Part shown: piece by piece, positions 1 through 64,000 of the stretch
How the letters are laid out: every line of letters begins with the position of its first letter
Position numbering within the stretch: position 1 is the stretch's first letter
DNA from: Alphaproteobacteria bacterium
GTDB lineage: Bacteria > Pseudomonadota > Alphaproteobacteria > UBA9219
DNA: 64,000 nt
Assembly: GCA_013286365.1 (NCBI GenBank)
Contig: JABDFY010000005.1
Location: forward strand, 6,364-70,363
Direction: 5' to 3'
Notes under the pieces: generated by a model
Databases searched by the model: none
Seen by the model: the letters and a program-made list of their open reading frames with translations, nothing else
Told to the model about the DNA's origin: nothing
Translations under genes and position numbers: made by a program

Positions 1-277
1 GTACAAACAGGGGCAGGAAATTGATGTGATCGTTGCCCATGGTGATGGCAATTACTTTGCCTCCGATGACACTTTAAACCACCTCGAAGATAATCGCCAA
101 ATCGCTTTCCGCTATTGCGATAATCCTAATGGAGCTGCGCGCGATATTGCCGGCATCTTTAATAATGGTCGGACTGTACTTGGTTTGATGCCGCATCTTG
201 AGGACGCCGTTGAGCCCATGCACGGCAGTACGGACGGCGCCGCTCTTTTTGATAGTATCGTGAGAGCCCTGCAATGA
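1..277 (+). CDS. purQ: phosphoribosylformylglycinamidine synthase I (PurQ), C-terminal part; gene continues upstream of the window
   Basis: In-frame translation from position 2 gives ...YKQGQEIDVIVAHGDGNYFASDDTL...GLMPHLED...; AHGxGNY and MPHxE are PurQ glutamine-amidotransferase signatures. ORF-track start at 26 is a GTG artefact. Directly precedes purL with an overlapping stop/start. Confidence 0.7.
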   Translation, partial: YKQGQEIDVIVAHGDGNYFASDDTLNHLEDNRQIAFRYCDNPNGAARDIAGIFNNGRTVLGLMPHLEDAVEPMHGSTDGAALFDSIVRALQ

Positions 278-2490
278 ATATGACTGCGCAAAAGAAAGCC
301 AATGCAAGTGCTGAACTCGAACACTTAATTGCGGATCATGGTATGACGCGTGAGGAATATGATGTTCTCTTGCGGGTGTTAGGCCGTGATCCGAGCCTAG
401 CAGAATTAGGTGTTGCGGCCGCCATGTGGTCAGAACATTGTTCCTATAAGTCAACCCGTGTATGGCTTAAACAGCTGCCGACCAAAGCGCCCCATGTTAT
501 TTGCGGCCCTGGTGAGAATGCTGGCGTTATCGATATTGGCGAGGGTTTGGCAGCGATATTTAAGATCGAGAGCCACAATCATCCTTCATATATTGAGCCT
601 TACCAAGGGGCGGCTACAGGCGTAGGAGGCATTCTACGCGATGTTTTTACGATGGGGGCACGCCCGATTGCGAATTTAAACGCCTTACGTTTTGGTGATC
701 CGAAACATCCTAAGACAAAATCGATCGTGGCTGGCGTTGTTGCTGGTATTGGCGGTTATGGTAATTGTGTCGGCATACCAACTGTCGGCGGCGAAACCAA
801 TTTTCACGCGAGCTATAACGGTAATTGTCTCGTTAATGCCATGACTGTTGGAATTGCCGATAAGAACAAGATTTTCTATTCGAAAGCAGCCGGTGTCGGT
901 AACCCCGTGGTCTATGTCGGCTCTAAAACCGGACGCGATGGCATCAAGGGGGCGACGATGGCGTCGGGAGAATTTAACGCCGATGCTGAAAGCAAACGTC
1001 CTACTGTGCAAGTCGGTGATCCATTTACAGAAAAACTTTTGATCGAGGCTTGCCTTGAATTGATGGCAACTGATGCAATAATCTCCATTCAAGATATGGG
1101 GGCTGCTGGTTTAACTTCCTCGGCAGTTGAAATGGCATCCAAAGGCAATCTCGGCATCGAGCTTGATCTTGATAAGGTACCATTGCGTGCGTTGGGAATG
1201 AGTGCGTATGAAATTATGCTCTCCGAAAGCCAAGAGCGGATGTTGATCGTGCTCAAGCCGGGACGTGAGGTCGAAGCTGGTAACATTTTCCGTAAATGGG
1301 AGCTTGATTTTGCCGTGATCGGCAAGCTGACGGCTAGCGGCCATTTGGTTGGCAAACGTCACGGTAAGACAGAGATTGATATACCGGTTGGACCTTTGGT
1401 TGATCAATCGCCGCTTTATAATCGTCCCTGGGAGCCTACAGCGCAGCTAGAAACATTGCCAGCAAACGCCTACCCGTTGCCTGCTGGCATGACAATCTTG
1501 GATGCTTTACAAAAATTGATGGCATCGCCCGATCTTTGTTCGCGTCGTTGGATTTGGGAACAATACGACAGCCTTGTTGGTGCCGACACAGCGCAAGGCC
1601 CTGGCGGCGATGCGGCCGTTGTGCGCATTCATAATACTCAACGCGCCCTGGCCATGGTCGTCGATTGCTCGCCACGTTACTGTGCGGCAGATCCGATTAT
1701 GGGGGGAAAACAGGCGGTTGTAGAAACTTGGCGAAATTTGACGGCCGTTGGTGCGCGACCTTTGGCCATTACCGACAATATGAATTTCGGTAATCCCGAA
1801 AAGCCACGCATCATGGGCCAATTCGTAGGCGCCGTGCAGGGTATGCGTGAGGCCTGTTTAGCGCTTGATTATCCGGTGGTCTCCGGAAATTGCAGTCTTT
1901 ATAACGAAACCAATGGCAATCCCATTATGCCTGCGCCAGTTATAGGCGGTGTCGGGATATTGCAAGACGTGACGAAGGCTATGACCATTTCCTTTAAAGC
2001 CGAAGGCGAAACCATTTTTGTCTTTGGGGATACATTGGGACATATAGGACAGTCTTTATATTTAAGAGAACTTCACGGCCGTGAAGAGGGGGCGCCGCCA
2101 CCGGTTAACCTTGCGGCCGAGAAAAGGCTGGGTGACTTTATTCGCAACTTAATTGATGACCGTGCGATAACATCTTGCCATGATGTATCTGATGGTGGGC
2201 TTGTTGTTGCCCTTGCCGAGATGGCATTGGCTGGTGACAAGGGTTGTCACTTAAAGGCCGATGATGGGCTTGGGGCGAGCTACTGGTTTGGCGAGGATCA
2301 AGGACGCTACGTTGTCACAACCAACCAGCCGGAAAAGCTCGAAAAACTAGCTAAAACTGCAGGCATTTCCTATGCTATAATCGGACACGTAGCCGGTAAA
2401 GCTTTGGCCATGAGTGGCAGCAGACCACTTGATCTAACACAATTACGGACACTTCACGAAAGCTGGTTGCCTGCGTATATGAGTGATTGA
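274..2490 (+). CDS. purL: phosphoribosylformylglycinamidine synthase II (FGAM synthase large subunit)
   Basis: 738-aa ORF with typical PurL AIR-synthase-related domains (GENAGVIDIG, ESHNHPS, repeated domain architecture); start overlaps purQ stop (ATGA). Confidence 0.93.
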   Translation: MNMTAQKKANASAELEHLIADHGMTREEYDVLLRVLGRDPSLAELGVAAAMWSEHCSYKSTRVWLKQLPTKAPHVICGPGENAGVIDIGEGLAAIFKIESHNHPSYIEPYQGAATGVGGILRDVFTMGARPIANLNALRFGDPKHPKTKSIVAGVVAGIGGYGNCVGIPTVGGETNFHASYNGNCLVNAMTVGIADKNKIFYSKAAGVGNPVVYVGSKTGRDGIKGATMASGEFNADAESKRPTVQVGDPFTEKLLIEACLELMATDAIISIQDMGAAGLTSSAVEMASKGNLGIELDLDKVPLRALGMSAYEIMLSESQERMLIVLKPGREVEAGNIFRKWELDFAVIGKLTASGHLVGKRHGKTEIDIPVGPLVDQSPLYNRPWEPTAQLETLPANAYPLPAGMTILDALQKLMASPDLCSRRWIWEQYDSLVGADTAQGPGGDAAVVRIHNTQRALAMVVDCSPRYCAADPIMGGKQAVVETWRNLTAVGARPLAITDNMNFGNPEKPRIMGQFVGAVQGMREACLALDYPVVSGNCSLYNETNGNPIMPAPVIGGVGILQDVTKAMTISFKAEGETIFVFGDTLGHIGQSLYLRELHGREEGAPPPVNLAAEKRLGDFIRNLIDDRAITSCHDVSDGGLVVALAEMALAGDKGCHLKADDGLGASYWFGEDQGRYVVTTNQPEKLEKLAKTAGISYAIIGHVAGKALAMSGSRPLDLTQLRTLHESWLPAYMSD

Positions 2491-2498
2491 GGAATGCT

Positions 2499-2735
2499 AT
2501 GACGATGGAAGCTAAAGAAATAGAACGCTTGATTAAAGAAGCGCTGCCCGACGCTAAAATTGAAATTAAAGATTTACGCGGCGATGGTGATCATTATGCG
2601 GCCGTCGTCGAAAGCGCTGTCTTTGCTGGTATGTCGCGTGTACAGCAGCATCAACTCGTTTATGCGGCGTTGCAGGGACGCGTCGGCGGTGTGTTGCATG
2701 CGTTAGCTCTAACGACGGTTGCCCCTGCCCAATAA
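2499..2735 (+). CDS. BolA family protein
   Basis: About 79 aa from ATG 2499 (MTMEAKEIERLIKEALPDAKIEIKDLRGDGDHYAAVVES..F.G.SRVQQHQLVY.AL). BolA-like size and motif pattern; conserved position between purL and grxD. Confidence 0.7.
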   Translation: MTMEAKEIERLIKEALPDAKIEIKDLRGDGDHYAAVVESAVFAGMSRVQQHQLVYAALQGRVGGVLHALALTTVAPAQ

Positions 2736-2759
2736 TATTTTTGATAAGGAGAAAGAGAT

Positions 2760-3107
2760 ATGGATCCGATTGTTGCTGAGCGTATACGCGCTGATGTTAA
2801 TACAAACGATGTCGTGCTTTACATGAAGGGCACGCCTGTCTTTCCGCAATGCGGATTTTCGGCACAAGCGGTGCAGATCCTTGGCATGCTAGGCGTAAAA
2901 TTTAAAGGTGTTGATGTGCTGACCGATCCAGGTGTGCGTCAGGGCATCAAGGACTTCAGCAATTGGCCGACAATCCCACAACTCTACATCAAGGGCGAAT
3001 TTGTCGGTGGCAGCGACATTATGCGCGAGATGTTCCAAAGCGGCGAGCTACTACAAATGCTCACCAACAAAGGCGTCGCGCTTAACGCTGATCAGAAAGC
3101 GAGCTGA
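2760..3107 (+). CDS. grxD: monothiol glutaredoxin (Grx4 family)
   Basis: 115 aa with CGFS active site (PQCGFSAQ), VLYMKGTP, WPTIPQLYI.GEF.GG.DI motifs; RBS AAGGAGA upstream. Confidence 0.9.
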   Translation: MDPIVAERIRADVNTNDVVLYMKGTPVFPQCGFSAQAVQILGMLGVKFKGVDVLTDPGVRQGIKDFSNWPTIPQLYIKGEFVGGSDIMREMFQSGELLQMLTNKGVALNADQKAS

Positions 3108-3113
3108 TTAGAA

Positions 3114-3293
3114 TTACTTTTTGGAAGACTTCGTTTTTTCAGCTTCTTCGTGACGTACAAATCCGCCCCGACCGTTACCACTGACGGCAGCGGTGTCATC
3201 AATGCGGGCGATGCCAGACAGAGGTTGCTGAGCAGCGGCCTCACCAAGATGCGTTTCAGGAACGACCTGTTTAGGATTTTCAAACACAGCCAT
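3114..3293 (-). CDS. small hypothetical protein (59 aa), not in ORF track (below 60 aa cutoff)
   Basis: Hand-translated minus-strand ORF: MAVFENPKQVVPETHLGEAAAQQPLSGIARIDDTAAVSGNGRGGFVRHEEAEKTKSSKK; ATG 3293, TAA 3114-3116, convergent with grxD. Charged, no membrane segment. Confidence 0.3.
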   Translation of the reverse strand: MAVFENPKQVVPETHLGEAAAQQPLSGIARIDDTAAVSGNGRGGFVRHEEAEKTKSSKK

Positions 3294-3526
3294 GACGGCC
3301 TCCCTAGAGTTTAACCCGCTTGTCTTCGCGTAAACGCGACAACGTGCAGGTGTCTTGTGCGGTGCACCAAGAATAGGACCAACCGGTCAATAATTGATTA
3401 ACGATAAAATAGAAATAGACATAGTTTACAATGTATTAGAACATTAATCTTATCAATGACTTAAATATACAAGTGTGGCTGCGGTGCAATAAGAAGGGTT
3501 TGCATTGTCCTCGACTAGAGCCACTT

Positions 3527-5071
3527 CTAGGTGGGCTGGCAGACGATGACGTTCCCGTCTCTCATTTCGATCCTGCTTCCCCCCTTATTCAGTAAGGCAG
3601 CTCCGATGGGTTTTTTTGGCTTTGACGCAGAAGAGGGATCTGGCTCTTTTTCTGTTAACATGTAAGCAGCGGCCAGTTTAATGGCATCCGCAAACGGTTT
3701 ACCAATCTCGTAAGGATTATCAAATTCGTTTAGCCCAAGTTTTTCTTTTGGATCATGGCTAATTCCGTTATGGCATATAAAAATCAGGACAGAGCGCACA
3801 TATTGAGCAAGGTTCATAATATCATGTCCAGCAGGCGAGGGTAGATTCATTGTTGTTATGTTTAGATTTTCCGCTAGTTTACGGAAAACACTTTGCAATT
3901 TCTCATTGAGGCGGACGGGTTCTGTTTTCGTTGCACGTAAATCTTCTTCATTGTAGGGCTCGCCATTAGCCTGCAGAACTTTCTTTGCACATCTACGAAG
4001 AATAGCCTCTGCTTTACGAAGAACGTTTGAATCAGTTGATCTTACTTCAAATGCCGTTTCAGCGAGAGCCGGGGTTGATGTTAAATTGTCGTTTTTGGTG
4101 CCAAATATTGGGAACGTTAAAACAAGGTCATTTTTTCTCCAAATCCGTGTCCACCGCAAAAATTTAGGTCCTCCTTCCAAATATAATATCCCTCGTTTAA
4201 CTAACGCTAAAAAATCAATTAATTTTAAACCCGCATCATTTCGGTCGTCTTGGGTGCCTGTGCCAGAATGTTGAGATGTGCCGCGAAAAGAAAATCGAGG
4301 AACCCGGACATTGCCTTTGATAACGTTGACGATGCCAAGGTTTAAACTGGGGATCTTTTGTCTTGCCTTTAAAAGAGTATCATATTGTTCGATGTGAATC
4401 TCTAGAGCAGAATCGATACATTCTTCAAAAGGAATTAAACATTCACGTTGGGCAATCTTGATCTTTAGTTTGCCCATATCGGCTGCTTTTTGGCTCTCAT
4501 CACCAAAGCGAGTATCTATCATAAGCTCTTCAAGCGTTTGTCCTTCTCTAGTCGCCCTCCTAAGAATGTTTTCATCTGCATTGCCTGTGGCTATGCCCGA
4601 TCCGATGCCAAACTTTTCAAATCGTGGACTTTCTTCGCAGCGCCAGACAGCCACGCAAATATCTTGTGGTGGTGCAAATGCGGCATCGTCCATTTTTGCA
4701 TCATGTAGAACTTTAACTGCGGATAATGCCGACACAATACCGGCTGGACCGTCAAATGGTCCCCCTCTCTTGACGGCATCAAGATGCGAACCAATCAGGA
4801 CAGCTGGCTTTTGCCGATCCACGCCGGGATAAACCATATAAGCATTGCCTGCCAGATCTTGGTAAAGCTCCATTCCCGTTTTGTCAGCTTCACGCATGAT
4901 TATTGCGATGGCTTCGGTCTCATTATGGCTATAACCGGGCCGATCCATGCCCAACTCATCGCTAATCCAGTGTTTGCCCAAGTGTGTTGGACTAAACAGG
5001 CGTTCAGCAAACGCCAGCGCAGCTAACTGGTATTCAGCAATCTTGGCTATCTGATGGGGTTGTAAATCCAA
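3527..5071 (-). CDS. M20-family Zn-dependent amidohydrolase (allantoate amidohydrolase / N-carbamoyl-amino-acid hydrolase-like) with C-terminal extension
   Basis: 514 aa; metal-binding motif LIGSHLDAVKRGGPFDGPAG typical of M20 amidases (HxD...DG); peptidase-dimerisation-like middle region. Confidence 0.65.
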   Translation of the reverse strand: MDLQPHQIAKIAEYQLAALAFAERLFSPTHLGKHWISDELGMDRPGYSHNETEAIAIIMREADKTGMELYQDLAGNAYMVYPGVDRQKPAVLIGSHLDAVKRGGPFDGPAGIVSALSAVKVLHDAKMDDAAFAPPQDICVAVWRCEESPRFEKFGIGSGIATGNADENILRRATREGQTLEELMIDTRFGDESQKAADMGKLKIKIAQRECLIPFEECIDSALEIHIEQYDTLLKARQKIPSLNLGIVNVIKGNVRVPRFSFRGTSQHSGTGTQDDRNDAGLKLIDFLALVKRGILYLEGGPKFLRWTRIWRKNDLVLTFPIFGTKNDNLTSTPALAETAFEVRSTDSNVLRKAEAILRRCAKKVLQANGEPYNEEDLRATKTEPVRLNEKLQSVFRKLAENLNITTMNLPSPAGHDIMNLAQYVRSVLIFICHNGISHDPKEKLGLNEFDNPYEIGKPFADAIKLAAAYMLTEKEPDPSSASKPKKPIGAALLNKGGSRIEMRDGNVIVCQPT

Positions 5072-5263
5072 GTTAAAATCTCTTTATAAAAATCTGCTCG
5101 TTTTTTCTAAACAATATTTAATTTATGAAACTAAATAGCATTTGTTTCTATGTGATGCCAGGTGTTAATAGATCTAAGCCAACCTAATTTAGGCTGGAAT
5201 TATTACTGCTGTATAATGTGCAACTGCTTAGTTAATGATGCGGCTGGAAACCTTAATCGAGAG

Positions 5264-5914
5264 ATGGCAATGCCTAAATGCCCCTTCGTGAAGCTCTTAA
5301 TAATAAGTCCTCTCTTATTGTTAGGTTTTATGCACCCAGCTTTGGCCCATCCCCATGTATGGGTCGATTATTATGTCGATGCCGTCAGCAGCAAAGAGGG
5401 TATTACCAAGCTCAAGTTTCGTTGGCATTTTGATGATATGTTCACCTCAATGGTTGAGGAGGACTTCAATATTAAATCTATCACACCAAAAAATGTTAAT
5501 ACGTTGCGAGACAGTGCGTTTTCCAATCTTAAAAACTATCATTACTATACTTATATAAAATTCGACGGAAAAGAGTTCGAACCTAAAGAAATTTCGGATT
5601 TTGGTGCGCTGCTCAAAGGCAAAAATCTTGAATACACTTTTACCATTATATTGCCACATCCTGCCAAGGAGGTTGAACTGTCACTTTACGATCCCGAGTT
5701 TTATGTTGATATCGGGCCACCTATGTTGGGGGCTGAATCCGATAGCGTCGGTATTATGTCTTCTGCCACGATGAAGCCAAAACCGTTTATTACGACATCA
5801 TCTAGCGATGGTGCTAAGGCTCCAACGTGCGAATATCATGCCGGACAACCACGCGTTAGTCAGACGTGGGGAGCCTTTGCGGTGTATGTTGTAAATTGTC
5901 ATGCTAGTACCTAG
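5264..5914 (+). CDS. DUF1007 family periplasmic protein (paralog 1)
   Basis: Signal peptide MAMPKCPFVKLLIISPLLLLGFMHPALA followed by HPHVWVDY motif that defines DUF1007; classically paired with NicO-like transporters. ORF-track start 5162 is an upstream extension lacking the signal peptide context. Confidence 0.6.
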   Translation: MAMPKCPFVKLLIISPLLLLGFMHPALAHPHVWVDYYVDAVSSKEGITKLKFRWHFDDMFTSMVEEDFNIKSITPKNVNTLRDSAFSNLKNYHYYTYIKFDGKEFEPKEISDFGALLKGKNLEYTFTIILPHPAKEVELSLYDPEFYVDIGPPMLGAESDSVGIMSSATMKPKPFITTSSSDGAKAPTCEYHAGQPRVSQTWGAFAVYVVNCHAST

Positions 5915-6044
5915 GTATTATTGAAACTTTGTTACGGCTCGAATCTTTGTATGACTAAACCGGGAAATTTATGCGTAAAATGCTGCCGGCGGATTGATCG
6001 GCTAATTTTTCAGTCGGATAAACAAGTTCTTAAAGTGAGGTAAG

Positions 6045-7001
6045 ATGAATAAGCTGCTGCATACGGTGCTAATGATTGCCATCACACTTGGCCTCCTGTG
6101 TGCTGTGGCGTCTGCTGATCCCTTTGTTTCCGGGCGACCCTCGGAAGTGAACTCATCCTATATGAATTTATTTTCAACGCCTTTTATGCATCAGATCATC
6201 AACATTCAACGACAGATCCATCAGGCTATCACGGATAAAATTGAAGCCCTCAAGGAAGGCCAATCTCTAACCGCTCTATGGGGATTGCTCCTCATCAGTC
6301 TTGGTTATGGTGTTTTTCACGTGCTGGCACCCGGTCATGGCAAGGTTATAGTTAGTTCATATTTTCTTGGTAATCAGGCGCGGTGGCGCGACGGGGTATG
6401 GGCAGGTCTGCTCATGGCTATTGGACATACCATTACGGCCGTTGGTGTGGTCGTTGCCCTATATCTTGTCCTTGGTTTAGGACAGTTCAAAGTATTGGAC
6501 GACGCTCGCTATATTGAGCTTGTTGGGTATGGGATGATAGCCATCATCGGCTTGTGGTTATTGCAAAGGGCTATCAGGAATAAACCAAAATGCAACGTTT
6601 GCGGGCATGGGCATCATCATCATGGCCATGATCACGAGGCTCAAGATTCCGGTACCGACGAAGCTATGAATATAAAGAGTAAACAGGCCATGAGCCTTTT
6701 TGCGGCGGCTAGCCTTGTACCTTGTACAGGCTCAATGATCATTCTTCTTTTCACGCTCGCCAACGGGGTGTTATGGGCTGGCATACTGGCTGTTATCGCC
6801 ATTGCCTTAGGTATGTGGGGAACGATTACGGCTATTGGCACCGTATCAATTTTCTTGCGTCACGTCGTCGTTGGGAACGAAGAAGATGCAAACACAAAAC
6901 ATCAGTGGGTATCAAGAGCTTTGGGCATTACGGCGGCCTTGATTGTCATTGCAACCGGTGGGCTTCTATTTGCCGGCACCTTGTATAGTCTTACGGGCTA
7001 G
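6045..7001 (+). CDS. NicO/RcnA-family nickel/cobalt transporter
   Basis: 318 aa polytopic membrane protein with HVLAPGHGK motif (HX4PGHGK of NicO family) and His-rich loop HGHHHHGHDHE; gene immediately follows DUF1007. Confidence 0.7.
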   Translation: MNKLLHTVLMIAITLGLLCAVASADPFVSGRPSEVNSSYMNLFSTPFMHQIINIQRQIHQAITDKIEALKEGQSLTALWGLLLISLGYGVFHVLAPGHGKVIVSSYFLGNQARWRDGVWAGLLMAIGHTITAVGVVVALYLVLGLGQFKVLDDARYIELVGYGMIAIIGLWLLQRAIRNKPKCNVCGHGHHHHGHDHEAQDSGTDEAMNIKSKQAMSLFAAASLVPCTGSMIILLFTLANGVLWAGILAVIAIALGMWGTITAIGTVSIFLRHVVVGNEEDANTKHQWVSRALGITAALIVIATGGLLFAGTLYSLTG

Positions 7002-7024
7002 GTCTGAGGTCAGAAGTTGAAGAG

Positions 7025-7906
7025 CTAATCTTTATTGCAGATAAAACTAACCAGACTGCCGCAACGTCCAGCTAATACCGATATAAGTGTAATTGTTCCG
7101 GCAATAAGAACGACAGTTGGGCCGGAAGGAATTCTTTCATAGTAGGATAAAAGCAATCCTGCAACGGAAGATAATAAGGCAATTCCGATGCTAAGCGGAA
7201 TAATGTTATCAATGTTATTAGTCCAAAAGCGTGATGCAATAGCCGGTAATATCATAATGCCGAGCGCCATCAGTGTACCGAGTGCCTGAAACGCCGCGAT
7301 CAGATTGATGACAAGCAAAACAAAAAATATCTGTCGCGACCAGCTTCGCCCATGTCGCGCGGCACTGGCAAAATCCGCATCAAAGCATTCAATGATTAGT
7401 CCGCGATAAAAAATCGCCAAAATAAATATAGTTATGCAGCTGACTGAGGCAATCAAATGTAGAGAGGCATTGTCTATGGCAAGTATGTTACCGAACAACA
7501 TATGCAGTAAATCGACACTATTTCCCTTTAGGCTTATGATGACGACGCCGCTCGCTAGGCAGAGCAAATATAACATCGTAAAGCTCGCATCCTCTTTCAG
7601 TTGCGTGTAACGCGTGAGGAAAACGACCAGGATTGCAACGGTGATACCGGCGATTAAGCCGCCCACCGTCATAGGCAGCAAGGCGAGGCCAAAGGAGGCA
7701 AACGCTAGAGCGACGCCCGGCAGGATTGCGTGTGACATGGCATCGCCGACAAGCGTCATGCGCCTAAGGGTCATAAAGACGCCAAGCGGCGTACTGCCAA
7801 GGGATAGTATGGCGCACGCAGCGAGGGCACGACGCATGAAAGCGTATTGAATAAAGGGATCCAAAACCATATCAATCATGGGTATGGTCATGATGACTGT
7901 GGTCAT
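7025..7906 (-). CDS. metal (Zn/Mn) ABC transporter permease, ZnuB/MntB family
   Basis: Hydrophobic about 293 aa from Met (MTTVIMTIPMIDMVLDPF...) with ABC-3 family features; ORF-track N-terminal extension to 8200 overlaps the ATPase gene and is rejected. Start is approximate. Confidence 0.7.
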   Translation of the reverse strand: MTTVIMTIPMIDMVLDPFIQYAFMRRALAACAILSLGSTPLGVFMTLRRMTLVGDAMSHAILPGVALAFASFGLALLPMTVGGLIAGITVAILVVFLTRYTQLKEDASFTMLYLLCLASGVVIISLKGNSVDLLHMLFGNILAIDNASLHLIASVSCITIFILAIFYRGLIIECFDADFASAARHGRSWSRQIFFVLLVINLIAAFQALGTLMALGIMILPAIASRFWTNNIDNIIPLSIGIALLSSVAGLLLSYYERIPSGPTVVLIAGTITLISVLAGRCGSLVSFICNKD

Positions 7907-8636
7907 GTTTGAGATGAGCTTCTGTCTCTGGGCCTGCGCAAATTTCTGCCATGTCGAGATCGAAGGATAATAATTTATCTTCAAGCATCTTGTGGGTATG
8001 GCCATGCCCAAGACATTTACCGGCGAGAACGAACGAATCAGGAAAATATTTCTGGATAAGCAATAGATCATGTAATACGCAAATGACGGTTTTACCTTGG
8101 CGATGCCAATTGAGAAGAATTTGGATGAGCCGAGCTGTTGTTTCGGCATCAACGGCCGTAAATGGTTCATCGAGTAGAACGACAGACGCGTTTTGCACAA
8201 TTACGCGCGCAAATAACATGCGTTGAAACTGGCCGCCGGATAATTCACTGATCTGTCTATTTTCGAAACCTATCAAACCCACTTCCGCAAGAGCCGCTGT
8301 GGCATTGCGTTTTAGGTCGTTTGAGATGGCATTGAAATTTCCTACTCTGGACCAAAATCCTGTGCAAACGGCCTTTAAAACTGATATAGGAAAATCCCGC
8401 TGAATTGATGTGATCTGGGGTAAATACGCTATTTTGGGGCTACCCTTGATGCTAATGCGGCCGGAGTTTGGCTTTTTGATTCCAACGATCGTCTTAAGGA
8501 GCGTACTTTTGCCAGAACCGTTATAACCGGCAATTGCGGTTAGAGAACCACTATGGAATGCTCCAGAAATATCCTGCAAGGCAACATGGCGACCATAACG
8601 AACTGTCACATTTTCAAGGGTAATGATGTCTGTCAT
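7872..8636 (-). CDS. metal ABC transporter ATP-binding protein (ZnuC/MntA-like) with His-rich C-terminus
   Basis: Walker A GYNGSGKST, ABC signature LSGGQFQR, Walker B VVLLDEP; C-terminal tail EAHLKHDHSHHDHTHD. Confidence 0.85.
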   Translation of the reverse strand: MTDIITLENVTVRYGRHVALQDISGAFHSGSLTAIAGYNGSGKSTLLKTIVGIKKPNSGRISIKGSPKIAYLPQITSIQRDFPISVLKAVCTGFWSRVGNFNAISNDLKRNATAALAEVGLIGFENRQISELSGGQFQRMLFARVIVQNASVVLLDEPFTAVDAETTARLIQILLNWHRQGKTVICVLHDLLLIQKYFPDSFVLAGKCLGHGHTHKMLEDKLLSFDLDMAEICAGPETEAHLKHDHSHHDHTHD

Positions 8637-8852
8637 CTGGAGTTTAAACCCGCGTCGCCCAGGTGGAAATGAGTGCGATCAGCGCTGCAAGGACGAACGC
8701 TACAATAAGCCGCTCAATGACACTCATATAAAACATCTGTCGGGTTCCTTACTTAGATTGACGACTTTCCAAGATAAACAGCTTACCGGTTTTTTGGAAT
8801 GGTCTTCTCTTAAACGGCCGAACAAGGGCTTAACATTTACGCCCCATGATGC

Positions 8853-8872
8853 TATGTTATATTGTAACACAA
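8853..8872. promoter_or_regulatory. candidate Fur-family (Zur-like) operator in divergent znuA / znuCB promoter region
   Basis: AT-rich inverted repeat TGTTAtattgTAACA (ATGTTATATTGTAACAC) 35 bp upstream of the binding-protein start, between divergently transcribed transporter genes. Confidence 0.35.
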
Positions 8873-8906
8873 TCATAGCTAATAATTGTTTATCATGGAG
8901 CTCATT

Positions 8907-9815
8907 ATGAATAAGACGTCTCTAGCAATCCTTGGGATGTTATTGCTTCTTGTTTCACCGGCAGAAGCGGCGCAAAGACCTCTGCAAGTCGTCGCCAGTT
9001 TTAGCATTCTTGCCGATATGGTGAGCCATATTGGAGGTGACGCGGTTACGGTTAAATCGTTAGTCGGGCCTGATATGGATACGCATACCTATGAACCTTC
9101 GCCTGAGGACGCTAAGGCTATCGCAAAAGCCGACTTAGTTTTTATAAATGGCCTTGGTTTTGAAGGATGGGTCGGAAGATTAGTTTCAGCATCGGGTTAT
9201 CATGGCGAAGTCATTGTTGCTTCGAGAGGAGTAAAAGTCAGAGAAATGTCTGAACATGAGGGCGGCTCTTCTGTGACGGTCGATGATCCCCACGCCTGGC
9301 AAGACCTTACGAATGGACGTCTTTATGCCAAAAACATCACCTTGGCCCTTGAAAAAGCACTGCCTGATCAAGCTGCAACAATTCGTGTGCGCGCTGCCAA
9401 ATATGAAGCTGAAATGAAAAATATGGACGATTATGTGCATTCACAGTTTGGCTCCATACCCCTACAGCAAAGAAAAATCATAACTAGTCACGATGCCTTC
9501 GGATATTTTGGCGAGGCCTACGGTGTGAAATTCCTGGCGCCGGTTGGTTTAAGTACTGACGCGGAACCTGCGGCGGCAGATGTCGCTGCGCTGATAAATC
9601 AAATTAAAGAGCAGGGGGTTAAGCAGCTATTTATTGAAAACATGACAAACCCAAAACTCATCGAGCAAATCGCCAGAGACTCAGGTGCTCAGATGGGCGG
9701 TACGCTTTATTCGGATGCTCTGTCAGCTAAAACTGGTCCGGCGCCGACTTATCTCGATATGTTCCGCAATAACGTGCCTAAACTCAAGGCAGCCATGCAA
9801 TTAAATGCAAGATGA
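8907..9815 (+). CDS. periplasmic metal-binding protein of ABC transporter (ZnuA/TroA family)
   Basis: Signal peptide MNKTSLAILGMLLLLVSPAEA; TroA-fold motifs (VVASFSILADMV, DMDTHTYEPSPED, ITSHDAFGYF); divergent from the ATPase/permease genes. Confidence 0.85.
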   Translation: MNKTSLAILGMLLLLVSPAEAAQRPLQVVASFSILADMVSHIGGDAVTVKSLVGPDMDTHTYEPSPEDAKAIAKADLVFINGLGFEGWVGRLVSASGYHGEVIVASRGVKVREMSEHEGGSSVTVDDPHAWQDLTNGRLYAKNITLALEKALPDQAATIRVRAAKYEAEMKNMDDYVHSQFGSIPLQQRKIITSHDAFGYFGEAYGVKFLAPVGLSTDAEPAAADVAALINQIKEQGVKQLFIENMTNPKLIEQIARDSGAQMGGTLYSDALSAKTGPAPTYLDMFRNNVPKLKAAMQLNAR

Positions 9816-9818
9816 AAT

Positions 9819-10466
9819 CTAGGGTAGAACGCTTTTGCTCGTGCCAAAATCCTGAAGATCTTTTGTTGGTGCTTGAAGCGGCGATATATTAGGTCGGTGG
9901 ATGACAGGTGATGCTTCGCTCCCGTCGCTACAGGCGATGTGCTGGGCTTGCAGCATGCCCCAAACCGTTTTACCAATATCCTGTACTTCTACAGAGCAAC
10001 GCATGTTGGTGAGTTTATTATCTGTTGAATCGGTAGAATTTTGCCAAACAGTATCAAAATAAGTCGGATCGTAGAGAGAGAAGCCAAAGCTTTTCATGCC
10101 GTCGGGAAGAACTAGGTCGAAGGTAAAGGTCTGATCGTCGCCATTGGCCTGCGAACTCACAAGTTCGACAACTTGCTGCCTCATATCCTTTCCGTTGATA
10201 TCGAGATAAAGGAAAAATGGGTGCTCAGCAATATTTGCGAGCATGTCCTTTTTAAGCAAAGGAACATCACCAATTTTTGCATCAGGGGACAAGAGTGGGT
10301 TGGCGATATCGTGAATTGCGAACTTAAAATGTAATTTGATATATCCTGGGTCACTTTTTGCTATGGTAACGTCATAACGCACGAAAATATGTGGATGAGC
10401 CTGTACCGGCATGGCTGGCAACCAACCTAAGACAATCATCATTATAAAAAGTGTGTATTTGTTCAA
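9819..10466 (-). CDS. DUF1007 family periplasmic protein (paralog 2)
   Basis: Signal peptide MNKYTLFIMMIVLGWLPAMPVQA then HPHIFVRYD motif; same architecture as 5264-5914 product. Confidence 0.6.
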   Translation of the reverse strand: MNKYTLFIMMIVLGWLPAMPVQAHPHIFVRYDVTIAKSDPGYIKLHFKFAIHDIANPLLSPDAKIGDVPLLKKDMLANIAEHPFFLYLDINGKDMRQQVVELVSSQANGDDQTFTFDLVLPDGMKSFGFSLYDPTYFDTVWQNSTDSTDNKLTNMRCSVEVQDIGKTVWGMLQAQHIACSDGSEASPVIHRPNISPLQAPTKDLQDFGTSKSVLP

Positions 10467-10916
10467 AGCTTCAACCTTGTTTTGGGTTATCTAGTTGCGC
10501 TGGAGGTTAGCGAAGCAGTTTGGTCAATATCCTCAGAGGAAAATGGGCGTTATTTATCAAAATGTACTCATATGTCGAGATCTGATGAAGAACGAGTACC
10601 ACGACCAATATCAGATCGATAATAGGCAGAATAGCTGTGGATATGTGGTCGACCAACTTGATTGAGGTGGCGACCTCGATATGAATAATTTTCCTCTCAC
10701 CATTTATGGTAGGCAAATATGTCTTATCCCGCAGCCATATTGACAGCTTGTACAGACGGTAACCGATTGAATTTCCATAAGTTTAGACACATTTTTAGGT
10801 GATTTAAGAGCATTTTCGCTGGCATGTAAGTTGCAACAAAAACGAACGAGACGCGGCAATGACTAGGGTAGGGCTACATAGGAACGTTGCCTCATTTGAG
10901 ACAAAGGGGAAGTAGG

Positions 10917-11180
10917 ATGCAGCCACTTCAGCAATCGATGTCGAAAGTATCCATACAACTAAATAAAAGCGTTGATAATCTTTTATTTGCTCACCCACAT
11001 GAGCAGGGGGAAACATACTTTCAACATATGGTCTTCACACTCAAATTGAGTGGGCAGTTAACGGCTGTGGCTTTCTGCTTGATTATTCACGGTTTGATAC
11101 CAGCGTTTTTCATGACGACCGCTAGTCGTATGGTCTTAAGAGTGGGCGAAGTACTCAAGACCAGAAAATTTTCGGATTAG
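10917..11180 (+). CDS. small hypothetical membrane protein
   Basis: ORF with His-rich segment FAHPHEQGETYFQHM and one hydrophobic helix; start uncertain (10887 or 10917). Confidence 0.3.
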   Translation: MQPLQQSMSKVSIQLNKSVDNLLFAHPHEQGETYFQHMVFTLKLSGQLTAVAFCLIIHGLIPAFFMTTASRMVLRVGEVLKTRKFSD

Positions 11181-11272
11181 TTTTCTTTCTTGTTGTGTTC
11201 CTATGAAGTAAGACCATATCTACAACAGAGAGTTTCAATCAAAGATATGGAAGGGGCTGAAGAGCTAATTTA

Positions 11273-12748
11273 ATGGAAACATTCCCACGCCTCATATGCG
11301 ATCGCGAACGCGGACTAGAAAAATATGGCTGTTCAACAGACCCAGAACCCGAGGTCCTGGCCTATGGTTCATCAACTGCTTCGACTATATCATTCTCTGG
11401 CTATGCGGCCGCGGCGAAACTTTATCAGCGATTGGAAAAGGAAACTGGTCGTAGAGCACCGTCTGCTGTCTATGAGCAAGAATTGAGCCGCATCCGTGGT
11501 GAACTTCTCAAGACTCTAAAATTAGATAGCCTTACGGGCTTAGATACCATCTTCGCTGCCTCAGGAACGGATCTTCATTTGCTGACGGCCCAGCTTGCGC
11601 GCTCCGCAAGTGATGCGCCGTTACTTGCCATTATGGTCGAACTCGCTGAAACAGGTGGTGGCGTTTTGGCAGCGCTGAAGGGTCGCCATTTTGTCAATCA
11701 TACGGCTTACGATGATGTTGTCGTTGGCGAAGCCATCGGTCAGAACTGCAATATAGATTTGCATGTGGTACCCTTACATGCAGAGGATGGCCAGTTTAAA
11801 GACATAGCCATTATCGATGCAGACGTAAGCTCGTCTGTCGAAAGTGCTGTTGCAGCCGGACGACGTGTGTTACTCAATACGGTCGACGTCTCGAAGACAG
11901 GGTTAATAGCACCAAGTTTAGCGTGTGTATTTGATCTACGCCGACGGTTTCCTAATCAGGTCGATGTTCTTGTCGACGCTTGCCAATTTCGTCTGGCTTC
12001 ATCTACGTTGCGCGCCTACCTTGAAGAAGGATTGTGGGTTGGCGTTACAGGGTCGAAGTTTTACACAGGACCCACATTTTCGGGTGTGCTTTTTTTGCCA
12101 CCAGCAGTAGCCCAACGAATGCATAATGTTTCACTTCCACCCGCCCTACGCGCGTATTCTGCTTGCGCGGACTGGCCTCTAAATTGGGCGGCAAGACGGG
12201 GACTTGCGCAGGCTGCAAATTACGGCCTTTTGTTGCGCTGGGAGGCGGCATTGAATGAGATGTGTGCATTTGAAGAGCTGTCAGCTGAACGTATCCTTGC
12301 GTTTTTTAAACGGTTTGCCGCAGTTATTAACGATCGGATCGCGTCGGAATCATTGTTTTCACCTCTAACGTTACCAGACCTTAATAGAAATCCACTTCCG
12401 GTAGCGGATAATTGGGACAGTGTTAGGACGATATTTCCATTCTTGTTGCGCCATGAAGGAACAGACGGGAGCATGTTAAACCGCGATGAAACAAAGCAAA
12501 TATATAAACTTCTTAACAAAGAGAGCGGTATTAATCTAAAATCAACCGTGACAAAACGGCGCTGCCAAGTTGGACAACCAGTGCTATGTGCTGATAGTCA
12601 TGGCATGCCAGTTGGTGCATTGCGCCTATGCATGAGTGCACGATTAGCAGTTGATGCTCTTGCTTCTCATGGACGCGGCGAGGATATTGTCATTGATGAG
12701 GCTTTATTAGTGCTTGATAAAACGGCACAACTTATTCGTCAGCTTTGA
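11273..12748 (+). CDS. PLP-dependent enzyme, aminotransferase class V fold (SufS/kynureninase-like), function unknown
   Basis: 491 aa; FAASGTD small-domain motif and DACQ...GSKFYTGPTFSGVLF, matching the class V pattern DAxQ...SGHKxxGPxGxGxL with a candidate PLP-lysine. Confidence 0.55.
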   Translation: METFPRLICDRERGLEKYGCSTDPEPEVLAYGSSTASTISFSGYAAAAKLYQRLEKETGRRAPSAVYEQELSRIRGELLKTLKLDSLTGLDTIFAASGTDLHLLTAQLARSASDAPLLAIMVELAETGGGVLAALKGRHFVNHTAYDDVVVGEAIGQNCNIDLHVVPLHAEDGQFKDIAIIDADVSSSVESAVAAGRRVLLNTVDVSKTGLIAPSLACVFDLRRRFPNQVDVLVDACQFRLASSTLRAYLEEGLWVGVTGSKFYTGPTFSGVLFLPPAVAQRMHNVSLPPALRAYSACADWPLNWAARRGLAQAANYGLLLRWEAALNEMCAFEELSAERILAFFKRFAAVINDRIASESLFSPLTLPDLNRNPLPVADNWDSVRTIFPFLLRHEGTDGSMLNRDETKQIYKLLNKESGINLKSTVTKRRCQVGQPVLCADSHGMPVGALRLCMSARLAVDALASHGRGEDIVIDEALLVLDKTAQLIRQL

Positions 12749-12803
12749 TATTGATGTCTAAGTGTCGAACGCTTAGCCTACATGGATAACCTAAGAGGGT
12801 GAC

Positions 12804-13214
12804 ATGTTGATTACTGTTTGTACCGGAAAACTACATTGTGTGCGCGTCACCGACGCATGTCTTAATTATCAAGGCAGCATCACAATTGATAGGCAGCTCA
12901 TGAAAGCGGCCGGCATAGTTCCCTTTCAGCTAGTCCATATTAACAGTATGGCTAATGCCGCTCATTGGGAAACTTACGCAATCTCTGGGGGCCCTGGCGA
13001 GATTTGTCTCAATGGTTGTCCTGCGCGACTATTTCAACCTGGTGACAAAGTCATCATACTAGCTCTCGCGCACGGTACTCTTGAGGAGGCAGAGAAAGTC
13101 AAACATAAAGTTGTCCATGTCGATGACAACAATAATATTATAAGTGTTGATATTAAACCCGCCAGCAAAGCAAAACAGCCGAATACGTCAAAAACGAAGA
13201 AAAAGAGATCATGA
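12804..13214 (+). CDS. panD: aspartate 1-decarboxylase (beta-alanine forming)
   Basis: 136 aa; MLITVCTGKLHCVRVTDACLNYQGSITIDRQLM..AGI...V.I.N..N..H.ETYAI aligns with PanD (GKLHRV..A.L.YEGS..ID); has the Gly-Ser self-cleavage site (YQGS); RBS AGAGGG upstream. Confidence 0.85.
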   Translation: MLITVCTGKLHCVRVTDACLNYQGSITIDRQLMKAAGIVPFQLVHINSMANAAHWETYAISGGPGEICLNGCPARLFQPGDKVIILALAHGTLEEAEKVKHKVVHVDDNNNIISVDIKPASKAKQPNTSKTKKKRS

Positions 13215-13303
13215 TATCTGCAATCAGGTCAAATTACTGCAGTTACTGGCAGATATTTTTACCCTTATCAAGGGGTGACCTTCCCTACAACCACGGGTGA
13301 GTA

Positions 13304-15118
13304 ATGTCAGCTACTTCAGCCGTCGATCCCATTATTGACAGAGCCTTCACGCATCATCAGGAGGGAGAACTCAATGAAGCTGAAGCACTTTATTGTAAGG
13401 CCCTAGAAAAGGATGCCGATAATTTTCAGGCACATCAGTTATTAGGCACTTTAAAGTTGCGTGGTGGAAATATTGATGAGGCGCTTAGACACCTTAGTCG
13501 CGCTCTTGCCATTCTAGAAGGCCGCGGAGAAATGACGGCGCGACATGCGTTGCTCTATAACAATTTAGGCACGGCTCTTCGTTTGTCGGGGCGTAATGCT
13601 GAAGCGGCTGCTTATTTTAAACAAGGGTTAAAGCTTGATCCCAGCTTAATCGAACTCCATATCTCGCTGGGTGGATCCTTAATGGAACAGGGTGATTTTA
13701 TCAATGCCACCACGTGCTTCGAGTCCGCCTTAAATCTCGATCCTAATTTACCGGGATGTTTATGCGATCTTGGCACTGCTTATGCCCGAGCTGGGCGTCT
13801 CGAAGATGCCGTGGAACTGTACCGTCGAGCCCTGTCGATAGTTCCTTCACATTGGCCGGCGCGCATCAACCTTGCCCAGTTGCTGCGACGTACGGAGAAA
13901 TATGACGAGGCGATCATTTTACTGACGAAACTTTTGGAGGAGCAACCAGGCGACCTTCCTGTATTGAAGCAGCTGGGCATGGCGCATGTAGCGGCAGGCA
14001 ATCTGGAATCAGCGCTTGGCTATTTTCGTAGAGTACTAGCAAAAAAAGACGACGACGCCGAAGCTTTGCAGTACGTAGCAAATATCCAGCAGGCCGTGGG
14101 TGATAATGAGGCGGCAAGTAAAAACTATCGGCGCAGCCTCCAATTAAAACCCTTGATTACTATCTCAGCGACTAAATCACCACCTGACTTTCGGGCGCTT
14201 CTGCTCTTTGCCCCCGGCGCGGGCAACACGCCACTCGATTGTCTCGCGGATCGGGCGGAATACGAAAATAACATACTTAACTTTTTTCCGGATATTTCTT
14301 ATGACATCGAAATGTTACGTAATTGTTCCGACGTCGTTGTCAATCTTATTGCTGACGTTGATCAAGGACATGCAATGCTGGTACCAGCAGTGGATCTTGT
14401 CGACCGTCTAGGCAAACCAACCGTCAATCACCCTCGGAAAATATTATTGACTGACCGAGCGTCTATAGCGCGTATTTTAAAATCCACACCAAATTGTTGT
14501 GTTCCCGAAACACTCCGCTATAAGGGTTCCGATTTGCGCGCTACAAACTTTGACATGAGCCAGACGCCATTTTCGTTCCCCTTTCTTGTACGTCTTACCG
14601 GAACTCATGGCGGGCAAAATTTTGAGAAGATCGATGACAATACAGGATTGATGACCTTTGTAGCGCAGCATCCTGATGCAGATTTTTATGTTACGGATTA
14701 TGTTGATTACCGCTCAAGCGACGGATATTTCAGAAAATACCGTTATATATTCGTCAACGACGAAATTCTTCCTTACCATCTTGCTATTGATGACAAATGG
14801 AAAATCCATCATGTAACTACGGACATGGCAAACCAGGTGTGGATGCAGAATGAAGAAAAATCTTTTCTTGAAAACCCTCATGCCACATTTGGACCTCATC
14901 AATACGAAGCCTTACGCGCAATCCGTCACAGTGTAGGGCTTGAATATTTTGGCATCGATTGTGGTCTTGATCGGTCAGGGCGTGTCGTTGTGTTTGAAGT
15001 TAATGCTTGTATGTTGGTCCATCAACATAATGAGCAGTTCCCCTACAAAATCGAGCCCGTAAATCGTATCAAGGCAGCATTTGATCTCATGATTAAGCGT
15101 ATGGCGCTTAACAAATGA
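13304..15118 (+). CDS. TPR-repeat protein fused to C-terminal ATP-grasp-like ligase domain
   Basis: N-terminal about 280 aa of TPR-like repeats (AEALYCKALEKDADNFQAHQLLG...); C-terminal region with ATP-grasp hallmarks (EYFGIDCGLDRSGRVVVFEVNACM; DFYVTDYVDYRSSDGYFRKYRYIFV). Confidence 0.55.
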   Translation: MSATSAVDPIIDRAFTHHQEGELNEAEALYCKALEKDADNFQAHQLLGTLKLRGGNIDEALRHLSRALAILEGRGEMTARHALLYNNLGTALRLSGRNAEAAAYFKQGLKLDPSLIELHISLGGSLMEQGDFINATTCFESALNLDPNLPGCLCDLGTAYARAGRLEDAVELYRRALSIVPSHWPARINLAQLLRRTEKYDEAIILLTKLLEEQPGDLPVLKQLGMAHVAAGNLESALGYFRRVLAKKDDDAEALQYVANIQQAVGDNEAASKNYRRSLQLKPLITISATKSPPDFRALLLFAPGAGNTPLDCLADRAEYENNILNFFPDISYDIEMLRNCSDVVVNLIADVDQGHAMLVPAVDLVDRLGKPTVNHPRKILLTDRASIARILKSTPNCCVPETLRYKGSDLRATNFDMSQTPFSFPFLVRLTGTHGGQNFEKIDDNTGLMTFVAQHPDADFYVTDYVDYRSSDGYFRKYRYIFVNDEILPYHLAIDDKWKIHHVTTDMANQVWMQNEEKSFLENPHATFGPHQYEALRAIRHSVGLEYFGIDCGLDRSGRVVVFEVNACMLVHQHNEQFPYKIEPVNRIKAAFDLMIKRMALNK

Positions 15119-15649
15119 GTTGGGTGCAAAGATCTCATTTGAGCGCTCGACGACTATCGTCAGCCATTGTCTGAGGTCCACTATACTTATTGTATTTGCA
15201 CTCTCGCTCTAGCCGCTGCGTATGACAAATTATTGTCTGCGCCTTATTTGCGACAAAATTAAAGTTGACTTTTGTCTTCATTGAAACGGAATAAACGTGA
15301 TGACTTCTCAATGCAAAATATATCCAAACGCAAGACGATTTTATTACCCAGAAATGTTGTTTTATGGGGCCGACGTATGTCGGCGCCCATTCTTTATCGC
15401 GGCGGTCTTTGGCAGTTGGCGCGCGGTTTAGAATACCGACCTGGAATCCAATCATTTTCTAGAAACGAATTTGTAATTGACGCGCGATCATATACATTTC
15501 TATTCTTCGCTCTATCATTCAAGTTGTCGCGTGTGGTTAACTACTGTATCTTCCTCTTGATTTAGTTTGCTTCAGACTTCGGTTCTCTGCGCTCATGCAC
15601 AAACTAGTCGCGCCAACTTTGACTAAAAGTAAGTATCAAATGAGGAAAT

Positions 15650-16228
15650 ATGTTTAGCAATTCCTTCAACACAATTCTTGCGGCTTCTGCCCATCAACCG
15701 TTTTTTCAATCAGGTGTAATTGTCGTCGGTACTTTTATTCTTGAAGATGCAGCAACAGTCTTGACCGCTATGCGAGCCGAAGAGGGATTAATCCCTATGG
15801 TGTATGCGCTTGGTGCTCTTTTTGTTGGCATCGTTCTGGGCGATCTTGGATTATATGGTCTTGGTCGGCTATCGGCATGGACAGGCTGGTTTCAACAATT
15901 TCTGCCAGAATGCCGCACACTTCCGGCTCGCCAGTGGCTTGATGGACGTGTTGGGATGGCTGTGTTTACCAGCCGCTTTTTGCCTGGCATGCGCCTACCA
16001 ACATATACGGCTTGTGGCTATTTGGCTGTTCCATTTGCCCCATTTGTCCTCGCTTCTGTTGTTGCAACACTCATCTGGACGACCCTGCTGTTTGGTGTAT
16101 CGCTGAGTTTTGGGGCGTTAATCATGAAGCATTTGGGCGAATGGCGTTGGCTTGGGGTGATGGCTTTTACCCTCAGTATTATTTTGCTTGGTAGATTTGC
16201 ACGCCGGTTCTATGAAGTGCGCCGATGA
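15650..16228 (+). CDS. DedA/SNARE-associated (TVP38/TMEM64) family membrane protein
   Basis: 192 aa, 4-5 TM helices, VGTFILEDAATVLTA and FTSRFLPGMR motifs typical of the DedA family; start overlaps next gene (ATGA). Confidence 0.55.
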   Translation: MFSNSFNTILAASAHQPFFQSGVIVVGTFILEDAATVLTAMRAEEGLIPMVYALGALFVGIVLGDLGLYGLGRLSAWTGWFQQFLPECRTLPARQWLDGRVGMAVFTSRFLPGMRLPTYTACGYLAVPFAPFVLASVVATLIWTTLLFGVSLSFGALIMKHLGEWRWLGVMAFTLSIILLGRFARRFYEVRR

Positions 16229-17340
16229 CCAATATTAGTTCAGCAGGCCTCTACCAGCGTTCTCGCCGCCGCGATTTTTCGGTTACGAAGGCTCCATTGT
16301 CCTATTTTGAATATTGGCCCGGTTGGATCTTCTATTTGCCTGTTGTGTTGCAATGGATTGCGCTAGGGCTCAAACATCGTGACTTAGCCCTACCAACGCT
16401 TGCTAATCCGTTTATTGAAACAGGCGGAATGTGCGGCGAATCGAAGGTAGGTATTCTAGATCAAATTGGCGCTCCGGCATGCCATTTGGTGGCGCGTTAC
16501 ACCAGTTTCGTCACGGCTGCAATATGCGACCGCGATCATGTAACAGCAGAAGCTGCAATGTGTGCGGCAGGCCTTAGTTACCCCATCGTTGTAAAACCTG
16601 ACATTAGTTGTAATGGCACAGGTGTAAGGGTTGCTAAAGGACAAGAGGCTTTAAGACGCTATTTTCTAGAGTATCCTCGTTCGACGCGTGTGATTTTACA
16701 GGAACTCATTCATGATCCACTCGAAGCGGGTGTCTTTTATGTACGCCAGCCTGGGGAAGCGTCCGGCATTATAACTTCTCTTACGCTCAAGTTTGCGCCT
16801 TATGTTGATGGTGACGGTGTCTCAACTTTACGTGAGTTGATTATAAATGACCAACGTGCTGGGCAGATTGCTAAATTGTATCTACCGCGGTTGGAAGAAA
16901 GGCTGGACACTATACCGTCTCTGGGCGAAAGAATACCGCTCGTGTTCGTTGGCAATCATTGCAAGGGGTCGATTTTCCAAAACGGCAATTCTGAAATCAC
17001 ACCTGCGATGACGAGATGCTTTGATGAGATGGCAAAGAGTTTACCAGAGTTCTATTTCGGCCGCTTCGATGTACGCTATTCTTCTTTGGCAGATTTAAAG
17101 CGAGGTACTGGTTTCCGGCTTATCGAAGTTAATGGCGTGGGCTCTGAGGCGACGCACATTTGGGATAAAGACACGCGGCTGTCGGATGCCTATGCAACGT
17201 TATTCAAGCATTACAGGATGGCTTTTAAGATCGGAGCGGCCAACCGTAAACGTGGGTACCGGGGCATGAAATTGCTTATGTTGAATAGTCAGTGGCGCCG
17301 GCAAAAACGCCTAATGGCAAGTTACCCACTAAGTGATTGA
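16225..17340 (+). CDS. ATP-grasp family ligase (RimK / alpha-L-glutamate-ligase-like) with N-terminal membrane-associated segment
   Basis: 371 aa; YPIVVKPDISCNGTGVRVAKGQEAL (ATP-grasp phosphate-binding region), FRLIEVNGVGSEATHIWD (C-terminal catalytic loop); N-terminal hydrophobic stretch WPGWIFYLPVVLQWIALGL. Confidence 0.5.
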   Translation: MTNISSAGLYQRSRRRDFSVTKAPLSYFEYWPGWIFYLPVVLQWIALGLKHRDLALPTLANPFIETGGMCGESKVGILDQIGAPACHLVARYTSFVTAAICDRDHVTAEAAMCAAGLSYPIVVKPDISCNGTGVRVAKGQEALRRYFLEYPRSTRVILQELIHDPLEAGVFYVRQPGEASGIITSLTLKFAPYVDGDGVSTLRELIINDQRAGQIAKLYLPRLEERLDTIPSLGERIPLVFVGNHCKGSIFQNGNSEITPAMTRCFDEMAKSLPEFYFGRFDVRYSSLADLKRGTGFRLIEVNGVGSEATHIWDKDTRLSDAYATLFKHYRMAFKIGAANRKRGYRGMKLLMLNSQWRRQKRLMASYPLSD

Positions 17341-17524
17341 ATATATTATATAATCCTAATAAATCCCCTGCAGAAAAAGACGATCAAATCTAAGATAAAC
17401 AAACCAAACGACTAAAGAAGGTTGCTATGGGTCTTAATTTTTTCATCTTTTTTTTCCATCATTATGCCATGCTTTGACGGATATATTGGGGGCCGTATGG
17501 CGGGAGAGATCGGGGAGAAAATTC

Positions 17525-17770
17525 ATGCAAAGCGCTTCTAGTTTCAATTCTATCGTCCATTTTGGCGCGCGTTTGAGTGCTGCAGCTTTGGTTTTACTCT
17601 TGATCGCGGGTTGCGCTGTGGTTGAACCGGTTCCCGCTGAAGAGGGATATTACCCGGGTCCTGCGGGATATTATTATGCGTATCCTCCCTATCCCTATTA
17701 TTATGGACGAGCCTATTACGGGCCTGCCTACTATGGTCCCAATATCGGCGTCGGTGTAAGGGTCCGCTGA
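17525..17770 (+). CDS. small lipoprotein with Tyr/Gly/Pro-rich low-complexity tail
   Basis: MQSASSFNSIVHFGARLSAAALVLLLIAGC lipobox; C-terminus YYPGPAGYYYAYPPYPYYYGRAYYGPAYYGP. Confidence 0.45.
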   Translation: MQSASSFNSIVHFGARLSAAALVLLLIAGCAVVEPVPAEEGYYPGPAGYYYAYPPYPYYYGRAYYGPAYYGPNIGVGVRVR

Positions 17771-17964
17771 GTTAAATTTTTTCTGTAACTAGTCGTTGAA
17801 AAAATTTAATCAGAGATTTGTAAATCAAGGTTTCGTCAAAAATAAATCTTCCGCCATAAATATGTCATAATTTTTCATGAGTATGTCGCGCCGCGAAAAT
17901 AAGCGGTTAGCCGATCTCGGACAGCTTAGGCTATTCTGAATAATCTCGCTTAGTGGAGAAAGAC

Positions 17965-18519
17965 ATGAAGTGCAGACAATTTTTTCTAGCAGCGTTTCTG
18001 TTATTGGCGCTCGCTGTATCGGGTTCTGCTCGGGCACAAGACGCTGCAGAGCATAACAAGGCAGGTCACGATAGGTGGGCACACCACGGTCAATGTGAAA
18101 TGCTTCGCTTACCGAAAGAGAAAAGAGAATTGTATCATGAAACTATGAAGAAGGTTTATGAAGATAACAAAGACGAATTTAGTGAAATGCACAAACTTCA
18201 CAAACAGTTGCACAATGTCTTGAAGGCTGAAACCTTTGATGCCGATGCCTTCACAAGTCTTAGTGGGCAGATCGAACAAGTCCATAATAAGATTCACAAA
18301 GCGCGCACTGATGCCTTGGCTTCCATTGCCGATCAGTTCACGCCTAAAGAACGTGTAATGATCATGCATCATCACGGCTGCCACCATAAGCATGGCCATG
18401 GAGGTATGCGCGGTAAATGGGACCATGATCATGAAGGTATGAGAGATCATTCTACGGATAGTTGGCAGATGCCTCAGCAGCAGGATGATCGGGCTTATCC
18501 GCCATATACCACGAAATAA
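17965..18519 (+). CDS. Spy/CpxP/ZraP-family periplasmic protein with His-rich C-terminus
   Basis: Signal peptide MKCRQFFLAAFLLLALAVSGSARA; helical LTxxQ-like repeats; tail HHHGCHHKHGHGGMRGKWDHDHEGMRDH; RBS GGAGAAAG. Confidence 0.55.
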   Translation: MKCRQFFLAAFLLLALAVSGSARAQDAAEHNKAGHDRWAHHGQCEMLRLPKEKRELYHETMKKVYEDNKDEFSEMHKLHKQLHNVLKAETFDADAFTSLSGQIEQVHNKIHKARTDALASIADQFTPKERVMIMHHHGCHHKHGHGGMRGKWDHDHEGMRDHSTDSWQMPQQQDDRAYPPYTTK

Positions 18520-18560
18520 ATCTAATGAACTGCGAATAGGCACTTATAGAATTTAGGGGC

Positions 18561-18836
18561 CTATTTCTGTTTATTATGGCTAGAGGAGTGGTCTCCAGCT
18601 CGAATAGCCTCTCGCATACACGTATAAGCCCCGTTGCGCGTGTTTGCATAATATCGTTGACCTTTAAAGTGATAAATACCGGTCGAGAGATTGAGCCAGA
18701 CGACAGCATCAATTGGACAGTGGTTCTGGGCCGCTTCTTCGGTGGTAAATAGCGCCGGCGCCGAGGCCAAAGCTGGCATCGCCGTCGCGAGAATGGAAAG
18801 TACCACCAATAATCCGATAAAGACGTATGTTTTCAT
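18561..18836 (-). CDS. small secreted hypothetical protein
   Basis: 91 aa; signal peptide MKTYVFIGLLVVLSILATAMPALA; two Cys; no recognisable domain. Confidence 0.4.
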   Translation of the reverse strand: MKTYVFIGLLVVLSILATAMPALASAPALFTTEEAAQNHCPIDAVVWLNLSTGIYHFKGQRYYANTRNGAYTCMREAIRAGDHSSSHNKQK

Positions 18837-18917
18837 GCCTAAGCCGAAGTTTGCGCCGAATTACCGATGGCAATGATTGAGCACCACAATAACACATAAT
18901 TGATGAAATTAATGTAG

Positions 18918-19874
18918 TTAAGCCCGCCGTGATTGCAATAACGAATTATAGCCCTTTTGGCAAAGCCACGCGGTAACTCCAACTATCGGTAGGCAGATGA
19001 ATAATAGATATACAATGTTCCACCCTTCGCTACTTGGAAACCAGAGACTTCGCATCAAACGATAAATTAGTCGGTGCAGAAGATACATAAAAAAGCTCGC
19101 CTCGCTGATCCACGTAACTAACGGGATAGGTTTTAGGTTTTGTCCGGCGCGCATAATGGCGATAAAGGCTGTAATTGAACCACAGAATGCCCAGGGCGCT
19201 ACCCATGGATTGTAAGCGAGCTTGTCGGACTGAAGGGTCAATGTAGGTATCAGGGATACGACTGTGAGAACCATAAGACCAATGGTACTCGATAACGATG
19301 ATGGGAATGGTCGCGTCGCCATAAATAAGCCGGCAGCGAAGCAGGGAAAATATATAATGAGTTGCATATCCATTCTACCCATCGTTAGCTGGTATAGAAA
19401 CATAGCGATGACGATTAGAACGCATGAGGCTATGTAAGCCAGCGCATTTCTGCGCAAACTAATAAGTAGCGGGGTGATGAGATAAAAAAGAAAAATCATA
19501 CTCACGAACCATAACGTAAACGGCGCTGGCGCAAGAAACATGGCGGTAAGCGTGATGTTCTTAAGGAGGTCCAGAGGATGATTAAGGCCCGCCTCTAGAA
19601 ACAAACCAGAGGCTATTAAAAATGGGATATAGATGCGTAAAAATCGCGTTTTATAGAAATTCAAAATTTCGGTCTTGGTCATGCAGTTGTTTTTGTGTCC
19701 AAGCAGAAAGCCTGAAATCAAGACGAAAAGAGCTAACACAAATATCAACATTCGGAAGGTAATGGGATTATAAACGATTGTTATTTTTGTATATTGAAAG
19801 AGATGCCAAAATCCGACGATGTAGAGCATGTTCGCTGCGCGCATTATATCGATCGGCACGTATCGCGTCATCGG
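18918..19874 (-). CDS. acyltransferase-3 (OafA-like) family integral membrane protein
   Basis: About 10 TM helices; N-terminal MTRYVPIDIMRAANMLYIVGFWH resembles acyltransferase_3 start (R..DxxR..A...VV..H). ORF-track start 19955 gives an unlikely hydrophilic extension. Confidence 0.45.
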   Translation of the reverse strand, partial: PMTRYVPIDIMRAANMLYIVGFWHLFQYTKITIVYNPITFRMLIFVLALFVLISGFLLGHKNNCMTKTEILNFYKTRFLRIYIPFLIASGLFLEAGLNHPLDLLKNITLTAMFLAPAPFTLWFVSMIFLFYLITPLLISLRRNALAYIASCVLIVIAMFLYQLTMGRMDMQLIIYFPCFAAGLFMATRPFPSSLSSTIGLMVLTVVSLIPTLTLQSDKLAYNPWVAPWAFCGSITAFIAIMRAGQNLKPIPLVTWISEASFFMYLLHRLIYRLMRSLWFPSSEGWNIVYLLFICLPIVGVTAWLCQKGYNSLLQSRRA

Positions 19875-20037
19875 CACTGTAGCTGGTGATGAGGGGGATG
19901 GCGGCTGTGTGACAACCTCTATCTCAGTCATTAAACCATTTCTCCATGTATTCAAATTATTTTGCCGGGATTCTGCAGGGAAGAAAGTAAGTAGTCACTT
20001 AATCTTAAGCGCAAAATGGTTAGCCTTGTGGCCAGCG

Positions 20038-20652
20038 TTATTTTAGGCTGACCCGAAAACAGACTTGCATTTGTGTATCAGCAGCAATCTTTCCAGCTTG
20101 GACGTCTTTAATTTCCTGAAGGATATCTTGTTTCGTTGTAAGCGGGATAGATTGAATGCAGGAAAATGAATCCTTGCAAGCATTCAGATAATTATTCGCT
20201 TCGGCCATGCTTAATGCCGCCACGCACTCGAATAGATCTCTTTGCTCGGCGGGTATTTGTTTGGCGGATTGCTGATGAAATTCAAGATCGAATATTCCTA
20301 ACTTTATTGCCGTTCCGGTTGCACTAGGAAACTCAGGTGATATCTTTCCTGTAATTTTTGTTAGCATCCAGCTACTTGTTCCACTGATACAAAATAAAAT
20401 AGCAATTGAAAAGACGATCAAAATAGATCGAGCCCACAATATATGGCTATTGGCAAAATGATCCCAACGCGTGTATCGCGTGACAATTATGAGAATCCAT
20501 ATCAAAAGAAGCAGAGCAATGGGGGCAAGCAGTAACGTATAATTACCGAATTCTGTGCCCCAATGTGATGTTATGGCGAGCAACGGATCAGATTGTACAT
20601 CTTCTAATGCCGACACGGAAATGGCGGATTGATCTGTATAATTCATGAACAT
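20038..20652 (-). CDS. hypothetical membrane protein (AT-rich gene)
   Basis: 204 aa, two TM helices, no recognisable domain; start overlaps upstream gene stop. Confidence 0.35.
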   Translation of the reverse strand: MFMNYTDQSAISVSALEDVQSDPLLAITSHWGTEFGNYTLLLAPIALLLLIWILIIVTRYTRWDHFANSHILWARSILIVFSIAILFCISGTSSWMLTKITGKISPEFPSATGTAIKLGIFDLEFHQQSAKQIPAEQRDLFECVAALSMAEANNYLNACKDSFSCIQSIPLTTKQDILQEIKDVQAGKIAADTQMQVCFRVSLK

Positions 20653-21386
20653 TTCCCAAGACAGATTTTCATAGGAGAAGTCACAATCGGGGCATCACGT
20701 GTAATCCAAGGCAATGGGGTCAAAGTTGTACAACTCAAAAAATATTGGCGATAAGTCTCATAAGCCTGATTGTCTATGCCAACTTCGGGCGTGCCTATAC
20801 TTGAAGGATCTATAATACCTTGAAATGATCTGACTAAGACGTAAACATCTTTGGCGGTTAGCCAAACGGTTCCTAACATATTGTCTATAGCCGCGAGATC
20901 GCGTAGGGGATTGTCGTGGGGATTAATGTCGTGCCGAACAGCTTCAAAATAAGTTTTCTCATCATTTGAACAAAAGCTAGGCCCTAACTTACATGTCTCT
21001 TCGTAATATTTTTTACTCCACTGATCTTGGACGTAGTTTGAAATGGCGGCGTCATAGCACGTCTCTGTTTGGCTATTTAAGAATTCAGGAAAAACCGCAC
21101 TCAAATTATCAAGGGTATGAACATCTTTTGCTCGGTTCTTAGCAATCTCAGTTTCTGCTGCAACGGCACCCTTCGCAAGATGTTCGCCAACAGCTTTTAT
21201 GAATACGAAAACATGAAAAAGACTAATAATGAGAACTACACCACAAGCTATAAGAAAGCGGGTTGTTCTAAACCGATATGGAAAATCTATGCGGTTGTCG
21301 AAAAAGCCAAAAAGTACCGCAATAGGTAAAATAATGGCTGCGCCCACACTAATCAGTCCTAAATATAATTGTAGTGACTCTAACAT
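20643..21386 (-). CDS. hypothetical membrane protein (AT-rich gene)
   Basis: 247 aa, two N-terminal TM helices, Cys-rich periplasmic-like domain; co-directional and overlapping with 20038-20652. Confidence 0.35.
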   Translation of the reverse strand: MLESLQLYLGLISVGAAIILPIAVLFGFFDNRIDFPYRFRTTRFLIACGVVLIISLFHVFVFIKAVGEHLAKGAVAAETEIAKNRAKDVHTLDNLSAVFPEFLNSQTETCYDAAISNYVQDQWSKKYYEETCKLGPSFCSNDEKTYFEAVRHDINPHDNPLRDLAAIDNMLGTVWLTAKDVYVLVRSFQGIIDPSSIGTPEVGIDNQAYETYRQYFLSCTTLTPLPWITRDAPIVTSPMKICLGKCS

Positions 21387-21758
21387 CTCATCCTTGTGTT
21401 ATGTGGATTAATCCGATCGAGAATTTTAGCGAGAACTTCGGTGAGTCAAGAAAGAAAATCTCGACGAGAGGAATGGCAGACCAAATATAGATACCAAAAC
21501 CCTCGCATTTATTATAGCGAAAACGAACTACGCCCTCATTATCCGAACAGCTTAAGGGGTCAATGGGTAGAAAAGTACATAACGCAATAAGCGTGTTAGT
21601 TTATGTAGAAAAGCTGAAAATTTCACCTATTTTCAGATAATTATTACAGAAAATAGGTGTTATAACTATTTAGGCGTTTGTAGCCAAAAAAACTAATCAT
21701 TCCAAGATAGGTTTTGAAATTCCGAAGTTGTTGAAATCTATGAGCCTGAAGGTACAAA

Positions 21759-22298
21759 ATGATGCCAAAAGCAAAATCAGGATATTATAATCTTCTTGAA
21801 GATTCCAGACGAGACAATCCTGATCTTATGCATAATCTTATGCTAAACGTTCAAACCTTGGGATTTCCTAAAGGGCTGATGATTGAGCTTCTGAGACAAG
21901 GAGTAATATTGGTTGGTGATTTAGTAACTCAGCAGTTGCAAAGAACCAGAATGATAGCAATCCACCACAAAAAAATTGAGCTAATCTTGAAATCAATGAG
22001 CCTCATTCTAGGTATGTCTGTTCCCTTCTGGCAATCAAGAGGCGCCACAGAACGAGGCGCAGCGACAAGGCGCTATGCGCTTTATCGATTTCGAGATAAA
22101 TATTATCTAGATCCAAACAGAAATAGACTTAAAGCCGCTAAGAAAATAACTGCTGAAGGACGTGCTGCTCGTTGGCTTACGACCTCACGTAAAAAAAGGG
22201 CTGAAAATCATACCGGTTCCATTGCACCTGCTGCACCTATACCTATTAGAGATTATTTAGCATCACGCGTAGCTAGTAGGCAAAGACCACAAGTGTGA
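21759..22298 (+). CDS. hypothetical basic protein
   Basis: 179 aa, Arg/Lys-rich C-terminal half (AAKKITAEGRAARWLTTSRKKRAENH); no recognisable domain. Confidence 0.3.
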   Translation: MMPKAKSGYYNLLEDSRRDNPDLMHNLMLNVQTLGFPKGLMIELLRQGVILVGDLVTQQLQRTRMIAIHHKKIELILKSMSLILGMSVPFWQSRGATERGAATRRYALYRFRDKYYLDPNRNRLKAAKKITAEGRAARWLTTSRKKRAENHTGSIAPAAPIPIRDYLASRVASRQRPQV

Positions 22299-22352
22299 GA
22301 TTTGCCACAATTGACGATCTCAAAAAGAGAGATCGGCAGCTTTTCAATATTT

Positions 22353-22838
22353 TTATCCATGTCTATTTTCTGGACAACTCCTTACTGCATGAATGGGAAT
22401 GTCATCTGCAGCTGATGTAGGAAGTGAAGGAGACGAATCTGGCCCAACCCCGACAAAACTACCTGCATTATCTTCCCCGTATGATTTTATGCGGTAATTT
22501 ACTCCATCAACATTAAATACTGCCCCAACTCTTATTTTTCCAGGTTTTAAGGCTTCGCATGCAGCACGTCGTACATCTTCAAGAGGAGCGGAAGATTGGT
22601 GATGAATAATATTTCCAACCAATGTTCTTATAGAATTAAGTTGCCGGGCAGCGTCATTAGGAGCTAACACGGCATAAGCTGTACCTGATAGAGCTAGAAA
22701 AGCGCAAAACCCGCGCCATGCCTTGCTTCTATTTATGCTTTTTAATGTATTATCTACGCCGTCTAATGATCGAGCGAGCCTTTCTGTTGTGTCCCCAGTC
22801 AAGCCACTTGTACCTTGTGTACTTTGCCCATTTGCCAT
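22353..22838 (-). CDS. hypothetical protein
   Basis: 161 aa ORF, one hydrophobic segment (GFCAFLALSGTAYAVLA); no motif recognised. Confidence 0.3.
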   Translation of the reverse strand: MANGQSTQGTSGLTGDTTERLARSLDGVDNTLKSINRSKAWRGFCAFLALSGTAYAVLAPNDAARQLNSIRTLVGNIIHHQSSAPLEDVRRAACEALKPGKIRVGAVFNVDGVNYRIKSYGEDNAGSFVGVGPDSSPSLPTSAADDIPIHAVRSCPENRHG

Positions 22839-23232
22839 TTTTCTCTCCCTACATAATTAATAATGATAATTAAGTACCTTTATTTAGTACTTTTCACGAC
22901 CATATCACAACAAAAAATTAAAAACAAGAAAAAATCCTGACGAGAACAGTTAAGTGGTGTGGATTTTGCGCGTTGTAACTGTTGCCACCGAATTGGACGG
23001 CGTTAACGGTATCGGCATACGGCAGTAGTTGTTATTTGCTCCGGTGACCTTCCAAACAGCCACCATAAAAGGGACGTGATATTTCTCCTGCTGGAACGAA
23101 CTACTTCTTTTAATCGTTCATATGAAGAACTCATGGCTAACCTCCATGATTGCATTGAATATGAATTGCCAAAAAATTACCCCGCAGGATTTTGAACCCT
23201 GCGGGGCTGAAAGTGATTTTTTAATAATATTC

Positions 23233-24945
23233 TTACGGCGCTGCGTTCATGCCCAAATAGTCGAACTCCATTAAGCTATAATGACCCGTCTGATCGTGCC
23301 TAGCCGTTACAGCAATAGGAAGTGGATGATCACGCATACGCAATATAAAGTGATTATTTCTAGGCAAATCGAATAGCTGGTCGGCTCCAACAAAAATTAC
23401 CATTGCTTTTTCTCGCTCAGCTTTGGCGAGCAATGTGCTTAGATTTTTGTCATCTATATTTCCTGTGTACGGAACCTCCATGACATCCATGTCAATTTTA
23501 CCAGCGAGCCAACGTAAATAGGATCTTTTACCAGCGCCATTTGGGCCAGAAATACAGAGACTCGTTTTCGGATTTTCACCGCCTTTTCGAATTTCTTCTG
23601 CTATGCGCTCAAGATCATGTTTTGTATGATACAATTCAAAATATATAGGCGATTGCTCTGGCAAAATTCGCGGTATGGGATCGTAGCCACCATTGAGGGC
23701 TTGAACGGCATAACGAAACATCTGTTCGATATCTGCAGGTTGGATGCCTACGTCATTTTTACGCAAGATCTCCTGGCCTACTTTAATCCAGCCAACAGAA
23801 CGTAATACATATTCAGTCATTGCAGTTGTTAATTGAGGATATTTCCTCAAATATCCCAAGGCTTCCTCAAATCCTAGCGGAACGCCCAGATCTTTCGCGG
23901 TAGACTGCATAATTTTCGCGTGTATACGCGCAGGTGGTTCAAAAAATGGGAAGGCTGGAAGAACGCGCCGAATTGTGGCCAACTCCATTTTGTCAGGCCG
24001 GTTAGAAATATAAACAACAAAAGCGCCATGATTTTCTATCGTATCATTACGATAGCCCTTGCTAACCGTTCCACGATCAACGTTTGTGCCTGAATCGTTC
24101 ACGTCTGTCAGCGCATCGTCAGCCTCTTCAAAGAAAAGGATAACGTCTTCTAGTCCTGCGCGTTCAACGATAAAAGTTGCCACTCTAAGCATAGCAATCT
24201 TTTCTTTTGCAGTAGGTTCGCGCTCTGCTGCTTGATTAAGCGTTCCACCTTCCGTTAGGATTCTTTGTCCGACGACATATCCTTTAAGCCCAAGGAGCGC
24301 ACAAAGAGCATTTCTAAATTGGCTCTTTCCACAACCAGGAACGCCGTACCAAATTTGCCCTTTGCCCCTTGCCTTTGTGTCGCGCACTGCCCCAGCTGCC
24401 GAATAAACAATTTTATCGCGTATATCGGCCATATAGTCATAGTCATCAACTGATAGATGACCTGTAACGGGCGTTCCCAAAAGCGGTTCAATTAAGCGAT
24501 CGGCTGTGGCGTGATGCCTTTTAAGAATCTTTGGGAGTACGGGATTAATTCGGAAAGCATGTACAGGAAGTGAATCTGTAAAATAGTAACGGTTACTATG
24601 ATGTTCTTGAGACCCATGATGTCTATACTGTTCTTCAAATGTCTGAAGAAAGCCGCTATCAATTAATATTGCGCCTTCCGATAATTCTTCCTGTATCCGT
24701 TCGGTTGTTGCTCCCAACAAATCGCCGAGGGCCGCATAATAAGCATAGGGATCATCTCTTTTTTCCCACTTAAATTCTCCAAGTGGGTCAAACATTCTGA
24801 GGGTGTCCCAATCATAGAAAAACCATATTAAATCTTTTTGGACAGGGGTTAATTTCAAAAATGATGCAAGACGATCAAGATTTACCGTTAATGTCGTGGT
24901 AGGCAACTTCGCGTATTCAGGATTATCCGCAATTGCTTCTTGCAA
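23233..24945 (-). CDS. AAA+-type ATPase with two P-loop regions
   Basis: 570 aa; Walker A GVPGCGKSQ with downstream Walker B-like ILFFEEADDA and sensor YISNRP; second P-loop ISGPNGAGKRS in the C-terminal about 110 aa. Confidence 0.5.
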   Translation of the reverse strand: MQEAIADNPEYAKLPTTTLTVNLDRLASFLKLTPVQKDLIWFFYDWDTLRMFDPLGEFKWEKRDDPYAYYAALGDLLGATTERIQEELSEGAILIDSGFLQTFEEQYRHHGSQEHHSNRYYFTDSLPVHAFRINPVLPKILKRHHATADRLIEPLLGTPVTGHLSVDDYDYMADIRDKIVYSAAGAVRDTKARGKGQIWYGVPGCGKSQFRNALCALLGLKGYVVGQRILTEGGTLNQAAEREPTAKEKIAMLRVATFIVERAGLEDVILFFEEADDALTDVNDSGTNVDRGTVSKGYRNDTIENHGAFVVYISNRPDKMELATIRRVLPAFPFFEPPARIHAKIMQSTAKDLGVPLGFEEALGYLRKYPQLTTAMTEYVLRSVGWIKVGQEILRKNDVGIQPADIEQMFRYAVQALNGGYDPIPRILPEQSPIYFELYHTKHDLERIAEEIRKGGENPKTSLCISGPNGAGKRSYLRWLAGKIDMDVMEVPYTGNIDDKNLSTLLAKAEREKAMVIFVGADQLFDLPRNNHFILRMRDHPLPIAVTARHDQTGHYSLMEFDYLGMNAAP

Positions 24946-25585
24946 AATCTCGGAAACTTGTTTGTACCTTGCAGGCCTTCTTTTTCCTATAAGTTCCTTT
25001 AATCCTTTAACTTGAAAAACTTCTAAACCATCCTCAGAAACTGCGGTAAATTCTCTACGTTCGCCATGTTTAGCCTCGGGATCTTTTCTACGAAGATCGT
25101 CATACTCTTTGTCGGTTATTTCCTTAATCCGGATTTTTTTAACGCAGGTAGATTAAGCTTGTCTCGATTCTCGAGTATCCACATGACAACGACGCTGCTT
25201 GCTAACGACGCAGGTTCGCATTGGTCTAGAGCTCTTTTAGCTAACTCGATCCGTAAAAAATTTAACTGATTTATGGCGGCATCCATTTTTGTGGCTCGAA
25301 ATTCAGTTGTATAATTTTAGCCGTGTGACGATGTTTCTATGAATAAATTACAGGCTTTTCTAGCAGGCTTGTGTGTATCAAAAAAGCTCGAATAATTATG
25401 GTTAATTTGTGCCTTATACTGGAGGCCACATAAGTTTCTAGGTAGTTTATTGTTATTGGGGCTCGCCTTAAAGCAACTCCTACTATGCTATAGCTGGTTT
25501 TACATCCAGCGGATTATGGATGCCCGAATGGGGGCCGAAGCCGAATGAAGCCGGATGCCTCGCGCCAAGCGATCTGCTGCAGGCG

Positions 25586-26068
25586 CTAGTCGGCAATGCC
25601 GTCGGTAAATAGAAACAGCCGTCTTTCGGGCGGGATATGCAGAAAACCGAAGGGTGTGTAGAAACGGATCAAATCATCCGTCAGCGGATCAACGACGAGA
25701 ACGTGAATGCCGATTTCTTTTTCCAGAACCTGCACACGCCGGATGGCATTGGCGAGCAGCAGTTTCCCCAAACCTTGCTTCGCCCATCCTTTATCGACCG
25801 CAAGCTTGCCGAGAAGCGCAGCCGGTATCGGGTATTTGGGTAAATGCTTGGTATGGCTTGGCGGCAGTTTTTCGGCTTCGACCGTGGTTGCAGCCAGAGT
25901 GTAATAACCGATAACCTGGCTCTTGCCTTCTTCGATGGCGACGAACACGCGATTTAAGCGCCGCTTAATGTCCTGCGTCGCACGTTCGCGCAGATAGCGG
26001 TTAAGAGCATCTTCGCCGCAATCGAAATCTTTTCGATCCTGCGCTTTCAAAGGCTCAATAATGAACAT
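25586..26068 (-). CDS. GNAT-family acetyltransferase toxin (TacT/KacT-like)
   Basis: 160 aa GNAT fold (VFVAIEEGKSQVIGYYTLAA; QGLGKLLL acetyl-CoA motif); immediately downstream of a DUF1778 gene. Confidence 0.65.
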   Translation of the reverse strand: MFIIEPLKAQDRKDFDCGEDALNRYLRERATQDIKRRLNRVFVAIEEGKSQVIGYYTLAATTVEAEKLPPSHTKHLPKYPIPAALLGKLAVDKGWAKQGLGKLLLANAIRRVQVLEKEIGIHVLVVDPLTDDLIRFYTPFGFLHIPPERRLFLFTDGIAD

Positions 26069-26077
26069 GGAAACTCG

Positions 26078-26404
26078 TTAACGGGAAACAACTTCCTGAT
26101 CGTGCCTTTTGAGAAGGGCTTTCAGATTGGCATTGGCTTTTGGCGGCTTGTTGAGCGCATCAAAAAACACATTCCAGACAGGTTCGGCAAGAACAACTTT
26201 CTCATGCGCGACAATATCCGCCTCCGCCGCTTGCAGGGCGCGGGTCACGACATAATCGGATACGGATTCATGGCTATACGATGCCGCCCGTTCCAGCTTT
26301 GCCTTGGACGGCGGATCGATACGCATGCTCAACCGCTCAACCTTTAAACGGCTGCTTTTCGCATGAACTGTTTTCTTTCGCGCGGTCTGTCTCAGTGTCG
26401 ACAT
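26078..26404 (-). CDS. DUF1778-family antitoxin (TacA-like, RHH)
   Basis: 108 aa; MRIDPPSKAKLERAASYSHESVSDYVVTRALQAAEADI...WNVFFDALNKPPKANANLKALL matches the DUF1778 pattern (RIDIRVSPE.K.LIERAA...S.F...A...A...F...L..PP.PN..L). Confidence 0.65.
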   Translation of the reverse strand: MSTLRQTARKKTVHAKSSRLKVERLSMRIDPPSKAKLERAASYSHESVSDYVVTRALQAAEADIVAHEKVVLAEPVWNVFFDALNKPPKANANLKALLKRHDQEVVSR

Positions 26405-26537
26405 TGGTGATTTCCTCCACCACCAATGTACGCCAAATGTGTGTACAAATCTATAAAAAATGAGACAGAACAGCCGTAACGAAAAACATCATATTTTACA
26501 GATAGTTACACAGAAATTGCCGAAGCTACAGCCCATT

Positions 26538-26864
26538 TTACGCGAAATGCGCCAGAGGTGCCCAATGGTTGACTGCACCGAGAACCAGTCTATCTGCCAC
26601 TGTTGGAATACAAATAATTCTTTTTTTTGCACTGTTACGTTTCTCTATGGGATTGCCGTAAAGTGGCGAAAATTTATATCCCTCTCTTGAATGAATGTGT
26701 TGGTATATTTCGCCTATGTATTGGCTCTTGTTGGCCGCAAACTGCGCGACCGTCATATTATCAACGCCAGACGATTTTTGTTTTTTAGCTTTTCGATAAA
26801 GTCGATCCCAAGCATCAAATAGGCTTTGCTTAGTGACGAGCTGTTTAAGTTTTGACGCCGTCAT
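26538..26864 (-). pseudogene. reverse transcriptase, N-terminal fragment only (truncated after about 108 aa)
   Basis: SGVDNMTVAQFAAN...YKFSPLY...IEKRNSAKKRIICIPTVADRLVLGAV matches RT domains 0-2 (GxDGxT...F; Y.P.P.....IPK..G..R.L.IPT..DR..Q). ORF stops at 26538, well before RT domains 3-7; only about 130 bp separate it from the antitoxin gene. Confidence 0.55.
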
Positions 26865-27321
26865 TTGGGTTTCCCTCTACCGCTTGCTTCTCTAGGTAAA
26901 GCGCAAACAAGCGGGGGCTGGGCGGGAACCGACTGATGGAATTGCTTCCATCATGCCGTGTCAGTGAGATTGAGCCGTTCGTGTCAAAGCCGAAGCCCCG
27001 ACAATCCAACTGGCAACTTTCACCGCGCGTTGCGGTTTCGGCTACCAATCGCGGTTCGCTCGCACTTGAAGTTACAAGTTCCACGCCGCCGTGAAGCGAC
27101 ATCTCAACTTGCTCCTTTTTAGGGACGATGAGCGTATGCTTTCAGGTCTTGCATCGAAAGCGCCGGACAAAGCCGGACGAAAAAGACCTAAACCAGACTC
27201 ATTATTTGGTCAATTTTAATGCGAGCAGTTAAATCTCTCAATTTAATCAAACGGATGCCCAAAACATTACAGCTGTAATGTTTTTTGCCTATTTTCTAGG
27301 CACACAGCTTCATCTAACTAC

Positions 27322-27375
27322 TTGAAAACATTGGTCGGAGAGACAAGATTTGAACTTGCGGCCCCTGCCTCCCGA
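27322..27375 (-). tRNA. tRNA 3'-half fragment (long variable arm + T-arm + acceptor 3' strand + CCA); no matching 5' half, att-site-like remnant
   Basis: Minus strand reads GGGTCATCCTTCGGGAGGCAGGGGCCGCAAGTTCAAATCTTGTCTCTCCGACCA: variable-arm hairpin CCTTCGGGAGG, T-stem/loop GCAAG-TTCAAAT-CTTGT, acceptor CTCTCCG-A-CCA. Complementary CGGAGAG 5' strand is absent within 150 bp. Confidence 0.45.
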
Positions 27376-27542
27376 AGGATGACCCTCATAACACATACAG
27401 TATGTTAGCTCACACAGGTCGTTCCAAATATCACATATTTTCCATCATTTACTACAAATTATGTTTCACTGAAACACGGCTGCTCTTTTGCCATTCACCG
27501 AACTGATTGCTTTCAATACCCTAAACAGGGTTTGTAAACGAA

Positions 27543-28022
27543 TTATGTACGTAAGAAATCCTCTGGGCGCTTAACATTATTCCCCTCAACTGGCCTCGAC
27601 CAATGTGCTGCCTTAGCGCCTTCCTCTGTCAGGGCATAAGCATTCTTTTTTACCCGATGAATTAATCCTTTTTTACCATAGAGGGTCATATTGGAGCGAA
27701 CCGACTCTTCTGATATGGCAAGTTTAGCTTGATTACAGTAATTCATAATTTCTTGGATTGAGATGCCTTCAGAACCAGCCTTACCGATATAGATTAAAAC
27801 CTCTTTCCATCTTTTTGATATAGACCGGACACGTTTTAGTCCTTTCCTGCTTTTTCTCGGCTTTGCACGAGCCCTCCTTGGGCGTGCTTTCTCTAAAGCC
27901 GCAATCTCAGCCTTAACGCCTCGAACAAGACTTCTCAATTTGGATAGCCTTGAACGCTTTATTCGGATCAATTTTCCAATATGCTGATTTGAATTGTTCA
28001 TATTATTAGCATACAATATCAT
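27543..28022 (-). CDS. hypothetical basic protein, probable DNA-binding (winged-helix-like C-terminus)
   Basis: 159 aa, Lys/Arg-rich N-terminal half (RPRRARAKPRKSRKGLKR). Confidence 0.3.
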   Translation of the reverse strand: MILYANNMNNSNQHIGKLIRIKRSRLSKLRSLVRGVKAEIAALEKARPRRARAKPRKSRKGLKRVRSISKRWKEVLIYIGKAGSEGISIQEIMNYCNQAKLAISEESVRSNMTLYGKKGLIHRVKKNAYALTEEGAKAAHWSRPVEGNNVKRPEDFLRT

Positions 28023-28219
28023 TCATTTAAGTTCAATTAGTGTAATACTTTCATTATATATCAACGTGTTATATAGTTACTAAAATATAGCATCTAATTA
28101 CAGCCATAATCATTGACCGAATTTCATATCATGATATGGTTTTTCCAATGCGGTATGTTGTTGATGAATTTAAGCAAGCGTTTTGAAGGTCACAATTAGT
28201 CCAAATTCTCAATGGTTCT

Positions 28220-28894
28220 GTGATGTCATTACCTGAAAAAGAATATTATTCCTTACCGGATATTGCCGAACGCTGGCATGTACCACTTTCAGACATACAA
28301 TATTACGCAGCGCACGGCATACTTGAAATCCTGGTTTGGCTCCAAAACGACATCGTGAATGTCTATTCTCTCAAGAAAACTGAGGATGGCGAGAAAGTGC
28401 CGGTTCCTAGCGGCCTCAAAGCTTACAAGGGATATGCCGTTCTTGAGCCAGATCAATTACGTGGCGTTTTTCGAGGCGGCAGCCATCAAATCAGGCAGTT
28501 TAAAGTCCCCGCAAATCAAGATTTGCTTGAAATACATGGCAGTCAGGCTGGTTATCAAGTGACTGTCGATGATCTTGTTATCAGCCGTGATGAGCGTGAC
28601 CGTATTGAGATATGCCATGCCATGGCATGTTCATGTAGCTCTCATGATAGTTCCAATTGCCAGCCAATCTCGTTATCCGGTCGGCCAAGCGCCATGAACC
28701 ATGTACGTCAGCATTTTATGGAGCGGTGTGAGAGGAAACAAACGCAGCCATCCCTACAGAAGGAAGCCGTCTATTTATCAAACTGGGCCATAGAGAACAT
28801 CAAGGAAGGCCATCTGCCCAAGCTCAAGACCATCAAAAACGCCATTCGCGCAGACTATCGCCAGTACAGTAATGGCGTTGCCGCAGCGCCATAA
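28220..28894 (+). CDS. hypothetical protein
   Basis: 224 aa ORF with Cys cluster (CHAMACSCSSHDSSNC); no recognisable domain. Confidence 0.3.
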   Translation: MMSLPEKEYYSLPDIAERWHVPLSDIQYYAAHGILEILVWLQNDIVNVYSLKKTEDGEKVPVPSGLKAYKGYAVLEPDQLRGVFRGGSHQIRQFKVPANQDLLEIHGSQAGYQVTVDDLVISRDERDRIEICHAMACSCSSHDSSNCQPISLSGRPSAMNHVRQHFMERCERKQTQPSLQKEAVYLSNWAIENIKEGHLPKLKTIKNAIRADYRQYSNGVAAAP

Positions 28895-29101
28895 CTTGCC
28901 AGTTTAACTGAATTCCCAGGAAGGCCCGAAATTCAAAATCTATAATGCACTTTCGGGCCCCTATTTTGGGCCTCCGGATTAATCAACGAAATCGTTGATC
29001 CCAAATACAAAATCAAAAAACGACGTTTTTTTGCACAATGCACTTTTAGGCCTCTATTTCGGGCCTAAAAAATGTGAACATTAGAAGCCTCCATAACTCA
29101 G

Positions 29102-29302
29102 TTGGAGGCTCACATGAAATGTTTTCCTCGCGGCTTCGGCGGCAAAAGAACAGACCAGGAAACCGTCAGGCGGGAAGGGTGGTTCAAATCAGAAATACTG
29201 GTTATCAGCGCCACTGACCCACGCCTGACCTGGCCGGAGCGCGAACTCATTCAACAACTCGGCACCCGTCTTTTCGGCAAGAAGAAAAGGGTGTCGCCAT
29301 GA
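29102..29302 (+). CDS. small hypothetical protein (phage/IME-like block)
   Basis: 66 aa; stop overlaps next start (ATGA), suggesting coupling. Confidence 0.3.
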   Translation: MEAHMKCFPRGFGGKRTDQETVRREGWFKSEILVISATDPRLTWPERELIQQLGTRLFGKKKRVSP

Positions 29303-29679
29303 TTACCAAATGGACAGAAAGCATGGTCGAAACGCATCTGGAAGAAGCGGCATCAACGTTACGCCGTCTTCCGCCTGTCAAAGTGACAGGATATTTCAGC
29401 GTATGGCCACAAATCATACATGACATTTATGATAAGCAGGATTGGGAAAAACAGGTTGTTCGCCGTGGGCCGCCCAGCGCCCAGGAAATTAGTCGGATGG
29501 AAGAAACACTGACGTGGTTTCGTTTTCTTACACCCGAAGAAAATCGCCTGATATGGTTACGTGCAAATGGCGTGGGCTGGAAAGCCGTTTGCTGGCGCAT
29601 AGGATGTTGCCGAAGGACAGCTTTTAGTCATTGGGTCTATGCGTTGGCAAAAGTTGCATTTGGACTCAACAACAAATAG
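29299..29679 (+). CDS. hypothetical protein (phage/IME-like block)
   Basis: 126 aa, Trp-rich; translationally coupled to the preceding small ORF. Confidence 0.35.
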   Translation: MITKWTESMVETHLEEAASTLRRLPPVKVTGYFSVWPQIIHDIYDKQDWEKQVVRRGPPSAQEISRMEETLTWFRFLTPEENRLIWLRANGVGWKAVCWRIGCCRRTAFSHWVYALAKVAFGLNNK

Positions 29680-29844
29680 GTACAATTTTACATACCCAAG
29701 CAAGCGTTTGAAAGAATTTGGAAATCACTTACCCACTTTTCCATTACCCAACTTGCCCAAAATATGGCATAATAAGTCATATAATCGCGGAACGTGCGTT
29801 TGATGATTAGAGCACAGAGCGCAAGTTTCCGATGACGAAAAGAA

Positions 29845-29886
29845 AAGACCGCCAAGAATAATTTCTGGCGGTCTTTTCTTTTTTCC
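29845..29886. terminator. rho-independent terminator-like hairpin (possibly bidirectional)
   Basis: AGACCGCCA-agaataatttc-TGGCGGTCT 9-bp stem followed by TTTTCTTTTTT; an A-run precedes it on the other strand. Confidence 0.4.
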
Positions 29887-29911
29887 AGACAAAACCCAAT
29901 GGAGATAAAGC

Positions 29912-30418
29912 ATGAGAAACCACCGTAAGGTGGCAGCCTTTATGGCTGCCGCCATTCTTTCCGCATGTCCGGCTTTTGCGGATACACCTGCGCCAATCCA
30001 AATGCTGCCGCCAACACCTCTTGGTTCGGCAAGCGTTTGTGCTGGCGGTAATCAACTTCTCTCCTACAGCGGCATAAGCATTACCGGCGGTCAAAGTGGC
30101 ATTAATTGCCCGCCAATCGCTACTGATGCTCAAGGCGATCTTGCTGCTAGCGGTTATCTGCAGATTGGTGATACGGCGGTTGCCTGCGTGGGATCGCTTA
30201 CCGGCTCAATCAGATTCAATTTTGCAACTAACCAATTTGAGGGCTGCAAATCTGGCTCCTGGCAAACACTTGGAGTCAGTCCTGTTGGCAAACTTTATTG
30301 GAGTGGCGCTTGGACAGGAAATACTTACTGGTGCGATAGCGGTTATCACGTTGTCGCCTTTCATTACGACTGCGGGTGCTCGAACAGCGCCAGCTGGTTC
30401 GAATGTCAGGCGGATTGA
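29912..30418 (+). CDS. secreted hypothetical protein
   Basis: Signal peptide MRNHRKVAAFMAAAILSACPAFA; Gly/Ser-rich, several Cys. Confidence 0.4.
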   Translation: MRNHRKVAAFMAAAILSACPAFADTPAPIQMLPPTPLGSASVCAGGNQLLSYSGISITGGQSGINCPPIATDAQGDLAASGYLQIGDTAVACVGSLTGSIRFNFATNQFEGCKSGSWQTLGVSPVGKLYWSGAWTGNTYWCDSGYHVVAFHYDCGCSNSASWFECQAD

Positions 30419-30429
30419 GGGGGCCCCAC

Positions 30430-30783
30430 ATGATAAATTATATGGGAAGCCTGTCACGCCCTGAAATAGTGAAACCTTTCACACCTAGGTGGGTAGCAAA
30501 AATTAGCGAGTTTGACGCAATTGAAGTGCGGCCTTGCGCCATCGTTGGACGTAATAGCCGAGGAAGAAAATTCGTTGAACCAAGCCAACCGGAAGACGCC
30601 TCATTTTGGACGGTGTACGGCCATTATCGCCCAGGGGGAGCCATAAGTGGTGTCGAAGCAATTCAGGACTTCGGAACTGAAAAAGAAGCACAACAATTCC
30701 ACGACCGGCTTATGGGGAACTATCCGAACCTCATCCGCAGATATAAGCAAGTCAAACATCAACAATATAGAAGGGAGATTTGA
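30430..30783 (+). CDS. hypothetical protein
   Basis: ATG 30430 preceded by GAGGGGG; 117 aa; stop overlaps next start. Confidence 0.35.
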   Translation: MINYMGSLSRPEIVKPFTPRWVAKISEFDAIEVRPCAIVGRNSRGRKFVEPSQPEDASFWTVYGHYRPGGAISGVEAIQDFGTEKEAQQFHDRLMGNYPNLIRRYKQVKHQQYRREI

Positions 30784-31064
30784 ACATGAGAAAAATCATC
30801 ATCACTGCAGCGCTAATTATTACTTCTACGATGGCACAGGCACAGACAGCACCTTCCAACACACAAACGCTTTCATGTCCTTCGGGATACGCTTTAAGCA
30901 TCGATGCACCTGCACCGCCATCGGACGATCCCGCCACAAAGCCTGATGATACATACAAACCCATGACAGCACTAGAGAAGCAGCAAGCCCAAGAAAATGC
31001 ACTCTCAGGCGAAATGTCGCATTGGCATTGCGTGCCCATGTCCACCAGTGTGCCAGCGCAGTAG
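30780..31064 (+). CDS. small secreted hypothetical protein
   Basis: Signal peptide MNMRKIIITAALIITSTMAQA; 94 aa. Confidence 0.4.
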   Translation: MNMRKIIITAALIITSTMAQAQTAPSNTQTLSCPSGYALSIDAPAPPSDDPATKPDDTYKPMTALEKQQAQENALSGEMSHWHCVPMSTSVPAQ

Positions 31065-31076
31065 GGGGGACTGGCT

Positions 31077-31520
31077 ATGTTTTTTCCAACCTCAATATAT
31101 CCGAAAGCACACAACCCCATAAGCGTGGATTGGGTTGGCTATGATGGCGGCGGCATACGTGCCTATGCCTACACCTCGGACATGGGCGAACCATTTATCG
31201 CCATTGCCGGGTTCAATCAGGATAATCGGCATACGGCTCTCACCATCGTTGAACAAGCCAGTCATTACCGAGGCAAAGCTATATTGGGGGATGGCTCATT
31301 TGCTTACCGAGTTCCGTACTTTGTCATTGTCTCATCCCATGAACTTCTTTTGTATGTAGAACCGCCCAAAATATTGGGCATGACAGATGTCGTCGTTTCT
31401 ACGCCTTGGGGAAGAGACAATCACCAACCCAGGAACTTTGACTTTCTGGTACAGCCCGATTTTCCTCTTTCGCCCAATTACGAAAATATCACACGGCGCA
31501 TAAGGGAGTTAGCGCCATGA
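31077..31520 (+). CDS. hypothetical protein, paralog A
   Basis: 147 aa; shares VDWVGYDGGGIRAYAYTSDMGEPFIAIAGF pattern with product of 31816-32220 (VEWPIEGGGIGVTAYTDEAGLPYIGFYPL). Confidence 0.4.
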   Translation: MFFPTSIYPKAHNPISVDWVGYDGGGIRAYAYTSDMGEPFIAIAGFNQDNRHTALTIVEQASHYRGKAILGDGSFAYRVPYFVIVSSHELLLYVEPPKILGMTDVVVSTPWGRDNHQPRNFDFLVQPDFPLSPNYENITRRIRELAP

Positions 31521-31524
31521 AAAC

Positions 31525-31788
31525 ATGCCAGTGCGTTTTTACGGCTATTGGCCAGCGCCAATGACCAAGACAGCCCGTATCATTTCACTTCAGTCAACAG
31601 GCTCAAATGTTGAGGTGGAGCCACCGGCCTACACATGTCCCTCCTGCGGAGCCAAGCATGAGAAATATGTGCTGTTGAGCGAACAAGACGCATGGGTGAG
31701 CCATGCCGCCGCTTGGCTTGATGGCAAGCCCGTTGACGTAAAACAAATACATCCTTGCCGCCACAGGACTGCGGATAAAGCCGAATAA
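31525..31788 (+). CDS. small zinc-ribbon-like hypothetical protein
   Basis: 87 aa with CPSCGAKHEKY ... HPCRH, a possible 4-Cys/His ribbon. Confidence 0.35.
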   Translation: MPVRFYGYWPAPMTKTARIISLQSTGSNVEVEPPAYTCPSCGAKHEKYVLLSEQDAWVSHAAAWLDGKPVDVKQIHPCRHRTADKAE

Positions 31789-31815
31789 GAATTAAATCAC
31801 AAAGCATTTTATGAG

Positions 31816-32220
31816 GTGAACATGCCAAAGATCATGTCGCCGCTTCCGTTACATGCCCAAGATATTTTTGTCGAATGGCCGATTGAAGGTGGCGGGATTG
31901 GCGTAACGGCTTACACCGATGAAGCTGGATTACCCTATATCGGGTTTTATCCGCTGAATTGGGAAGGCAAATCAGTTGGTAAATCGTTTGATTTCCAACG
32001 CAGTCGTCTTATGTCACCGGTTGTTGCGGGATTTATTGGACGCAAACCGATTGTCGTTTCCATTGACGCCGAAATAACGGCGCACGGCTTGAGCGCATGG
32101 TTTTGCGTGCCTGTGTACATGGCACCGAAGAACTATCCCCATCATTTGTCAGCTCCCTGGGGCAGCGAAGCGCCGCGTTACCGGATGATCTTTAATCCGG
32201 CGAATATCGAACAGAGGTAA
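31816..32220 (+). CDS. hypothetical protein, paralog B
   Basis: 134 aa paralog of 31077-31520 product. Confidence 0.4.
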   Translation: MNMPKIMSPLPLHAQDIFVEWPIEGGGIGVTAYTDEAGLPYIGFYPLNWEGKSVGKSFDFQRSRLMSPVVAGFIGRKPIVVSIDAEITAHGLSAWFCVPVYMAPKNYPHHLSAPWGSEAPRYRMIFNPANIEQR

Positions 32221-32223
32221 GCC

Positions 32224-32439
32224 ATGAAGCAGCTTCTTTCTCCTCATTCGCTTGATCTTCAAACCGTTGCTGAATTGCATGAAGAGTTGGTCAAGATCAA
32301 CGCGAAATTCGATGAACTACTTCGTAGTGGCCGCGAAAACACACTGGCCATGGATGAGAACCACCGCCAATTCGAACGATGGTGTAGCCGATTTGAAACT
32401 GTCTTCCGGCAACCAGAGGAAAGCACCAGCGATACCTGA
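32224..32439 (+). CDS. small hypothetical helical protein
   Basis: 71 aa, charged/helical. Confidence 0.3.
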   Translation: MKQLLSPHSLDLQTVAELHEELVKINAKFDELLRSGRENTLAMDENHRQFERWCSRFETVFRQPEESTSDT

Positions 32440-32499
32440 TTATTAGACAAACAATATTTCATGCAGACCATTCACAGCATTTTTGAAAGGAGAATAGGC

Positions 32500-33510
32500 A
32501 TGTCCGATACGATCATTTCATTGGAATCTGCACTCGATCAATTTCGGGACGCTATCGCCGCTAAGGGCATTACGCCGCCTATCGCCATTGAACCCGACGG
32601 CAAACTCCACCGCTTTTCCAGCAACGGCAAGCCAGACGATGACGCAGGATGGTATGTCTTTCATGAGGGCAATATCCCTGCCGGTTCTTTTGGTGATTTC
32701 CGTACCGGGCAGACGGTTTCATCATGGATGGCCGATATAGGCCGCCCCTTGTTGCCACTTGAGAAGAAAGATTTTAGAAAAAAACAGGAAGAAATGCGGG
32801 TCAAGCGGGAAGCTGACATAGCCATACGCCGCGCAGAAGCAAAACAAAAAGCATCGAACATCTTGCGCCTCTCTGAAGCTGCGCATGACGATCATCCTTA
32901 TCTCTTACGCAAAGAGGTCAGAGCCCACGGCTTGCGTAACTGGAAAGGGCTACTGATTATCCCTATGATTGATGAATCCTGTGAGGTTCAGTCGCTTCAG
33001 TTTATTGCAGGCGACGCCGGCAAGAGGTTTTTGTCGGGCGGCAAGATGCAGGGTTGCTATTTTCCGCTAGGCGACCTCAATGAAGCAGAAATTATTCTAA
33101 TTGCCGAAGGTTATGCAACCGCTGCAACCCTCTATGAAGTAACCGGCCAACCAACCATTGTCGCTTACAATGCCGGAAACCTTTTGCCAGTTGCCAGGTC
33201 AATCCGCGCTCAGCATCCGGCAGCGTCGATCATCATTTGTGCTGACGATGATAATAAGACCAAAGGCAATCCCGGCTTAACCAAGGCCCATGAAGCGGCA
33301 CGCGCTATCAATGGAACACTCATCGCTCCTGATTTTGGTGACAACCGGCCTGATGGTTTAACGGATTTCAACGATATGGCGGTTCATTTAGGCAAAGAAG
33401 CTGTTGCCTGTCATTTCATCAATCGCCCGGTCGAAAGAAAAATTGACACAACTTATTCCACAGCAACTACACCGCAAACCAAACGTCTAACAGTCAGGCT
33501 GGATGCGTAG
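32500..33510 (+). CDS. Toprim-domain DNA primase (phage/plasmid type)
   Basis: N-terminal DGKLHRFSSNGKPDDDAGWYVFHEGNIPAGSFGDFRTGQ (primase recognition region typical of phage/plasmid primases); Toprim motifs IILIAEGYATAATL and IIICADDDNKTKGNPG; RBS AGGAGAATAGG before ATG 32500. Confidence 0.65.
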   Translation: MSDTIISLESALDQFRDAIAAKGITPPIAIEPDGKLHRFSSNGKPDDDAGWYVFHEGNIPAGSFGDFRTGQTVSSWMADIGRPLLPLEKKDFRKKQEEMRVKREADIAIRRAEAKQKASNILRLSEAAHDDHPYLLRKEVRAHGLRNWKGLLIIPMIDESCEVQSLQFIAGDAGKRFLSGGKMQGCYFPLGDLNEAEIILIAEGYATAATLYEVTGQPTIVAYNAGNLLPVARSIRAQHPAASIIICADDDNKTKGNPGLTKAHEAARAINGTLIAPDFGDNRPDGLTDFNDMAVHLGKEAVACHFINRPVERKIDTTYSTATTPQTKRLTVRLDA

Positions 33511-33683
33511 AGCTTTGATTTGTGTTGGAGAACCGAAGCCATGAAAGTGTACAGCGGTTATGTCTGGTCAAAGAAATTAGATCGGTGGCGGAAATTGCCG
33601 TACCGCGTCTGGCAAAAAATACAACGGCAACGATTACTAAAGATCGCCAAACAAAAACTGGATAAGAACCCGAGGAATTCCAC

Positions 33684-34295
33684 ATGATACTTCTTAAGAA
33701 AAAGGAGGTTTTTCAGGAATTGGCGACAACCCTGTTCCTAATGAAGGAATTAATGACCCATCCAGGTGCTCCATCCTTCATGCCGCGCCTTATTGAACAG
33801 GCTAATGCTGCCTTAGCATCCGCGCAGCCTTATTCGGTTCTGCTGGGAAACAAGCAGATAAGGGAGTTTTTTGAGGTAAAACCTTTAAAGCTTAACATTG
33901 ACTGCGGCACCGACATCATCAAGGGCGACACTATACGCTTTGTTGAAACGATTATTGATAACCGGCGAAAACCACCCAGAATTTTGGGCAAACGCGCCGT
34001 TACCGCTTACGTCGTGGACGTTAAGCCGCCGGACGAGAACCCGATATTACTGTTACGGGTAATTGTCTGTGGAGGGGTTTGGGATTTGGAACCGGGTAAG
34101 GATATAAGCCGTACCATGAGAAGCATCATCCAGTTTGAAATCAAACGCACACCCTGGGAAGACGAAGCCAAACGCACCGCCCTGAAAAATGATGCCAAAG
34201 CGCTTACTAAAACCGATGACAAGAACCAACCTGAAGCAATCCCAGGCACCCCATCCACAATGCTCGGTCGCTACGATATTTTGCGGAGCAGTTAA
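33684..34295 (+). CDS. hypothetical protein
   Basis: 203 aa ORF following primase; no recognisable domain. Confidence 0.3.
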   Translation: MILLKKKEVFQELATTLFLMKELMTHPGAPSFMPRLIEQANAALASAQPYSVLLGNKQIREFFEVKPLKLNIDCGTDIIKGDTIRFVETIIDNRRKPPRILGKRAVTAYVVDVKPPDENPILLLRVIVCGGVWDLEPGKDISRTMRSIIQFEIKRTPWEDEAKRTALKNDAKALTKTDDKNQPEAIPGTPSTMLGRYDILRSS

Positions 34296-34314
34296 TCCGC
34301 TTTTTGTAGATAAA

Positions 34315-35096
34315 TCACATTTTTGCAGGCAGGCACTCCGCGGAAAGATCGCCATAGACGAATTTTACTAACCTCTGCACTTGGTCAATTTCAACGCTGT
34401 CGCCTTTAATACGAATACCTGTTTTCTGCCTTAATATGTTCAGCGCACGGGAGAAAGTAGCGCTTTTCATGCCAAGAAGGTCGGCAACTAGACCTTTATC
34501 ATAGGGCAAAGGAAAAACAGCAGACCCCGTTTTGTCTTCGGGGGGGGGGCGCAAAGACTTAAGAGAAAGCACCCGATCCGTTGAGGGGCGCTCTGCATGG
34601 CATTTAGAGCCATCGCTCCATAGTGACGCCTATGATGCCGGGACATGGACGTGAGCATATTGAATGCAAATTTCGGGCTAAGGCTTATTCGTTCCTTTAA
34701 CACCTTCAAAGGAATGCTGAGCAGCTGCACAGCACTCACGACTTGAGCGCTGCTGGTATAGCAGTCATGATCAAAAATAGCGCTCTCACCAACAATATGG
34801 CCGCTCGTCAGCATATCAACAATGACTTCTTCGCCTTCCGGCATTGTATGAAATAACTTTATCCATCCGCTGCAAATCACGTAAAAGTTTTCTGCCGGTT
34901 CTCCCTGAAGATATAAAATCTTACCTTTTTTATAAGAACGGGGCTGCGCAGCATTATGAAAGCAGGTTATCTCTTCGTCAGAAAGACTGGCAAATAGCAG
35001 CGCACTTTTAAGCGAACCTAGAGAATACTCCGGCTGCATGGCAACCTGCTTTCCAGCGTCATTTGTCTTTGCGCTCATTTGCAGGAAGCATACCAC
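34315..35096 (-). pseudogene. Crp/Fnr-family transcriptional regulator split by a frameshift in a G10/C10 homopolymer (candidate phase-variable or sequencing artefact)
   Basis: 34488-35096 encodes the cNMP-binding domain (GKILYLQGEPAENFYVICSGWIKLF...GESAIF); 34315-34572 in another frame encodes the HTH_Crp domain (PYDKGLVADLLGMKSATFSRALNILRQ). Frames meet at poly-G 34540-34549; 11 or 8 residues would restore one ORF of about 245 aa. Confidence 0.6.
34540..34549. repeat. homopolymeric G10 (C10 on coding strand) tract inside Crp/Fnr gene
   Basis: Read directly: cttc-gggggggggg-cgc. Confidence 0.9.
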
Positions 35097-35907
35097 GTCT
35101 AGTACGAGAAGCCTTATAATATACAGCGAAAATTCAAACTATTTGATGTGTGTCAATTCAAGGGCTTGGGATTGGAATAGCTATGATTTTGCCGGAGAAT
35201 CTCTGCCGACTCAGCCAATGGGCTATCCTATGAAAACCAACTGTAAACCTGACCACACCGAGAAGCCTTTCCATAATTCCGTTATCAGTTTCCAAGGATA
35301 CGTATCGCGACGGGTAGGTAATATGCGTTCAGTAATCCTTGATGATCAGGATATAAGCCTGGATAAAATCTTCGGTGTGCCCAAAGCGGCCAAAGATTCG
35401 GCTGATAAAGCCATCGGCGAAACTGGTCTAAACGTGCGTTCGGAATCTGACAAATATCTATAAGGTCAAACTTATAAATACCAAGACCGAGAATTGCACA
35501 TGCTATCCGGATCGACCTCTAACAGCCTGTGAAGTTATCACAAGAGAGAATTAATACCCCCTAGTCTTGGCTGACTAGCAATCGAAAATGGCGTCGATAG
35601 CTACGCCCCAAAACCCATCCAGAGAAATAAATTAATAGGAGGTATGCATGCCCAGCGCCAAAGCTGCGTCCAGAAAATGTTCATGCCGGAAGAAAACTTC
35701 ATGGCTCAAATCTTGGCTCGATGCGTTCGGTATTTATCGAGTATTAGAAAAAATCCATATATCATGGAAAATCCGTAAAGGTCGAGTTAAGAAAAACCGC
35801 CGCCAAAACGGCAGCAAGGCATGCGCATGTCGGACATGCGCACCTTGCAAGGGACTTCGTCCCGTTGACCCAACGCCTTCGGCGCAAGCACACCTTAAGG
35901 TACAATC

Positions 35908-36264
35908 ATGACCAACAACCATCTCACGCGCATATCGTTCCGCGTCAAACCGGACGAACGCAAAAGCATTATTGCCGATGCGAAGCAGGCAGGCATGACG
36001 ACGGGTTCATACGCCCGTTACCGTCTGCTCGAAGTGCCGCAGACAAGGGCCATCTATCGGCGCAGCGAGCTTAAGCGGCTGTTCAAGCATCTCATCGGGC
36101 AGATAGGACGCGTGAGTAACAACATGAACCAGATCGCCTGGAAAATGAACTGCAATATGGTGCTAGCTCCGCTTGACCTTGAACTTCACAGGGAAGGCAT
36201 TACGGCGCTCAAGGAGATGCGCGCGGTTCTTGTGGGCCATCTATTGCAAAATGGCCCATGCTGA
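35908..36264 (+). CDS. mobC: mobilisation accessory protein MobC family
   Basis: 118 aa; LIGQIGRVSNNMNQIAWKMN matches the MobC motif (L...G.IGNNLNQIAR..N); RHH-like N-terminus; immediately upstream of and overlapping relaxase gene. Confidence 0.65.
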   Translation: MTNNHLTRISFRVKPDERKSIIADAKQAGMTTGSYARYRLLEVPQTRAIYRRSELKRLFKHLIGQIGRVSNNMNQIAWKMNCNMVLAPLDLELHREGITALKEMRAVLVGHLLQNGPC

Positions 36265-37400
36265 TCTTTGGTGCTTCCTGCAGCGACTGGAAGGAAAAGG
36301 CCGACTACGCAGAAGATAAAGCCGATAATGAATATGCCAAGCTCCACGAGGTGCAGTGCGAAGGCATTGAGGACGTACAGATGGCCATGGCAGCCATGGC
36401 GGCATTTGCGGTGGGCACACAGTGCGAGAGGTTTCTGTATCATGCCACCATCAACCTCAATCCAGGTGAACGGCTTACGCCTGACCAATGGCGGAAGGCT
36501 ATCGAAACCCTTGAGAAGAATCTGAAGCTGACCGGCCATTACAGAGTCTTTTTCGAGCATATTAAGAAGAACAGGCAGCATTACCATATTTACTGGTCAC
36601 GGATACCACCAGATGGTGGCCCCGCTGTACACATGGGCAACAATTATTATGTCCACCAACGAACAGCCAAAGCTCTTGAACTTGCATTTGGCCTAAAACT
36701 AGCACCACGCGGCGACAAGACAAAACCATCCAAAAAGAAACAGGAGATCAATAACCGTAACAGCCGCCTAAGAGTAAACCCTGAAATCGTCACTAAAGAA
36801 GTGACGAAGCTGTTCAAGGACAGCAAGACAGCCAAAGAGTTCATAGCCAGTCTTAAAATGACTGGCTACATCCTGACACGCGGTAAGAATGGCAGTTATG
36901 TCATCGTCGATAGGCAGGGTGGTTATCACGGCCTTTTGCGCCGCATTAAGGGCGCGAAGCTGGATGATCTAAGGCAAAAATTTCCCGACCTTGAAAAGAC
37001 AGCTTTGCCTTACTTGAGTGATGTCCTTAAAAGCCGGAGTCCCGTGTCAATTCACAATTTCAAACGTGCGGCAGGATCGTTCAAAAGGCCAAGACGAATA
37101 TATAATATGTCGCGCCTGCCGAAAATCAGGCCTCTATTTTACCGGCCACGGCATCTTACGGCTCTTATTCTTCAAGCTATAAGCCGCCATCCGAAGCCAC
37201 AGCGCAAATCCTTTCCTGCTATGTTTGTACGACGGAGAGGAAAGAGAAAACGGAACAAAAACAGCTCGGATTGGAAAACACCATTCCGTCGCCCTGAATG
37301 GGATACAGCGGAGTTGCTTGCCTGGGCATGGGAGAATGGCCGTGCTGATGTGTTAGCGGATTTTGGCATCCATATGCCGCTAGAAACTTTTGAACCTTAG
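36258..37400 (+). CDS. mobA: MOBQ-type relaxase (MobA/RepB' family nuclease domain)
   Basis: N-terminal EKADYAEDKADNEYAK resembles RSF1010 MobA AKADYIQREGKYAR around the catalytic Tyr; 3-His motif QHYHIYWSRI (HxHxxxSRI); basic C-terminal tail. Confidence 0.65.
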   Translation: MLIFGASCSDWKEKADYAEDKADNEYAKLHEVQCEGIEDVQMAMAAMAAFAVGTQCERFLYHATINLNPGERLTPDQWRKAIETLEKNLKLTGHYRVFFEHIKKNRQHYHIYWSRIPPDGGPAVHMGNNYYVHQRTAKALELAFGLKLAPRGDKTKPSKKKQEINNRNSRLRVNPEIVTKEVTKLFKDSKTAKEFIASLKMTGYILTRGKNGSYVIVDRQGGYHGLLRRIKGAKLDDLRQKFPDLEKTALPYLSDVLKSRSPVSIHNFKRAAGSFKRPRRIYNMSRLPKIRPLFYRPRHLTALILQAISRHPKPQRKSFPAMFVRRRGKRKRNKNSSDWKTPFRRPEWDTAELLAWAWENGRADVLADFGIHMPLETFEP

Positions 37401-37495
37401 TTAAACGCATAGCTGAAAATTACTTCAAACCCTGCAGGACGAAAGTTCTGTGGGGATTTTTTGCGTCAACTAAACCCAACCCATGAGGTCAGACC

Positions 37496-38326
37496 ATGAG
37501 TTCATATTATGAACGGATAAAGGAAGCGGCCCAATCCAGCTGGGAAAACGCCACGGCTCTTCTCTGGTGGTTATTTGCCAGATCACCAAAACCCGTAAGT
37601 GCTGTTGGCGCTATAAATGAAGCGGCACTGCCACGCGTAACAAAATCGACATCTTTCTTGCGCTGGCTCTTGACCAAATCACCGAGACTGTTGCGACGCG
37701 GTGTCCAGGGGGTTGTGATTTATGCCCTATCTTATGTAGCGAAAGATACTTTGGACATAGCGCATGAAGAATATCCTGATAATGGGTTTGTGGCTAAGGC
37801 TGACACGGTAGCTAATGCCGCCGTGAAAGCTGAAAATTTTCTGCTTACTGGCGCGACTTCGATAGCGAAAGATATTTACGACTCGATACCAGCACAAGCA
37901 GCGCCATCAAAAGCATCAATACCAACGGCAGCTCTACCATCGGAGCTAACTAAGGCTATCGATGAAAGCTACAAGACGGCAACAGAAAACCCAAATGCCG
38001 CAATAACCATTCCACAGGTGAGCGCGGAACAATTGTTGCCGCCACCTGGAATGCCGATATCACTAACACCGCCTATTATCAATCAACCTATCCGTGAAGC
38101 GGCGTTCATGCCAATTAAGTCAGGACAGCGAAACCGTTCCAATCTCAATGCTGCACTTATGCCACCTATCTCGCCAGAACCAGTCATTCCTGCACTTGCA
38201 CCTGACGGTCTTCCCATCGATGGCGGCTATGATCCTGTAACAGAGATTACTTGGGGGCCGTATGGCAGGCCCATAGAAAAACGCATAATCAGCAATAGAG
38301 CGGCTTTACCATTGGCGGATCGTTAA
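37496..38326 (+). CDS. hypothetical protein with Pro-rich C-terminal half
   Basis: 276 aa ORF downstream of relaxase; no recognisable domain. Confidence 0.3.
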   Translation: MSSYYERIKEAAQSSWENATALLWWLFARSPKPVSAVGAINEAALPRVTKSTSFLRWLLTKSPRLLRRGVQGVVIYALSYVAKDTLDIAHEEYPDNGFVAKADTVANAAVKAENFLLTGATSIAKDIYDSIPAQAAPSKASIPTAALPSELTKAIDESYKTATENPNAAITIPQVSAEQLLPPPGMPISLTPPIINQPIREAAFMPIKSGQRNRSNLNAALMPPISPEPVIPALAPDGLPIDGGYDPVTEITWGPYGRPIEKRIISNRAALPLADR

Positions 38327-38350
38327 AAGCTAAAAGTTTAGATATACACC

Positions 38351-38773
38351 TTACGCTTTTAGTGGACGCTGCCCCAAATTCGAGAAAAACCGAAGCAGAT
38401 AACCATCCAGGTCTGCAATCACAAATTGGCGATTTCCTTTTTCAATTTGGCCCTGGCGATACCAGCGCTCTTCGAGAGGAATAATAAATTTTGTACCGGC
38501 TTTCAATAGCCGTTCATGCAACTCGTTGATATTTTTTACCTCAATCTGAAAATTCACGCCACGGCCATAAGGATGTTCGAGAGGTGCTGTTCTAAAACGT
38601 CGTCCTGGCCCTGCGGCTTCTTCTAACATCAGCTGTACTCCGTCAAGATCGAGATAAGCAAAACGTTCCTCGGGGCGTTCAAATAGAATACTGAAGCCCA
38701 GCACTTCAATATAGAAGGCTAGGGATTTAGTGATGTTTTCAACATCCAATTCCGGTGTAAGTTTAAAAGTCAC
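38351..38773 (-). CDS. VOC-family protein (glyoxalase / bleomycin-resistance fold)
   Basis: 140 aa; LAFYIEVLGFSILFE...AYLDLDGVQLMLEE pattern of bleomycin-resistance/glyoxalase fold. Confidence 0.55.
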   Translation of the reverse strand: MTFKLTPELDVENITKSLAFYIEVLGFSILFERPEERFAYLDLDGVQLMLEEAAGPGRRFRTAPLEHPYGRGVNFQIEVKNINELHERLLKAGTKFIIPLEERWYRQGQIEKGNRQFVIADLDGYLLRFFSNLGQRPLKA

Positions 38774-38817
38774 ATGAACTCCTATAACAATTCGTATCGG
38801 TAGCTTGGAAGTGTCAG

Positions 38818-39555
38818 TTAGTCTTGAGTGAGCTTAATTTCCACTTGTCGTGCAGCATCGAAGAAAGCTTTTTTAGCCTCTACGGAGAATGGGTTCTCGC
38901 GTTCTATGGCGCGGAACAATTCATCCGAGTCATAGCGAACCATTTCGACCATCTGCTGTAGAAGCTCATAAGTCTTCGTTCTGAATTGAAACGGCGGCAG
39001 ATCAAGTTCCACGATAACTTTGGATAAGAGATGGGTTAAGCCTTGAATGTAAGCCATTTCCTTGTCGTGGGATTCTGGTGTTGCTTGCATGACATGCAAG
39101 CCGAGCTTTTCACGGCAGAATTGCTCTACTTCCCTTACATAGTCACCCCGAACGGGGCATATAACAATGTTAAGTCCTGCAATGCTATCTTTGCCGCTTT
39201 GCGGGCCAAACAGAGGATGGGTGCCTACGATTTGAACAGTTGGTGGCAATAGCTCTTTCATCATTTCGACAGGTTTTATTTTTACGGAGGCAACATCGAC
39301 CACCACAGCATCACGCCTGACCATCGGCGCAATATCCGTCAACACTTTACGCAGGCGTTGCACTGGAACTGCCAGCATAATGATTTGACAACCGGCAGCC
39401 ATAGACAGATCGCCGACATGAGCGCCGTGTTCTTGGGCAATACGGTTCATGTCACGATGCGGATCGTGAAGCGCGAGGTCAAAATGCGGAGCCAAATGTT
39501 TGACCGCAAATTCACCAAACGCGCCGACACCAACAATGCCTAAAGAGGTTCTCAC
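38818..39555 (-). CDS. prephenate/arogenate dehydrogenase family NAD(P)-binding protein
   Basis: Rossmann start LGIVGVGAFG; PDH signature GTHPLFGP; 245 aa, with no ACT or chorismate mutase extension present. Confidence 0.6.
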   Translation of the reverse strand: MRTSLGIVGVGAFGEFAVKHLAPHFDLALHDPHRDMNRIAQEHGAHVGDLSMAAGCQIIMLAVPVQRLRKVLTDIAPMVRRDAVVVDVASVKIKPVEMMKELLPPTVQIVGTHPLFGPQSGKDSIAGLNIVICPVRGDYVREVEQFCREKLGLHVMQATPESHDKEMAYIQGLTHLLSKVIVELDLPPFQFRTKTYELLQQMVEMVRYDSDELFRAIERENPFSVEAKKAFFDAARQVEIKLTQD

Positions 39556-39602
39556 AACACGATACCTTAGTTCGTATTAGCTCTTGTTCAGCTAAGTATA
39601 GC

Positions 39603-39887
39603 TCACTTCTTTCGTTTGGCAGTTGGTTTTTGTTTATCAACAGGCAAAAGCGTTACGCCAACAGCTTTCAGCTCGTCTGTGGAAACAGATTTCAGCTCGA
39701 TGAAGTCTACTCCGTGACCGGCAAAGGCTTGTACGAGCTTTTCGATGCTTTTGGCGTGCGGCTTTTTAAAATAGCTGCATTCGATATTTTTTATAGTTTC
39801 AGGAGAAATATTGGCGACCTCGGCAAGCTCAAGCCTTGTCCAGTCTAGGAGTGCCCTTGCCGCTCTAAGTTGTTCGCTCGTTATCAT
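39603..39887 (-). CDS. XRE-family helix-turn-helix protein (short member of local paralog family)
   Basis: MITSEQLRAARALLDWTRLELAEVANISPETIKNIE is an HTH_3-like pattern; N-terminus shared with 51308-51967 and 52662-53357 products and with a remnant at 42686-42802. Confidence 0.55.
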   Translation of the reverse strand: MITSEQLRAARALLDWTRLELAEVANISPETIKNIECSYFKKPHAKSIEKLVQAFAGHGVDFIELKSVSTDELKAVGVTLLPVDKQKPTAKRKK

Positions 39888-39970
39888 GGCTGCAAATCCA
39901 AGCTAAAATAGATTGCTGACGGCTAAGTTCGTCCAGGAGCAGTTCTGTTAAGAAAAGCCCAGGCACTTTC
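39884..39970. repeat. 87-bp direct repeat copy A (3' end of HExxH paralog + intergenic + next start codon context)
   Basis: tcatggctgcaaatccaagctaAaataGattgcTgacggctaagttcgtccaggagcagttctgTtaagaaaagcccaggcactttc; 5 mismatches (uppercase) versus copy B at 41284-41370. Confidence 0.85.
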
Positions 39971-41287
39971 TCCGCAGCGTCTTCGGGCAATTTCAGGCGT
40001 TGCTGGCCCTGCAACAGCCGGAGAGGTTCTTGCAGATTTATCAGCGAATTTCATAGAAGCCCCGTCTGAAGCCGAATATAAAGTAGGCTGTGAAGACTTT
40101 AATAAAGAGGGACAAAAATATGCAGCCGCATCTTTTATAAGCTTTGCGTGATGGCGTACAAGTTCTGTGGTTAGACTGGAGTCTTCGATAATATCGCACA
40201 ATATTGGAAGAGCGATCGCCGGATTATCTCCCTGGGCTTTTCCTACCTCTCTATCAAGTTCGTCAAATAATGGTTTAAGAGAGGTTGGCGGAACATATAG
40301 TCTAGCAAACGTCTTATTTAAGATAGCCGTTTGTAATGCAACTGAGTCTTGTTCAATGGGAATTCCTAATAAACGTCCCTTAACACGCATGCGGATTTCA
40401 GTGTTAGTTAGGTAGTAACTTATGCTGCGCCTTTTTTCTCGTGATGAAAGACCTTGTAAATCAGGAATAAAGTTTATAAGTGGTAAGAAGGGACCAGATT
40501 GCATAACCGGATCAAAACATATTAAGTGTCCTGCTGACGGTTTTATAAAGCCGCTCAAATATCGTGATTTATGCAATACCGGAATTGCATCTCTAATATT
40601 GGCCGCTAGAGCCGGATTGGACTTTTCTACAAATGCTGCTTGAGATTCTATACACTCGTCCGCAAATGATTCTGCGTCATGTTCATATTGTCTGACAATG
40701 CTAGTGTTTACCTCATGTGATAGGCCTCGTCCTTGTAAGGAATGCCCCAGTTCATGAAAAAAAATGTAATGAGTTAGGATACCTTTCGGATATCTTTCTA
40801 AAAAATTCGTTGAACTGAACCCTAGACGATATGCCCATTGGTCAGATTCTGGCATTTGCTCATCAAATATAAAGAGGCATGATAGATATGGAAACATAGT
40901 TCCATTGAGTCTTCGAGGAAAAGGGCCTGGCAAAATTTTCTGGGCCGGTCGTCGAACAATTATATGTAAGTTTGGCCCTGGTTCGTTAAATGCCTCATTC
41001 TGCCAATACCCATTCCATGCTTTTGGTTCTTCTTTTAAAAATGCAGATGATATGTCTGGAAATAGACGCTCAATGGTTGCCCTGACAAACTTTCTTTGTA
41101 CATCCACTTCACTCCCTAAGACATCTACCAAATTTATAACTGCAATTTGTTGTTCCCATGCTTCACTCAATAATAATGAGAAGCTATCATTTGAAAATTC
41201 GTGTCTACGAAACACAAGATCTCTCGCATAATTACGCCACTGTCCAATAAGTGAAGGATCTTGTTTAAGTAGTACAACGTTATTCAT
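39923..41287 (-). CDS. HExxH-motif putative zinc metallopeptidase, paralog 1 (conserved C-terminal tail ...SAWAFLNRTAPGRT)
   Basis: 454 aa; FFHELGHSLQ HExxH motif; shares blocks AVINLxDV, PDxxW, E.xIRxR, YFCPSL and the terminal 15 aa with the two upstream paralogs; no N-terminal signal peptide. Confidence 0.5.
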   Translation of the reverse strand: MNNVVLLKQDPSLIGQWRNYARDLVFRRHEFSNDSFSLLLSEAWEQQIAVINLVDVLGSEVDVQRKFVRATIERLFPDISSAFLKEEPKAWNGYWQNEAFNEPGPNLHIIVRRPAQKILPGPFPRRLNGTMFPYLSCLFIFDEQMPESDQWAYRLGFSSTNFLERYPKGILTHYIFFHELGHSLQGRGLSHEVNTSIVRQYEHDAESFADECIESQAAFVEKSNPALAANIRDAIPVLHKSRYLSGFIKPSAGHLICFDPVMQSGPFLPLINFIPDLQGLSSREKRRSISYYLTNTEIRMRVKGRLLGIPIEQDSVALQTAILNKTFARLYVPPTSLKPLFDELDREVGKAQGDNPAIALPILCDIIEDSSLTTELVRHHAKLIKDAAAYFCPSLLKSSQPTLYSASDGASMKFADKSARTSPAVAGPATPEIARRRCGESAWAFLNRTAPGRT

Positions 41288-41370
41288 GGCTGCAAATCCA
41301 AGCTATAATAAATTGCCGACGGCTAAGTTCGTCCAGGAGCAGTTCTGCTAAGAAAAGCCCAGGCACTTTC
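41284..41370. repeat. 87-bp direct repeat copy B
   Basis: Near-identical to 39884-39970; a degenerate third copy lies around 42838-42900. Confidence 0.85.
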
Positions 41371-42600
41371 CCCTGGTTGTCTTGCTCCACTGGAAGCTGG
41401 TGCCGGTCTAGTCGCAATAGGAACGCGATCAAGCTTCGGAACATGTGCGAACAAGGATGGACAGAAATAAGAGGACGCATCAAGTAATATATCCGCATGA
41501 TGCCTTGTAAAGGGACAAGTAATTTCGCCAGAACCTATTAGTCCTGGAATTTCTGGTAGCAATTGAGTTCCTGCAGCATTGCTTGCGATCCTATTCCAAG
41601 TTTCTAAACAGGAAGATAATTCTGCTGTAAGGGTGCCTCCATCTACATGCCACGTTTTAAGAATTTGCTGAAGATTTGAGGAATTTAATTTTATTTGTTT
41701 TTTGTCATGGATAGCTGAAATGCGAACACGAATCTCCATTTCGGTAATCCAGCTAGCTAAAGCAAGCTTGCGTTCGAATGTTAAGTGCTTCATTTCGTCA
41801 ACAACTGGCGGGAATTGACCAGTTAAATTGCCGTAGTCAAAAATGGAGTGGTATTCTGGGTCATATCTCAAGAATCCCCTAAGTGTTCTAGCCCATTTAA
41901 AGGCTGTACAGACTTCTCGAATTGCCTTGGCTTCGAGTGGATTTACTGCATCAAGAATAAGCGCTTGATTACCCGCCTGTTCCAACGCAAATTGATCGGC
42001 ATCGCGTTCTGCAATCCAACGTCCTTGGGGGCCATACTGTTCTTGTTGTAATTGAATAAAATGTCCCAATTCATGGAGAAACATTAAATCTTTAACAGCT
42101 TTGCTCTTAGGAAAATTTTCAAGATTATTTCCCAAATCGGTAAAATATTTCCATTCCTGAGCTGGTGTCCAACGCCTATCAGGAGCAAGGAGCAAGCCCA
42201 TAATTATTAGTCGATCTCCCGACAGTCTCGGAGGAAAAACGCTATTTCGAAATAATTGGGGTTGAAGACTATGTGCTAAAACAATAGCTCCTGGGCCCAA
42301 AGGTTTGCGTTGCAGATTATTCCAATAATGGTGCCAGCCAGATTTAAGAGGTGCTACCTCTCGAGGAAACATCTGCTCATAAGATCGTCTTAAATAGCTT
42401 GTGTTTGCAGCAAACTGTTCATCAGACGGTAATTGTATATGTTCTGGGTTGGCTGAAGAGAATGGTACATCAGCTAAGTTTATTACAGCTATTCTCTGCC
42501 CCGTACTCTGAAAGAGTAAACGTGAGAAATCAGCAGCTGAAGCATCATTCCACCGAAAGAGTAATGATGTGGCCTCTCGTTGAGCTAGTATTTGGTTCAT
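41323..42600 (-). CDS. HExxH-motif putative zinc metallopeptidase, paralog 2 (C-terminal tail ...ESAWAFLSRTAPGRT)
   Basis: 425 aa; MFLHELGHFIQ; same conserved blocks as paralogs 1 and 3. Confidence 0.5.
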   Translation of the reverse strand: MNQILAQREATSLLFRWNDASAADFSRLLFQSTGQRIAVINLADVPFSSANPEHIQLPSDEQFAANTSYLRRSYEQMFPREVAPLKSGWHHYWNNLQRKPLGPGAIVLAHSLQPQLFRNSVFPPRLSGDRLIIMGLLLAPDRRWTPAQEWKYFTDLGNNLENFPKSKAVKDLMFLHELGHFIQLQQEQYGPQGRWIAERDADQFALEQAGNQALILDAVNPLEAKAIREVCTAFKWARTLRGFLRYDPEYHSIFDYGNLTGQFPPVVDEMKHLTFERKLALASWITEMEIRVRISAIHDKKQIKLNSSNLQQILKTWHVDGGTLTAELSSCLETWNRIASNAAGTQLLPEIPGLIGSGEITCPFTRHHADILLDASSYFCPSLFAHVPKLDRVPIATRPAPASSGARQPGESAWAFLSRTAPGRT

Positions 42601-42685
42601 GTTGTTCTTATTATCATCCTAATACTAGGCTGTAAATTTGGATATATGTTGGCCAATAGCTGTCTCATTCGGATTATTTTTCAAA

Positions 42686-42802
42686 TTAACCAAGAAATTT
42701 AACCAAATGAAGGGTGAAAGGTAACAAGAGTATATCTTGATTGTCAGGAGTTAGACCGTAACTTCCTACCCTTGCTGCTCTTAGTTGATCGCTTGTTATC
42801 AT
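42686..42802 (-). pseudogene. remnant of XRE-HTH gene start (MITSDQLRAAR...), degenerate
   Basis: Minus-strand ATG at 42800-42802 gives MITSDQLRAARVGSYGLTPDNQ..., matching MITSEQLRAARALLDW of 39603-39887 but decaying after 11 aa; the ORF-track ORF 42686-42958 is a chimera. Confidence 0.35.
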
Positions 42803-42839
42803 AATTACAAAAATCCAATATCTAAATAAATGTGAATGG

Positions 42840-44402
42840 CTAAGTTCTTCCCGGGGATGTTCGTCTAATAAAAGCCCACGCAGTTTCTTCGGGCAGCTTA
42901 TGTGGATTCTTATCAGCTTCTGGCCTCGCGGCTTCGGATGTCGGCGGGATAGCAGCATTTCCTACTGAAATACTTGCAGGCAAAGCTCTTCGGGCCAAAA
43001 GCTCTTTTGCCGTCGATTGAGCAACCTGCGCCGCCGCCGGAGATTTCGCTGCTGAATGGGCAGCTGCTGCAAGAAGTGCATTTATAAGTTGGTCTGCAGG
43101 AGATACGGGATTTGGGGCTAGATTTGTATGCGAAGATCGAACTATTCCCATATTTCGACCGTATGTAGAAAAGGGCACCATATCCAGTTGTGCATCAAGA
43201 GATCTGGGACAAAAATAGCCCGCTGCCCTGGCGACCAGGTTCGCACCTTCTTCAGTGATAGGGCAGGATATCCTTTGTTGCGATAGCAGTGCTTTTAATG
43301 CTGGCAATTTTTGTTGTGGCTTTACCAGCAAAGCCCACTGCGGCGACATCGCTGCATCAAAAAGCGCTCTGAGGTTTGGGGGAATTTTATCTTGTCTAAT
43401 GTTAGTCCATTGCTCACTTAGCCATAAACATCCGCATGACTTCATGTCCTCAGAATTTTGAATTATTTGAATATTAGCCAATAAAGCAATGCTGCGTGCG
43501 CGTAGTTCCAGATTAACAAGCCAATTTGTCATCGCTGATCTCTGTACACCGGACATCCGCGAATAGAGTTGGGTTAGGCCGCTAGGCACAAAGGATGATA
43601 TCAAATTATCGTCGTGGAAAATGACTGTGTCATGAAGCTGAGCGTCATGAAATCCAGAAAGGGTCCGCGCTTCTGGAACCTTTTGCAAAGTTTCATCCAC
43701 TAGCTTGGATTGATCAGGAGATATTGAGCTTATTAATTCTCTGCAATGACTAAGTGTTTCAGGGGCAAAAAAGTTAGCATCAATCTCTCCCAGCCAAGCC
43801 CTGGCATCACTTGCCATGGTCCTAGCCGTATGCGGTTCAGCAGTTTGAAGCGTTTCCGCCAGCTCATGGAAAAATGTGTGGTGTTTTATGCCGTTGCCTT
43901 TTGGGCAGTTTTCCAAAGTGTCAGGCGTCAAACCTGTTATATGACACCATAACTGTTCCCCAGACCAACGCCGGTCTGGAGTTAAAATCACAGAAAAAGT
44001 TGGGGCAAATTTTCCGGGCAACCTGTGCGCAAAGGACGTTTGCGGCACTTGTGCAAGAGGCTTATGGCCCATTCTAATATTCATCGGTTGTGGATTGAGG
44101 GCAGTCCTTGTCCACGTATCTTCCCATTCGGGTATGACTTTTGTTTCAACAGGGAAAATGCCTTCTGCGGCCTGTTTTACCCATGCGGCACGATGGGCAA
44201 ACTCTTCATGGGTATAAAATCTTCTGGTCCATGCCGGAGTACTATGCGGCAACTCCTGCAAATTAATAACCACTGTAGGGCGGCCTATGATTTTTGTTAC
44301 CAACCGCGAGAAATCAACATGCGGCATTGTTTCCCAGTTTAGCAACCCAGTGATTAATCGTTCTTTTCCGCTAAACTTGCGATTTTCTTCCTGCATTTGC
44401 AC
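42840..44402 (-). CDS. HExxH-like paralog 3 with degenerate motif (HELAE) and long Ala-rich insert; C-terminal tail ...ETAWAFIRRTSPGRT
   Basis: 520 aa; TFFHELAETLQ (second His replaced by Glu), possibly catalytically inactive; conserved blocks ILTPDRRW, YFCPRSL, terminal tail. Confidence 0.5.
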   Translation of the reverse strand: MQMQEENRKFSGKERLITGLLNWETMPHVDFSRLVTKIIGRPTVVINLQELPHSTPAWTRRFYTHEEFAHRAAWVKQAAEGIFPVETKVIPEWEDTWTRTALNPQPMNIRMGHKPLAQVPQTSFAHRLPGKFAPTFSVILTPDRRWSGEQLWCHITGLTPDTLENCPKGNGIKHHTFFHELAETLQTAEPHTARTMASDARAWLGEIDANFFAPETLSHCRELISSISPDQSKLVDETLQKVPEARTLSGFHDAQLHDTVIFHDDNLISSFVPSGLTQLYSRMSGVQRSAMTNWLVNLELRARSIALLANIQIIQNSEDMKSCGCLWLSEQWTNIRQDKIPPNLRALFDAAMSPQWALLVKPQQKLPALKALLSQQRISCPITEEGANLVARAAGYFCPRSLDAQLDMVPFSTYGRNMGIVRSSHTNLAPNPVSPADQLINALLAAAAHSAAKSPAAAQVAQSTAKELLARRALPASISVGNAAIPPTSEAARPEADKNPHKLPEETAWAFIRRTSPGRT

Positions 44403-44492
44403 CCCTAAAATTTTGCCCTACACAAATTTCAAATAACATTATTAAAAAATTAGCGTTCCAAATTCGAAGTCGTTTAATCCGCCAATACAGCC

Positions 44493-47400
44493 TCAACCAG
44501 GCGTCAAGGCGTGATAAACAACCTCAGTGCCACTATGTCCGTCGGAACTTAAACCGAAACTTCCCGGATATGAACCAGGTACTATGATTGTATCCGTGCC
44601 AGCAGAACTGTTATGCAAAGTGATTGTTCCCGCTGTGTCCGCAGCATTCTCTTTAAAATTGAACGCTGTAGAGAATAGCGGAAAGTTTTTGATATCAATA
44701 AGGCTGCCGGGCTTGGCAAGATTTTCAATAATAAGGTTAGCTACGTCGGATGTAACCTGGAAGGTCGTTGAGCCAATGGTCGAGCCAATCAAGGTGTCGC
44801 CGCTACTACCGTTGAGTGTCGTTCCTGCGTTAGCAGCTATGAGTGTTTGCTTGGGAGCATCGATGAAGGTTTTAAATCCACGTATCTGATCAATATAGGT
44901 TTTTCCGGCTTCTACATAAGTGGCCGTTCCGGCAACCGTATTAACGGTCACTGCAGCGGCCACTTTATTGAAGCTCAAGGTTGGATTATTAACCCCAGAT
45001 GAGACCAACTTAACTGAGACTTCGTTGGGGGCGAGTGTCGTCTGTTCGGTTACCGCTTGAGCCACAGCAGCCGGTTTAGGAGGATCAACCATGTATGTGC
45101 CGCTAACCCCATCAGAAGAGAGAACATAGCTTCCTGCTGTAAAATTGCCATTTATATAGAACGATGTGCTTTGCCCTACGGTGTTTGAAAGACTGAACAA
45201 AGTTTGATTACCGGCGACAAGACTGGCCGTAACTGTGGCCGTTGTCGGAGCAAAGTTGGTTATGTCAATGACATCACTGGTGGGCGTATAATTGTTAATT
45301 GTAATGGGAGAGAGTGCGCTATTGAATTGAAAGGTCGTATTGCCACCTACGTAGCCGTACATCGTCGTTGAACTTGCATCTGCAATCAGTGTTTGCCCGG
45401 GGGCTGTGGCTGTAATTACGGCACCTGGGGATGTTGATACCAGCAAATCACTGCTGTAAGTCACACTGGGGTTGGGCAATTCGATATTATTACCCGTACC
45501 CATGATTGAAAGCTGCACCCCAGTGCCGCCGCCTGGATCACCATTCCGTCCAATCGTATTATTGTTGCCTATAATCGTGAGGTTGACGCCTGTTCCGACA
45601 AGAACCAAGTTGTTTGATCCAACCAAGATATTATTTGCGTCCCCTGCAACAAAATTGATGGTCGAGTTTGATAAATTGACGATGTTGCCCTTACCGGCCA
45701 CCATCGGATAGTCACCGTTGCCGCCAGTTATCAGATTGTTTGGGCCAACTACGGTTGAGCTAACATTGGCACCAAATGTTATGTAATTGCCGCCCCCGTT
45801 AATCCATGCATTCTTGCTTCCAGCATTATAGGCTATGGTGGCGTTCGATTCTGAGGTTGTGATGTTGGGGCCGCTTGCCACTATCGTTGTTCCGCCACCA
45901 CCACTGGGATCGCCGTTTACCCCTATGGTAAAGCCGGTGCCATAGGCCGCTAAGTTGACGCCCGGACCAGTGAGTATTAGGTCACTGCCGCCATAAACGG
46001 TATCGAAGGCACTACCTCGAACAAAATTAAGGGCGCAGTTTGATAAATCGACAGTCGTATAGCTGCCATCGATGAGGATATTTGCGCCAACACCGCCACC
46101 CGGATCGCCATTACTCCCTACAGTATTATAGTTGCCGACAAGCGAGGCCCCTATGCCGGTACCTACAAGGAACAAATCGTTATTGCCGTAGATCATTTGG
46201 TTAAGCGACCCAGCAGGGCAATTGATGGTGGAATAATCAAGCGTAGCTGTGTCACCGTTGCCCGCTAGCATCAGAATATCGCTGTTTCCTGTTATCGTAT
46301 TATGCGAGAGACCTGTGGCCCAAACGATCACGCTAGAGCCATAACCAATACTGATCTTGTCGTTAGCCCCGTTGATAGTCTCGTTGACGACGCCAGGGGC
46401 AATTTCAAAATCTACATTGGATACTGTTGCTGTGTTTTCACTATCTTTCAGCATTATTTCGAGAGGTGAGACGACCTCTCCCTGCACGAATTTGGCGTAC
46501 TCTGTCATCTGCGCTGAGGTAAACACAACTGTGGGTGTTCCTGGGTCGGTTAGACTAACCGCAAGGGAAACACCTTCAGCCGCAAGCTTCTGATCGGTTG
46601 GAATGCCGCTTATCATGTTTGCCAAAGATTCGCTGATGCTTAAGTTATGCGGACCCGTCATTGTGACTTGATCAAGCCCTATGGCCTGAGCTTGGGATAA
46701 TGCATTCATAAATGTCGAAAGAGCGTTAGGATCGCTTGACGTCGTCACGGCAGCGAGATAGCCCAAGGGATCAGCGACATATTGACTATAGATAGAAGCC
46801 GCATCGACGTTCGTTATTAGATTGGCAAGCGAACCATCAAGGCTTTGGTTGAAGGCATACATAACAATGGGGTTGCCCCCAATGATTGTAATGTTTTGCA
46901 ACCAGTTCATTACGGCTGCATCGATGCAATCTGTTGCATTTGTAAAACCGGCATCTTGGGGCGGGGCATAACCTGGCGCTATATCTCCAGGTGCAAAAAA
47001 TAATTTGTCTTTGAAAACGCCAAACGAATAGACCGATGAAGGCCCCCAGCCTATTACTGTTCCACCGGTAGACTTAATGATGTCGTTAAACATAGTCGTA
47101 AAGTCGTTACCCATGTTTATGGCGGTCTGTAGATCACTATTGGGACCACCTACATTGCCGCCGTTGTCAAAAGTTTCTTTAAATTCAATTGATACGTTTT
47201 CGGCGTTAATACCAACTTGGGCTACGGCGTTTGGCCCAACCGTTGGTACACTGCCGCCGCCAATGAAATTTTCGAAGGCATTAAGAGCATCACCAGCCAA
47301 GGTTCCTATGGCCTCGCCTACTGCTGAAGCAATTGGCCCCCAGTATGACCCTATTGCCGCACCCAGAGATCCTCCGACTTCCGCTGCTGTGTTATTGCTT

Positions 47401-49571
47401 GGAATAATTTCATTGATGACCATTGATACCGCTATATCCAGGCCTGCCGTCTCGAAGCTAGTGCCGAAGGTATCTCCAAACGTAGTAGCATCAGGCAAAG
47501 CGTTCGCCGATGAAACATTCGTGATCCCAAATTGCTCTAGCGTTGATTGGGCTAGCGCTGTGTCAGCCAGTTGGCTGGTTACTATATAGGCCGAGAGCTG
47601 TTGAGCCGTTGCCTGAAATGCAGCAGCACCAACGAGAGAGCCAAGCTGAGTTGGGATAAACCCCGTCAGTTTGGCAAGATCGGCACCGGCAATAGAGCCT
47701 AGAATGCCGCTCGCCATGTTACTGATCGAGGCTGCAACATCAGTCGCAAAATCTGGCGGGTTAGCCGTGGGCGTAATGGCCTGTTCGGCTGCATCAATGC
47801 CCGCTTTGATAAAAGCCTGGCTGACGACGGAGGCCGGAATGTTATGTGCGAAAGCGAAGTCAGAGACAATAATCCCTGCTACGGCATTAGCTATATATCC
47901 TCCCAATATTGTCGATTCAGCAGGATTGCCATCCAAGCTGGAGCCGAGGGAGGGCAATTGAAGACCGTCTGAATTGCTGAAATCAAGCTTGATCAGAAAG
48001 GCCCCTGTAATGGGGTCGTAATATGAAACTGAGGTGCCGTCTGCCGTGGTTGTGGTTTGCTGGGTTAAGATACCATTGTTGGTATTGACGACCTTTATGG
48101 AGTTGGTGCCATCGGCATTAGTATTATAGGTAGCATAAGAATTGCCTGAACTACTGACCTGTACACCGCCGACATTCTGGCCAGCAGCATTATTAATGGC
48201 GACGGTCGTACCATCCGATGAATTTGTGATATTGAAGGTTGAATTGGGGCTAGATGCATTAAGTGGAACGTTCACTAATCCTTGTCCTCCCGTGAGAACG
48301 AGCCACGCATTATTAGAAGTCGGATCAATCAGAATTTGTGGCGTCGATCCTGCCGTTGAGAAGTCCGATAAAGTGATATCCGGGCCGCTATTGCTAATAA
48401 CAGGTGATGCGCCATCAGGAATGACGAAATAATTACCGCCCGATAGAAATGTCATCTCAGAGCTGGCACTGGGTATAGACAAGACGCTGGTAGTGTCGGA
48501 CGTTGGATTGGTGAAAGCGGCAGAAACGCCGCCACCAGTCAACGGAGTGACGACAGGCTCATCATTTTTTCCGAAACCTACAACTTCCTTGTTGGCTGAT
48601 AATGTGCCGCCACTAGCATTAGTTTGCTCAATATAATTGGAGCTAGGATTTAGAAAATCTTGGACATTTAAAATTGCCGATGCCGCATTGCTGCCGTCAG
48701 CGGCAAGATCCAAACTTACGCCTGGCGCAAGATTATAAATGCTCGCACTACTTGGTTGCGCTAAGTAATCTTTGAAATCGATTTGTTGAGGGTTTGTCGG
48801 GCCCAAGAGAAACTGTTGTAAAGTAATACCTTCCTGTTGAATGTACTGATCAAGTTCTTGAAGGTTGTTTTGTGCGGCAGTGAGAGCTGTATGAAATGCT
48901 CCCGCCAACGAATCTTCCTGTAATCCAAGTACATGGGTATAAGTGATGCTAACGCTATCGGTAGCAAATGCGTCAGCTTGATTTTGTGTATAACCACGCA
49001 AAAGTAACGCGGAAAAATAGTCTTGAGTTGTTGAAAGTGCGATGAGGTGATAAGCATCGGCCAGCCCTTGTTCAGCAGGCGTAAGCTGGTCATAAAACGA
49101 GGTATCGGAAAAGCCAGTTGCAATGCCAGGAGCTGCGCCTGCCCAAGAGTACTGTGCAACCCCTAGTGCGGTGACACCTTTTTGTGCATCGACACTTTGA
49201 ATTTGTTGAAAATCTGGAATTACTCCGTTTCCGTTAATTATATCCGTAAAAAATGCTTTTGCTATACTATTGGATGAGTTCTGTTCTTGGGGGCCAAAGA
49301 GGTTGATTATTTCACCAAGTTGATCAAGGACAGCAGCTTGGTTAACGGCGCGAATAGCGACAGCATCAAATGTTGAAGCCCCCGAATTTACGTCATAAGC
49401 GATGCTTATCCAATTTAATATCTGCTGGTCAGCAGGGCTTGGGTTTGGGTTTTGTGTCTTCAAGTCTTGAAGCACCGCATTATATCCAACCGCATAATTA
49501 GGAAGATTAGGATTATTCCTGAGTTGATTAAGTAATAAGAGCGTATTTGCTGATATTTGCATATTAACCAC
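44493..49571 (-). CDS. giant (1692 aa) Gly/Asn/Thr/Ser-rich repeat protein, probable beta-helical surface/secreted protein without N-terminal signal peptide
   Basis: Tandem about 50-aa repeats (NFV.G....L.G.N.L.L.G.GVNL...G...T.G.NGDPGGG.G); no Sec signal (MVNMQISANTLLLLNQ...); start overlaps upstream 227-aa secreted-protein gene by 8 nt. Confidence 0.55.
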   Translation of the reverse strand: MVNMQISANTLLLLNQLRNNPNLPNYAVGYNAVLQDLKTQNPNPSPADQQILNWISIAYDVNSGASTFDAVAIRAVNQAAVLDQLGEIINLFGPQEQNSSNSIAKAFFTDIINGNGVIPDFQQIQSVDAQKGVTALGVAQYSWAGAAPGIATGFSDTSFYDQLTPAEQGLADAYHLIALSTTQDYFSALLLRGYTQNQADAFATDSVSITYTHVLGLQEDSLAGAFHTALTAAQNNLQELDQYIQQEGITLQQFLLGPTNPQQIDFKDYLAQPSSASIYNLAPGVSLDLAADGSNAASAILNVQDFLNPSSNYIEQTNASGGTLSANKEVVGFGKNDEPVVTPLTGGGVSAAFTNPTSDTTSVLSIPSASSEMTFLSGGNYFVIPDGASPVISNSGPDITLSDFSTAGSTPQILIDPTSNNAWLVLTGGQGLVNVPLNASSPNSTFNITNSSDGTTVAINNAAGQNVGGVQVSSSGNSYATYNTNADGTNSIKVVNTNNGILTQQTTTTADGTSVSYYDPITGAFLIKLDFSNSDGLQLPSLGSSLDGNPAESTILGGYIANAVAGIIVSDFAFAHNIPASVVSQAFIKAGIDAAEQAITPTANPPDFATDVAASISNMASGILGSIAGADLAKLTGFIPTQLGSLVGAAAFQATAQQLSAYIVTSQLADTALAQSTLEQFGITNVSSANALPDATTFGDTFGTSFETAGLDIAVSMVINEIIPSNNTAAEVGGSLGAAIGSYWGPIASAVGEAIGTLAGDALNAFENFIGGGSVPTVGPNAVAQVGINAENVSIEFKETFDNGGNVGGPNSDLQTAINMGNDFTTMFNDIIKSTGGTVIGWGPSSVYSFGVFKDKLFFAPGDIAPGYAPPQDAGFTNATDCIDAAVMNWLQNITIIGGNPIVMYAFNQSLDGSLANLITNVDAASIYSQYVADPLGYLAAVTTSSDPNALSTFMNALSQAQAIGLDQVTMTGPHNLSISESLANMISGIPTDQKLAAEGVSLAVSLTDPGTPTVVFTSAQMTEYAKFVQGEVVSPLEIMLKDSENTATVSNVDFEIAPGVVNETINGANDKISIGYGSSVIVWATGLSHNTITGNSDILMLAGNGDTATLDYSTINCPAGSLNQMIYGNNDLFLVGTGIGASLVGNYNTVGSNGDPGGGVGANILIDGSYTTVDLSNCALNFVRGSAFDTVYGGSDLILTGPGVNLAAYGTGFTIGVNGDPSGGGGTTIVASGPNITTSESNATIAYNAGSKNAWINGGGNYITFGANVSSTVVGPNNLITGGNGDYPMVAGKGNIVNLSNSTINFVAGDANNILVGSNNLVLVGTGVNLTIIGNNNTIGRNGDPGGGTGVQLSIMGTGNNIELPNPSVTYSSDLLVSTSPGAVITATAPGQTLIADASSTTMYGYVGGNTTFQFNSALSPITINNYTPTSDVIDITNFAPTTATVTASLVAGNQTLFSLSNTVGQSTSFYINGNFTAGSYVLSSDGVSGTYMVDPPKPAAVAQAVTEQTTLAPNEVSVKLVSSGVNNPTLSFNKVAAAVTVNTVAGTATYVEAGKTYIDQIRGFKTFIDAPKQTLIAANAGTTLNGSSGDTLIGSTIGSTTFQVTSDVANLIIENLAKPGSLIDIKNFPLFSTAFNFKENAADTAGTITLHNSSAGTDTIIVPGSYPGSFGLSSDGHSGTEVVYHALTPG

Positions 49572-50247
49572 CAGCTTTAATTGATTTTATGAATTGACTG
49601 ATGTTTGCCCGAATATCCTCCCAATGAGGCATTAGGGAGTCATTAAAATCGCACAGCAGAGTAACTCCTGGTGTTAAATCAAAATAAGTTTGACACCTTC
49701 TGGCTGCAGGATCTTTCTCCTTCGCGCATTCGACAGCGATGTTTTCCTTCGTAGTACCGTCAGCTATATAATAAATATCTTCGGCACCGCTAAGAGTGTA
49801 ATGTTTTGAAATAAACAGCCCATAACGTTTATCATGTTCGGAAATACCTTTTTCTGCTGCAATAACATTATCGGCGATATAAGACGCGTGCGAAAATAAT
49901 TTAGTGCTTTTTAGTTCTATAATGTTTGGTGAATGCCAGCGTTTGCGGTAGACAAACTCATCTATTGTCTTCTCGGTCGCTCCATTGAAGTCGGGGAAGT
50001 GTATTACTGCTTGAAAGAACACCGTACCGTCGGAACTATAGATTGCTGTTTCAAGATAATTTCTTGGAATATTAAGTACTGCACCATTGATGTGAATGGT
50101 AACTAAATGTGTTTCTACTGACGGGGTGTAAACAATGTATTTTTCTGAAACCGAGTCGGCTTCTGCATAGACTGGATGCGATCCCAGTAGGCAAACGCAC
50201 GATATGAGAAAAATAATCTTTGAAAGATAAAGTTTAGATAGTTTCAT
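49564..50247 (-). CDS. secreted hypothetical protein co-transcribed with the giant repeat protein
   Basis: Signal peptide MKLSKLYLSKIIFLISCVCLLGSHPVYA; 227 aa. Confidence 0.45.
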   Translation of the reverse strand: MKLSKLYLSKIIFLISCVCLLGSHPVYAEADSVSEKYIVYTPSVETHLVTIHINGAVLNIPRNYLETAIYSSDGTVFFQAVIHFPDFNGATEKTIDEFVYRKRWHSPNIIELKSTKLFSHASYIADNVIAAEKGISEHDKRYGLFISKHYTLSGAEDIYYIADGTTKENIAVECAKEKDPAARRCQTYFDLTPGVTLLCDFNDSLMPHWEDIRANISQFIKSIKAGG

Positions 50248-50474
50248 TTCACTTCTCTTTGTTTACCTTGTTTTGTCCAGCTTCGGGTCCTCAGTGGGCA
50301 AGGCGCGGAGAATAAATTCGCAGAGAATATAGTTATGAGCCGCAAACATCATATGCCTTTGCGCCTTTATTGTCATCAGAACGGACATAGAACAAACCAA
50401 ATTTTGTTAAATGATAGGCCTTTGTTTGCCGATAAACAGTAATAAGCCATTGGATTCAGGAGACAATGCATCGG

Positions 50475-50834
50475 CTATTTTTCTCCCAATACGACCCTAT
50501 GCGCCCTAGCAAGTACGACCCCTGTTTCCTGTTCGGCCTCCCAAGAAAGACCCTTACTATTGAGGCAGAGCTCTAAGGCATTAGTCAGGTCAGCAATAAG
50601 TTTTTGGTGCTTTTCATAATCGTTTACAGCACTGACAATAAGTTCTGCGTTGGCATGAGCATCCACAAATTCCGTTTGATGTGTTTCTGCGATGACCTCT
50701 AATCGGTTATTCTTCTCTACATAGGCTTCAATATCAGAACCACTTGCATGGTGATGGCAAATCCAGCGTGGCGACGTAGATTGGACAGGTGCATTGTGCG
50801 CAACGCGCTTAGTCTTTTTGTTTGTTCTTGTCAT
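50475..50834 (-). CDS. hypothetical protein (second gene of coupled small pair)
   Basis: MTRTNKKTKRVAHNAP...; ATG overlaps the stop of the 50831-51073 gene (ATGA). ORF-track start 50912 is an upstream extension. Confidence 0.3.
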   Translation of the reverse strand: MTRTNKKTKRVAHNAPVQSTSPRWICHHHASGSDIEAYVEKNNRLEVIAETHQTEFVDAHANAELIVSAVNDYEKHQKLIADLTNALELCLNSKGLSWEAEQETGVVLARAHRVVLGEK

Positions 50835-51073
50835 TTCGCCGCTCTTTTCATGCTCTCTTTGCCTGGAGCATCCATTATGAGCGCTGCCGATGCCTCTTTT
50901 GCTTTTGACCAACGTTGGTTGATCTCATCGCGGGTGAAACCACGGGCTTCAAGGTCGTGCGGAAGACAACCACCTTTGTCTTCGATGATTTCAGCGATGA
51001 CTGTCGCCATACGTAGAAGGCGCGGCTCAAGTTTTTCTACATGGTCATTGTTGGCCATAGCGACAATTTTCAT
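50831..51073 (-). CDS. small hypothetical protein (first gene of coupled pair)
   Basis: 80 aa, charged/helical. Confidence 0.3.
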   Translation of the reverse strand: MKIVAMANNDHVEKLEPRLLRMATVIAEIIEDKGGCLPHDLEARGFTRDEINQRWSKAKEASAALIMDAPGKESMKRAAK

Positions 51074-51307
51074 GTAATAGAAATCCTGCAGTAAATTTCA
51101 TTGCCTGTTTTCGTCTTGCGGCAAATGCCCATATTCAATCAATCAAAGCAACAAGAGTATTTGGAGGTTTGAGCAAGCGCGGATGATGGATTCATCCAAA
51201 ACAAGTGAAGTTGTTTGTTCCCACCACGCTTTCTTGCTCTTTACTCCTCAATTATCGTTGAGCGATCCATGTAAAATATATTCATGGTCAAAAAAAGTGT
51301 TGCCTGC

Positions 51308-51967
51308 CTATAAATGAAATGGAGAAGCAGTATCCCAAAGTAAAAAGAAATTGCTTCTGTAAGCTTGCGCTAGGCTCGACATGTCAAATACAACGAATTT
51401 AAAGGTTGAATTGACCTGCTCCATAATGATTGCGTGTTTGCCGCCGTACGTGAAAAATGAAATGGGGCCAATATGTTGTTTCGGAATTATCCGGAGTTGC
51501 AGCTGTGGAACAAGCAATGAGCGTTCTGGAACAGAGGACAAGAGGCATTTAATGGAAGAAAACTCACCTAATTGCTCAAAGCTGTCGTGAGCTGCCAGAC
51601 ATAATTGTTGCATTATTTCTGGCGACTTGAATAAAGCAATGACTTCATTGCCATCTTCCTTGATAGTCTGGAACACATCTTCAAAGAACAAGTCACAACT
51701 GTCCGGCCCCTGATAAACTTTGACCTCATCTAAGCGGCGTCTTATGCCTTCTGGTTCGATAAACTCCAATCCGGCATTTTCGATTGCTTTGCGAATTTCG
51801 TTGGCTGTTGTGCTGCGCGGTGACATACCGCCCGACTCCATATTGCGGACAGTCGTGACGGACAAGCCTGATATGGTCGCTAAATCATCCTGCGACCAAT
51901 CAAGAAGCGCTCTTGCTGCTTTAATTTGTCCTGAGCGTACTGGGTACATCTGATATATATTCTTCAA
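51308..51967 (-). CDS. XRE-family HTH regulator with about 130-aa C-terminal domain (paralog family member)
   Basis: IKAARALLDWSQDDLATISGLSVTTVRNMESG HTH_3 motif; C-terminal domain paralogous to that of 52662-53357 product. Confidence 0.5.
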   Translation of the reverse strand: MKNIYQMYPVRSGQIKAARALLDWSQDDLATISGLSVTTVRNMESGGMSPRSTTANEIRKAIENAGLEFIEPEGIRRRLDEVKVYQGPDSCDLFFEDVFQTIKEDGNEVIALFKSPEIMQQLCLAAHDSFEQLGEFSSIKCLLSSVPERSLLVPQLQLRIIPKQHIGPISFFTYGGKHAIIMEQVNSTFKFVVFDMSSLAQAYRSNFFLLWDTASPFHL

Positions 51968-52148
51968 GGGTTTGTACGGCTAAATTGACATTGTTTAAAG
52001 CTTCAAGCGCCCGTTTTAAGCGAGTCTCTTCATCCATATGAGTGATGTAATCTTTTATCCTGGCGAGCTTTTCTATGGTCAGAAGCAGATCAAATGCCTG
52101 ATTGCTGCCAAAACGCCTGACGAGATCATTGTAAGTTAATTGATCCAT
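51921..52148 (-). CDS. small hypothetical protein
   Basis: 75 aa, helical; upstream of and overlapping the HTH regulator. Confidence 0.3.
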   Translation of the reverse strand: MDQLTYNDLVRRFGSNQAFDLLLTIEKLARIKDYITHMDEETRLKRALEALNNVNLAVQTLEEYISDVPSTLRTN

Positions 52149-52154
52149 GACGCT

Positions 52155-52331
52155 TTTTCTCAGGCCGCTGCGTATTGCTGTTGCAAGTTGTCTTGCATTA
52201 GAACGGCCCAGCGTTCCTCTAAAGGAATAGCCATGTTGTAACGAATACCCTCGCTGCGCTCAATTCGCTCGACGATGTCTTGAACCCAGCTTTCGCCATG
52301 GCGAGCTACAAATTTTTCAAATTCCAGCATG
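52155..52331 (-). CDS. small hypothetical protein (58 aa), below ORF-track cutoff
   Basis: Hand-translated: MLEFEKFVARHGESWVQDIVERIERSEGIRYNMAIPLEERWAVLMQDNLQQQYAAA; stop overlaps start of 51921-52148. Confidence 0.25.
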
Positions 52332-52538
52332 TGTGTGCTCCTAAATGCTCGTGCGACTGAATGTGCTTTCCGTTCGAAATATGCGCTAAACGCTTGATTC
52401 TCTTATTTTTAGCTCTCAAAAATGGGTAACTATCGATATTGTGAAGGGAATATAGCGACTAAAATTGTTGAAAGCAATGATAAAACATGCATTTTTACGA
52501 TCATAATTATTCAATCTATTAAATATGTATGGACAAAC

Positions 52539-52564
52539 CATGCATAATACCTGATAAATGCATG
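52539..52564. promoter_or_regulatory. perfect inverted repeat CATGCAT-N12-ATGCATG in divergent promoter region between two XRE-HTH paralogs
   Basis: ccATGCATaatacctgataaATGCATgt; a third ATGCAT at 52486-52491; AT-rich 330-bp intergenic region. Confidence 0.35.
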
Positions 52565-52661
52565 TTGTTACCCATACTATGTTTAACAATGTATAAAATA
52601 AACATGACGTATGTATTCACTCGGAGTAATAACCCGTAAGAAAGCAAGTTAAGGAGTCGGT

Positions 52662-53357
52662 ATGTCCATTGGACGTCAAATAGGCGCAGCACGCGGTCTG
52701 CTTCGATGGTCGGGTGCCGTGTTGGCTGAAAAAGCGGGGCTGACACGCGATACGATTAATAAAATCGAATCCGATGCCGTGCAACCGCGCGAAGGCACTA
52801 TTGCCGACATTATACGCGTCTTTGATGAGAACGGCGTTGAGTTTACGGAAAATTCCGGCGTTCGTATGAAACCCCAAGGCATTGAAGTTTTAATCGGTCA
52901 AGAAGGTCTTCAACGGTTTTTTGACGGCGTTTACGAATACGCCAAAAAACATGGCGGAACGATTATGCAGCTTGGTATTGACGAGAATCTATTCTGGGCC
53001 ATGGGTGTTGAATTTTCGAATGCTCACAGAAAACGCATGACTGAATTAGTGAAAGAGAGAAAAGACATTAAAGTTCTGGCGATTATCTGCGAAGGAGACA
53101 CAAATTTTGTTGCCTCCGATTACAACCATTATCGCTGGATATCTAAGGAACTCTTCGCCGCCGTGCCTTTCTACATATATGGTGAGTGTCTAGCGATTAT
53201 GAATTTCCAAACTGTACCGGCCCCGACAATCGTTTTGCACAAGTTTCCGGCTATAACAAATGCCTATCGCAAGCAATTTGAAGCCATGTGGAATTTGTCA
53301 CGTGAACCCGATGTATCGCAAAACGCAAAGTCACCACAAACTGCCAGGAAGAAGTAA
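52662..53357 (+). CDS. XRE-family HTH regulator with C-terminal domain (paralog family member)
   Basis: IGAARGLLRWSGAVLAEKAGLTRDTINKIES HTH_3 motif; stop overlaps start of the methyltransferase gene (TAAATG). Confidence 0.5.
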   Translation: MSIGRQIGAARGLLRWSGAVLAEKAGLTRDTINKIESDAVQPREGTIADIIRVFDENGVEFTENSGVRMKPQGIEVLIGQEGLQRFFDGVYEYAKKHGGTIMQLGIDENLFWAMGVEFSNAHRKRMTELVKERKDIKVLAIICEGDTNFVASDYNHYRWISKELFAAVPFYIYGECLAIMNFQTVPAPTIVLHKFPAITNAYRKQFEAMWNLSREPDVSQNAKSPQTARKK

Positions 53358-54179
53358 ATGACCGCCTTACAAGTTCTGCGAGACGCCCCTTATGACTATG
53401 CAACTGCCGTATCCGTGGCCGTCGAAGCGGCTGATTTTGAGAGAGAATTCAATTGTCCAGAGGAATCACAGCGATACGCCATTGCTTTAGAACATCTGGT
53501 CTTCAGCAGACTTCGCAATGGTCATTCTAGTCCGAATATAGACGAATTTGGTTCAGGCACAGGTGAGCCCGTTATACAGGCTATCCGAAATTCAAGATTT
53601 TCAGGCATCGTTCACGGATATGAAATAAATCCAGACGCTTCCGAAACAGCAAAACGGCATATTGAAGAAAGCGGACTCGCTCAAAGATATGTTGTTCACA
53701 CCGCATCATTCTTTGAGAGTAAGCACTCGCAATCCGACTATTTGATAGCAAATCCGCCCTATCTCCCTTGCATAGAAGCAGACAGAAAACGACTTATTCT
53801 TTCAGATTTATGCGGCGGGAAAGAAGGAACCCATGTAAGTGAACAGTTATTATCAAGCGGTTATCTAAACGTCTTTCTTGAGGTATCGAGTTACTCAAAT
53901 CCAGTTGCTTTGATTAAATATGCCCAACAAAGAGGATATAGAATATCTGATTTTATGGTCGTGCCTTTGGAATTCGGCGTTTATAGCAATCAAGATTTCG
54001 TTAAAGAAAGAATTCTCAAAATGAGAGAAGCCGGAAGAGCATTTTGTTCGGACAGCCATTATCTCGTTGGAAGTGCGCTTTTTACAAAAGGAGCTAACGA
54101 GAAACTAGATTTATCACCCAACTTTTTAGCTGCTTTGACTTCTATAGGTCGTCCAGGCGCAAGAGCGCCAATCCTTTAA
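53358..54179 (+). CDS. class I SAM-dependent methyltransferase with NPPY motif (HemK/PrmC-like or N6-adenine MTase-like)
   Basis: Motif I DEFGSGTGE, motif IV LIANPPYLP; 273 aa. Confidence 0.6.
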   Translation: MTALQVLRDAPYDYATAVSVAVEAADFEREFNCPEESQRYAIALEHLVFSRLRNGHSSPNIDEFGSGTGEPVIQAIRNSRFSGIVHGYEINPDASETAKRHIEESGLAQRYVVHTASFFESKHSQSDYLIANPPYLPCIEADRKRLILSDLCGGKEGTHVSEQLLSSGYLNVFLEVSSYSNPVALIKYAQQRGYRISDFMVVPLEFGVYSNQDFVKERILKMREAGRAFCSDSHYLVGSALFTKGANEKLDLSPNFLAALTSIGRPGARAPIL

Positions 54180-54195
54180 ATACTGCCAGAATTAA

Positions 54196-55335
54196 ATGAC
54201 CAAAAAAATACTCCTTCTGCCCGGCGATGGCATTGGCCCCGAAGTAATGGCGGAAGTACGCCGTGTGCTTGATTGGTTTAATGAAAAGTATGGCTTGCCG
54301 CTCGAGATGAGTGAAGACCTCGTTGGCGGCGTTGCTTATGACCGTCATGGTGTGCCACTGGCAAGCACTACCTTGGCGGCTGCTCAGGCGGCTGATGCGG
54401 TTCTGCTTGGTGCGGTTGGGGGCCCTAAATGGAAGAATGTTGGTTACGATAAAAGACCCGAAGCGGCATTACTGGCATTACGTAAAGAGTTAAATCTTTT
54501 TGCCAATTTGCGACCCGCACTTGCTTTTGATGCGTTGCTCGATAGTTCCCCTGTAAAGCCTGAAATCATACGCGGTCTCGATCTCTTGATAGTTCGGGAG
54601 CTGATAGGCGGGGTTTATTTTGGGGAGCCAAGCGGCATTACCGATATCGGAAATGGTCAAAGACGCGGTGTAAATACACAAGTTTATACAACTTCTGAGA
54701 TTCACCGTATTGCACGTGTTGCGTTCGAACAGGCCCGTCAACGCAGTAATAAGGTCTGCTTATGCGATAAGAGCAATGTCATGGTAAGCGGGCTGCTATG
54801 GCGTGAGGAAGTCGCTAAGCTTCACGAGGCTGAATATAGCGATGTCGAACTTTCGTATATATATGCCGATACATGCGCCATGCAACTAATGGGTAACCCG
54901 AAACAGTTTGATGTTCTCCTTACAGATAATCTGTTTGGGGATATTCTATCGGACGAAGCCGCAATGCTAACGGGCTCAATTGGAATGTTGCCCTCAGCCT
55001 CTCTTGGGGCAGCTGATACCAAGGGCCAGCGCAAAGCTATGTACGAACCGGCGCATGGCTCGGCACCTGATATAGCAGGTAAGAATATAGCTAATCCTCT
55101 AGCGAGTATTTTAAGCGCGGCAATGATGTTCCGTTACTCGTTCGGCTGGACTGAAGAAGCGGCCATGATTGAAACTGGGGTTCGCTCGGTTCTCGATGCT
55201 GGAATCCGTACTGCTGATATTGCAGCCCCAGGCAAAAAGCCTATAGGCACCAAGGCAATGGGAGATGCGGTTTTACAGGCGCTGAACACTTCTTATTCGA
55301 GTGCCCGTGTAACTCAGAAGGCCGCATTGGCCTAA
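54196..55335 (+). CDS. leuB: 3-isopropylmalate dehydrogenase
   Basis: Strong match along full length to LeuB ([87 protein letters not shown]). Confidence 0.92.
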
Positions 55336-55490
55336 TGAATTACGCCGCATCTCACCGGCTGAGCAAACTACGGCGATATATTACGTAGCATTCTCACTCG
55401 TGGCTCGTCGCATAACAAGCAGTAAGGCGACGACCCAGCTAAACATCCGCAGCCTTATTCCATAAAGATAAATCATAATTTTCCACTTAA

Positions 55491-55523
55491 CCCGTTCGGC
55501 ATTGCCCGCAACGGGTTTTTTTA
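55491..55523 (+). terminator. rho-independent terminator-like hairpin after leuB
   Basis: CCCGTTCGG-cattgc-CCGcAACGGG followed by TTTTTTT. Confidence 0.4.
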
Positions 55524-55537
55524 CATGGAGAAATGTA

Positions 55538-56752
55538 ATGGAGGCCTCATATTTAAACGTATATGACCGTGTTACAGCAGAGATTATTGCCGATCTTGAG
55601 CAGGGCGTCATGCCATGGCAAAGACCGTGGGTTGGTGGAGCAGGGCCGGTAACACGGCCCAGGCGTCATACTGGCGAGCCTTACAATGGCGCAAATGTTC
55701 TTCTCTTATGGATGAGAGCCTGCAAGCAAGGCTATCGCAACCCTACATGGATGACATTCAAACAAGCCATAGAATATGGGGCAAATGTCCGAAAGGGCGA
55801 AAAGTCGGCTTACGTTGTTTATGCCAGCTCAGCTTCAAAGACAGAAACCGACGCTAGAACAGGCGAGGACATTGAAAGGCAAATCTCTTTCTTGCGCGGC
55901 TACCATGTATTCAATGTCGAGCAGATTGATGGTTTACCTGAAAAGTTTTTACCAAAACCGGAACCTCAGCCAAGCGCATTACCGGCGGTTGGACGCCTGG
56001 AAAATGTTGATCACTATATCAAAAATACTGGTGCCGAAGTTCGTCATGGCGGATGTGAAGCATATTATGTGGAAAATTCCGACTACATCCAAATGCCGTT
56101 TATCGACGCCTTCAAGGATGCCGAAAGTTACTATGCAACACTCGCCCATGAAACTACCCACTGGACGGCTCACAATAGCCGCCTGGATAGAAAATTTGGT
56201 TCTGTCGTGTATGGCGATGAAGGTTATGCCAAGGAAGAGCTTGTAGCTGAAATCGGGTCGGCCTTCCTATGTGCCGATTTAGGCATAACGCCGGAAGTGC
56301 GCGAAGACCACGCTGCCTATATCGCCGATTGGCTGGAGGCACTGAAGAATGATAAGAAACTTATCTTTACGGCTTCGGCCCATGCCAGCCGTGCCGTTGA
56401 GTTCTTGAAATCAAAGCAACCAAATATCACAGCAGATATAAAGCAGGAAGAAAAGACCGTTACCGATTACCAAACACTCTATGTCAGTCCGCCCATGCAG
56501 GTTAGCAACCATTTGTGGCGATTGCGTATTGAGCGTAGCGGAAGGGCCATGTTTACCGTCTATGAGTTTCAAGACGAAAGCGGCTCTTTCTGGAAGCGGA
56601 GCCAAGATTGGCCGGAATACGATACTAACGATACATATTCCGGTTTACCGCGTGGGCTTTCCAACCTCTACAGGCGCGAACAACCAGCTTTGGTAAAATT
56701 CGGGCTCGTTTCGCAACCGGCTGCGCCAAAGCAAGGAGGATTAAATCTATAA
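55538..56752 (+). CDS. ardC: ArdC-family antirestriction protein (ssDNA-binding N-domain + HExxH zincin C-domain)
   Basis: N-terminal DUF1738-like region (YDRVTAEIIADLEQGVMPWQRPW...NGANVLLLW); C-terminal metalloprotease motif LAHETTHWTAH; RBS GGAG before ATG 55538. ORF-track start 55502 lies inside the terminator hairpin. Confidence 0.7.
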   Translation: MEASYLNVYDRVTAEIIADLEQGVMPWQRPWVGGAGPVTRPRRHTGEPYNGANVLLLWMRACKQGYRNPTWMTFKQAIEYGANVRKGEKSAYVVYASSASKTETDARTGEDIERQISFLRGYHVFNVEQIDGLPEKFLPKPEPQPSALPAVGRLENVDHYIKNTGAEVRHGGCEAYYVENSDYIQMPFIDAFKDAESYYATLAHETTHWTAHNSRLDRKFGSVVYGDEGYAKEELVAEIGSAFLCADLGITPEVREDHAAYIADWLEALKNDKKLIFTASAHASRAVEFLKSKQPNITADIKQEEKTVTDYQTLYVSPPMQVSNHLWRLRIERSGRAMFTVYEFQDESGSFWKRSQDWPEYDTNDTYSGLPRGLSNLYRREQPALVKFGLVSQPAAPKQGGLNL

Positions 56753-56828
56753 TGGCCTTCTATATTGCTACTTGTCTAAGGCTACCAGTGGACTTTACGA
56801 TGTGATTCATACCTCTCCGTCGTAAGAG

Positions 56829-58256
56829 ATGAACATGCTTATTAGGGCCAGTGACGCTAAATCGTGGGAGCATTGTGTGCGTCGCGCATGGTTCGATAAC
56901 AACCCGCCTATGGGCTATGAAAGCATAAAACCCAATGAGTTTGACCAATTAATTTTGGATTTGGGCATCCAGCATGAGCAAAAGGTTAAGCACAGGTTAG
57001 AAGAGCAGTATCAGCTAATCGAAGCCAAATCGGAAGAGCATACACAAGATCTAATGTCGCAGGGTACGCAAGTTATCTATCAAGGCCTCTTTATTAAAGA
57101 CGACATTATTGGCAAACCGGATTTTCTCATTCGTCACGAGTCTGGCAGCTATCAGGCTGCGGATGCAAAACTTGCTCACTCTGATGATAAAAAAGAAATT
57201 CAAATTCAGCTCGGTATTTACAGGCGATTACTACAGAATAATATTCCCGCAATTGTTTTTCTTGGTACAGGAGAAATTGCTGAAATTGGTGACGAGGCTA
57301 ATAAGGATGTCGATAAATACCTTGCCAGTATGCGTGAAATCTTGGCGCAATCTACTCCACCACCAGTGCGTTACAGCGAAAGCAAGTGTACGGCTTGCAA
57401 TTATTTTGAGGTATGCAAACCAAAGTTCGTAACCAAAGGAGAGTTGACACTTTTATATGGTATTGAATCTCGCTCGGCACCTGGCCTTGAAGCGCAGGGC
57501 ATAGCAAATATCAAAATGCTAGCCGAAACTGATCCGGCTAAAATCATAGATGTACCTTACTTGAAAGGCCCCGAAGCAAAGCAGCGCGCTACGCTGCAAG
57601 CAAAGGCCTATTTAAACGACGAGTTTTATCAATTGAAACCCGTTCAGCTACCAACCGGAACTTGGGTGCATTTTGATATCGAAGATAATCCACTCACAAG
57701 CTCTGGTAGAAAACACGTTTATCTTTGGGGTTTATTAAAGCCGCCTTATGACAAAGATAATTTTGAATATATTTGGACGGATAATGAAAGTCAGGATCGT
57801 GATGGATGGGAAGCATTTTTGGCCAAGGTGGAAAACTACAGGCACCAATTTCCCGACCTACTGCTGGCACATTTTTCAAATCATGAAAGAACGACCATCA
57901 AAACCTATGAAGAGCGGTATGAAATGCAGGACAATCCTACCGTTGCTTGGTTATTAGGGGCCAATTCGCCACTGTACGATATTCAAGTGCCTGTCAAAGA
58001 TTGTTTAGTGCTCCCTCTTGCTGGGTATGGCCTCAAATACGTCTGCAAGCATCCCAAGCTGGTTAATTTCCAGTGGAAAGATAGTGACTCTGGTTCTCAG
58101 TGGTCGGTCGTACAATATGCTAACTACCTAATGAGCGCTACGCCTTCAGATCGGGAGAAGCTAAAGCGTGATATCCTAACGTATAATTTTGATGATGTTA
58201 TGGCAACAAGGATGTTGGAATTGTGGTTGAGGTCTTCTGTGATCGAGCATGTCTAG
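56829..58256 (+). CDS. TM0106-type RecB-family nuclease (Cas4-like PD-(D/E)xK N-domain with Cys cluster + RNase H-fold C-domain)
   Basis: N-terminal SDAKSWEHCVRRAW, DFLIRHESGSYQAADAKL (D...D/E-x-K), Cys cluster CTACNYFEVC; C-terminal VHFDIEDNPL DEDD-like start. Confidence 0.55.
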   Translation: MNMLIRASDAKSWEHCVRRAWFDNNPPMGYESIKPNEFDQLILDLGIQHEQKVKHRLEEQYQLIEAKSEEHTQDLMSQGTQVIYQGLFIKDDIIGKPDFLIRHESGSYQAADAKLAHSDDKKEIQIQLGIYRRLLQNNIPAIVFLGTGEIAEIGDEANKDVDKYLASMREILAQSTPPPVRYSESKCTACNYFEVCKPKFVTKGELTLLYGIESRSAPGLEAQGIANIKMLAETDPAKIIDVPYLKGPEAKQRATLQAKAYLNDEFYQLKPVQLPTGTWVHFDIEDNPLTSSGRKHVYLWGLLKPPYDKDNFEYIWTDNESQDRDGWEAFLAKVENYRHQFPDLLLAHFSNHERTTIKTYEERYEMQDNPTVAWLLGANSPLYDIQVPVKDCLVLPLAGYGLKYVCKHPKLVNFQWKDSDSGSQWSVVQYANYLMSATPSDREKLKRDILTYNFDDVMATRMLELWLRSSVIEHV

Positions 58257-58311
58257 AAATGAATATTGATAACAGATTTGGTTGATCTTACTGCTGTATC
58301 GAGGTTGTGAT

Positions 58312-59685
58312 ATGGGCGCACTAGAAGGTATTGAGCACGTTGTCGTTCTTATGCTTGAAAATCGTTCTTTCGATTGCATGCTTGGAAACCTTTATCCTGA
58401 CAACCCAAATTTCGAAGGTCTAGGCCCAAATCCAACTGCCCATTATCTAAACCCATACCATCAGCCGGATAGTAAGGTTACGGAATACCCGGTTTGGAAC
58501 GATGACAGCATGGGGCCAGCATCGGTTTGCATACCCGACCCTGATCCTGGTGAACTTTTTGTTGATATGAATGTCCAACTATTCGGTTTGGATAATCTAC
58601 CAAACAGTAATAACCCACCATCAATGAACGGTTTTATAGACAATTACATGCGGCAACAGATTCCCGGCGATCCGATGGCGGTAATGCATTATTTTACCCT
58701 ACGACAGGTGCCGGTTATCAGCCAGCTAGCCAAAGCCTTTGGTGTAAGCGACCAGTGGCATGCTTCTGCGCCATGCCAGACTTGGCCAAACCGTTTCTTT
58801 GTGCACAGCGGAACATGCGATGGCCGCGTCAACAATGGTGACTTCAGTCTGCCTTATGGCAGGGAAACAATTTTTCGACGTCTTCAGGACAATGGAAAAA
58901 ACTGGCGCATCTATTTTCACGATATTCCACAGACTTTAACGCTTGAAGATATCATAGAGCCGCCATTTCATTTTCATCCGTTCGACGAATTTATCGATAA
59001 TGCTCGTGATGGAGTCTTGCCGAATTATAGCTTCATCGAGCCCCGTTATTTTACGGATAGTGTTTTGGGCCTTCTTCCTAATGATGAGCACCCGCCACAT
59101 AATGTTGTGTATGGAGAACAATTGATCGCTAGCGTTTACAATGCCGTTCGCAGTGCGCCAACTTGGAAGAAGACACTTTTAGTTATAACTTACGACGAAC
59201 ATGGTGGTTGCTATGACCATATGCCACCGCCTCGCGCTGTTCCGCCAGATACAGGTGCGCCGAAAGACGGATTTGCCTTTGATCGTTACGGAGTCCGCGT
59301 TCCTGCTGTCATAGTTTCACCCTATATACCTCCTGGCAGCATTGTTCGTTCAGCAGAAATGGGGTTGCCACATGAGGGACCGCCTTATCCTTTCGATCAC
59401 ACCTCGATCATTTCAACGTTGCGCAAGCTTTTTGATTTAGGATTGCCTTTGACTGGGCGCGATGCTGTTGCTCCCGATCTTTTTAGCCCGCTAAGCCTTG
59501 AGAACCCAGAAAACGATGGCCCTGAGAGTGTCACGCCAACCCCGGCACAACCATCTCCAAAGGAAGTGAATAAAGCAGCGAATTTGCCACCCAATCATAT
59601 GCAACAGCATTTATGCAGAATGGTAAAAGAGTTGCCAATAGATGCATCCATAATCGCCGCACTAAAGGTTCCCCCAATACGCTAA
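58312..59685 (+). CDS. phosphoesterase family protein (non-haemolytic phospholipase C / AcpA acid phosphatase family) lacking signal peptide
   Basis: IEHVVVLMLENRSFDCMLG hallmark of phosphoesterase family (PF04185) within the first 25 residues; no N-terminal hydrophobic leader. Confidence 0.6.
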   Translation: MGALEGIEHVVVLMLENRSFDCMLGNLYPDNPNFEGLGPNPTAHYLNPYHQPDSKVTEYPVWNDDSMGPASVCIPDPDPGELFVDMNVQLFGLDNLPNSNNPPSMNGFIDNYMRQQIPGDPMAVMHYFTLRQVPVISQLAKAFGVSDQWHASAPCQTWPNRFFVHSGTCDGRVNNGDFSLPYGRETIFRRLQDNGKNWRIYFHDIPQTLTLEDIIEPPFHFHPFDEFIDNARDGVLPNYSFIEPRYFTDSVLGLLPNDEHPPHNVVYGEQLIASVYNAVRSAPTWKKTLLVITYDEHGGCYDHMPPPRAVPPDTGAPKDGFAFDRYGVRVPAVIVSPYIPPGSIVRSAEMGLPHEGPPYPFDHTSIISTLRKLFDLGLPLTGRDAVAPDLFSPLSLENPENDGPESVTPTPAQPSPKEVNKAANLPPNHMQQHLCRMVKELPIDASIIAALKVPPIR

Positions 59686-59960
59686 TAAATTGTTGGTCAT
59701 GCAAAAGATTACAAACATGAAGTCAGCCCCAGAATTTCGTGTTCAATTCCGACCTACCGAAACTCATTTGACCATGTGACGGGGCTGCTGGAATTAGTCA
59801 GAGCAGTGGTCGCCGATAGCCGCTGAACGCAAGCTATGACATTGGCCTTAATAAATTATCTATCCCCCTAATTGCGCTTAGATTTTTCCGAATATGTGGT
59901 TATAGTTTCGGATGCGAGTCTCATTTATGAGTCGGGCAAAAAAGCCTGATTCATTCAGAG

Positions 59961-62900
59961 ATGACTCTGGGGTTCTCACCAAGTTTGTCTGATCGTGATC
60001 TTCGAATGATAGAACAAGAAATCGAACAAAGTCTTATCAAGAAGCTGTGCGAGCTAAAATATGCCTATCGTCCGGACATTCGGGATCGAGCCACTTTGGA
60101 GCAGAATTTCAGGGATAAGTTTGAGGAATTAAATCGGGTTAAACTTTCAGACAGCGAATTTTCTCGCCTTCTCGACAGTATTATTACGCCAGACGTTTTC
60201 ACGGCAGCAAAGGTATTGCGCGAGCAGAATACATTTGACCGCGAAGACGGCACTCCTTTGCACTACACGCTCGTTAATATTAAGGACTGGTGCAAAAACA
60301 CCTTTGAAGTAGTCAATCAGCTGCGGATGAACACGAATAATAGTCATCATCGCTACGATGTACTGCTGCTTATTAACGGCGTTCCTGTTGCACAGATTGA
60401 GCTAAAGACTCTTGGTATAAGCCCGCGCCGCGCTATGCAGCAGATCGTCGATTATAAAAACGACCCCGGCAATGGTTACACCAAAACGCTGCTCTGCTTT
60501 ATGCAGCTGTTTATCGTCAGTAATCGCAGTGATACCTACTATTTTGCTAATAACAATAACCGCCACTTCAGCTTTGATGCGGATGAACGCTTTTTGCCGG
60601 TCTATCAGTACGCCTCGTCGGACAACAAGAAAATCACTCATCTCGACAGCTTTGCCGAGACTTTTCTGGCCAAATGCACTTTAGGGCAGATGATCAGCCG
60701 CTATATGGTTCTGGTGGCAAGCGAGCAGAAGCTGCTCATGATGCGTCCGTATCAAATTTATGCTGTGAAGGCGATTGTGGAATGCATTCAGCAAAACTGC
60801 GGCAACGGCTATATTTGGCACACCACTGGCAGCGGCAAGACGCTAACTTCGTTTAAGACTTCGACGCTGCTGAAAGATAACCCAAATATCAGCAAATGCT
60901 TGTTTGTGGTTGACCGTAAAGACCTCGACCGACAAACGCGGGAAGAATTCAATCGTTTCCAAGAAGGTTGCGTGGAGGAAAACACAAACACCGGCAGTCT
61001 GGTAAAACGACTCTTATCCGATGACTATGCAGATAAAGTCATTGTCACTACGATACAGAAGTTGGGTATCGCGCTCGATCCTGCGCATAAGAAGAACTAC
61101 AAAGAGCAATTAGAACCGCTCCGCGATCAGCGTATTGTCTTTATTTTCGACGAATGCCACCGCTCACAATTCGGCGACAACCACAACGCAATTAAAGAAT
61201 TCTTTCCCAACGCTCAGCTATTCGGCTTTACCGGCACGCCTATTTTTCCAGAGAATGCCACTTACACGCAAATTGAGGGCGAGACTGCTTCGCACAAGAC
61301 CACGGAAGACATTTTTCAGCGCCAGTTGCATGCCTACACCATCACGCACGCGATTGAAGATCGCAATGTGCTGCGCTTCCATATCGACTATTTCAAACCC
61401 GATGGCAAAGACAAGCCTAAGAAGGGCGAGACTCTGGCCAAGAAGGCGATTGTCGAGGCCATGCTCGGTAAGCATGATGCCGCTACGGCTGGTCGCAAAT
61501 TCAATGCTGTGTTGGCGACTGCCTCAATTCCTGATGCGATTGAGTATTACGGCTTGTTCAAGGCTATTCAGGCCGATAAGCAGGCTGCCGATCCTGCCTT
61601 TAAACCGTTGAGCATAGCTTGCGTCTTCTCGCCTCCAGCCGATGGAGACACGGACGTTCAGCAAATTCAAGAAGACCTACCGACCGAACGCGCCGATAAC
61701 CAAGTTGAGCCGGAGAAGAAAAAGGCCGCGCTTAAAGCTATTATTGCCGATTATAACGCCACCTATGGCACCAATCACACAATCGGCGAGTTTGATCTCT
61801 ATTATAAGGATGTACAGAAGCGCATTAAGGATCAGCAATATCCTCTGCGCGATCTACCGCCGGAAAAGCGCAACGATCCCAATAACCGGAAGGTCGATCT
61901 TACCATCGTGGTGGATATGTTGCTTACGGGGTTCGACTCCAAATACCTCAACACCCTCTATGTCGATAAAAATTTGAAGTATCACGGCCTTATTCAGGCC
62001 TTCTCGCGCACCAACCGCGTGCTGAACGATACCAAGCCCTATGGCAATATTCTTGACTTCCGCCAACAGCAAGATGCCGTGAACGATGCCATTGCTTTGT
62101 TCTCGGGCGAGCAGACGGAAAAGGCCAAGGAAATCTGGCTGGTTGAGGCCGCACCCAAGGTTGTCACCAAGCTGCAAGAAGCGGTGAAGAAACTTGACCT
62201 CTTCATGCAATCGCAAGGGATAAACTGCGCGCCGGAAGAAGTGTCGAATTTGAAAGGTGATGCGGCCCGCAGCCTGTTTATCGAGCGGTTCAAGGATGTG
62301 CAAAAGCTCACGACCCAGCTTAACCAGTACACAGACAAAACGCCGGACATTGATGCCACCATCGAAAACATAATCCCCGCCGATCAGTTGCAGGCATTCA
62401 GGGGCGTCTATCTCGAAACGGCGCAGCGTCTGAAAGAAAAGCAGGACAAACTGCAAGACAAAGCAGCCGAAGAGGTACAACAGCTCGATTTCGAATTTGT
62501 ACTCTTTGCCTCCGCCGTTATTGATTACGATTACATCATGGGCCTCATCGCCCGCTATTCGCAGGAAAAGCCGGGCACCAAGCAGCGCATGAGCCGTGAC
62601 CAGCTTATCAACCTCATCCAGTCCGATGCCAAGTTTATTGATGAGCGGGATGATATTGCCGCTTACATCAACACCCTCAAGATGGGCGAAGGGTTGGATG
62701 AAAAACAGGTCATGCAGGGTTATGAGCGTTTCAAGGCTGAGAAGAGTGAGCAGGCATTGGCCATCATCGCCAACGAGTATGGGTTGGAGCAAACGGCACT
62801 GCAAACCTTTGTCAATAATATCCTTGCGCGCCTGATTTTTGATGGTGAACAGTTGAGTGACCTCTTCGCCGTGCAAGACTTGGGCTGGAAAGACCGCACC

Positions 62901-62993
62901 GATAAAGAGTTGGCTCTGATGGCAAAACTTGTCCCTTTGCTTAAAAAGCTTGCCAATGGCCGCGCAATTTCAGGGTTGGCCGCTTATGAGTAA
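59961..62993 (+). CDS. hsdR: type I restriction enzyme R subunit
   Basis: 1010 aa; N-terminal nuclease region, SF2 helicase motifs (HTTGSGKTLTS, DECHRSQ, FGFTGTP), helical C-terminal domain. Confidence 0.85.
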   Translation: MTLGFSPSLSDRDLRMIEQEIEQSLIKKLCELKYAYRPDIRDRATLEQNFRDKFEELNRVKLSDSEFSRLLDSIITPDVFTAAKVLREQNTFDREDGTPLHYTLVNIKDWCKNTFEVVNQLRMNTNNSHHRYDVLLLINGVPVAQIELKTLGISPRRAMQQIVDYKNDPGNGYTKTLLCFMQLFIVSNRSDTYYFANNNNRHFSFDADERFLPVYQYASSDNKKITHLDSFAETFLAKCTLGQMISRYMVLVASEQKLLMMRPYQIYAVKAIVECIQQNCGNGYIWHTTGSGKTLTSFKTSTLLKDNPNISKCLFVVDRKDLDRQTREEFNRFQEGCVEENTNTGSLVKRLLSDDYADKVIVTTIQKLGIALDPAHKKNYKEQLEPLRDQRIVFIFDECHRSQFGDNHNAIKEFFPNAQLFGFTGTPIFPENATYTQIEGETASHKTTEDIFQRQLHAYTITHAIEDRNVLRFHIDYFKPDGKDKPKKGETLAKKAIVEAMLGKHDAATAGRKFNAVLATASIPDAIEYYGLFKAIQADKQAADPAFKPLSIACVFSPPADGDTDVQQIQEDLPTERADNQVEPEKKKAALKAIIADYNATYGTNHTIGEFDLYYKDVQKRIKDQQYPLRDLPPEKRNDPNNRKVDLTIVVDMLLTGFDSKYLNTLYVDKNLKYHGLIQAFSRTNRVLNDTKPYGNILDFRQQQDAVNDAIALFSGEQTEKAKEIWLVEAAPKVVTKLQEAVKKLDLFMQSQGINCAPEEVSNLKGDAARSLFIERFKDVQKLTTQLNQYTDKTPDIDATIENIIPADQLQAFRGVYLETAQRLKEKQDKLQDKAAEEVQQLDFEFVLFASAVIDYDYIMGLIARYSQEKPGTKQRMSRDQLINLIQSDAKFIDERDDIAAYINTLKMGEGLDEKQVMQGYERFKAEKSEQALAIIANEYGLEQTALQTFVNNILARLIFDGEQLSDLFAVQDLGWKDRTDKELALMAKLVPLLKKLANGRAISGLAAYE

Positions 62994-64000
62994 CAAGGCG
63001 AAAGCTACAGCCGAGACAAATGTGGTCAAGTCTGCACTGGTGCCCAAGCTGCGCTTCCCCGAATTCCGCAATGCGCCGGAGTGGGAAGAGAAATATATAA
63101 GCGATATTGGCGATGTTATTACAGGCAACACACCCAGCACCAGTCAATCTCAATACTATGGGGGTAAATGGCATTTCGTATCGCCAGCTGACATTAGCGA
63201 CAACCGATATATTGAAATCACAAAAACAACTCTATCGGATAAGGGGTTTGCAGAAACTCGCCACGTCAAAGAAAATAGTACTCTATTTGTATGCATCGGC
63301 TCTACGATAGGGAAGGTTGCTCAGAACAAAGTAGAATGTGCAACTAACCAACAAATCAATTCAATTGTCCCCAACGCTGACTATTCACACGGGTTTGTGT
63401 ATTCTCTTATGGAGTTGCACTCAAAGCATATTGCCAACATCGCGGGCAATCATGCAGTTCCAATTATAAACAAATCAGCTTTTGGTGACATAAGAATTAG
63501 GCTTCCAAGGCTTCCCGAACAACAACGCATCGCTGATTTATTCTCTTCCCTCGATGAACTGATTGCGGCACAGGCATTAAAGGTCGAAACGCTCGAGGCA
63601 CACAAAAAGGGGCTGATGCAGCTCCTCTTCCCCGCCGAAGGCGAAACCACGCCCAAACTCCGCTTTCCCGAATTCCGCAATGCACAAGTGTGGGGAGAGC
63701 GTGAACTCGGGACGATGGCAACCAAAGTCGGCAGCGGCATCACTCCAACGGGTGGTGACACAAACTACAAAACAGAAGGACGTCCATTTGTTCGAAGTCA
63801 AAATGTCGGCTGGGGCAAACTTCTCTTGAGTGACGTGGCATTTATTGACGAACAAACACACCGATCCTTTAACTCCACCGAAATTAAAATATCCGATGTT
63901 CTTCTTAACATTACTGGCGCATCCATTGGTCGAAGCGCAGTCGCAGACTCGCGTATTGCCGGGGGCAATGTTAATCAGCACGTTTGCATTATTCGAGTTA
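62986..64000 (+). CDS. hsdS: type I restriction-modification specificity subunit, 3'-truncated by window end
   Basis: Start overlaps hsdR stop by 8 nt; two target-recognition domains each preceded by KLRFPEFRNA; central conserved LPEQQRIADLFSSLDELIAAQ; reads to the window edge without a stop. Confidence 0.8.
   Translation, partial: MSNKAKATAETNVVKSALVPKLRFPEFRNAPEWEEKYISDIGDVITGNTPSTSQSQYYGGKWHFVSPADISDNRYIEITKTTLSDKGFAETRHVKENSTLFVCIGSTIGKVAQNKVECATNQQINSIVPNADYSHGFVYSLMELHSKHIANIAGNHAVPIINKSAFGDIRIRLPRLPEQQRIADLFSSLDELIAAQALKVETLEAHKKGLMQLLFPAEGETTPKLRFPEFRNAQVWGERELGTMATKVGSGITPTGGDTNYKTEGRPFVRSQNVGWGKLLLSDVAFIDEQTHRSFNSTEIKISDVLLNITGASIGRSAVADSRIAGGNVNQHVCIIRV

Follow-up and report, generated by a model that had tools for sequence, protein, structure and literature searches.

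The ATP-grasp ligases ArgX, LysX and RimK all act on protein carboxylates, and CrpG of cryptophycin biosynthesis exemplifies a PanD paralogue that serves secondary metabolism. In PanD of the pantothenate pathway, Arg54 binds the β-carboxylate of aspartate and sets the specificity (PMC3314653, PMC3975893), and Arg54, Ala74 and Ala75 are strictly conserved among ADCs (PMC3314653). Flagellin modification islands contain FlmG/FlmQ-type TPR-glycosyltransferases beside flagellin genes; in FlmG, TPRs and a modifying enzyme are joined in one protein (PMC7591256), an arrangement also found in the third protein (p3) of the locus presented here.

The locus lies within a 64-kb stretch of DNA that was analyzed as a whole (the window), and its genes are listed in Table 1. 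With about even confidence, we read the region as two modules that are conserved independently of each other and just happen to be neighbors here, module A carrying out a protein-directed amide ligation and module B having an envelope-related role. The five co-directional open reading frames that an earlier note had picked out are present as described, with identical gene calls on the source contig, and, as stated there, neither the gene calls nor the scans of the window contained panB, panC or panE. The portrayal of the genes as closely spaced or overlapping holds for the gaps of 55 and 89 bp and for the 4-bp overlap of the p5 start with the DedA stop, but not for the third and fourth genes, which are 531 bp apart. 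The spacing is thus 55–92 bp inside module A, the 4-bp overlap inside module B, and 531 bp between the modules, with promoter-like hexamers in this long gap ahead of DedA. Metal-homeostasis genes flank the cluster (NicO, ZnuABC-like and DUF1007 upstream; Metal_resist downstream).

Table 1. Genes of the two modules, with positions counted from the first nucleotide of the window
Feature	Position	Strand	Domain match	Remark
DUF6356 small membrane protein	10887-11180	+	PF19883, E=1.1e-17	opens module A
p1, class-V-fold PLP-type protein, 491 aa	11273-12748	+		marker gene of module A
PanD-like pyruvoyl decarboxylase, non-canonical clade	12804-13214	+	PF02261, E=4.8e-37	
p3, TPR superhelix + RimK/LysX/ArgX/GshB-type ATP-grasp ligase	13304-15118	+		
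DedA/VTT-domain membrane protein	15650-16228	+	PF09335, E=8e-12	opens module B
p5, ATP-grasp ligase, 371 aa	16225-17340	+		second gene of module B

Module A represents an uncommon version of a widely distributed, uncharacterized decarboxylase/ATP-grasp/PLP-enzyme cassette, which we defined in this analysis from 80 species genomes. Gene clusters for the flagellar filament and flagellar export often surround this cassette, and in most genomes a group-II PLP decarboxylase takes the place of PanD. A p1 homologue was found beside an ATP-grasp gene with homology to the p3 C-domain in 76 of the 80 species loci, and a Pyridoxal_deC (PLP-dependent, group-II) decarboxylase was also part of the cassette in 53 of the 80. 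Decarboxylase, ATP-grasp and p1 follow one another in this order on the same strand in 49 of 50 loci, the median gaps being −4 and 2 bp. All three elements (p1, the homologous ATP-grasp and a decarboxylase) are present in the window, the decarboxylase being PanD-like rather than Pyridoxal_deC. This replacement occurs only in the window and in three other loci (L003, the closest cassette relative, with a CDF transporter nearby; L019; and L036), and the four loci differ in gene order and belong to different phyla. The ATP-grasp of the canonical cassette has no Pfam-detectable TPR and is only ∼29% identical to p3; that the two are functional orthologues is an assumption. The suggestion that panD here is more than a stray pantothenate gene was borne out by the linkage of a PanD-like protein, PLP enzyme and ATP-grasp in four independent loci; together with the p1/ATP-grasp pairing in 76 of 80 loci, this makes a decarboxylase-fed, uncharacterized amide-forming pathway reasonable.

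The label panD itself stands only in part. The protein matches Asp_decarbox (PF02261) with 126.8 bits against a gathering score of 25, and alignment with PanD from Escherichia coli, Mycobacterium tuberculosis and Helicobacter pylori, to which it is 34–42% identical, revealed that it retains the self-cleavage and catalytic residues (K9, H11, Y22, the G24-S25 site, T57 and Y58). It falls short of the TIGR00223 equivalog cut-off (104.3 bits versus 106), however, and is non-canonical in sequence: Arg54 is replaced by His, Phe55 by Trp, and Ala74-Ala75 by Cys72-Pro73 (window numbering), giving His54-Trp55-Glu56 and Cys72-Pro73 along with a Lys-rich C-terminal tail. It shares the fold family and processing site of PanD from the pantothenate pathway but differs by its tail and by the lack of panBC neighbors in the window. 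Its identity to the PanD-like proteins of L003, L019 and L036 is 62–76%, and only five cluster representatives match it at E≤1e-30. Among the 150 nearest cluster representatives, Trp55 and Pro73 are found together in 29 of the 35 without Arg54, while neither is present in 108 of the 115 that have it; judging from these alignments, the loss of Arg54 and the Trp55/Pro73 changes are correlated across the PanD-like relatives. Because Arg54 is lost, β-alanine is not assured as the product, and its proposed use as a building block stands on uncertain ground.

The first gene had been described as encoding a PLP class-V-fold enzyme, and the predicted structure of p1 does show fold-type I, class-V architecture, with a cystine C-S lyase as the best structural match. 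Its sequence gave zero matches in Pfam and NCBIfam, even at E≤10, and the family profile matched no chain in the PDB. In this respect the p1 family is unlike the known class-V PLP enzymes (C-DES cystine C-S lyase, NifS/IscS/SufS desulfurases, and AGT/PhnW/SerC-type transaminases), from which p1 also differs by an identity of just 8–15% and by being ∼100 residues longer than is typical. K262 (in TGSKF) and D235, both invariant and spaced in a class-V-like manner, are candidates for the Schiff-base lysine and the pyridine-nitrogen aspartate, respectively. p1 belongs to a large family left unannotated by sequence methods, its relatives occupying 345 stretches within a set of 185,579 species genomes.

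The third gene encodes a TPR/ATP-grasp fusion, as the earlier note had recognized, with TPRs at residues ∼9–281 and an ATP-grasp domain at ∼284–604. The fold of the latter is nearest to those of ArgX, LysX and RimK, and its structural neighbors are RimK, LysX and GshB. No curated sequence model (PF08443 RimK or similar) scored above threshold; the best Pfam match was ATPgrasp_YheCD (17.3 bits versus a threshold of 26.8), and the best profile match in the PDB had E=9e-4. D552 and E565 do not vary among 33 sequences covering both ATP-grasp types, nor do N567 and K478 among the 40 close homologues, and we assign these residues as putative Mg/ATP ligands by motif position. Compared to RimK, LysX and ArgX, p3 shows a sequence identity of only ∼16%, possesses a 280-residue TPR domain that they lack, and has a decarboxylase and a PLP enzyme as partners; no LysW-like amino-group carrier or link to ribosomal protein S6, as known from those systems, was seen with it. 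The closest homologues of p3, in Caballeronia and two other genomes, are solitary, without p1 or a decarboxylase, which suggests that the ligase need not always have a dedicated amine supply. One p3-type protein (61% identical) is encoded between a TPR-GT41 glycosyltransferase gene and fliC-fliD-fliT. The earlier proposal of ribosome-independent synthesis of a small amide or peptide is reasonable as to an amide-forming pathway fed by a decarboxylase, but the TPRs, the likeness to the protein modifiers RimK, LysX and ArgX, and the relatives in flagellar loci point to protein modification at least as much as to a free peptide.

In the reaction sequence that we envisage for module A, the decarboxylase would convert an amino acid into a small amine, perhaps β-alanine, although the specificity pocket is remodeled. 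The ATP-grasp domain would activate a carboxylate as the acyl phosphate and then form an amide bond to the amine, while the TPR domain would pick the acceptor, for which a protein or peptide is the likeliest candidate (flagellin in the case of the canonical loci). The PLP enzyme may make or tailor the donor.

It is rather unlikely, in our estimate, that module A instead produces a free small molecule with no protein being modified, such as a β-alanyl or aminoacyl amide, a homoglutathione-like thiol or a metal-binding compound. The amine would then come from the decarboxylase, the ATP-grasp would be GshB-like or L-amino-acid-ligase-like, and the PLP enzyme would act as a transaminase or C-S lyase on a precursor. 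The resemblance of p1 to cystine C-S lyase is consistent with such chemistry, as are the p1 homologues that immediately follow NRPS/PKS genes on plasmids of Sinorhizobium and Rhizobium and, in R. tropici, follow a GST-like gene; the metal-homeostasis genes around the cluster and the CDF transporter near the L003 cassette fit as well. Against these points, the 280-residue TPR domain would be out of the ordinary in a ligase for small molecules, such domains being characteristic of modules that bind proteins; the enzymes that p3 resembles most in fold act on proteins, and the canonical cassette sits in flagellar structural loci, not metabolic ones. Moreover, a Zur-box-like palindrome is located upstream of znuA, but no copy was found near the cluster, and hence no regulatory tie to metals was detected.

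Protein modification could be specified further, in a form that we advance tentatively and consider unlikely to be correct in all its parts: module A may represent a new system in which a PanD-clade enzyme of new specificity makes the amine and a TPR-guided RimK/LysX-type ATP-grasp amidates acidic residues or the C-terminus, with flagellin as the target in the group-II-decarboxylase form. Genes for flagellin, FlaG, FliD, FliK, FlhB-like proteins or YcgR are present in 19 of the 46 cassette loci of at least 15 kb, and in two of them (L022 and L070) the cassette is located between fliFGHI and fliK...fliC. The canonical cassette and the close p3 homologue thereby share the setting of the flagellin modification islands, whereas the catalytic domain of p3 is an ATP-grasp ligase and that of the FlmG/FlmQ type a glycosyltransferase. 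The window differs from these islands, since no homologue of flagellin, FliD, FlaG, FliK, FlhB-like proteins or YcgR was found in its 64 kb, and L003 has no flagellar gene within 10 kb. A literature search found no report of ATP-grasp flagellin modification; if the proposal is true, it would reveal a previously undescribed, non-glycan modification of flagellin that is common in Beta- and Alphaproteobacteria.

Module B consists of a DedA gene translationally coupled to that of an ATP-grasp ligase, a pair that is ubiquitous. Assignment of the fourth gene to the DedA family was upheld by PF09335 (46.2 bits versus 33.9) and by a multi-pass topology, with three or four hydrophobic segments by hydropathy; the UptA equivalog was not reached (20.6 versus 250). 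The fifth gene was expected to encode a second ATP-grasp ligase with an N-terminal membrane segment. The ATP-grasp is indeed present, whereas the segment is uncertain because the aromatic-rich N-terminal stretch has a hydropathy of ∼1.46 (hand estimate), below the threshold of 1.6. At its N-terminus, p5 carries an invariant aromatic motif of S26, F28, E29, W31, P32, W34, F36 and P39. At least 2237 homologues of p5 are known at 54–60% identity. The best match of the p5 family profile, over ∼200 residues, is the G domain of cyanophycin synthetase (CphA1/CphA2), with cyanophycin-synthetase-2-type 8fxh at E=3.6e-7, 7ta5 at 5.5e-6, and CphA1 7lgn at 9e-5. Only this ATP-grasp part is matched (TIGR02068, 19.7 bits versus a cut-off of 850); a protein of 371 aa is too short to hold the additional domains found in the 629–909-residue cyanophycin synthetases and, unlike them, p5 is coupled to DedA and often to BacA. 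In 65 of 69 metagenome loci, and in L088-L090 as well, the immediate upstream neighbor of the p5 homologue is a DedA homologue, and BacA is downstream of the pair in 25 of 50. BacA is an undecaprenyl-diphosphate phosphatase. Module B more probably has a function in the cell envelope or with a lipid carrier that is separate from module A.

The earlier note had regarded the five genes as one cassette, a view that did not survive a check of conservation: neither DedA nor p5 occurs within ±10 kb at any of the 82 other p1 loci, and none of the 83 p5 loci contains p1, PanD or p3. This complete lack of co-occurrence in either direction (165 independent loci), the DedA-p5 pairing, the association with BacA and the 531-bp gap all argue for independent modules. 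That the five genes nevertheless form one pathway to a membrane-associated β-alanyl amide, peptide or polyamide, with the two ATP-grasps acting in series and DedA handling the product at the membrane, appears improbable. Such a pathway would account for the co-directional, contiguous arrangement in this genome, p3 and p5 are both plausibly active ATP-grasps, and the likeness of p5 to the backbone-elongating domain of cyanophycin synthetase would suit polyamide formation. It conflicts with the co-occurrence counts, with the conserved partners that DedA-p5 has of its own (BacA and a CDF transporter), with the promoter-like hexamers in the gap preceding DedA, and with a PanD-like enzyme devoid of the aspartate-specificity residue. 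Some local functional connection between modules A and B might nevertheless lie behind their being neighbors in this genome. Least credible is that panD serves the cell as the usual aspartate 1-decarboxylase of pantothenate/CoA synthesis amid accidental neighbors, since its strong Pfam domain and intact self-processing and catalytic residues are outweighed by a score under the NCBIfam equivalog cut-off, the replacement of strictly conserved Arg54, Ala74 and Ala75 (PMC3314653), the recurrence of the same unusual clade next to both p1 and an ATP-grasp at four loci of different lineages, and the absence of panB and panC from the window.

A sixth gene, DUF6356, which had been overlooked earlier, lies on the same strand 92 bp upstream of p1. 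A homologue (47% identical) is likewise directly upstream of the PLP gene in L003, and none was found in the remaining 80 p1 loci. The encoded protein, 97 aa as listed though the real start may be an internal Met, exhibits one or two hydrophobic segments at residues 48–80 by hydropathy.

All five same-strand ORFs described in the earlier note were recovered as gene calls on the + strand, encoding p1 (a class-V-fold PLP-type protein), a PanD-like protein, p3 (a TPR-ATP-grasp fusion), a DedA protein and p5 (a second ATP-grasp ligase), and the calls were identical on the Logan assembly contig of SRR8422039. The gene list was nevertheless incomplete, as a DUF6356 gene had been overlooked; this gene has no call in the Logan gene set, and a homologue occupies the same position upstream of the p1 homologue in a comparison locus, L003 (9610-9897). 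The PanD-like gene begins 55 bp after p1 and p3 begins 89 bp after the PanD-like gene, whereas 531 bp precede the DedA gene, which itself overlaps p5 by 4 bp, so the close spacing claimed for the block holds for p1/PanD-like/p3 and for DedA/p5 but not across the gap before the DedA gene. The domain reading was borne out: PanD, TPR and VTT/DedA were recognized by sequence models, and the PLP fold of p1 and the ATP-grasp folds of p3 and p5, for which such models were blind or marginal, required structure prediction or family profiles. Because TPR matches dominated the comparison of the full-length p3 profile with the PDB, a C-domain-only profile was used instead. The p5 family profile matched cyanophycin-synthetase-type ATP-grasp chains (E = 3.6e-7), and the N-terminal membrane segment formerly assigned to p5 fell below the standard hydropathy threshold.

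Genes of the block, with window coordinates
Gene	Position	Strand	Product length	Assignment and remarks
DUF6356 (small membrane protein)	10887-11180	+		PF19883, E = 1.1e-17; 92 bp upstream of p1
p1	11273-12748	+	491 aa	
PanD-like	12804-13214	+	136 aa	PF02261, E = 4.8e-37
p3	13304-15118	+	604 aa	TPR repeats in N-terminal half by sequence model
DedA	15650-16228	+	192 aa	VTT/DedA domain PF09335, E = 8e-12
p5	16225-17340	+	371 aa	

The five genes do not form the single cassette put forward as a candidate in the earlier note. We chose p1 as the marker gene because it has no confusing paralogues. At least 1995 homologues were found at ~50% identity, and relatives were confirmed in 345 stretches among 185,579 species genomes, mostly of Beta- and Alphaproteobacteria, with some in Gamma- and Deltaproteobacteria and one each in Phycisphaerales and Riflebacteria. 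Neighborhoods were counted in the 80 loci returned out of these 345, and none contained a DedA or p5 homologue. Conversely, p5 has at least 2237 homologues, and p1, PanD and p3 were absent from all 83 p5 loci, of which 69 had room upstream and 65 of those carried a DedA homologue directly upstream on the same strand. The block therefore consists of two independent modules, A (DUF6356, p1, PanD-like and p3) and B (DedA and p5).

An ATP-grasp gene homologous to the p3 C-domain (26-36% identity) adjoined p1 in 76/80 loci, and a Pyridoxal_deC-family decarboxylase (~489 aa; PF00282, E = 2.3e-64) was present in 53/80. Where all three genes occurred, the order decarboxylase, ATP-grasp, p1 on a single strand was kept in 49 of 50 loci, and the two gaps had medians of -4 and 2 bp. 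This ordered decarboxylase/ATP-grasp/class-V-fold PLP cassette, hereafter the canonical cassette, spans hundreds of proteobacterial species, and its p1-type PLP proteins constitute a family of thousands that is recognized by no sequence model. All of the proteins fall within known superfamilies, and ATP-grasp cassettes that form amides are of a kind already known; the novelty lies in the conserved combination of the three enzymes, the flagellar setting of this combination, a class-V-fold family that is a sequence orphan, and the clade of PanD-like proteins lacking Arg54. A literature search on the cassette found no paper. The nearest models to the canonical PLP decarboxylase were DABA decarboxylase and PanP, both far under cut-off, and its nearest PDB chains included aromatic amino-acid (DOPA, tyrosine, tryptophan) and desferrioxamine-pathway decarboxylases; these relationships point to no single amine. 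The PLP protein of Sulfuricella sp. T08 (P0115, 822 aa; L013 9890-12403) has a fused C-terminal methyltransferase domain (PF13649/PF08242), which hints that the cassette product or target is also methylated.

A PanD-like gene replaces the Pyridoxal_deC decarboxylase in four loci of differing gene order and lineage, namely the window, L003, an alphaproteobacterium (L019) and a Phycisphaerales genome (L036). The order is p1, PanD-like, p3 in the window and DUF6356, p1, p3, PanD in L003, whose proteins are 54-79% identical to those of the window. The four PanD-like proteins share 62-76% mutual identity and are 34-42% identical to PanD of E. coli, M. tuberculosis and H. pylori. In the alignment they retain Lys9, His11, Tyr22, the Gly24-Ser25 cleavage site, Thr57 and Tyr58, and they have a Lys-rich tail, but His-Trp-Glu replaces the canonical Arg54-Phe/Leu-x and Cys/Pro-Pro stands at the canonical Ala74-Ala75 position. 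Arg54, Ala74 and Ala75 are strictly conserved among ADCs (PMC3314653), and Arg54 binds the substrate β-carboxylate and sets specificity (PMC3314653, PMC3975893). With a score of 104.3, the window protein narrowly missed the cut-off of 106 for the NCBIfam equivalog; the gene previously called panD is not a canonical one.

An exhaustive search of 1.84 billion representatives yielded only 5 cluster representatives at E ≤ 1e-30 for the PanD-like protein. Among the nearest 150 PanD-family cluster representatives (50% identity), 35 lacked Arg54 (having His, Phe, Leu or others); Trp55 and Pro73 occurred together in 29 of these 35, neither occurred in 108 of the 115 with Arg54, and the catalytic residues were kept in both groups. 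The PanD-family representatives P0363-P0481 include a broader non-canonical PanD clade. The plasmid collection contained no member of the PanD-like clade, its best matches being canonical panD at 47-54% identity. Judging from these residue patterns, the Arg54-less proteins form a coherent clade of probably active enzymes whose specificity pocket is remodeled. The PanD-like enzyme may make β-alanine, but this cannot be assumed, and the five-gene β-alanine pathway of the earlier note is supported only in part, having neither a single cassette nor an assured product. Annotation pipelines will label Arg54-less genes as aspartate 1-decarboxylase, leading to wrong inference of β-alanine and CoA capacity in metabolic reconstructions. 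The opposite strand, 6 kb away from the cluster, encodes an M20 hydantoinase/carbamoylase-family amidase (3527-5071, - strand; allantoate amidohydrolase/N-carbamoyl-amino-acid hydrolase-like, best E = 4.7e-62); enzymes of this type include β-ureidopropionases, which provide another route to β-alanine.

The fold neighbors of the predicted p3 ligase domain are ArgX, LysX and RimK, which all join amino acids to protein carboxylates, and TPR domains serve in protein recognition. This leads to our preferred mechanism, in which we infer every step, namely that module A modifies a protein: the decarboxylase would produce an amine, the ATP-grasp enzyme would amide-bond it to a protein carboxylate with the TPR domain choosing the acceptor, and the PLP enzyme would prepare or tailor the donor. 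Genes for flagellin, FlaG, FliD, FliK, FlhB-like proteins or YcgR lay within 10 kb in 19 of the 46 p1 loci of at least 15 kb (24/80 when all p1 loci are counted), and the canonical operon abuts flagellar genes in Sulfuricella, Sulfuriferula, Sapientia, Solimicrobium, Noviherbaspirillum and Methylobacter. In L022 and L070 the cassette has fliFGHI on one side and fliK...fliD-flaG-fliC on the other, and no sugar-biosynthesis genes intervene. The window p3 falls in a sister group of the canonical ATP-grasp, made up of TPR-fused proteins with 52-64% identity to one another's ligase domain as seen from p3, and among four contexts of such relatives one was flagellar and three were stand-alone. In L175 (3338-11668), the gene for a TPR-ATP-grasp protein (61% identity to the p3 ligase domain) is divergent from that of a TPR-GT41 (OGT-like) glycosyltransferase and is followed by an 85-aa ORF and fliC-fliD-fliT, a locus that may encode two kinds of flagellin modification; the ATP-grasp gene of the L003 cassette adjoins one whose TPR product matches GT9 weakly. 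Modification of flagellin by the cassette would be a new kind of flagellar chemistry, testable in cultured strains; culturable carriers of the canonical cassette include Sulfuriferula multivorans TTN, Sulfuriferula sp. GW1, Sulfuricella sp. T08, Sapientia aquatica, Solimicrobium silvestre and Mangrovitalea sediminis. Literature searches combining flagellin with ATP-grasp, β-alanine or decarboxylase found nothing relevant. The papers found on SphA, a Foldseek match, all concerned the enzymology of small-molecule amino acids and natural products and none dealt with peptide modification.

Weighing against protein modification, the 64-kb window has no flagellar genes and its copy of module A lies outside informative flagellar context, the canonical ATP-grasp has no TPR detectable by Pfam, and p1 homologues also come after NRPS/PKS genes in rhizobial plasmids and, in R. 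tropici, after a GST-like gene, contexts that favor small-molecule chemistry. We therefore retain the alternative that the product of module A is a free small metabolite, although we consider it unlikely. The p1 homologues of S. meliloti pEm1132a (L171, 8926-10461) and the R. leguminosarum Vaf10 plasmid (L174, 8893-10428), both 40% identical, have a 4-bp overlap with the stop codon of a giant NRPS/PKS gene or of an AMP-binding gene and are followed by a ParB-N-domain gene, a distinct, secondary-metabolite context for this orphan family.

The cluster is flanked by Znu/NicO/DUF1007 genes and Metal_resist genes, a setting that suggested a metallophore, and CDF transporters occur in L003 and in p5 loci (divergent and upstream in about 9/44); we therefore searched for a shared regulator site. 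A near-perfect, Zur-box-like palindrome, TGTTATATTGTAACA (8855-8869), lies 17 bp upstream of a znuA-like gene (8886-9815), with znuCB-like genes divergent from it. With ≤3 mismatches allowed, neither module had a copy nearby, and across the window copies were as frequent as expected by chance; no shared Zur-like site was thus found, and the evidence for a metal link is adjacency. Promoter and terminator counts across 10400-17900 equaled those of shuffled sequence and were uninformative, and scanning the window for Rfam families and tRNAs gave no match.

Turning to module B, the DedA and p5 genes are translationally coupled through a 4-bp overlap, both in the window and in L088-L090, and a gene for BacA (undecaprenyl-diphosphate phosphatase, PF02673) lies downstream of p5 in 25/50 loci. 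The p5 protein is a stand-alone ATP-grasp with an invariant aromatic N-terminal motif; its nearest sequence relative is the backbone-ligating domain of cyanophycin synthetase, but it lacks the other domains of that enzyme and is far under the family cut-off. DedA proteins have been reported as undecaprenyl-phosphate transporters, and the DedA protein here has a weak UptA match. Together with the frequent BacA neighbor, these features suggest an envelope or lipid-carrier function for module B, and the trio of DedA, ATP-grasp and BacA points to an ATP-dependent step, so far unstudied, that is tied to undecaprenyl-phosphate handling. A literature search for DedA paired with ATP-grasp found nothing relevant. 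A gene (17474-17770, +) situated after module B and ahead of a Metal_resist (Spy/ZraP-like) gene (17953-18519) encodes a 98-aa protein with one hydrophobic segment, a Tyr/Pro/Gly-rich tail, YYPGPAGYYYAYPPYPYYYGRAYYGPAYYGP, and no Pfam match.

The plasmid collection held no DNA near-identical to the window. An integrated mobile element (about 30000-51000) carries relaxase, NikA-like and Toprim_3 genes and a run of ORFans, including a 1692-aa protein (44493-49571) and neighbors of 425-520 aa without Pfam matches. The PurL encoded in the window (274-2490, +; 738 aa, TIGR01736) is a short subunit-type enzyme; this type and the relatives of p5 speak against a beta- or gammaproteobacterial source, which may instead be alphaproteobacterial. 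The window is chromosomal, with genes for PurL, LeuB and an HsdR restriction subunit and a GC content of ~45%.

Follow-up and report, generated by a model that had tools for sequence, protein, structure and literature searches.

A Crp/Fnr-family regulator gene interrupted at a ten-base G tract: a candidate slipped-strand switch on a genomic island of an uncultured alphaproteobacterium

Homopolymeric switches and the interrupted regulator gene

It has been established that runs of 9-11 G:C pairs slip at high rates during replication and that such slippage underlies phase variation in bvgS and in the contingency loci of Campylobacter and Neisseria (PMC1891110, PMC8355987, PMC5084427, PMC2831843). 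In Bordetella pertussis, a C6/C7 tract in bvgS switches a regulator on and off in a reversible manner (PMC1891110). The locus described here, which lies in a window of 64,000 nucleotides (the whole stretch of DNA that was analysed), resembles bvgS in that a G:C homopolymer is found within a regulatory coding region, where in bvgS a one-base slip truncates the regulator and turns the regulon off (PMC1891110). However, for bvgS the switching and both alleles have been shown experimentally and linked to a phenotype, whereas here two OFF lengths only have been seen. Furthermore, the present gene codes for a one-component Crp/Fnr regulator, is carried on a mobile island and has a tract of 9-10 rather than 6-7 bases. 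With the contingency loci of Campylobacter, Neisseria and Helicobacter the locus has in common the poly-G/C type of tract, a length of at least 8 and, as proposed here, a slipped-strand ON/OFF mechanism (PMC8355987, PMC5084427). In those genomes, however, such tracts number in the tens; they belong mainly to genes for surface structures and are often shared between strains and placed near the 5' end. Here the 64 kb contain a single tract, which interrupts the gene of a cytoplasmic regulator after about 70% of its length and is found in no relative. By analogy, the type of switch would be one that is known already, working as the bvgS C-tract and the poly-G/C contingency loci do. Tract length and frame logic fit a phase-variable locus, but no ON allele was seen, and the locus is a candidate member of this class only. 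A full-text literature search, with incomplete coverage, did not find homopolymer switching of a Crp/Fnr-family regulator described, which is a weak indication that such switching would be new for the family.

The tract is a run of ten G at positions 34540-34549 of the plus strand, equivalent to C10 on the coding minus strand, and it marks the frameshift site in a gene that is made up as follows.

34315..35078, minus strand: entire gene of the Crp/Fnr family, closest to FtrB/FixK-like regulators and interrupted by the frameshift; it runs from the ATG at 35078 to its natural stop at 34315-34317
34488..35078, minus strand: 5' reading frame, 196 aa from ATG 35078, with a premature stop at 34488-34490
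34315..34539, minus strand: 3' part in the other frame, a winged helix-turn-helix (HTH_Crp_2) with the recognition helix ATFSRALNILRQ

The 5' frame consists of the cNMP-binding barrel, the long dimerisation helix, helix D and 18 out-of-frame codons, and the 3' part is predicted to be left untranslated in the G10 or G9 state. Around the tract the plus strand reads TTTTGTCTTC-GGGGGGGGGG-CGCAAAGACT, and two minus-strand open reading frames overlap here, one at 35096..34488 (202 aa from a GTG) that bears cNMP_binding and one at 34572..34315 (85 aa) that bears HTH_Crp_2. The original prediction that two overlapping frames switch at the G10 run is confirmed, since the frame of homology to intact 250-aa relatives changes precisely at the tract (...RIGCFLLSLC, then PEDKT...). 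Reconstruction of the reading frame bore out the further claim that a length of G11 or G8 restores one intact regulator, whereas with G9, G10 or G12 the frame is broken, G9 and G12 leading into the third frame with a stop after 16 codons. The size had been put at about 245 aa and is corrected here to 254 aa (G11) or 253 aa (G8) from ATG 35078. As in contingency loci, tract length thus toggles between an intact (8, 11) and a truncated (9, 10, 12) product. A recoded G11 equivalent of the tract, representing a locked-ON form, is CCACCGCCACC.

The run is the only one of at least 9 bases in the 64 kb window, in which the next longest G or C run has 6 bases. A composition model gives an expectation of 0.04 G/C runs of at least 10 per window, and a first-order model about 0.02 for G and about 0.02 for C, so that a G/C tract above the length of about 8 typical of contingency loci is located inside an open reading frame far above chance. 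Neither was a G/C run of 7 or more found in the relatives' loci (L002-L010, ~64 kb), nor did Tandem Repeats Finder report other simple repeats of note in the whole window.

The regulator, its promoter and the proline insert

In the repaired protein, PF00027 (cNMP_binding) is matched at residues 47-129 with E = 1.5e-22 and PF13545 (HTH_Crp_2) with E = 5e-8. The N-terminal cNMP-binding beta-barrel that is expected of a Crp/Fnr protein is therefore present, both as PF00027 and as a barrel in an AlphaFold2 (AF2) model; the helix-turn-helix and the dimerisation helix are joined in one polypeptide only after repair to G11 or G8 and not in the G10 or G9 products. The repaired product has 720 homologs at E <= 1e-3. 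Among them are uninterrupted proteins of 250 aa, encoded in metagenomes and metagenome-assembled genomes (MAGs), that match it from end to end at 76-81% identity. Like the FtrB/FixK-type regulators of Alphaproteobacteria, it combines cNMP_binding with HTH_Crp_2, has FtrB (NF006901) as the nearest named NCBIfam model and is preceded by an FNR/FixK-type box. It differs from them in scoring 88.3 bits against the FtrB cut-off of 211, which is below the equivalog threshold, in a unique proline insert of 2-3 residues and in the lack of an FNR-type cysteine cluster. FtrB is followed by Fnr, CRP, FnrL and FixK in that order, all under their cut-offs, with a score of 63 bits for the Fnr model against a cut-off of 228. 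When the repaired protein was checked for an FNR-type N-terminal cluster (CX2CX5C), none was found, the only cysteines being at positions 39, 69, 106, 170, 176 and 249, and the protein does not qualify as FNR proper, the [4Fe-4S] oxygen sensor. Because the scores against the named models lie below the cut-offs and this cysteine cluster is lacking, the gene product is a generic FtrB/FixK-like Crp/Fnr regulator that falls outside every characterised equivalog. The nearest solved structure, 3fx3/3h3z, is a structural-genomics entry named just 'cyclic nucleotide-binding protein'. In an alignment of 70 sequences, a near-invariant HHRRHY motif (residues 148-153, in the long dimerisation helix) and a near-invariant Cys 176 before the tract stand out as marks of the subfamily, and these residues might be ligands of a metal or haem cofactor.

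The start of the homologs aligns with ATG 35078. Because the homologs begin there and a conserved box is found at -78, the likely start is this ATG and not GTG 35096, and it follows that an intact product would have the 254 (G11) or 253 (G8) residues given above. Two elements are found upstream of the gene.

35143-35156, minus strand: FNR/FixK-type palindrome TTGACACACATCAA, 78 nt 5' of ATG 35078
35114-35123, minus strand: AT-rich -10-like stretch TATATTATAA, the -10 being assigned by eye only

In 6/6 close homolog loci, a box of the form TTGA(C/T)-N4-ATCAA is located at -77 to -80, whereas L002-L004 have it at different distances from the start, and the regulator subfamily keeps such an FNR/FixK-type box across unrelated genomic contexts (upstream regions of L005-L010). 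This conservation suggests autoregulation or a master control by FNR/FixK, as for ftrB. The promoter architecture, in which the -10-like stretch comes after an FNR/FixK-type site, is thus preserved. In blastn comparisons, DNA homology to the relatives' loci covers 34314-35182, that is the gene and its promoter, with unrelated flanks; the match of this extent comes from L007 and the remaining loci match within the gene alone. Gene and promoter hence form a discrete module inside otherwise unrelated mobile-element surroundings. The idea that targets of the regulator are located on the island found no support, as TTGA-N6-TCAA occurs 3 times against 1.9 expected, and the site at the gene's own promoter is the only conserved one.

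All 69 aligned homologs (69/69) read LC-P(E/x)DK without extra residues, whereas the window reads LC-APP(P)-EDK. At the DNA level, the site is TGCCC(C/T)GAAGA(C/T) in 6/6 close homolog loci and TGC-G-C10-GAAGAC in the window, with C9 in a second assembly (Logan) described below. Compared with the close homologs, the net insert amounts to +8 nt for the window and +7 nt for the Logan assembly, while in-frame values would be +6 or +9. The poly-G:C tract is therefore specific to the lineage of the window. An AF2 model of the G11 product, based on the 70-sequence alignment (mean pLDDT 81.9, pTM 0.76), predicts a canonical Crp/Fnr protomer with a long dimerisation helix (135-161) and a coil at 175-186 between helix 164-174 and strand 187-190; the APPP residues are 177-180 and are thus placed in the coil. 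The alignment with 3fx3 has a 4-residue gap at the position of the insert. Judging from the model, an insert of 2-3 prolines should be structurally tolerated in this loop. In an alignment with E. coli CRP, the insert comes to lie at the start of the activating region 1 (AR1) loop.

With the tract repaired, no further stops or frameshifts are present in the gene. None of the 32 columns that are invariant in the 70-sequence alignment has been lost, and ten of these columns follow the tract (P192, Y193, K195, L202, G203, M204, T208, S210, R211 and G243). Substitution rates (dN/dS by the Nei-Gojobori method) and lineage changes polarised with outgroups were as follows.

Window gene against four close homologs: dN/dS 0.055-0.11 upstream and 0.14-0.19 downstream of the tract
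Intact close homologs among themselves: dN/dS 0.043-0.060 upstream and 0.044-0.068 downstream of the tract
Derived changes in the window lineage: 3 of 156 columns upstream and 3 of 75 columns downstream of the tract

These values indicate that purifying selection has acted on the helix-turn-helix part during practically its whole history, and they offer at most a weak hint of relaxed constraint downstream of the tract. As there are no other lesions and dN/dS is well below 1, the frameshift is very recent, reversible or not real. It had also been put forward that a plain pseudogene would show further inactivating lesions, and for this the outcome was negative, the invariant residues, the low dN/dS and the promoter box all having been kept.

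Tract length in two assemblies and the meaning of the interruption

Truncated products of the gene are present in public collections in two lengths. One of them, P0006, has 179 aa and is encoded on contig_50 (56.5 kb) of the Logan assembly of SRR8422039; it is 100% identical until the tract and has the C-terminal end APPRRQNGVCCFSFAL, which corresponds to the G9 reading. The other, P0121, is the G10 truncation of 183 aa with an internal Met start, for which both NCBI and JGI/IMG have an entry on a contig of 75,079 bp. At 90% identity these two form a cluster with no third member. Both are stored as stand-alone cNMP_binding proteins, and the public 'cNMP-binding protein' of 179 or 183 aa is in fact the 5' part of the frameshifted regulator. 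Of contig_50, 20,540 bp align with window positions 24499-45039 with 0 mismatches and one gap, at the tract, and a second Logan contig of 8,152 bp is 100% identical to 52066-60217, so that G10 in NCBI/JGI and G9 in Logan are the sole difference across the 28.7 kb compared. Within this range an A8 at 40757 and a T8 at 26621 are the same in both assemblies. The two assemblies represent the same organism and were very probably built on the same Illumina-type reads, and the disagreement could reflect library, polymerase, amplification or sequencing stutter instead of cell-to-cell variation. Assemblies are hence untrustworthy for the length of the tract at 34540-34549. We also considered whether other frameshifted genes point to a generally error-prone assembly; this was rejected, as the overlap of open reading frames at 7025-8636 represents two separate ABC transporter genes and a mere TTG-start extension.

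An ON allele (G8 or G11) is absent from a collection of 5.8 billion protein clusters, in which the best full-length match is 81% identical, and the lengths G9 and G10 that do occur are both OFF. A scan for further copies with the flanks GTTTTGTCTTC-N{4,20}-CGCAAAGACTTAAG returned 0 matches in genome contigs and 0 in metagenome contigs, and megablast against plasmids found no other copies of the locus. The comparison of tract length that had been suggested along with the original prediction therefore gave a divided answer: the lengths do differ, with G9 in Logan and G10 in NCBI/JGI, but neither an in-frame length nor a homolog with the tract was found. Much the same applies to the choice between phase variation and sequencing error as first framed, since length is unstable as a switch predicts, but stutter would give the same result and no ON allele was found.

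We consider it an evenly balanced matter whether the tract is real and hypermutable and works, by slipped-strand mispairing, as an ON/OFF switch that is at present OFF and of unproven adaptive value, and it is this reading that we put forward. According to it, an uncultured alphaproteobacterium carries a Crp/Fnr gene, together with its own FNR-box promoter, on a mobilisable genomic island. In the protein, the tract stands for a few prolines (A-P-P or A-P-P-P) in the surface loop between helix D and the strand that opens the winged-helix DNA-binding domain. Runs of 9-11 G:C pairs slip at replication, so that the length drifts by one base per step; a length of 8 or 11 would give the full sensor and DNA-binding protein (ON), and with a length of 9, 10 or 12 translation would stop shortly past the tract and leave a sensor and dimerisation fragment without the helix-turn-helix (OFF). 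For a hypermutable G:C run of this length, ON/OFF switching follows mechanistically, provided that the tract is real. That the tract is exceptional, that the gene is otherwise intact, that the promoter box is kept at -78 and that the length is unstable in the data all speak for a switch. The data show the tract, its frame logic, the otherwise intact gene, the place in the loop and the difference in length between the assemblies; it is an inference that this difference may be real heterogeneity among cells, that ON cells may exist and that switching may be adaptive.

A stronger version of this proposal, in which the island carries an evolved contingency switch that sets an FNR-box-driven regulator stochastically ON or OFF and creates 'phasevarion'-like differences in regulon among subpopulations of an uncultured environmental alphaproteobacterium, seems distinctly unlikely to us. 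As part of this version, the OFF fragment might also act as a dominant-negative partner or as a ligand sink, and the PP and PPP forms that the ON lengths encode could differ in activation strength, the proline run being aligned with the start of the AR1 loop of CRP. Against a switch, and an evolved one in particular, are the missing ON allele, the 0/69 homologs with the tract, its position some 70% into the gene and the lack of other simple-sequence tracts in the window; as the tract is absent from all relatives, there is no sign of selection for switching, and the higher dN downstream of the tract would also fit an early relaxation of constraint.

Two more ordinary explanations have to be set against a switch. 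The gene may be a plain recent pseudogene, an accessory copy borne on the island in which a C run expanded and was then frameshifted at this hot spot, with reversion being irrelevant. We regard this as a minority possibility, though one to be taken seriously: both observed lengths are OFF and the databases hold no ON allele, the tract is unique to the lineage of the window, the gene is island cargo with homology to relatives confined to gene and promoter, and dN is modestly raised downstream of the tract. However, there is no second lesion, the invariant residues and the promoter box are intact, downstream dN/dS is still 0.14-0.19 and a G10 tract physically reverts at high rates. With no second lesion and constraint kept, inactivation would have to be very recent. 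The difference between a switch and a pseudogene is one of selection and not of mechanism. Unlikely in our view is a sequencing or assembly artefact, in which the true length is G11 (or G8), the regulator is an ordinary intact one and stutter has shortened the G run in both assemblies. Next-generation sequencing has difficulty in sizing homopolymers of some 10 bases, and the usual bias is contraction. Two assemblies with two lengths make the consensus at the tract demonstrably unreliable, and all else about the gene appears functional. The locus thus resembles the homopolymer artefacts of draft assemblies in a one-base ambiguity at a long G run that is called differently in two assemblies. Such artefacts, however, usually consist of one wrong call and one in-frame call, whereas at this locus both calls are out of frame and the assemblies are otherwise identical over the 28.7 kb, A8 and T8 included. 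Both assemblers would have to be wrong without either of them reporting an in-frame length, and an error in the majority consensus at a 10-mer requires most reads to be wrong. The difficulty of sizing homopolymers has been documented in a study in which A/T tracts alone were tested (PMC11878640). Were the frameshift an artefact or a fresh pseudogene, the feature would be ordinary.

It is also conceivable, but highly improbable, that full-length protein is made from G10 by recoding, through a -1 ribosomal frameshift on C_CCC_CCC or through RNA polymerase slippage that adds one C; in the G9 state, a +1 slip of tRNA-Pro on CCC-C would yield the G8 product. The frame arithmetic works, tandem tRNA-Pro can re-pair perfectly on C_CCC_CCC to give the same product as G11, tRNA-Pro is prone to +1 slips on CCC-C, and a fold that starts 9 nt downstream of the tract is slightly better than shuffled sequences (z = -2.1). 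However, this fold signal is weak, G9 and G10 require opposite shifts, and bacterial transcriptional slippage is known mainly on A/T runs. A slippery site or a second frame is found in 0/69 homologs, which argues that nothing is conserved or programmed; all 69 (69/69) are read in a single frame and a long C run is present in 0/6 close loci. We therefore rated programmed frameshifting as very unlikely, the tract being in no homolog, and recoding would at most make the OFF states leaky. A hairpin flanking the tract was considered as a functional element and was rejected, since it is a product of codon choice and is missing from L005.

Should the slipped-strand switch be real, it would exemplify homopolymer phase variation in a setting other than the usual host-adapted pathogens, and it would act on a one-component, global-type regulator on a mobile element, with bet-hedging across a whole regulon.

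The genomic island around the regulator

The window is chromosomal and carries PurL (274-2490), PanD, a ZnuABC system, LeuB (54196-55335) and HsdR. The best matches of PurL, at 80% identity, are from MAGs of an uncultured 'Alphaproteobacteria bacterium' and 'Bdellovibrionales bacterium'. The regulator gene is flanked by the following genes.

32461-33510: Toprim primase, on one side of the regulator together with a 203-aa open reading frame
35908-36264: NikA, on the other side of the regulator
36258-37400: MobA/VirD2 relaxase, beside NikA

A GNAT toxin with a TacA-like antitoxin and DUF6362 are also found near the regulator, with ArdC farther away. It had been stated at the outset that the gene is located inside a mobile-element-like block, and this holds, given the primase, NikA, the relaxase, the toxin-antitoxin genes and ArdC nearby, though no integrase was found. 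The relaxase is at most 35% identical to plasmid relaxases, and a relaxase-based scan of metagenome contigs for related mobile elements gave no relative. An Rfam scan of the window returned no RNA families.

Several other features of the region were observed. At 25586-26404, a GNAT-family toxin of 160 aa adjoins a TacA1-like antitoxin, so that the island seems to carry a toxin-antitoxin pair of the TacAT type. Two copies of a 19-nt direct repeat, TTGGGGGCCGTATGGCGGG, with 18/19 identical positions, are found at 17486-17504 and 38251-38269 and are separated by 20.8 kb; this could be the remnant of an att-like site or due to chance, an integrase being absent nearby. At 39884-44402, on the minus strand, there are three consecutive paralogous genes (454, 425 and 520 aa) that have a 90-nt direct repeat in common at their 5' ends (94% and 63% identity), and these are followed by a 1692-aa open reading frame (44493-49571) and a 227-aa one, the module running to 50247. 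The 454-, 425-, 520-, 1692- and 227-aa products gave no match in Pfam or PADLOC, and 39884-50247 is an uncharacterised cargo module of the island. Breaks in the Logan assembly are located at ~51.7-52.1 kb and at 60.2 kb. Finally, in the segment 52662-62993, the neighbours of leuB (54196-55335) are HTH regulators, a methyltransferase, ArdC (55502-56752), a RecB/Cas4-like nuclease (56829-58256), a phosphoesterase and a type I HsdR. The mobile or defence region may extend beyond leuB.

Follow-up and report, generated by a model that had tools for sequence, protein, structure and literature searches.

Organization of the paralog array

The stretch of DNA analyzed here, referred to as the window, is 64,000 nucleotides long and carries three tandem paralogous genes, all on the minus strand, encoding P454 (454 aa; 39923-41287), P425 (425 aa; 41323-42600) and P520 (42840-44402; 520 aa from a GTG start codon, or 518 aa from an ATG at 44396). 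The bodies of the three proteins are 25-30% identical, and the collinear blocks were found as the original prediction had claimed, as were the motifs HELGH, HELGH and HELAE. The HELGH motif is encoded at 40742-40756 in P454, in which EHDAE begins 19 residues past the second His, and at 42061-42075 in P425, in which it supplies H176, E177 and H180, followed by Q183 and E198. In P520, HELAE is encoded at 43854-43868 and the downstream motif reads EIDAN. By inspection, the N-termini of all three proteins are devoid of a signal-peptide-like hydrophobic stretch, in line with the signal peptide having been predicted absent. All three terminate in a shared tail of 16 residues, [EG]E[ST]AWAF[LI]xRTxPGRT, which in P520 is separated from the folded body by an Ala-rich linker of about 105 aa.

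A gene for an XRE/HTH_3 regulator of 94 aa (39603-39887, minus strand; Pfam HTH_3, E=1.1e-5) is located 35 nt downstream of P454. Its product matched a PADLOC control protein at E=1.1e-8, and resembles CapH- and control-protein-type HTH models. A remnant of such a gene (42686-42802, minus strand) remains as a 38-aa ORF, whose opening 11 codons (MITSDQLRAAR) correspond to the start of the XRE gene; its 34-nt segment at 42769-42802 is 88% identical to 39854-39887. Of the claim that an XRE start follows each gene, what stood was the XRE gene after P454 and the decayed start after P520; P425 is followed by just the spacer and ATGA, and the ATG there is the start codon of P454, with no XRE remnant.

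The array is carried on a mobile island, marked by a relaxase gene of MobA/VirD2 type (36258-37400, plus strand; Pfam Relaxase, E=6e-18) that is adjoined by a NikA-like gene and a Toprim primase gene. An ArdC-like zincin is also encoded on the island. Ninety nt upstream of P520 lies an ORFan of 1692 aa (44493-49571, minus strand), which gave no Pfam or NCBIfam match and of which the sole database match is itself; this ORFan and the paralogs possibly belong to one transcription unit. Secretion, T4SS or T4CP genes were not detected among the window proteins scanned. A megablast search of 36000-50000 against plasmids gave no match, and a metagenome search with the relaxase gave no relatives.

Predicted fold and relatives of the HExxH proteins

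The paralogs matched no family in Pfam, NCBIfam or PADLOC, and the same was true for the family consensus. In sequence searches of PDB, neither profile had a match below E = 0.1; the best one, AcrIF24, was to the C-terminal helices and is probably spurious. The BFVD viral fold search gave nothing significant. By an exhaustive HMM search of 1.84 billion representatives, 36 family matches, each a cluster at 50% identity, were obtained, including 33 from outside the window. In the resulting 34-sequence alignment, four positions do not vary, namely the H and E of HExxH, the Q and the E further downstream; conservation of 90% or more is seen for the second His, the Ala of DAD and several structural residues. 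As predicted, the third copy carries HELAE, and this is the sole loss of the second His among the 34 aligned members; P520 would lack one His ligand, and its catalysis is probably impaired or altered.

The zincin-like fold expected around HELGH is probable, being supported by the invariant motif, by a confident AF2 model with gluzincin topology, and by gluzincins being its best structural neighbors. The model, made for P425 on the 34-sequence alignment, reached a pLDDT of 89 (59.6 with three sequences only), and places HExxH within helix 168-181 and the invariant Glu of E.DAD in helix 191-219. In gluzincins the third metal ligand is a Glu on the next helix, roughly 18-25 residues past the second His; the Glu of E.DAD is found 17, 19 and 22 residues past the motif in the three paralogs. 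HExxH on the active-site helix and a downstream Glu are both present, with the exception of P520 for HExxH. The paralogs may accordingly be described as probable zinc peptidases of the cytoplasmic gluzincin type (HExxH + Glu), carried as cargo of an integrated mobilizable island. Zn2+ would be held in P425 by both His of HExxH (H176 and H180) and by E198 on the next helix, with E177 as the putative general base. The substrate peptide would lie, as in DPP III, in a cleft flanked by two lobes, the N-terminal one alpha/beta and the C-terminal one helical.

DPP III peptidases carry the M49 motifs HEXXGH and EEXR(K)AE(D). These motifs are missing here, the family instead having HExxHxxQ and E.DAD, and neither Pfam nor PDB sequence searches gave a match to M49. 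The structural similarity to DPP III (MEROPS M49; PDB 5zum, 5na6/5na8, 3fvy, 3csk) spans under half of the protein, and the family members are shorter, about 400-500 aa as compared with 540-720 for the matched DPP III chains. The segment from HExxH to the Glu helix weakly resembles PF04228 Zn_peptidase (YpfJ-like; one member, E = 0.026), DUF6782 (one member, E = 0.0074) and PF06114 Peptidase_M78 (ImmA/IrrE; one relative, E = 0.077). All these scores are well under the gathering thresholds, none of the window paralogs matches, and the body of the HExxH family is far larger and has a distinct helical lobe at its C-terminal side. One relative, P0026, carries HEIGGH, alone in the family.

Nine relatives were examined for gene context. 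All are apparently on alphaproteobacterial chromosomes, as single genes and once as a tandem pair, and the neighbors are housekeeping genes (clpPX, prfA, sdh, proS). An adjacent XRE gene was found at none of these nine loci but only in the window, indicating that the XRE gene is not a conserved partner of the HExxH family. No match was found by tblastn with P425 against plasmids and phages, or with P0010 against plasmids; a word-indexed protein search returned the window's own proteins and one relative, and nothing else. Judging from these searches, the family appears to be rare, previously undescribed and alphaproteobacterial. With a clear metallopeptidase signature and a confident predicted structure, it could be given a Pfam or MEROPS entry and is open to direct testing.

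Old gene bodies and a recently homogenized 3' block

The array includes a direct repeat, all copies of which are on the minus strand. Its existence agrees with the original prediction, but its measured length is 90 nt rather than 87 nt. Copy 1 (39884-39973) is made up of the final 16 codons of P454 with their TAG, the 35-nt spacer and the ATGA of the XRE gene; copy 2 (41284-41373) is 94% identical to copy 1, and its ATG is the start codon of P454. Copy 3 (42801-42890) shows 63% nucleotide identity, and its tail reads EETAWAFIRRTSPGRT. Copies 1 and 2 delimit a unit of 1400 bp, and the longest perfect identity between them is 30 nt. A 48-nt core and a 22-nt spacer core were each found solely at copies 1 and 2 within the 64-kb window, and neither was matched in 100 shuffles, indicating that chance does not account for the repeat and that it is not a dispersed element. 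The possibility raised earlier that the tail is encoded by a spreading repetitive element is opposed by the same observation, no further copies being present within the window.

The array had been proposed to result from recent expansion by unequal crossover. Bit scores of blastp were 161 for P425 against P0006, a tail-less homologue in another genome, 139 for P425 against P520, and 121 for P425 against P454. The trio was monophyletic in 0 of 300 neighbor-joining bootstraps, in a tree built on near-saturated distances. As the bodies of the trio are as distant from each other as from tail-less homologues elsewhere, the gene bodies should be old, and a recent origin holds only for the 3' block of 90 nt in copies 1 and 2. 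Between these two copies, nucleotide identity is 95.8% in the tail versus 44.7% in the body, with a sharp boundary. Among codons for identical residues, the tail has 14 of 15 identical and the body 51 of 109 (Fisher p = 6e-4). Copies 1 and 2 appear to owe their near-identical 90-nt block to a recent event of gene conversion or recombination that took in the 3' end together with the spacer, and not to recent gene duplication. The XRE gene would have traveled with an ancestral P-XRE unit.

Conservation of the tail as a peptide

The common C-terminal tail was confirmed, and it is kept as a peptide and not merely as DNA. Between copy 3 and copies 1 and 2, 11 of the 16 tail residues are identical, as compared with about 26-30% in the body. 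At these 11 residues identical codons are used at 6, which equals the baseline of the body. Since the tail residues of copy 3 are kept despite baseline synonymous divergence, selection acts on the peptide. In the P425 model, pLDDT values are about 60 over residues 390-420 and 44 over the final five, and the extension is rich in Pro, Ala and Ser.

A search for the tail in other genomes had been proposed as a way to trace its partner. The tail is absent from all 33 relatives outside the window, a search of GTDB genomes with tail and AVINL patterns gave no relative (broader alignments being too divergent to yield patterns), and a degenerate DNA pattern for the tail gave no match in JGI metagenomes. 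As the tail is confined to three proteins, its partner is not inferable by co-occurrence. The array is a clean natural experiment, with three paralogs diverged to about 28% identity sharing one 16-residue peptide, and two of the copies re-homogenized in their DNA. This marks the tail as a short linear motif with a function, the partner of which should be accessible by peptide pull-down.

Possible roles of the tail

Our preferred reading, to which we give a probability of roughly 0.55, is that old gluzincin-type paralogs, carried as cargo of the island, bear a tail that is a selected, tethered motif, with the 3' block having been homogenized recently. In each protein, a disordered linker, rich in Pro, Ala and Ser and about 28 to 105 residues long, would extend past the folded body and end in a short helix-forming peptide, AWAF[LI]xRTxPGRT, acting as a tethered short linear motif. 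Most likely, the tail serves to dock all three paralogs at a single shared binding site. This site may be on the enzyme itself, the tail then plugging the cleft or making a regulatory contact; alternatively it may be on a partner common to the three, for which a protease, an adaptor or an export coupling protein would be candidates. If the partner is the enzyme itself or a housekeeping protease, these proteins form an ordinary regulated peptidase family; if it is a component of export or conjugation, they would represent a novel means by which protein cargo is carried by mobile elements.

As a sub-case of the tethered-motif reading, the tail may be an intrinsic regulator, that is, a putative ClpXP/Lon degron or an autoinhibitory cleft plug, which we propose only tentatively. 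A disordered C-terminal extension, 12-51 residues long, is found in every family member. The terminal residue is Ala in 11 of 31 members (binomial p of about 6e-4 with an assumed background of 12%), and most extensions have a single aromatic residue near the end, being otherwise aromatic-poor. The minigluzincins proabylysin and projannalysin, of about 100-110 residues, are autoinhibited by a C-terminal tail that blocks the cleft; the paralogs are similar in having a gluzincin active site together with a C-terminal tail that could reach the cleft. The tail of the trio, however, finishes in polar PGRT, unlike LAA-type ClpX motifs, and 16 conserved residues are long for a degron. A pure latency plug would not be needed in the probably impaired HELAE paralog, which yet retains the tail.

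Somewhat more doubtful is that the paralogs are secreted or translocated effectors, with the tail as a C-terminal translocation signal and a type IV coupling protein as one candidate route, possibly during conjugative transfer of the island. This would fit the lack of a signal peptide, the disordered linker followed by a short motif with 2-3 Arg in the last 8-9 residues, and the presence of the relaxase, NikA and ArdC-like zincin genes on the island. The tail agrees with the description of type IV signals as an unstructured, basic or hydrophobic C-terminus, which is loose and non-specific. In Alphaproteobacteria, relaxases, toxins and Beps have one signal type in common (PMC6509941). The Bartonella Bep effectors and alphaproteobacterial BID-domain toxins and relaxases (PMC6509941, PMC5675462) provide a functional analogy only: the Beps are likewise tandem, strongly diverged alphaproteobacterial paralogs with a common C-terminal element, and both systems are tied to conjugation-derived machinery, but the BID domain is of about 100 residues, whereas the element here is of 16 residues and no BID domain is present. 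AWA[FWY] is restricted to 4 of the 120 window ORFs, namely the three tails and the C-terminal region of the relaxase. The AWAW of the relaxase was rejected as evidence, as its similarity to the tail was no better than that of shuffled controls (p = 0.43-0.93) and this C-terminus is not conserved in homologous relaxases. Against translocation also stand the lack of T4SS, T4CP and other secretion genes among the window proteins scanned, none being seen near the paralogs, and the nine examined relatives, which are tail-less and resemble ordinary chromosomal genes amid clpPX, prfA, sdh and proS. With these neighbors, the absence of the tail from relatives, and none found on plasmids or phages, the earlier label "effector-like" gets no support from context.

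An extension of the same idea, which we consider unlikely, is that the tail is a compact targeting peptide taking diversified zincins to one machine, such as the coupling protein of the relaxase, and into recipients as anti-defense or establishment factors; the role in the recipient cell would resemble that of ArdC-type zincins. To the same low degree, and jointly with it, the 90-nt tail-spacer block might double as portable homology for gaining, losing and swapping protease cassettes.

It is still less probable that the paralogs are ImmA/IrrE-like anti-repressor proteases acting with the XRE repressor as a triplicate regulatory switch of the island. The pattern HExxH...E.DA[DN].FA resembles the COG2856/M78 signature, and M78 proteins typically come with XRE regulators, as does P454 with its XRE gene 35 nt downstream and P520 with its decayed XRE start. 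The XRE product resembles CapH- and control-protein-type models, and one relative touches PF06114, although at 13.2 bits against a cutoff of 22. The pairing is not conserved across the HExxH family, however, with an adjacent XRE gene at 0 of 9 relatives' loci; PF06114 matches no window paralog, and the paralogs exceed ImmA or IrrE two- to threefold in size.

Least probable, by a slight degree, is conservation at the DNA or RNA level, by which the 90-nt block would serve in regulation or translation initiation, or be a selfish repeat, with the peptide irrelevant: copies 1 and 2 are indeed 94% identical over both coding part and spacer, the end of the block coincides exactly with the next start codon, and the spacer is the translation-initiation region of two different downstream genes, but RNA folding was no better than for shuffles (z = 0.29), compensatory change was seen in just 2 of 11 predicted pairs, Rfam gave no match, promoter and terminator scans were at background, the 64-kb window holds no additional copies, and in copy 3 the spacer has decayed while the peptide is kept (11/16, with five synonymous changes and conservative replacements).

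Protein family and predicted fold

Three paralogs, named by their lengths, are encoded in tandem on the minus strand: P454 (454-aa ORF; 39923-41287), P425 (425-aa ORF; 41323-42600), and P520 (520 aa from GTG; 42840-44402). An HTH_3/XRE gene for 94 aa (39603-39887, minus strand) comes after the trio. P520 has two possible start codons: from GTG at 44402 the protein is 520 aa long, whereas the public assemblies call the ATG at 44396, for 518 aa. The original prediction of three related proteins sharing ordered sequence blocks was confirmed by alignment. The proteins are collinear at 28-32% identity, carry HELGH (P454), HELGH (P425), and HELAE (P520), and end in 16 near-identical residues.

No match to the paralogs was found by Pfam, NCBIfam, PADLOC, or PDB sequence searches, and a word-indexed protein search returned the window's own proteins alone. 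When 1.84 billion cluster representatives were searched exhaustively with a profile, 36 proteins were identified, 33 of them outside the window. Of ten family proteins looked up, one carried the label "Alphaproteobacteria bacterium", and the few that were named were all "hypothetical protein". In an alignment of 34 sequences, H, E, Q, and a downstream E are invariant within the signature HExxHxxQ...E.DAD, and the second His of HExxH is lost in P520 only. Other conserved blocks include PDRRW, ELR.R, and YF.PSL. The confident AlphaFold2 model of P425 built from this alignment (pLDDT 89, pTM 0.87) begins with a three-stranded sheet, places HELGH on helix 168-181 and E198 on helix 191-219, and continues into a helical C-terminal lobe and a lower-confidence tail ending in a short helix (413-420). 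This layout is that of gluzincins. The invariant motif and the model together support in silico the zincin-like fold suspected around HELGH; on the same basis, zinc would be held by H176, H180, and E198, and E177 would act as the base.

In a Foldseek search with the model, the best two matches were DPP III, both non-significant. Three zincin Pfam models weakly matched the HExxH-Glu segment, each in another relative and each far below threshold. We conclude that the trio belongs to a new and rare family of probable, gluzincin-like metallopeptidases, outside M49, M78, and PF04228, in which the conserved tail is specific to this lineage. In one relative, P0026, HExxH is replaced by HEIGGH, whose HExxGH spacing DPP III typically shows. 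Profile positions 333-384 (...ITDPLT..A.LVLDAA.YF.PSL) weakly resemble the N-terminal region of AcrIF24 (PDB 7elm, E = 0.1), and this resemblance of the C-terminal helices is probably due to chance.

Repeats and history of the array

Two copies of a 90-nt direct repeat, 94% identical, are located at 39884-39973 and 41284-41373, and a third, at 63%, at 42801-42890. The repeat begins with the final 16 codons of a paralog and runs through TAG and a 35-nt spacer to ATGA; its long cores gave no further copies in the window and none in shuffled sequence. The start of an XRE gene had been proposed to follow each paralog. It is intact after P454, decayed after P520, and absent after P425, where the common part is the spacer and ATGA only, this ATG being the P454 start codon. 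The decayed start, present only after P520, is a 38-aa ORF (42686-42802, minus strand) with 34 nt at 88% identity to XRE; its first 11 codons read MITSDQLRAAR vs MITSEQLRAAR. Of the changes in these codons, three are synonymous and one is conservative, which suggests a second XRE copy that was long functional and truncated late; either this holds or the small ORF is still functional.

The proposed recent expansion holds for the 90-nt block and fails for the genes. With tails removed, P425 scored higher against the foreign member P0006 (161 bits) than against P520 (139) or P454 (121). In neighbor-joining trees, whose topology is indicative only because the distances are near saturation, the trio was monophyletic in 0 of 300 bootstraps, and the trio plus P0006 and P0007, another relative, in 73%. 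Even so, the gene bodies look old. Between P454 and P425, nucleotide identity is 95.8% in the tail block vs 44.7% in the gene body, and identical residues use identical codons at 14 of 15 vs 51 of 109 positions (Fisher p = 6e-4). This contrast and the sharp block-body boundary point to recent gene conversion or recombination, confined to tail, spacer, and start codon. The P520 tail keeps 11 of 16 residues with conservative replacements (G/E, S/T, L/I, A/S, N/R), its codons are identical at 6 of the 11 kept residues, equal to the body baseline, and its spacer is decayed. Judging from these substitutions, the tail peptide, rather than its DNA, is under purifying selection, which removes the concern that the tail is encoded by a spreading repeat with no bearing on what the proteins do.

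Loci of the relatives

At the nine loci examined, relatives neighbor sdh/suc, prfA/prmC, clpP/clpX, proS/icd, or ORFans, without an adjacent XRE gene, and no relative was found on known plasmids or phages. The effector-like character originally assigned to the family, and a secretion reading of the trio, are unsupported but retain a low probability. Relatives are single-copy per locus except in L002, where the distant member P0032 and a second member, reading LHELGHARQ...ERGADRFA, lie at 10001-11332 and 11316-12425 with a 17-nt overlap, indicating tandem duplication also in another alphaproteobacterial chromosome.

Role of the C-terminal tail

We commit to reading the tail as a tethered short linear motif, by which all three paralogs would bind one common site. 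A partner yet to be named takes the remaining probability, somewhat more than half. The tail was absent from all 33 relatives and from JGI metagenomes, so that co-occurrence cannot name the partner. Family members carry after YF.PSL an extension of 12-51 residues (alignment A2, members P0006-P0037), rich in Pro, Ala, and Ser, poor in aromatics, and usually with one aromatic near the end; the AWAF tail may accordingly be a sharpened form of a family-wide anchor. The extension may instead be a family-wide degron, and C-terminal Ala is found in 11 of 31 members (p ~6e-4 at an assumed 12% background). Intrinsic regulation of the trio by its tail, as cleft plug or degron, is rather doubtful. Export or translocation is improbable: T4S commonly uses short C-terminal signals of basic or hydrophobic character, and in Alphaproteobacteria one signal type is common to relaxases, toxins, and Beps (PMC6509941), but the sole link here is AWAW near the C-terminus of the relaxase (36258-37400, plus strand). 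Among the 120 six-frame ORFs of 80 aa or more, AWA[FWY] is confined to four, namely the three paralogs, in their tails, and this relaxase (residues 355-358 of 380; ...TAELLAWAWENGRAD...). Local alignment of relaxase and tails was, however, no better than shuffled controls, leaving AWAW anecdotal, and AWAW lacks conservation in related relaxases. A DNA- or RNA-level explanation fails, with no Rfam match, promoter and terminator scans at background, folding no better than shuffles, and weak covariation.

Surroundings in the window

Chromosomal genes (purL, znuABC) are mixed with a mobile island encoding NikA, a MobA-type relaxase, and a Toprim primase, for which neither an integrase nor a tRNA gene or att site could be identified. 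The closest matches to PurL, from MAGs labelled as Alphaproteobacteria or Rhodospirillaceae, reach no more than 73% identity. Island or flanking genes encode two longer XRE-family proteins (51308-51967, 52662-53357), an ArdC-like zincin (55502-56752), a Cas4/RNase H-like nuclease (56829-58256), a phosphoesterase (58282-59685), and a type I restriction R subunit (59961-62993); a leuB/icd-like dehydrogenase lies among them. No secretion-system genes were detected among the window proteins scanned. The array, all on one strand, is flanked on one side by XRE, PDH-like, and glyoxalase-like genes and on the other by a 1692-aa ORFan (44493-49571, minus strand), 90 nt upstream. The ORFan has no Pfam or NCBIfam match, and a comparison with 5.8 billion proteins returned nothing but itself; its sequence has a high content of Gly, Asn, Ser, and Thr and recurrent NGDPGGG.G-like stretches. 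GC content is 41.6-43.9% across the array (40001-44000), 47-49% in adjacent flanks, and 43-50% in most of the window; bin 20001-22000 lies lower (39.7%).

What the first reader, a model, noticed from the sequence alone, without database searches (positions are those of the whole stretch)
44493..50247. 1692-aa beta-helix-like repeat protein with no signal peptide, translationally coupled to a small secreted protein and directly upstream of the HExxH paralog array
The giant ORF is low-complexity (Gly/Asn/Thr/Ser/Val) with at least three tandem about 50-aa repeats containing G.NGDPGGG.G, reminiscent of parallel beta-helix adhesins and toxins. It does not fit the RTX nonapeptide. Its start overlaps the stop of a 227-aa signal-peptide protein, and the HExxH paralogs follow it, all on the minus strand as one long co-directional block. 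The arrangement (small secreted partner, giant repeat protein, array of variable paralogs with a conserved tail) resembles polymorphic-toxin or effector delivery loci. No known T1SS/T5SS/T6SS component is present in the window.
Basis: partly seen in the sequence, partly recalled or inferred. Interest (0 to 1): 0.7.

Follow-up and report, generated by a model that had tools for sequence, protein, structure and literature searches.

The report
Giant modular exoprotein with periplasmic partner
The giant gene is real and encodes a rare, modular, probably secreted toxin-like protein whose N-terminal domain is preceded by the same small periplasmic partner gene in all three loci that could be read; the neighbouring HExxH genes look like a separate module.

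Summary
The ORF is real. Its true start is most likely ATG 49562 (1689 aa), 1 nt after the partner's stop. It is very acidic, has 3 Cys and no signal peptide. No Pfam, NCBIfam, PHROG, PADLOC or PDB sequence match was found. An exhaustive HMMER search found 57 relatives and showed that the protein is a unique fusion of two undescribed modules.

- N-terminal domain (aa 1-265). It is always N-terminal in relatives, where it is fused to Hint or calpain domains.
- Central module (aa 455-1020). It is rich in glycine-zipper motifs. It also occurs in acidic 1000-2200-aa proteins, some with hydrolase N-termini or RTX C-termini.
- The rest is about five 60-65-aa repeats and two copies of a ~100-aa C-terminal domain.

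The 227-aa partner has a signal peptide and two conserved Cys. It recurs immediately upstream of N-domain genes in two unrelated metagenomic loci, so this is a conserved gene pair.

Best reading (about 0.4): a one-step-secreted toxin with a periplasmic immunity-like partner. The three HExxH genes are orphans. They appear to be duplicated HExxH-plus-Xre-repressor units joined by a 90-nt repeat. No evidence links them to the giant gene. The locus lies on a mobilisable island. No phage or secretion-system genes are nearby.

The parts
49564..50247 (-). Partner gene: 227-aa exported protein with a signal peptide and two conserved Cys (C174, C185)
   Evidence: Translation. Hydropathy. Homolog in L083 at 30% identity, E=2e-20. 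Partial homolog in L082, E=3e-10 against L083. Alignment A7 shows the invariant Cys pair. No Pfam, NCBIfam, PHROG, PADLOC or PDB sequence match.
44493..49562 (-). Giant CDS, 1689 aa from ATG 49562 (the mechanical ORF start is GTG 49571)
   Evidence: The start is supported by relatives that begin MQLS. The identical protein is on record once, P0001.
48768..49562 (-). N-terminal domain, aa 1-265. Helical and undescribed; always at the extreme N-terminus of relatives
   Evidence: About 28 relatives at 24-48% identity. In relatives it is fused to Hint_2 (P0011) or calpain C2 (P0013). No Pfam or PDB sequence match.
48201..48767 (-). Ser/Thr/Asn/Gly-rich region, aa 266-454; unassigned
   Evidence: Composition. 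Not covered by relatives except marginally.
46503..48200 (-). Central conserved module, aa ~455-1020. Motifs in order: YYDPxTG, glycine-zipper region, SVGPNA, GGNP/GGDPYM, DLNAAxDYSxY-like
   Evidence: About 30 relatives, E down to 1e-46. No PDB sequence match beyond a compositional tape-measure hit at E=0.027.
47238..47900 (-). Amphipathic glycine-zipper sub-region, aa 555-775
   Evidence: 21 small-xxx-small-xxx-small motifs against 4-11 in the other segments. Hydropathy peak 1.57, so no classical TM helix. The equivalent region of relatives gives weak Pfam Gly-zipper hits below the curated cut-offs.
45456..46433 (-). Repeat region, aa ~1044-1369: about five 60-65-aa units with NGDP[GS]GG turns; beta-solenoid-like
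   Evidence: Self-comparison. Motif positions. A relative, P0035, has Pfam Beta_helix after the module. The AF2 model was too poor to confirm the fold.
45072..45317 (-). C-terminal ~100-aa domain, copy 1 (aa 1416-1497), ending SSDGVSGTYMVDPP
   Evidence: Matches a profile of the D-x-ID...SDGxGGTlivDPP domain of relatives at 24.0 bits. Internal duplicate.
44508..44804 (-). C-terminal ~100-aa domain, copy 2 (aa 1587-1685), ending SSDGHSGTEVV
   Evidence: 17.8 bits to the same profile. Duplicate of copy 1, E=9e-8.
50348..50376 (-). Promoter-like site ATGACA-17-TATGAT, about 100 nt upstream of the partner gene
   Evidence: Match is 10 of 12, but the total number of such sites in the region is not above chance.
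42840..44402 (-). HExxH-family paralog 1 (520 aa; motif degenerated to HELAE). Probably not part of the giant's system
41323..42600 (-). HExxH paralog 2 (425 aa, HELGH)
   Evidence: AF2 pLDDT 55.7 and no fold match.
39923..41287 (-). HExxH paralog 3 (454 aa, HELGH)
39603..39887 (-). 94-aa Xre-type HTH protein that closes the array
   Evidence: Pfam HTH_3. PADLOC control protein at 1e-8 and capH at 2.5e-5.
39884..39973 (-). 90-nt junction repeat, copy 1. Other copies at 41284-41373 (94% identity) and 42801-42890 (63%)
   Evidence: Each copy spans the last 17 codons of a paralog, a 35-nt spacer and the ATG of the next gene.

Best explanation
The giant ORF encodes a modular exoprotein of a rare, so far undescribed family. 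The relatives look alphaproteobacterial. That is an inference from their Hint_2 fusions and Ala-rich composition, because the library carries no organism names.

Shown:
- It is a unique fusion of an N-terminal ~265-aa domain, a ~570-aa central glycine-zipper module, a ~330-aa repeat region, and two copies of a ~100-aa C-terminal domain.
- The N-terminal domain is preceded by the same small partner gene in all three loci where the upstream sequence can be read. The partner carries an export signal and a conserved Cys pair.
- In relatives, the central module sits behind N-terminal hydrolase-type domains. It sits in front of RTX-type (type I secretion) C-termini or propeller/solenoid repeats.

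Inferred mechanism:
1. The protein leaves the cell in one step without Sec. Most likely it uses a type I system encoded elsewhere in the genome.
2. The C-terminal repeats and domains bind a target surface.
3. The amphipathic glycine-zipper module inserts into a membrane.
4. The N-terminal domain is the active payload.
5. The periplasmic partner is made from the same transcript by coupled translation. It neutralises that domain in the producer and its kin, as an immunity protein does.

The HExxH array downstream is best read as a separate module. It looks like duplicated units of an HExxH protein plus an Xre repressor carried by the same mobilisable island.
For: Gene and family:
- Real gene with 57 relatives in an exhaustive search of 1.84 billion representatives. 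The hits fall into two disjoint sets, N-domain and central module, and only this protein is in both.
- The N-domain is always at residue ~1 of relatives. It is fused to Hint_2 or calpain-type domains, which are domains of the auto-processing type.

Central-module relatives:
- They carry TseH-like (34 bits, above the cut-off) and lipase-like N-termini. In my knowledge these are typical periplasm-acting antibacterial effector activities.
- They carry RTX nonapeptides or HCBP_related at the C-terminus in P0007, P0017, P0027, P0033, P0038 and P0057.
- They are strongly acidic (full-length members net -38 to -237), almost Cys-free, and all but one lack signal peptides. These are the classic properties of T1SS substrates.
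- The giant shares these properties: net -92 and 3 Cys.

Partner:
- Homolog directly upstream in L083, with stop, 1 nt, then ATG, exactly as in the window. Also upstream in L082, with a 6-nt gap. This holds despite only ~30% identity and a different C-terminal fusion.
- It has an N-terminal hydrophobic signal or anchor and two invariant Cys, which indicates an extracytoplasmic protein. A cytoplasmically made protein exported in one step has no obvious need for a periplasmic helper. That favours immunity.

Other:
- Glycine-zipper enrichment in aa 555-775.
- The locus sits among mobilisation genes, as accessory toxin cargo often does.
Against: - No secretion system is present in the window or in ~4 kb beyond its left edge.
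- The giant itself has no tandem RTX repeats.
- The N-domain has no conserved His, Cys or Glu that would mark an obvious enzyme. Invariant residues are Y27, N59, R71, Q94, S97, D125 and W140.
- Immunity genes more often lie downstream of the toxin and track C-terminal domains. An upstream partner that tracks an N-terminal domain is equally typical of secretion or activation helpers.
- Gene neighbourhoods of the central-module relatives could not be retrieved. It is therefore untested whether their hydrolase N-termini also have exported partners.
- Only three loci support the gene pair.
- No usable structure model was obtained.
Confidence: 0.4

Rival explanations
1. Surface adhesin or matrix protein of the LapA/RTX-adhesin type. 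It would be exported by a T1SS and held at the cell surface by its N-terminal domain acting as a retention module in the periplasm. The small periplasmic partner would act on that domain, by processing, anchoring or release, rather than as an immunity protein.
For: - Acidic, Cys-poor and repeat-rich, with no recognisable enzyme domain in this protein.
- T1SS hallmarks in relatives.
- The partner is periplasmic and tracks the N-terminal domain, which is the topology of LapA and LapG (the LapA/LapG logic is from my own knowledge).
- The upstream, translationally coupled position suits an accessory factor.
Against: - The partner has no match to the LapG/BTLCP peptidase family. Its conserved C-terminal half has no invariant His or Asp.
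- The N-domain is also fused to Hint_2 and calpain domains in 460-920-aa proteins that do not look like adhesins.
- The central module occurs behind TseH-like and lipase-like domains, which fits toxins better.
Confidence: 0.25
2. One reading: one polymorphic-toxin or effector-delivery locus. The giant protein, with its partner, would deliver or display the HExxH paralogs. Their conserved C-terminal tail would be the recognition or export signal.
For: - All genes are co-directional with short gaps of 1, 90, 239, 35 and 35 nt, and no convincing terminator lies between them.
- The 16-residue tail is conserved at protein level even where the DNA has diverged to 63% identity. This suggests a functional C-terminal peptide.
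- The tail is Arg-containing, as VirB/D4-type signals are (my own knowledge), and a relaxase lies 2 kb away.
Against: - The HExxH genes share no sequence with the giant, so they are not displaced C-terminal cassettes.
- They have no relatives in 5.8 billion clusters by word search, nor in 185,579 species genomes, so co-occurrence cannot be shown.
- The relative with a visible 3' flank (L082) has no HExxH gene after it.
- The array's repeat unit is HExxH gene plus Xre HTH gene, with an HTH relic between paralogs 1 and 2. That resembles protease-repressor pairs of mobile elements.
- The first paralog has lost the second His.
Confidence: 0.12
3. Cargo effector of a contact-dependent system encoded elsewhere (T6SS or similar). 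The N-terminal domain would be the loading domain and the upstream partner its adaptor or chaperone.
For: - Adaptor and chaperone genes typically sit immediately upstream of effectors and track their N-terminal regions (my own knowledge).
- A TseH-like domain occurs in a relative.
Against: - No PAAR, VgrG, MIX, Rhs, DUF1795, DUF4123 or DUF2169 match.
- The partner carries an export signal and a conserved Cys pair, whereas known T6SS adaptors are cytoplasmic.
- RTX C-termini in relatives point to T1SS.
Confidence: 0.08
4. Prophage tail fibre or receptor-binding protein.
For: Large, repeat-rich, Gly/Asn/Thr-rich protein with solenoid-like repeats.
Against: - No PHROG match for it or its neighbours.
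- No relatives in 2.9 million viral contigs or in phage-type context.
- The flanking genes are relaxase, NikA, Toprim, ArdC and type I restriction genes, not phage structural genes.
Confidence: 0.02

Closest known systems
RTX / type I secretion substrates (HlyA-type toxins and LapA-type adhesins)
   Same: Large, very acidic and nearly Cys-free, with no Sec signal. Has repeat regions and an internal amphipathic hydrophobic region. Several family relatives carry true RTX nonapeptide repeats and HCBP_related domains at the C-terminus.
   Different: This protein has no tandem nonapeptide block. There is only one RTX-like turn after each NGDPGGG motif. No ABC, MFP or TolC genes lie nearby, and there is no acyltransferase. 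An exported upstream partner is not part of the classical RTX operon.
Large A-B type translocating toxins exported by T1SS or released (Mcf1/FitD, large clostridial toxins). Comparison from my own knowledge of their architecture.
   Same: The order of parts matches: N-terminal payload, then a central hydrophobic or amphipathic delivery region, then C-terminal repeat or receptor-binding region. The family shows swapping of N-terminal enzyme domains in front of a constant central module.
   Different: No sequence similarity to any solved chain, which should include TcdA, TcdB and Mcf1 entries. No autoprotease domain is recognised in this protein. Translocation is inferred, not shown.
Periplasm-acting antibacterial effector and immunity pairs (e.g. 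T6SS Tae/Tai, Tle/Tli, TseH/TsiH)
   Same: A toxin without a signal peptide is paired with a small exported partner with Cys residues, and the two are tightly linked and co-diverging. A relative of the central-module family carries a TseH-like domain.
   Different: The partner lies upstream and tracks an N-terminal domain. No T6SS marker domains are present. Neither toxicity nor neutralisation has been tested.
Polymorphic toxin systems (Zhang, Aravind et al. 2012; CdiA, Rhs, MafB)
   Same: Modular giant protein on a mobile island. Family members shuffle end domains, and Hint and peptidase domains occur in relatives.
   Different: The variable enzyme domains are N-terminal, not C-terminal. The C-terminus is a shared non-toxin domain. 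The downstream paralogs are not orphan C-terminal cassettes.
ImmA/IrrE-ImmR and CapP-CapH metalloprotease-repressor pairs (for the HExxH array only)
   Same: An HExxH protein is followed by a small Xre-type HTH protein on a mobile element. The HTH matches PADLOC control-protein and capH models.
   Different: No match to Peptidase_M78 or any zincin family. The proteins are 425-520 aa, carry a unique conserved C-terminal tail, and occur as a tandem array.

Membership tests
RTX / T1SS substrate | Tandem GGxGxDxUx nonapeptide repeats (Pfam PF00353) | tested here: not met
   No Pfam hit in the giant. A regex search finds a single RTX-like turn in the C-terminal part. The feature is met in relatives P0017, P0027, P0033 and P0057.
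RTX / T1SS substrate | Linked ABC transporter, membrane-fusion protein and TolC-like genes | tested here: not met
   None among the ORFs of at least 150 aa scanned in the 64-kb window, nor in ~4 kb beyond its left edge. The rest of the genome could not be reached.
RTX / T1SS substrate | Acidic, Cys-poor, no N-terminal signal peptide | tested here: met
   127 D+E against 35 K+R and 3 Cys. The N-terminus is not hydrophobic.
RTX / T1SS substrate | Uncleaved C-terminal secretion signal that functions in export | not testable with these tools
   T1SS signals lack a searchable consensus. An export assay is needed.
Two-partner secretion (TpsA/TpsB) | Sec signal plus N-terminal TPS domain in the exoprotein, and an Omp85-type TpsB partner of about 550 aa | tested here: not met
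   No signal peptide and no Haemagg_act, POTRA or ShlB match. The partner is 227 aa.
Polymorphic toxin system (C-terminal toxin plus immunity plus orphan cassettes) | Variable C-terminal toxin domain, followed by an immunity gene and by orphan cassettes that share the pre-toxin junction | tested here: not met
   The C-terminus is two copies of a domain shared across the family. The downstream paralogs share no sequence with the giant.
Right-handed parallel beta-helix | Solenoid fold of stacked coils (Pfam Beta_helix or a confident model) | tested here: inconclusive
   No Pfam hit in the giant. The AF2 single-sequence model has pLDDT 35. The repeat periodicity is consistent with a solenoid. Relative P0035 has PF13229 in the equivalent position.
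Phage tail fibre | Homology to phage fibre families and neighbouring phage structural genes | tested here: not met
   No PHROG hits. No viral-contig relatives. The context is conjugative mobilisation genes.
T6SS effector | PAAR, VgrG, MIX or Rhs domain, or a cytoplasmic adaptor (DUF1795, DUF4123, DUF2169) | tested here: not met
   No such Pfam or NCBIfam hits. The partner has an export signal.
Toxin-immunity pair (periplasm-acting) | Toxicity of the domain in the target compartment, and specific neutralisation by the linked exported protein | not testable with these tools
   Only the genomic signature is shown: a conserved, coupled gene pair and an exported partner with a Cys pair.
ImmA/IrrE (Peptidase_M78)-Xre pair (HExxH array) | HExxH zincin domain matching PF06114, next to an Xre HTH substrate or repressor | tested here: inconclusive
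   The HExxH motif is present in 2 of 3 paralogs, and an Xre HTH gene or its relic follows the units. There is no PF06114, PDB-sequence or fold match.

The most novel reading that the evidence does not exclude
The N-terminal domain with its exported partner, together with the central glycine-zipper module, define a new class of one-step-secreted translocating toxins. In this class a constant membrane-insertion module delivers interchangeable N-terminal payloads (this domain, TseH-like amidases, lipases). Each payload would be matched by its own periplasmic immunity protein. This would be an N-terminal-payload counterpart of the classical C-terminal polymorphic toxins.
Probability: 0.25. Interest if true: 0.7.

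Novelty: new variant of a known kind. Interest (0 to 1): 0.5.

Why it matters
If the reading holds, this locus gives a handle on three protein modules that have no entry in Pfam, NCBIfam or the PDB.

- A payload-like N-terminal domain with a dedicated exported partner.
- A glycine-zipper module shared by about 30 giant acidic proteins, some with hydrolase N-termini or RTX tails.
- A recurrent C-terminal domain.

Together they would describe a family of secreted toxins with N-terminal payloads, carried on mobile islands. The gene pair is small enough to test directly in E. coli.

If the reading is wrong, the protein is still a well-delimited member of an uncharacterised exoprotein family. The HExxH array can then be set aside as a separate question.

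Tried and rejected
Searches that found nothing:
- Word-indexed searches of 5.8 billion clusters with the whole giant, with one HExxH paralog and with a 14-row chimeric alignment returned only the query. The one extra hit was an unrelated YD-repeat protein. Low-complexity words swamped the candidate list.
- Because of that, relatives found by the exhaustive search could not be passed to the context or structure tools.
- A genome-collection scan with the HExxH alignment found nothing.
- tblastn of the giant, of a relative's N-domain and of a relative's central module against 72,556 plasmids gave no match. DNA against plasmids gave no match.
- Viral contigs gave none.

Structure:
- AF2 on aa 1001-1689 without an alignment gave pLDDT 35, which is unusable.
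- AF2 on the three-paralog HExxH alignment gave pLDDT 55.7, with the HExxH region below 50. Foldseek against the PDB then found nothing at E<0.7.
- PDB profile searches for the N-domain, the central module, the partner and the HExxH family gave nothing significant.

Ideas dropped:
- A double-glycine leader at the N-terminus was considered and dropped. No conserved GG is present in the alignment.
- LapG-like protease identity of the partner was considered and not supported.
- Promoter and terminator scans were not above chance, so operon structure is undecided.

Failed look-ups:
- Look-ups of right-flank proteins to extend beyond the window failed because the exact products are not on record.
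- A literature search for the sequencing run found nothing.


Full report
**Observation**

The minus strand carries an uninterrupted ORF at 44493..49571. Its translation is rich in Ala, Gly, Thr, Ser and Asn. It has 127 acidic against 35 basic residues and 3 Cys.

The mechanical start is GTG 49571. Relatives begin MQLS..., which matches ATG 49562 (MQISAN...). The protein is therefore most likely 1689 aa and starts 1 nt after the TAA of the upstream 227-aa ORF (49564..50247). A GGTGG sequence lies 7-11 nt upstream of the ATG.

The giant's N-terminus is not hydrophobic, with a 12-residue hydropathy maximum of 1.1. The 227-aa protein has a typical signal sequence, with a maximum of 2.98 and a VYA-EA site.

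Internal repeats are real. Residues 1087-1159 match 1275-1348 at 52.7% identity (E=1.7e-18), and further pairs give a 60-65-aa period over aa ~1044-1369. The NGDP[GS]GG motif lies at 1151, 1216 and 1340, with degenerate NGD copies at 1102 and 1282.

Three paralogs follow, of 520, 425 and 454 aa at 27-32% identity. Their motifs are HELAE, HELGH and HELGH. All end in E[ST]AWAF[LI]xRT[AS]PGRT.

No T1SS, T5SS or T6SS component was found among the ORFs of at least 150 aa scanned in the window.

**Organism and setting**

PurL at the left edge is at most 73% identical to uncultured Alphaproteobacteria/Rhodospirillales-like genomes. The source is therefore a poorly sampled alphaproteobacterium with about 45% G+C.

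The left part of the window, and ~4 kb beyond it, is housekeeping: purQ/purL, znuABC, FtsW/RodA.

The locus lies inside a block of mobile-element genes:
- Toprim primase-like, 32461-33510
- NikA-like, 35908-36264
- MobA/VirD2 relaxase, 36258-37400
- ArdC, 55502-56752
- a PD-(D/E)XK/RNase H-like protein
- a type I restriction R subunit

There are no tRNA genes, no phage genes, no PHROG hits and no relatives in viral contigs. The prophage tail-fibre alternative can be dismissed.

**What the giant protein is made of**

It has no match in Pfam, NCBIfam, PHROGs, PADLOC or PDB sequences. The word-indexed search found only itself.

The exhaustive HMMER search with aa 1-1030 against 1.84 billion representatives found 57 relatives at E<=1e-3, 40 of them at E<=1e-10. 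They fall into two disjoint sets. Only this protein belongs to both.

*Set 1: the N-terminal domain (aa 1-~265).* Relatives share 24-48% identity. The domain always starts at residue ~1. Where the protein continues, it is followed by a Hint_2 domain (P0011, also P0023 and P0025 by eye), a calpain-type peptidase (P0013), or D-x-ID...SDGxGGT domains. Invariant residues are Y27, N59, R71, Q94, S97, D125 and W140. Neither Pfam nor PDB knows the domain.

*Set 2: the central module (aa ~455-1020).* It contains, in order:
- a YYDPxTG motif
- an amphipathic stretch rich in small-xxx-small motifs (aa 555-775; 21 triple motifs against 4-11 elsewhere; no classical TM helix)
- an SVGPNA motif
- a GG[DN]P[YF]M motif
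- a DLNAAxDYSxY-like helical end

It occurs in about 30 proteins, mostly of 1000-2200 aa. The full-length members are strongly acidic (net -38 to -237) and nearly Cys-free. All but one lack a signal peptide.

In those proteins 200-600 residues precede the module. These include a TseH-like hydrolase domain (P0012, 34 bits, above the cut-off) and a lipase-like GHSLGG domain (P0028, just below the cut-off).

After the module come RTX nonapeptide repeats and/or HCBP_related domains (P0007, P0017, P0027, P0033, P0038, P0057). Other members have a Pfam Beta_helix (P0035) or propeller-like repeats ending in a ...SDGxGGTLIVDPP domain.

*C-terminal domain.* A profile of that last domain matches the giant twice, at aa 1416-1497 (24.0 bits) and 1587-1685 (17.8 bits). 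These two regions are also each other's duplicates.

The giant is thus N-domain + Ser/Thr/Asn-rich region + central module + about five repeats + two C-terminal domains.

**The partner**

The only two metagenomic loci recovered with the N-domain both carry a homolog of the 227-aa protein immediately upstream.
- In L083 it is a 253-aa protein with an N-terminal membrane anchor. It shares 30% identity over 210 residues (E=2e-20). Its TAA is followed by 1 nt and the ATG of the N-domain gene, exactly as in the window.
- In L082 a partial ORF ends 6 nt before the start of P0013, the calpain fusion. It matches the L083 protein at E=3e-10.

Two Cys and a Trp are invariant in the three sequences. The partner therefore tracks the N-domain, not the rest of the protein. 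It is extracytoplasmic and co-diverges with the N-domain. This is the strongest new fact about the finding.

**Mechanism**

The family traits match type I secretion substrates: acidity, absence of Cys, no Sec signal, and RTX tails in many members. The layout is a variable N-terminal hydrolase-type domain, then a constant amphipathic glycine-zipper module, then C-terminal binding repeats. From my own knowledge, this is the layout of translocating toxins such as Mcf1/FitD and the large clostridial toxins. No sequence relationship to any solved structure was found.

In this layout the giant's N-domain occupies the payload position. A small exported partner with a conserved Cys pair then looks like the periplasmic immunity proteins of periplasm-acting effectors.

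I therefore favour, at about 0.4, a one-step-secreted toxin with an immunity-like partner.

The main rival, at about 0.25, keeps the T1SS route. It reads the N-domain as a periplasmic retention module and the partner as its processing or anchoring factor, as with LapA and LapG. The upstream position of the partner and the lack of obvious catalytic residues in the N-domain fit this rival as well. The partner shows no LapG-type features.

A T6SS-cargo reading is less likely, because the partner is exported and no T6SS marker domains are present.

None of these readings can be settled without the rest of the genome, the neighbourhoods of the relatives, or an experiment.

**The HExxH array**

The three genes are orphans. 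There were no relatives in the word-indexed search or in 185,579 species genomes, and no Pfam, PDB-sequence or fold match.

A 90-nt direct repeat marks each junction. The copies lie at 39884-39973, at 41284-41373 (94% identity) and at 42801-42890 (63% identity). Each spans the last 17 codons, a 35-nt spacer and the next ATG.

After the third paralog the next gene is a 94-aa Xre-type HTH protein. It matches PADLOC control-protein and capH models.

After the first paralog the same HTH start (MITSDQLRAAR) survives as a relic in the 239-nt gap.

The ancestral unit was therefore HExxH gene plus HTH gene. This recalls ImmA-ImmR and CapP-CapH protease-repressor pairs of mobile elements, although family membership is not shown.

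The C-terminal tail is conserved at protein level even where the DNA has diverged. It is probably functional, and its role is unknown.

Nothing ties the array to the giant gene apart from strand and proximity. The one relative with a readable 3' flank (L082) is followed by a different gene.

**Verdict**

The protein is a new, uniquely fused member of a rare undescribed exoprotein family with a conserved exported partner. The delivery-locus idea that includes the HExxH genes is not supported.

Interest is moderate, at 0.5. The general kind, a giant modular secreted toxin or adhesin on a mobile island, is familiar. All three modules and the partner are uncharacterised, and the gene pair is directly testable.

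Noticed in passing
window 39884-39973, 41284-41373, 42801-42890: A 90-nt direct repeat, at 94% and 63% identity to the first copy, spans the last 17 codons of each HExxH paralog, a 35-nt spacer and the ATG of the next gene. The rest of the paralogs are only ~30% identical at protein level. This suggests gene conversion or a functional junction element.
   Followed up: partly
window ~42700-42802 (minus strand), in the 239-nt gap between paralogs 1 and 2: Relic of an Xre-type HTH gene (MITSDQLRAAR...). It is nearly identical at its 5' end to the intact 94-aa HTH gene at 39603-39887. The array was therefore built from HExxH+HTH units.
   Followed up: partly
window 39603-39887 and 51308-51967 (minus strand): Both HTH proteins that bracket the block share the LRAARALLDW start. 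Both match PADLOC 'control protein' at about 1e-8, and the 94-aa one also matches capH. They may be repressors of the block or substrates of the HExxH proteins.
   Followed up: no
window 32461-37400 and 55502-62993: The locus sits among mobile-element genes: Toprim, NikA-like, MobA/VirD2 relaxase, ArdC, a PD-(D/E)XK/RNase H-like protein and a type I restriction R subunit. No integrase or tRNA was seen, and the island borders were not determined.
   Followed up: partly
giant aa 1154-1165, 1220-1230, 1343-1352 (window ~46100-45500): Each NGDP[GS]GG motif runs into a single RTX-like nonapeptide, for example GGVGANILI, which fits GGxGx[DN]xUx. These are isolated possible Ca-binding turns rather than a tandem RTX block.
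   Followed up: no
giant aa ~965-1030 (window ~46470-46670): A ~55-aa unit (…LAVSLTDPGTPTVVFTSAQ…) at the end of the central module occurs once here. It is tandemly repeated many times in relatives P0007, P0017, P0020, P0032 and P0058.
   Followed up: no
L082 2571-3473: Downstream of the N-domain/calpain fusion P0013 lies a 300-aa ORF with a signal peptide. It might be a second exported partner, possibly matched to the C-terminal peptidase.
   Followed up: no
window 42840-44402: The first HExxH paralog has HELAE, so the second His is lost. It also has a ~95-residue Ala/Pro-rich insertion before the conserved tail. It is possibly an inactive or diverged copy.
   Followed up: no
window 50475-51073 (minus strand): Two small ORFs of 80 and 119 aa lie between the upstream HTH gene and the partner gene. 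They have no family match except a weak IetA hit (2e-4) for the 119-aa one. They overlap by 4 nt and may belong to the same transcription unit.
   Followed up: no
window 5162-10466: Metal-homeostasis cluster with two DUF1007 genes, a NicO-like permease and znuA/B/C-type genes. It is unrelated to the finding.
   Followed up: no
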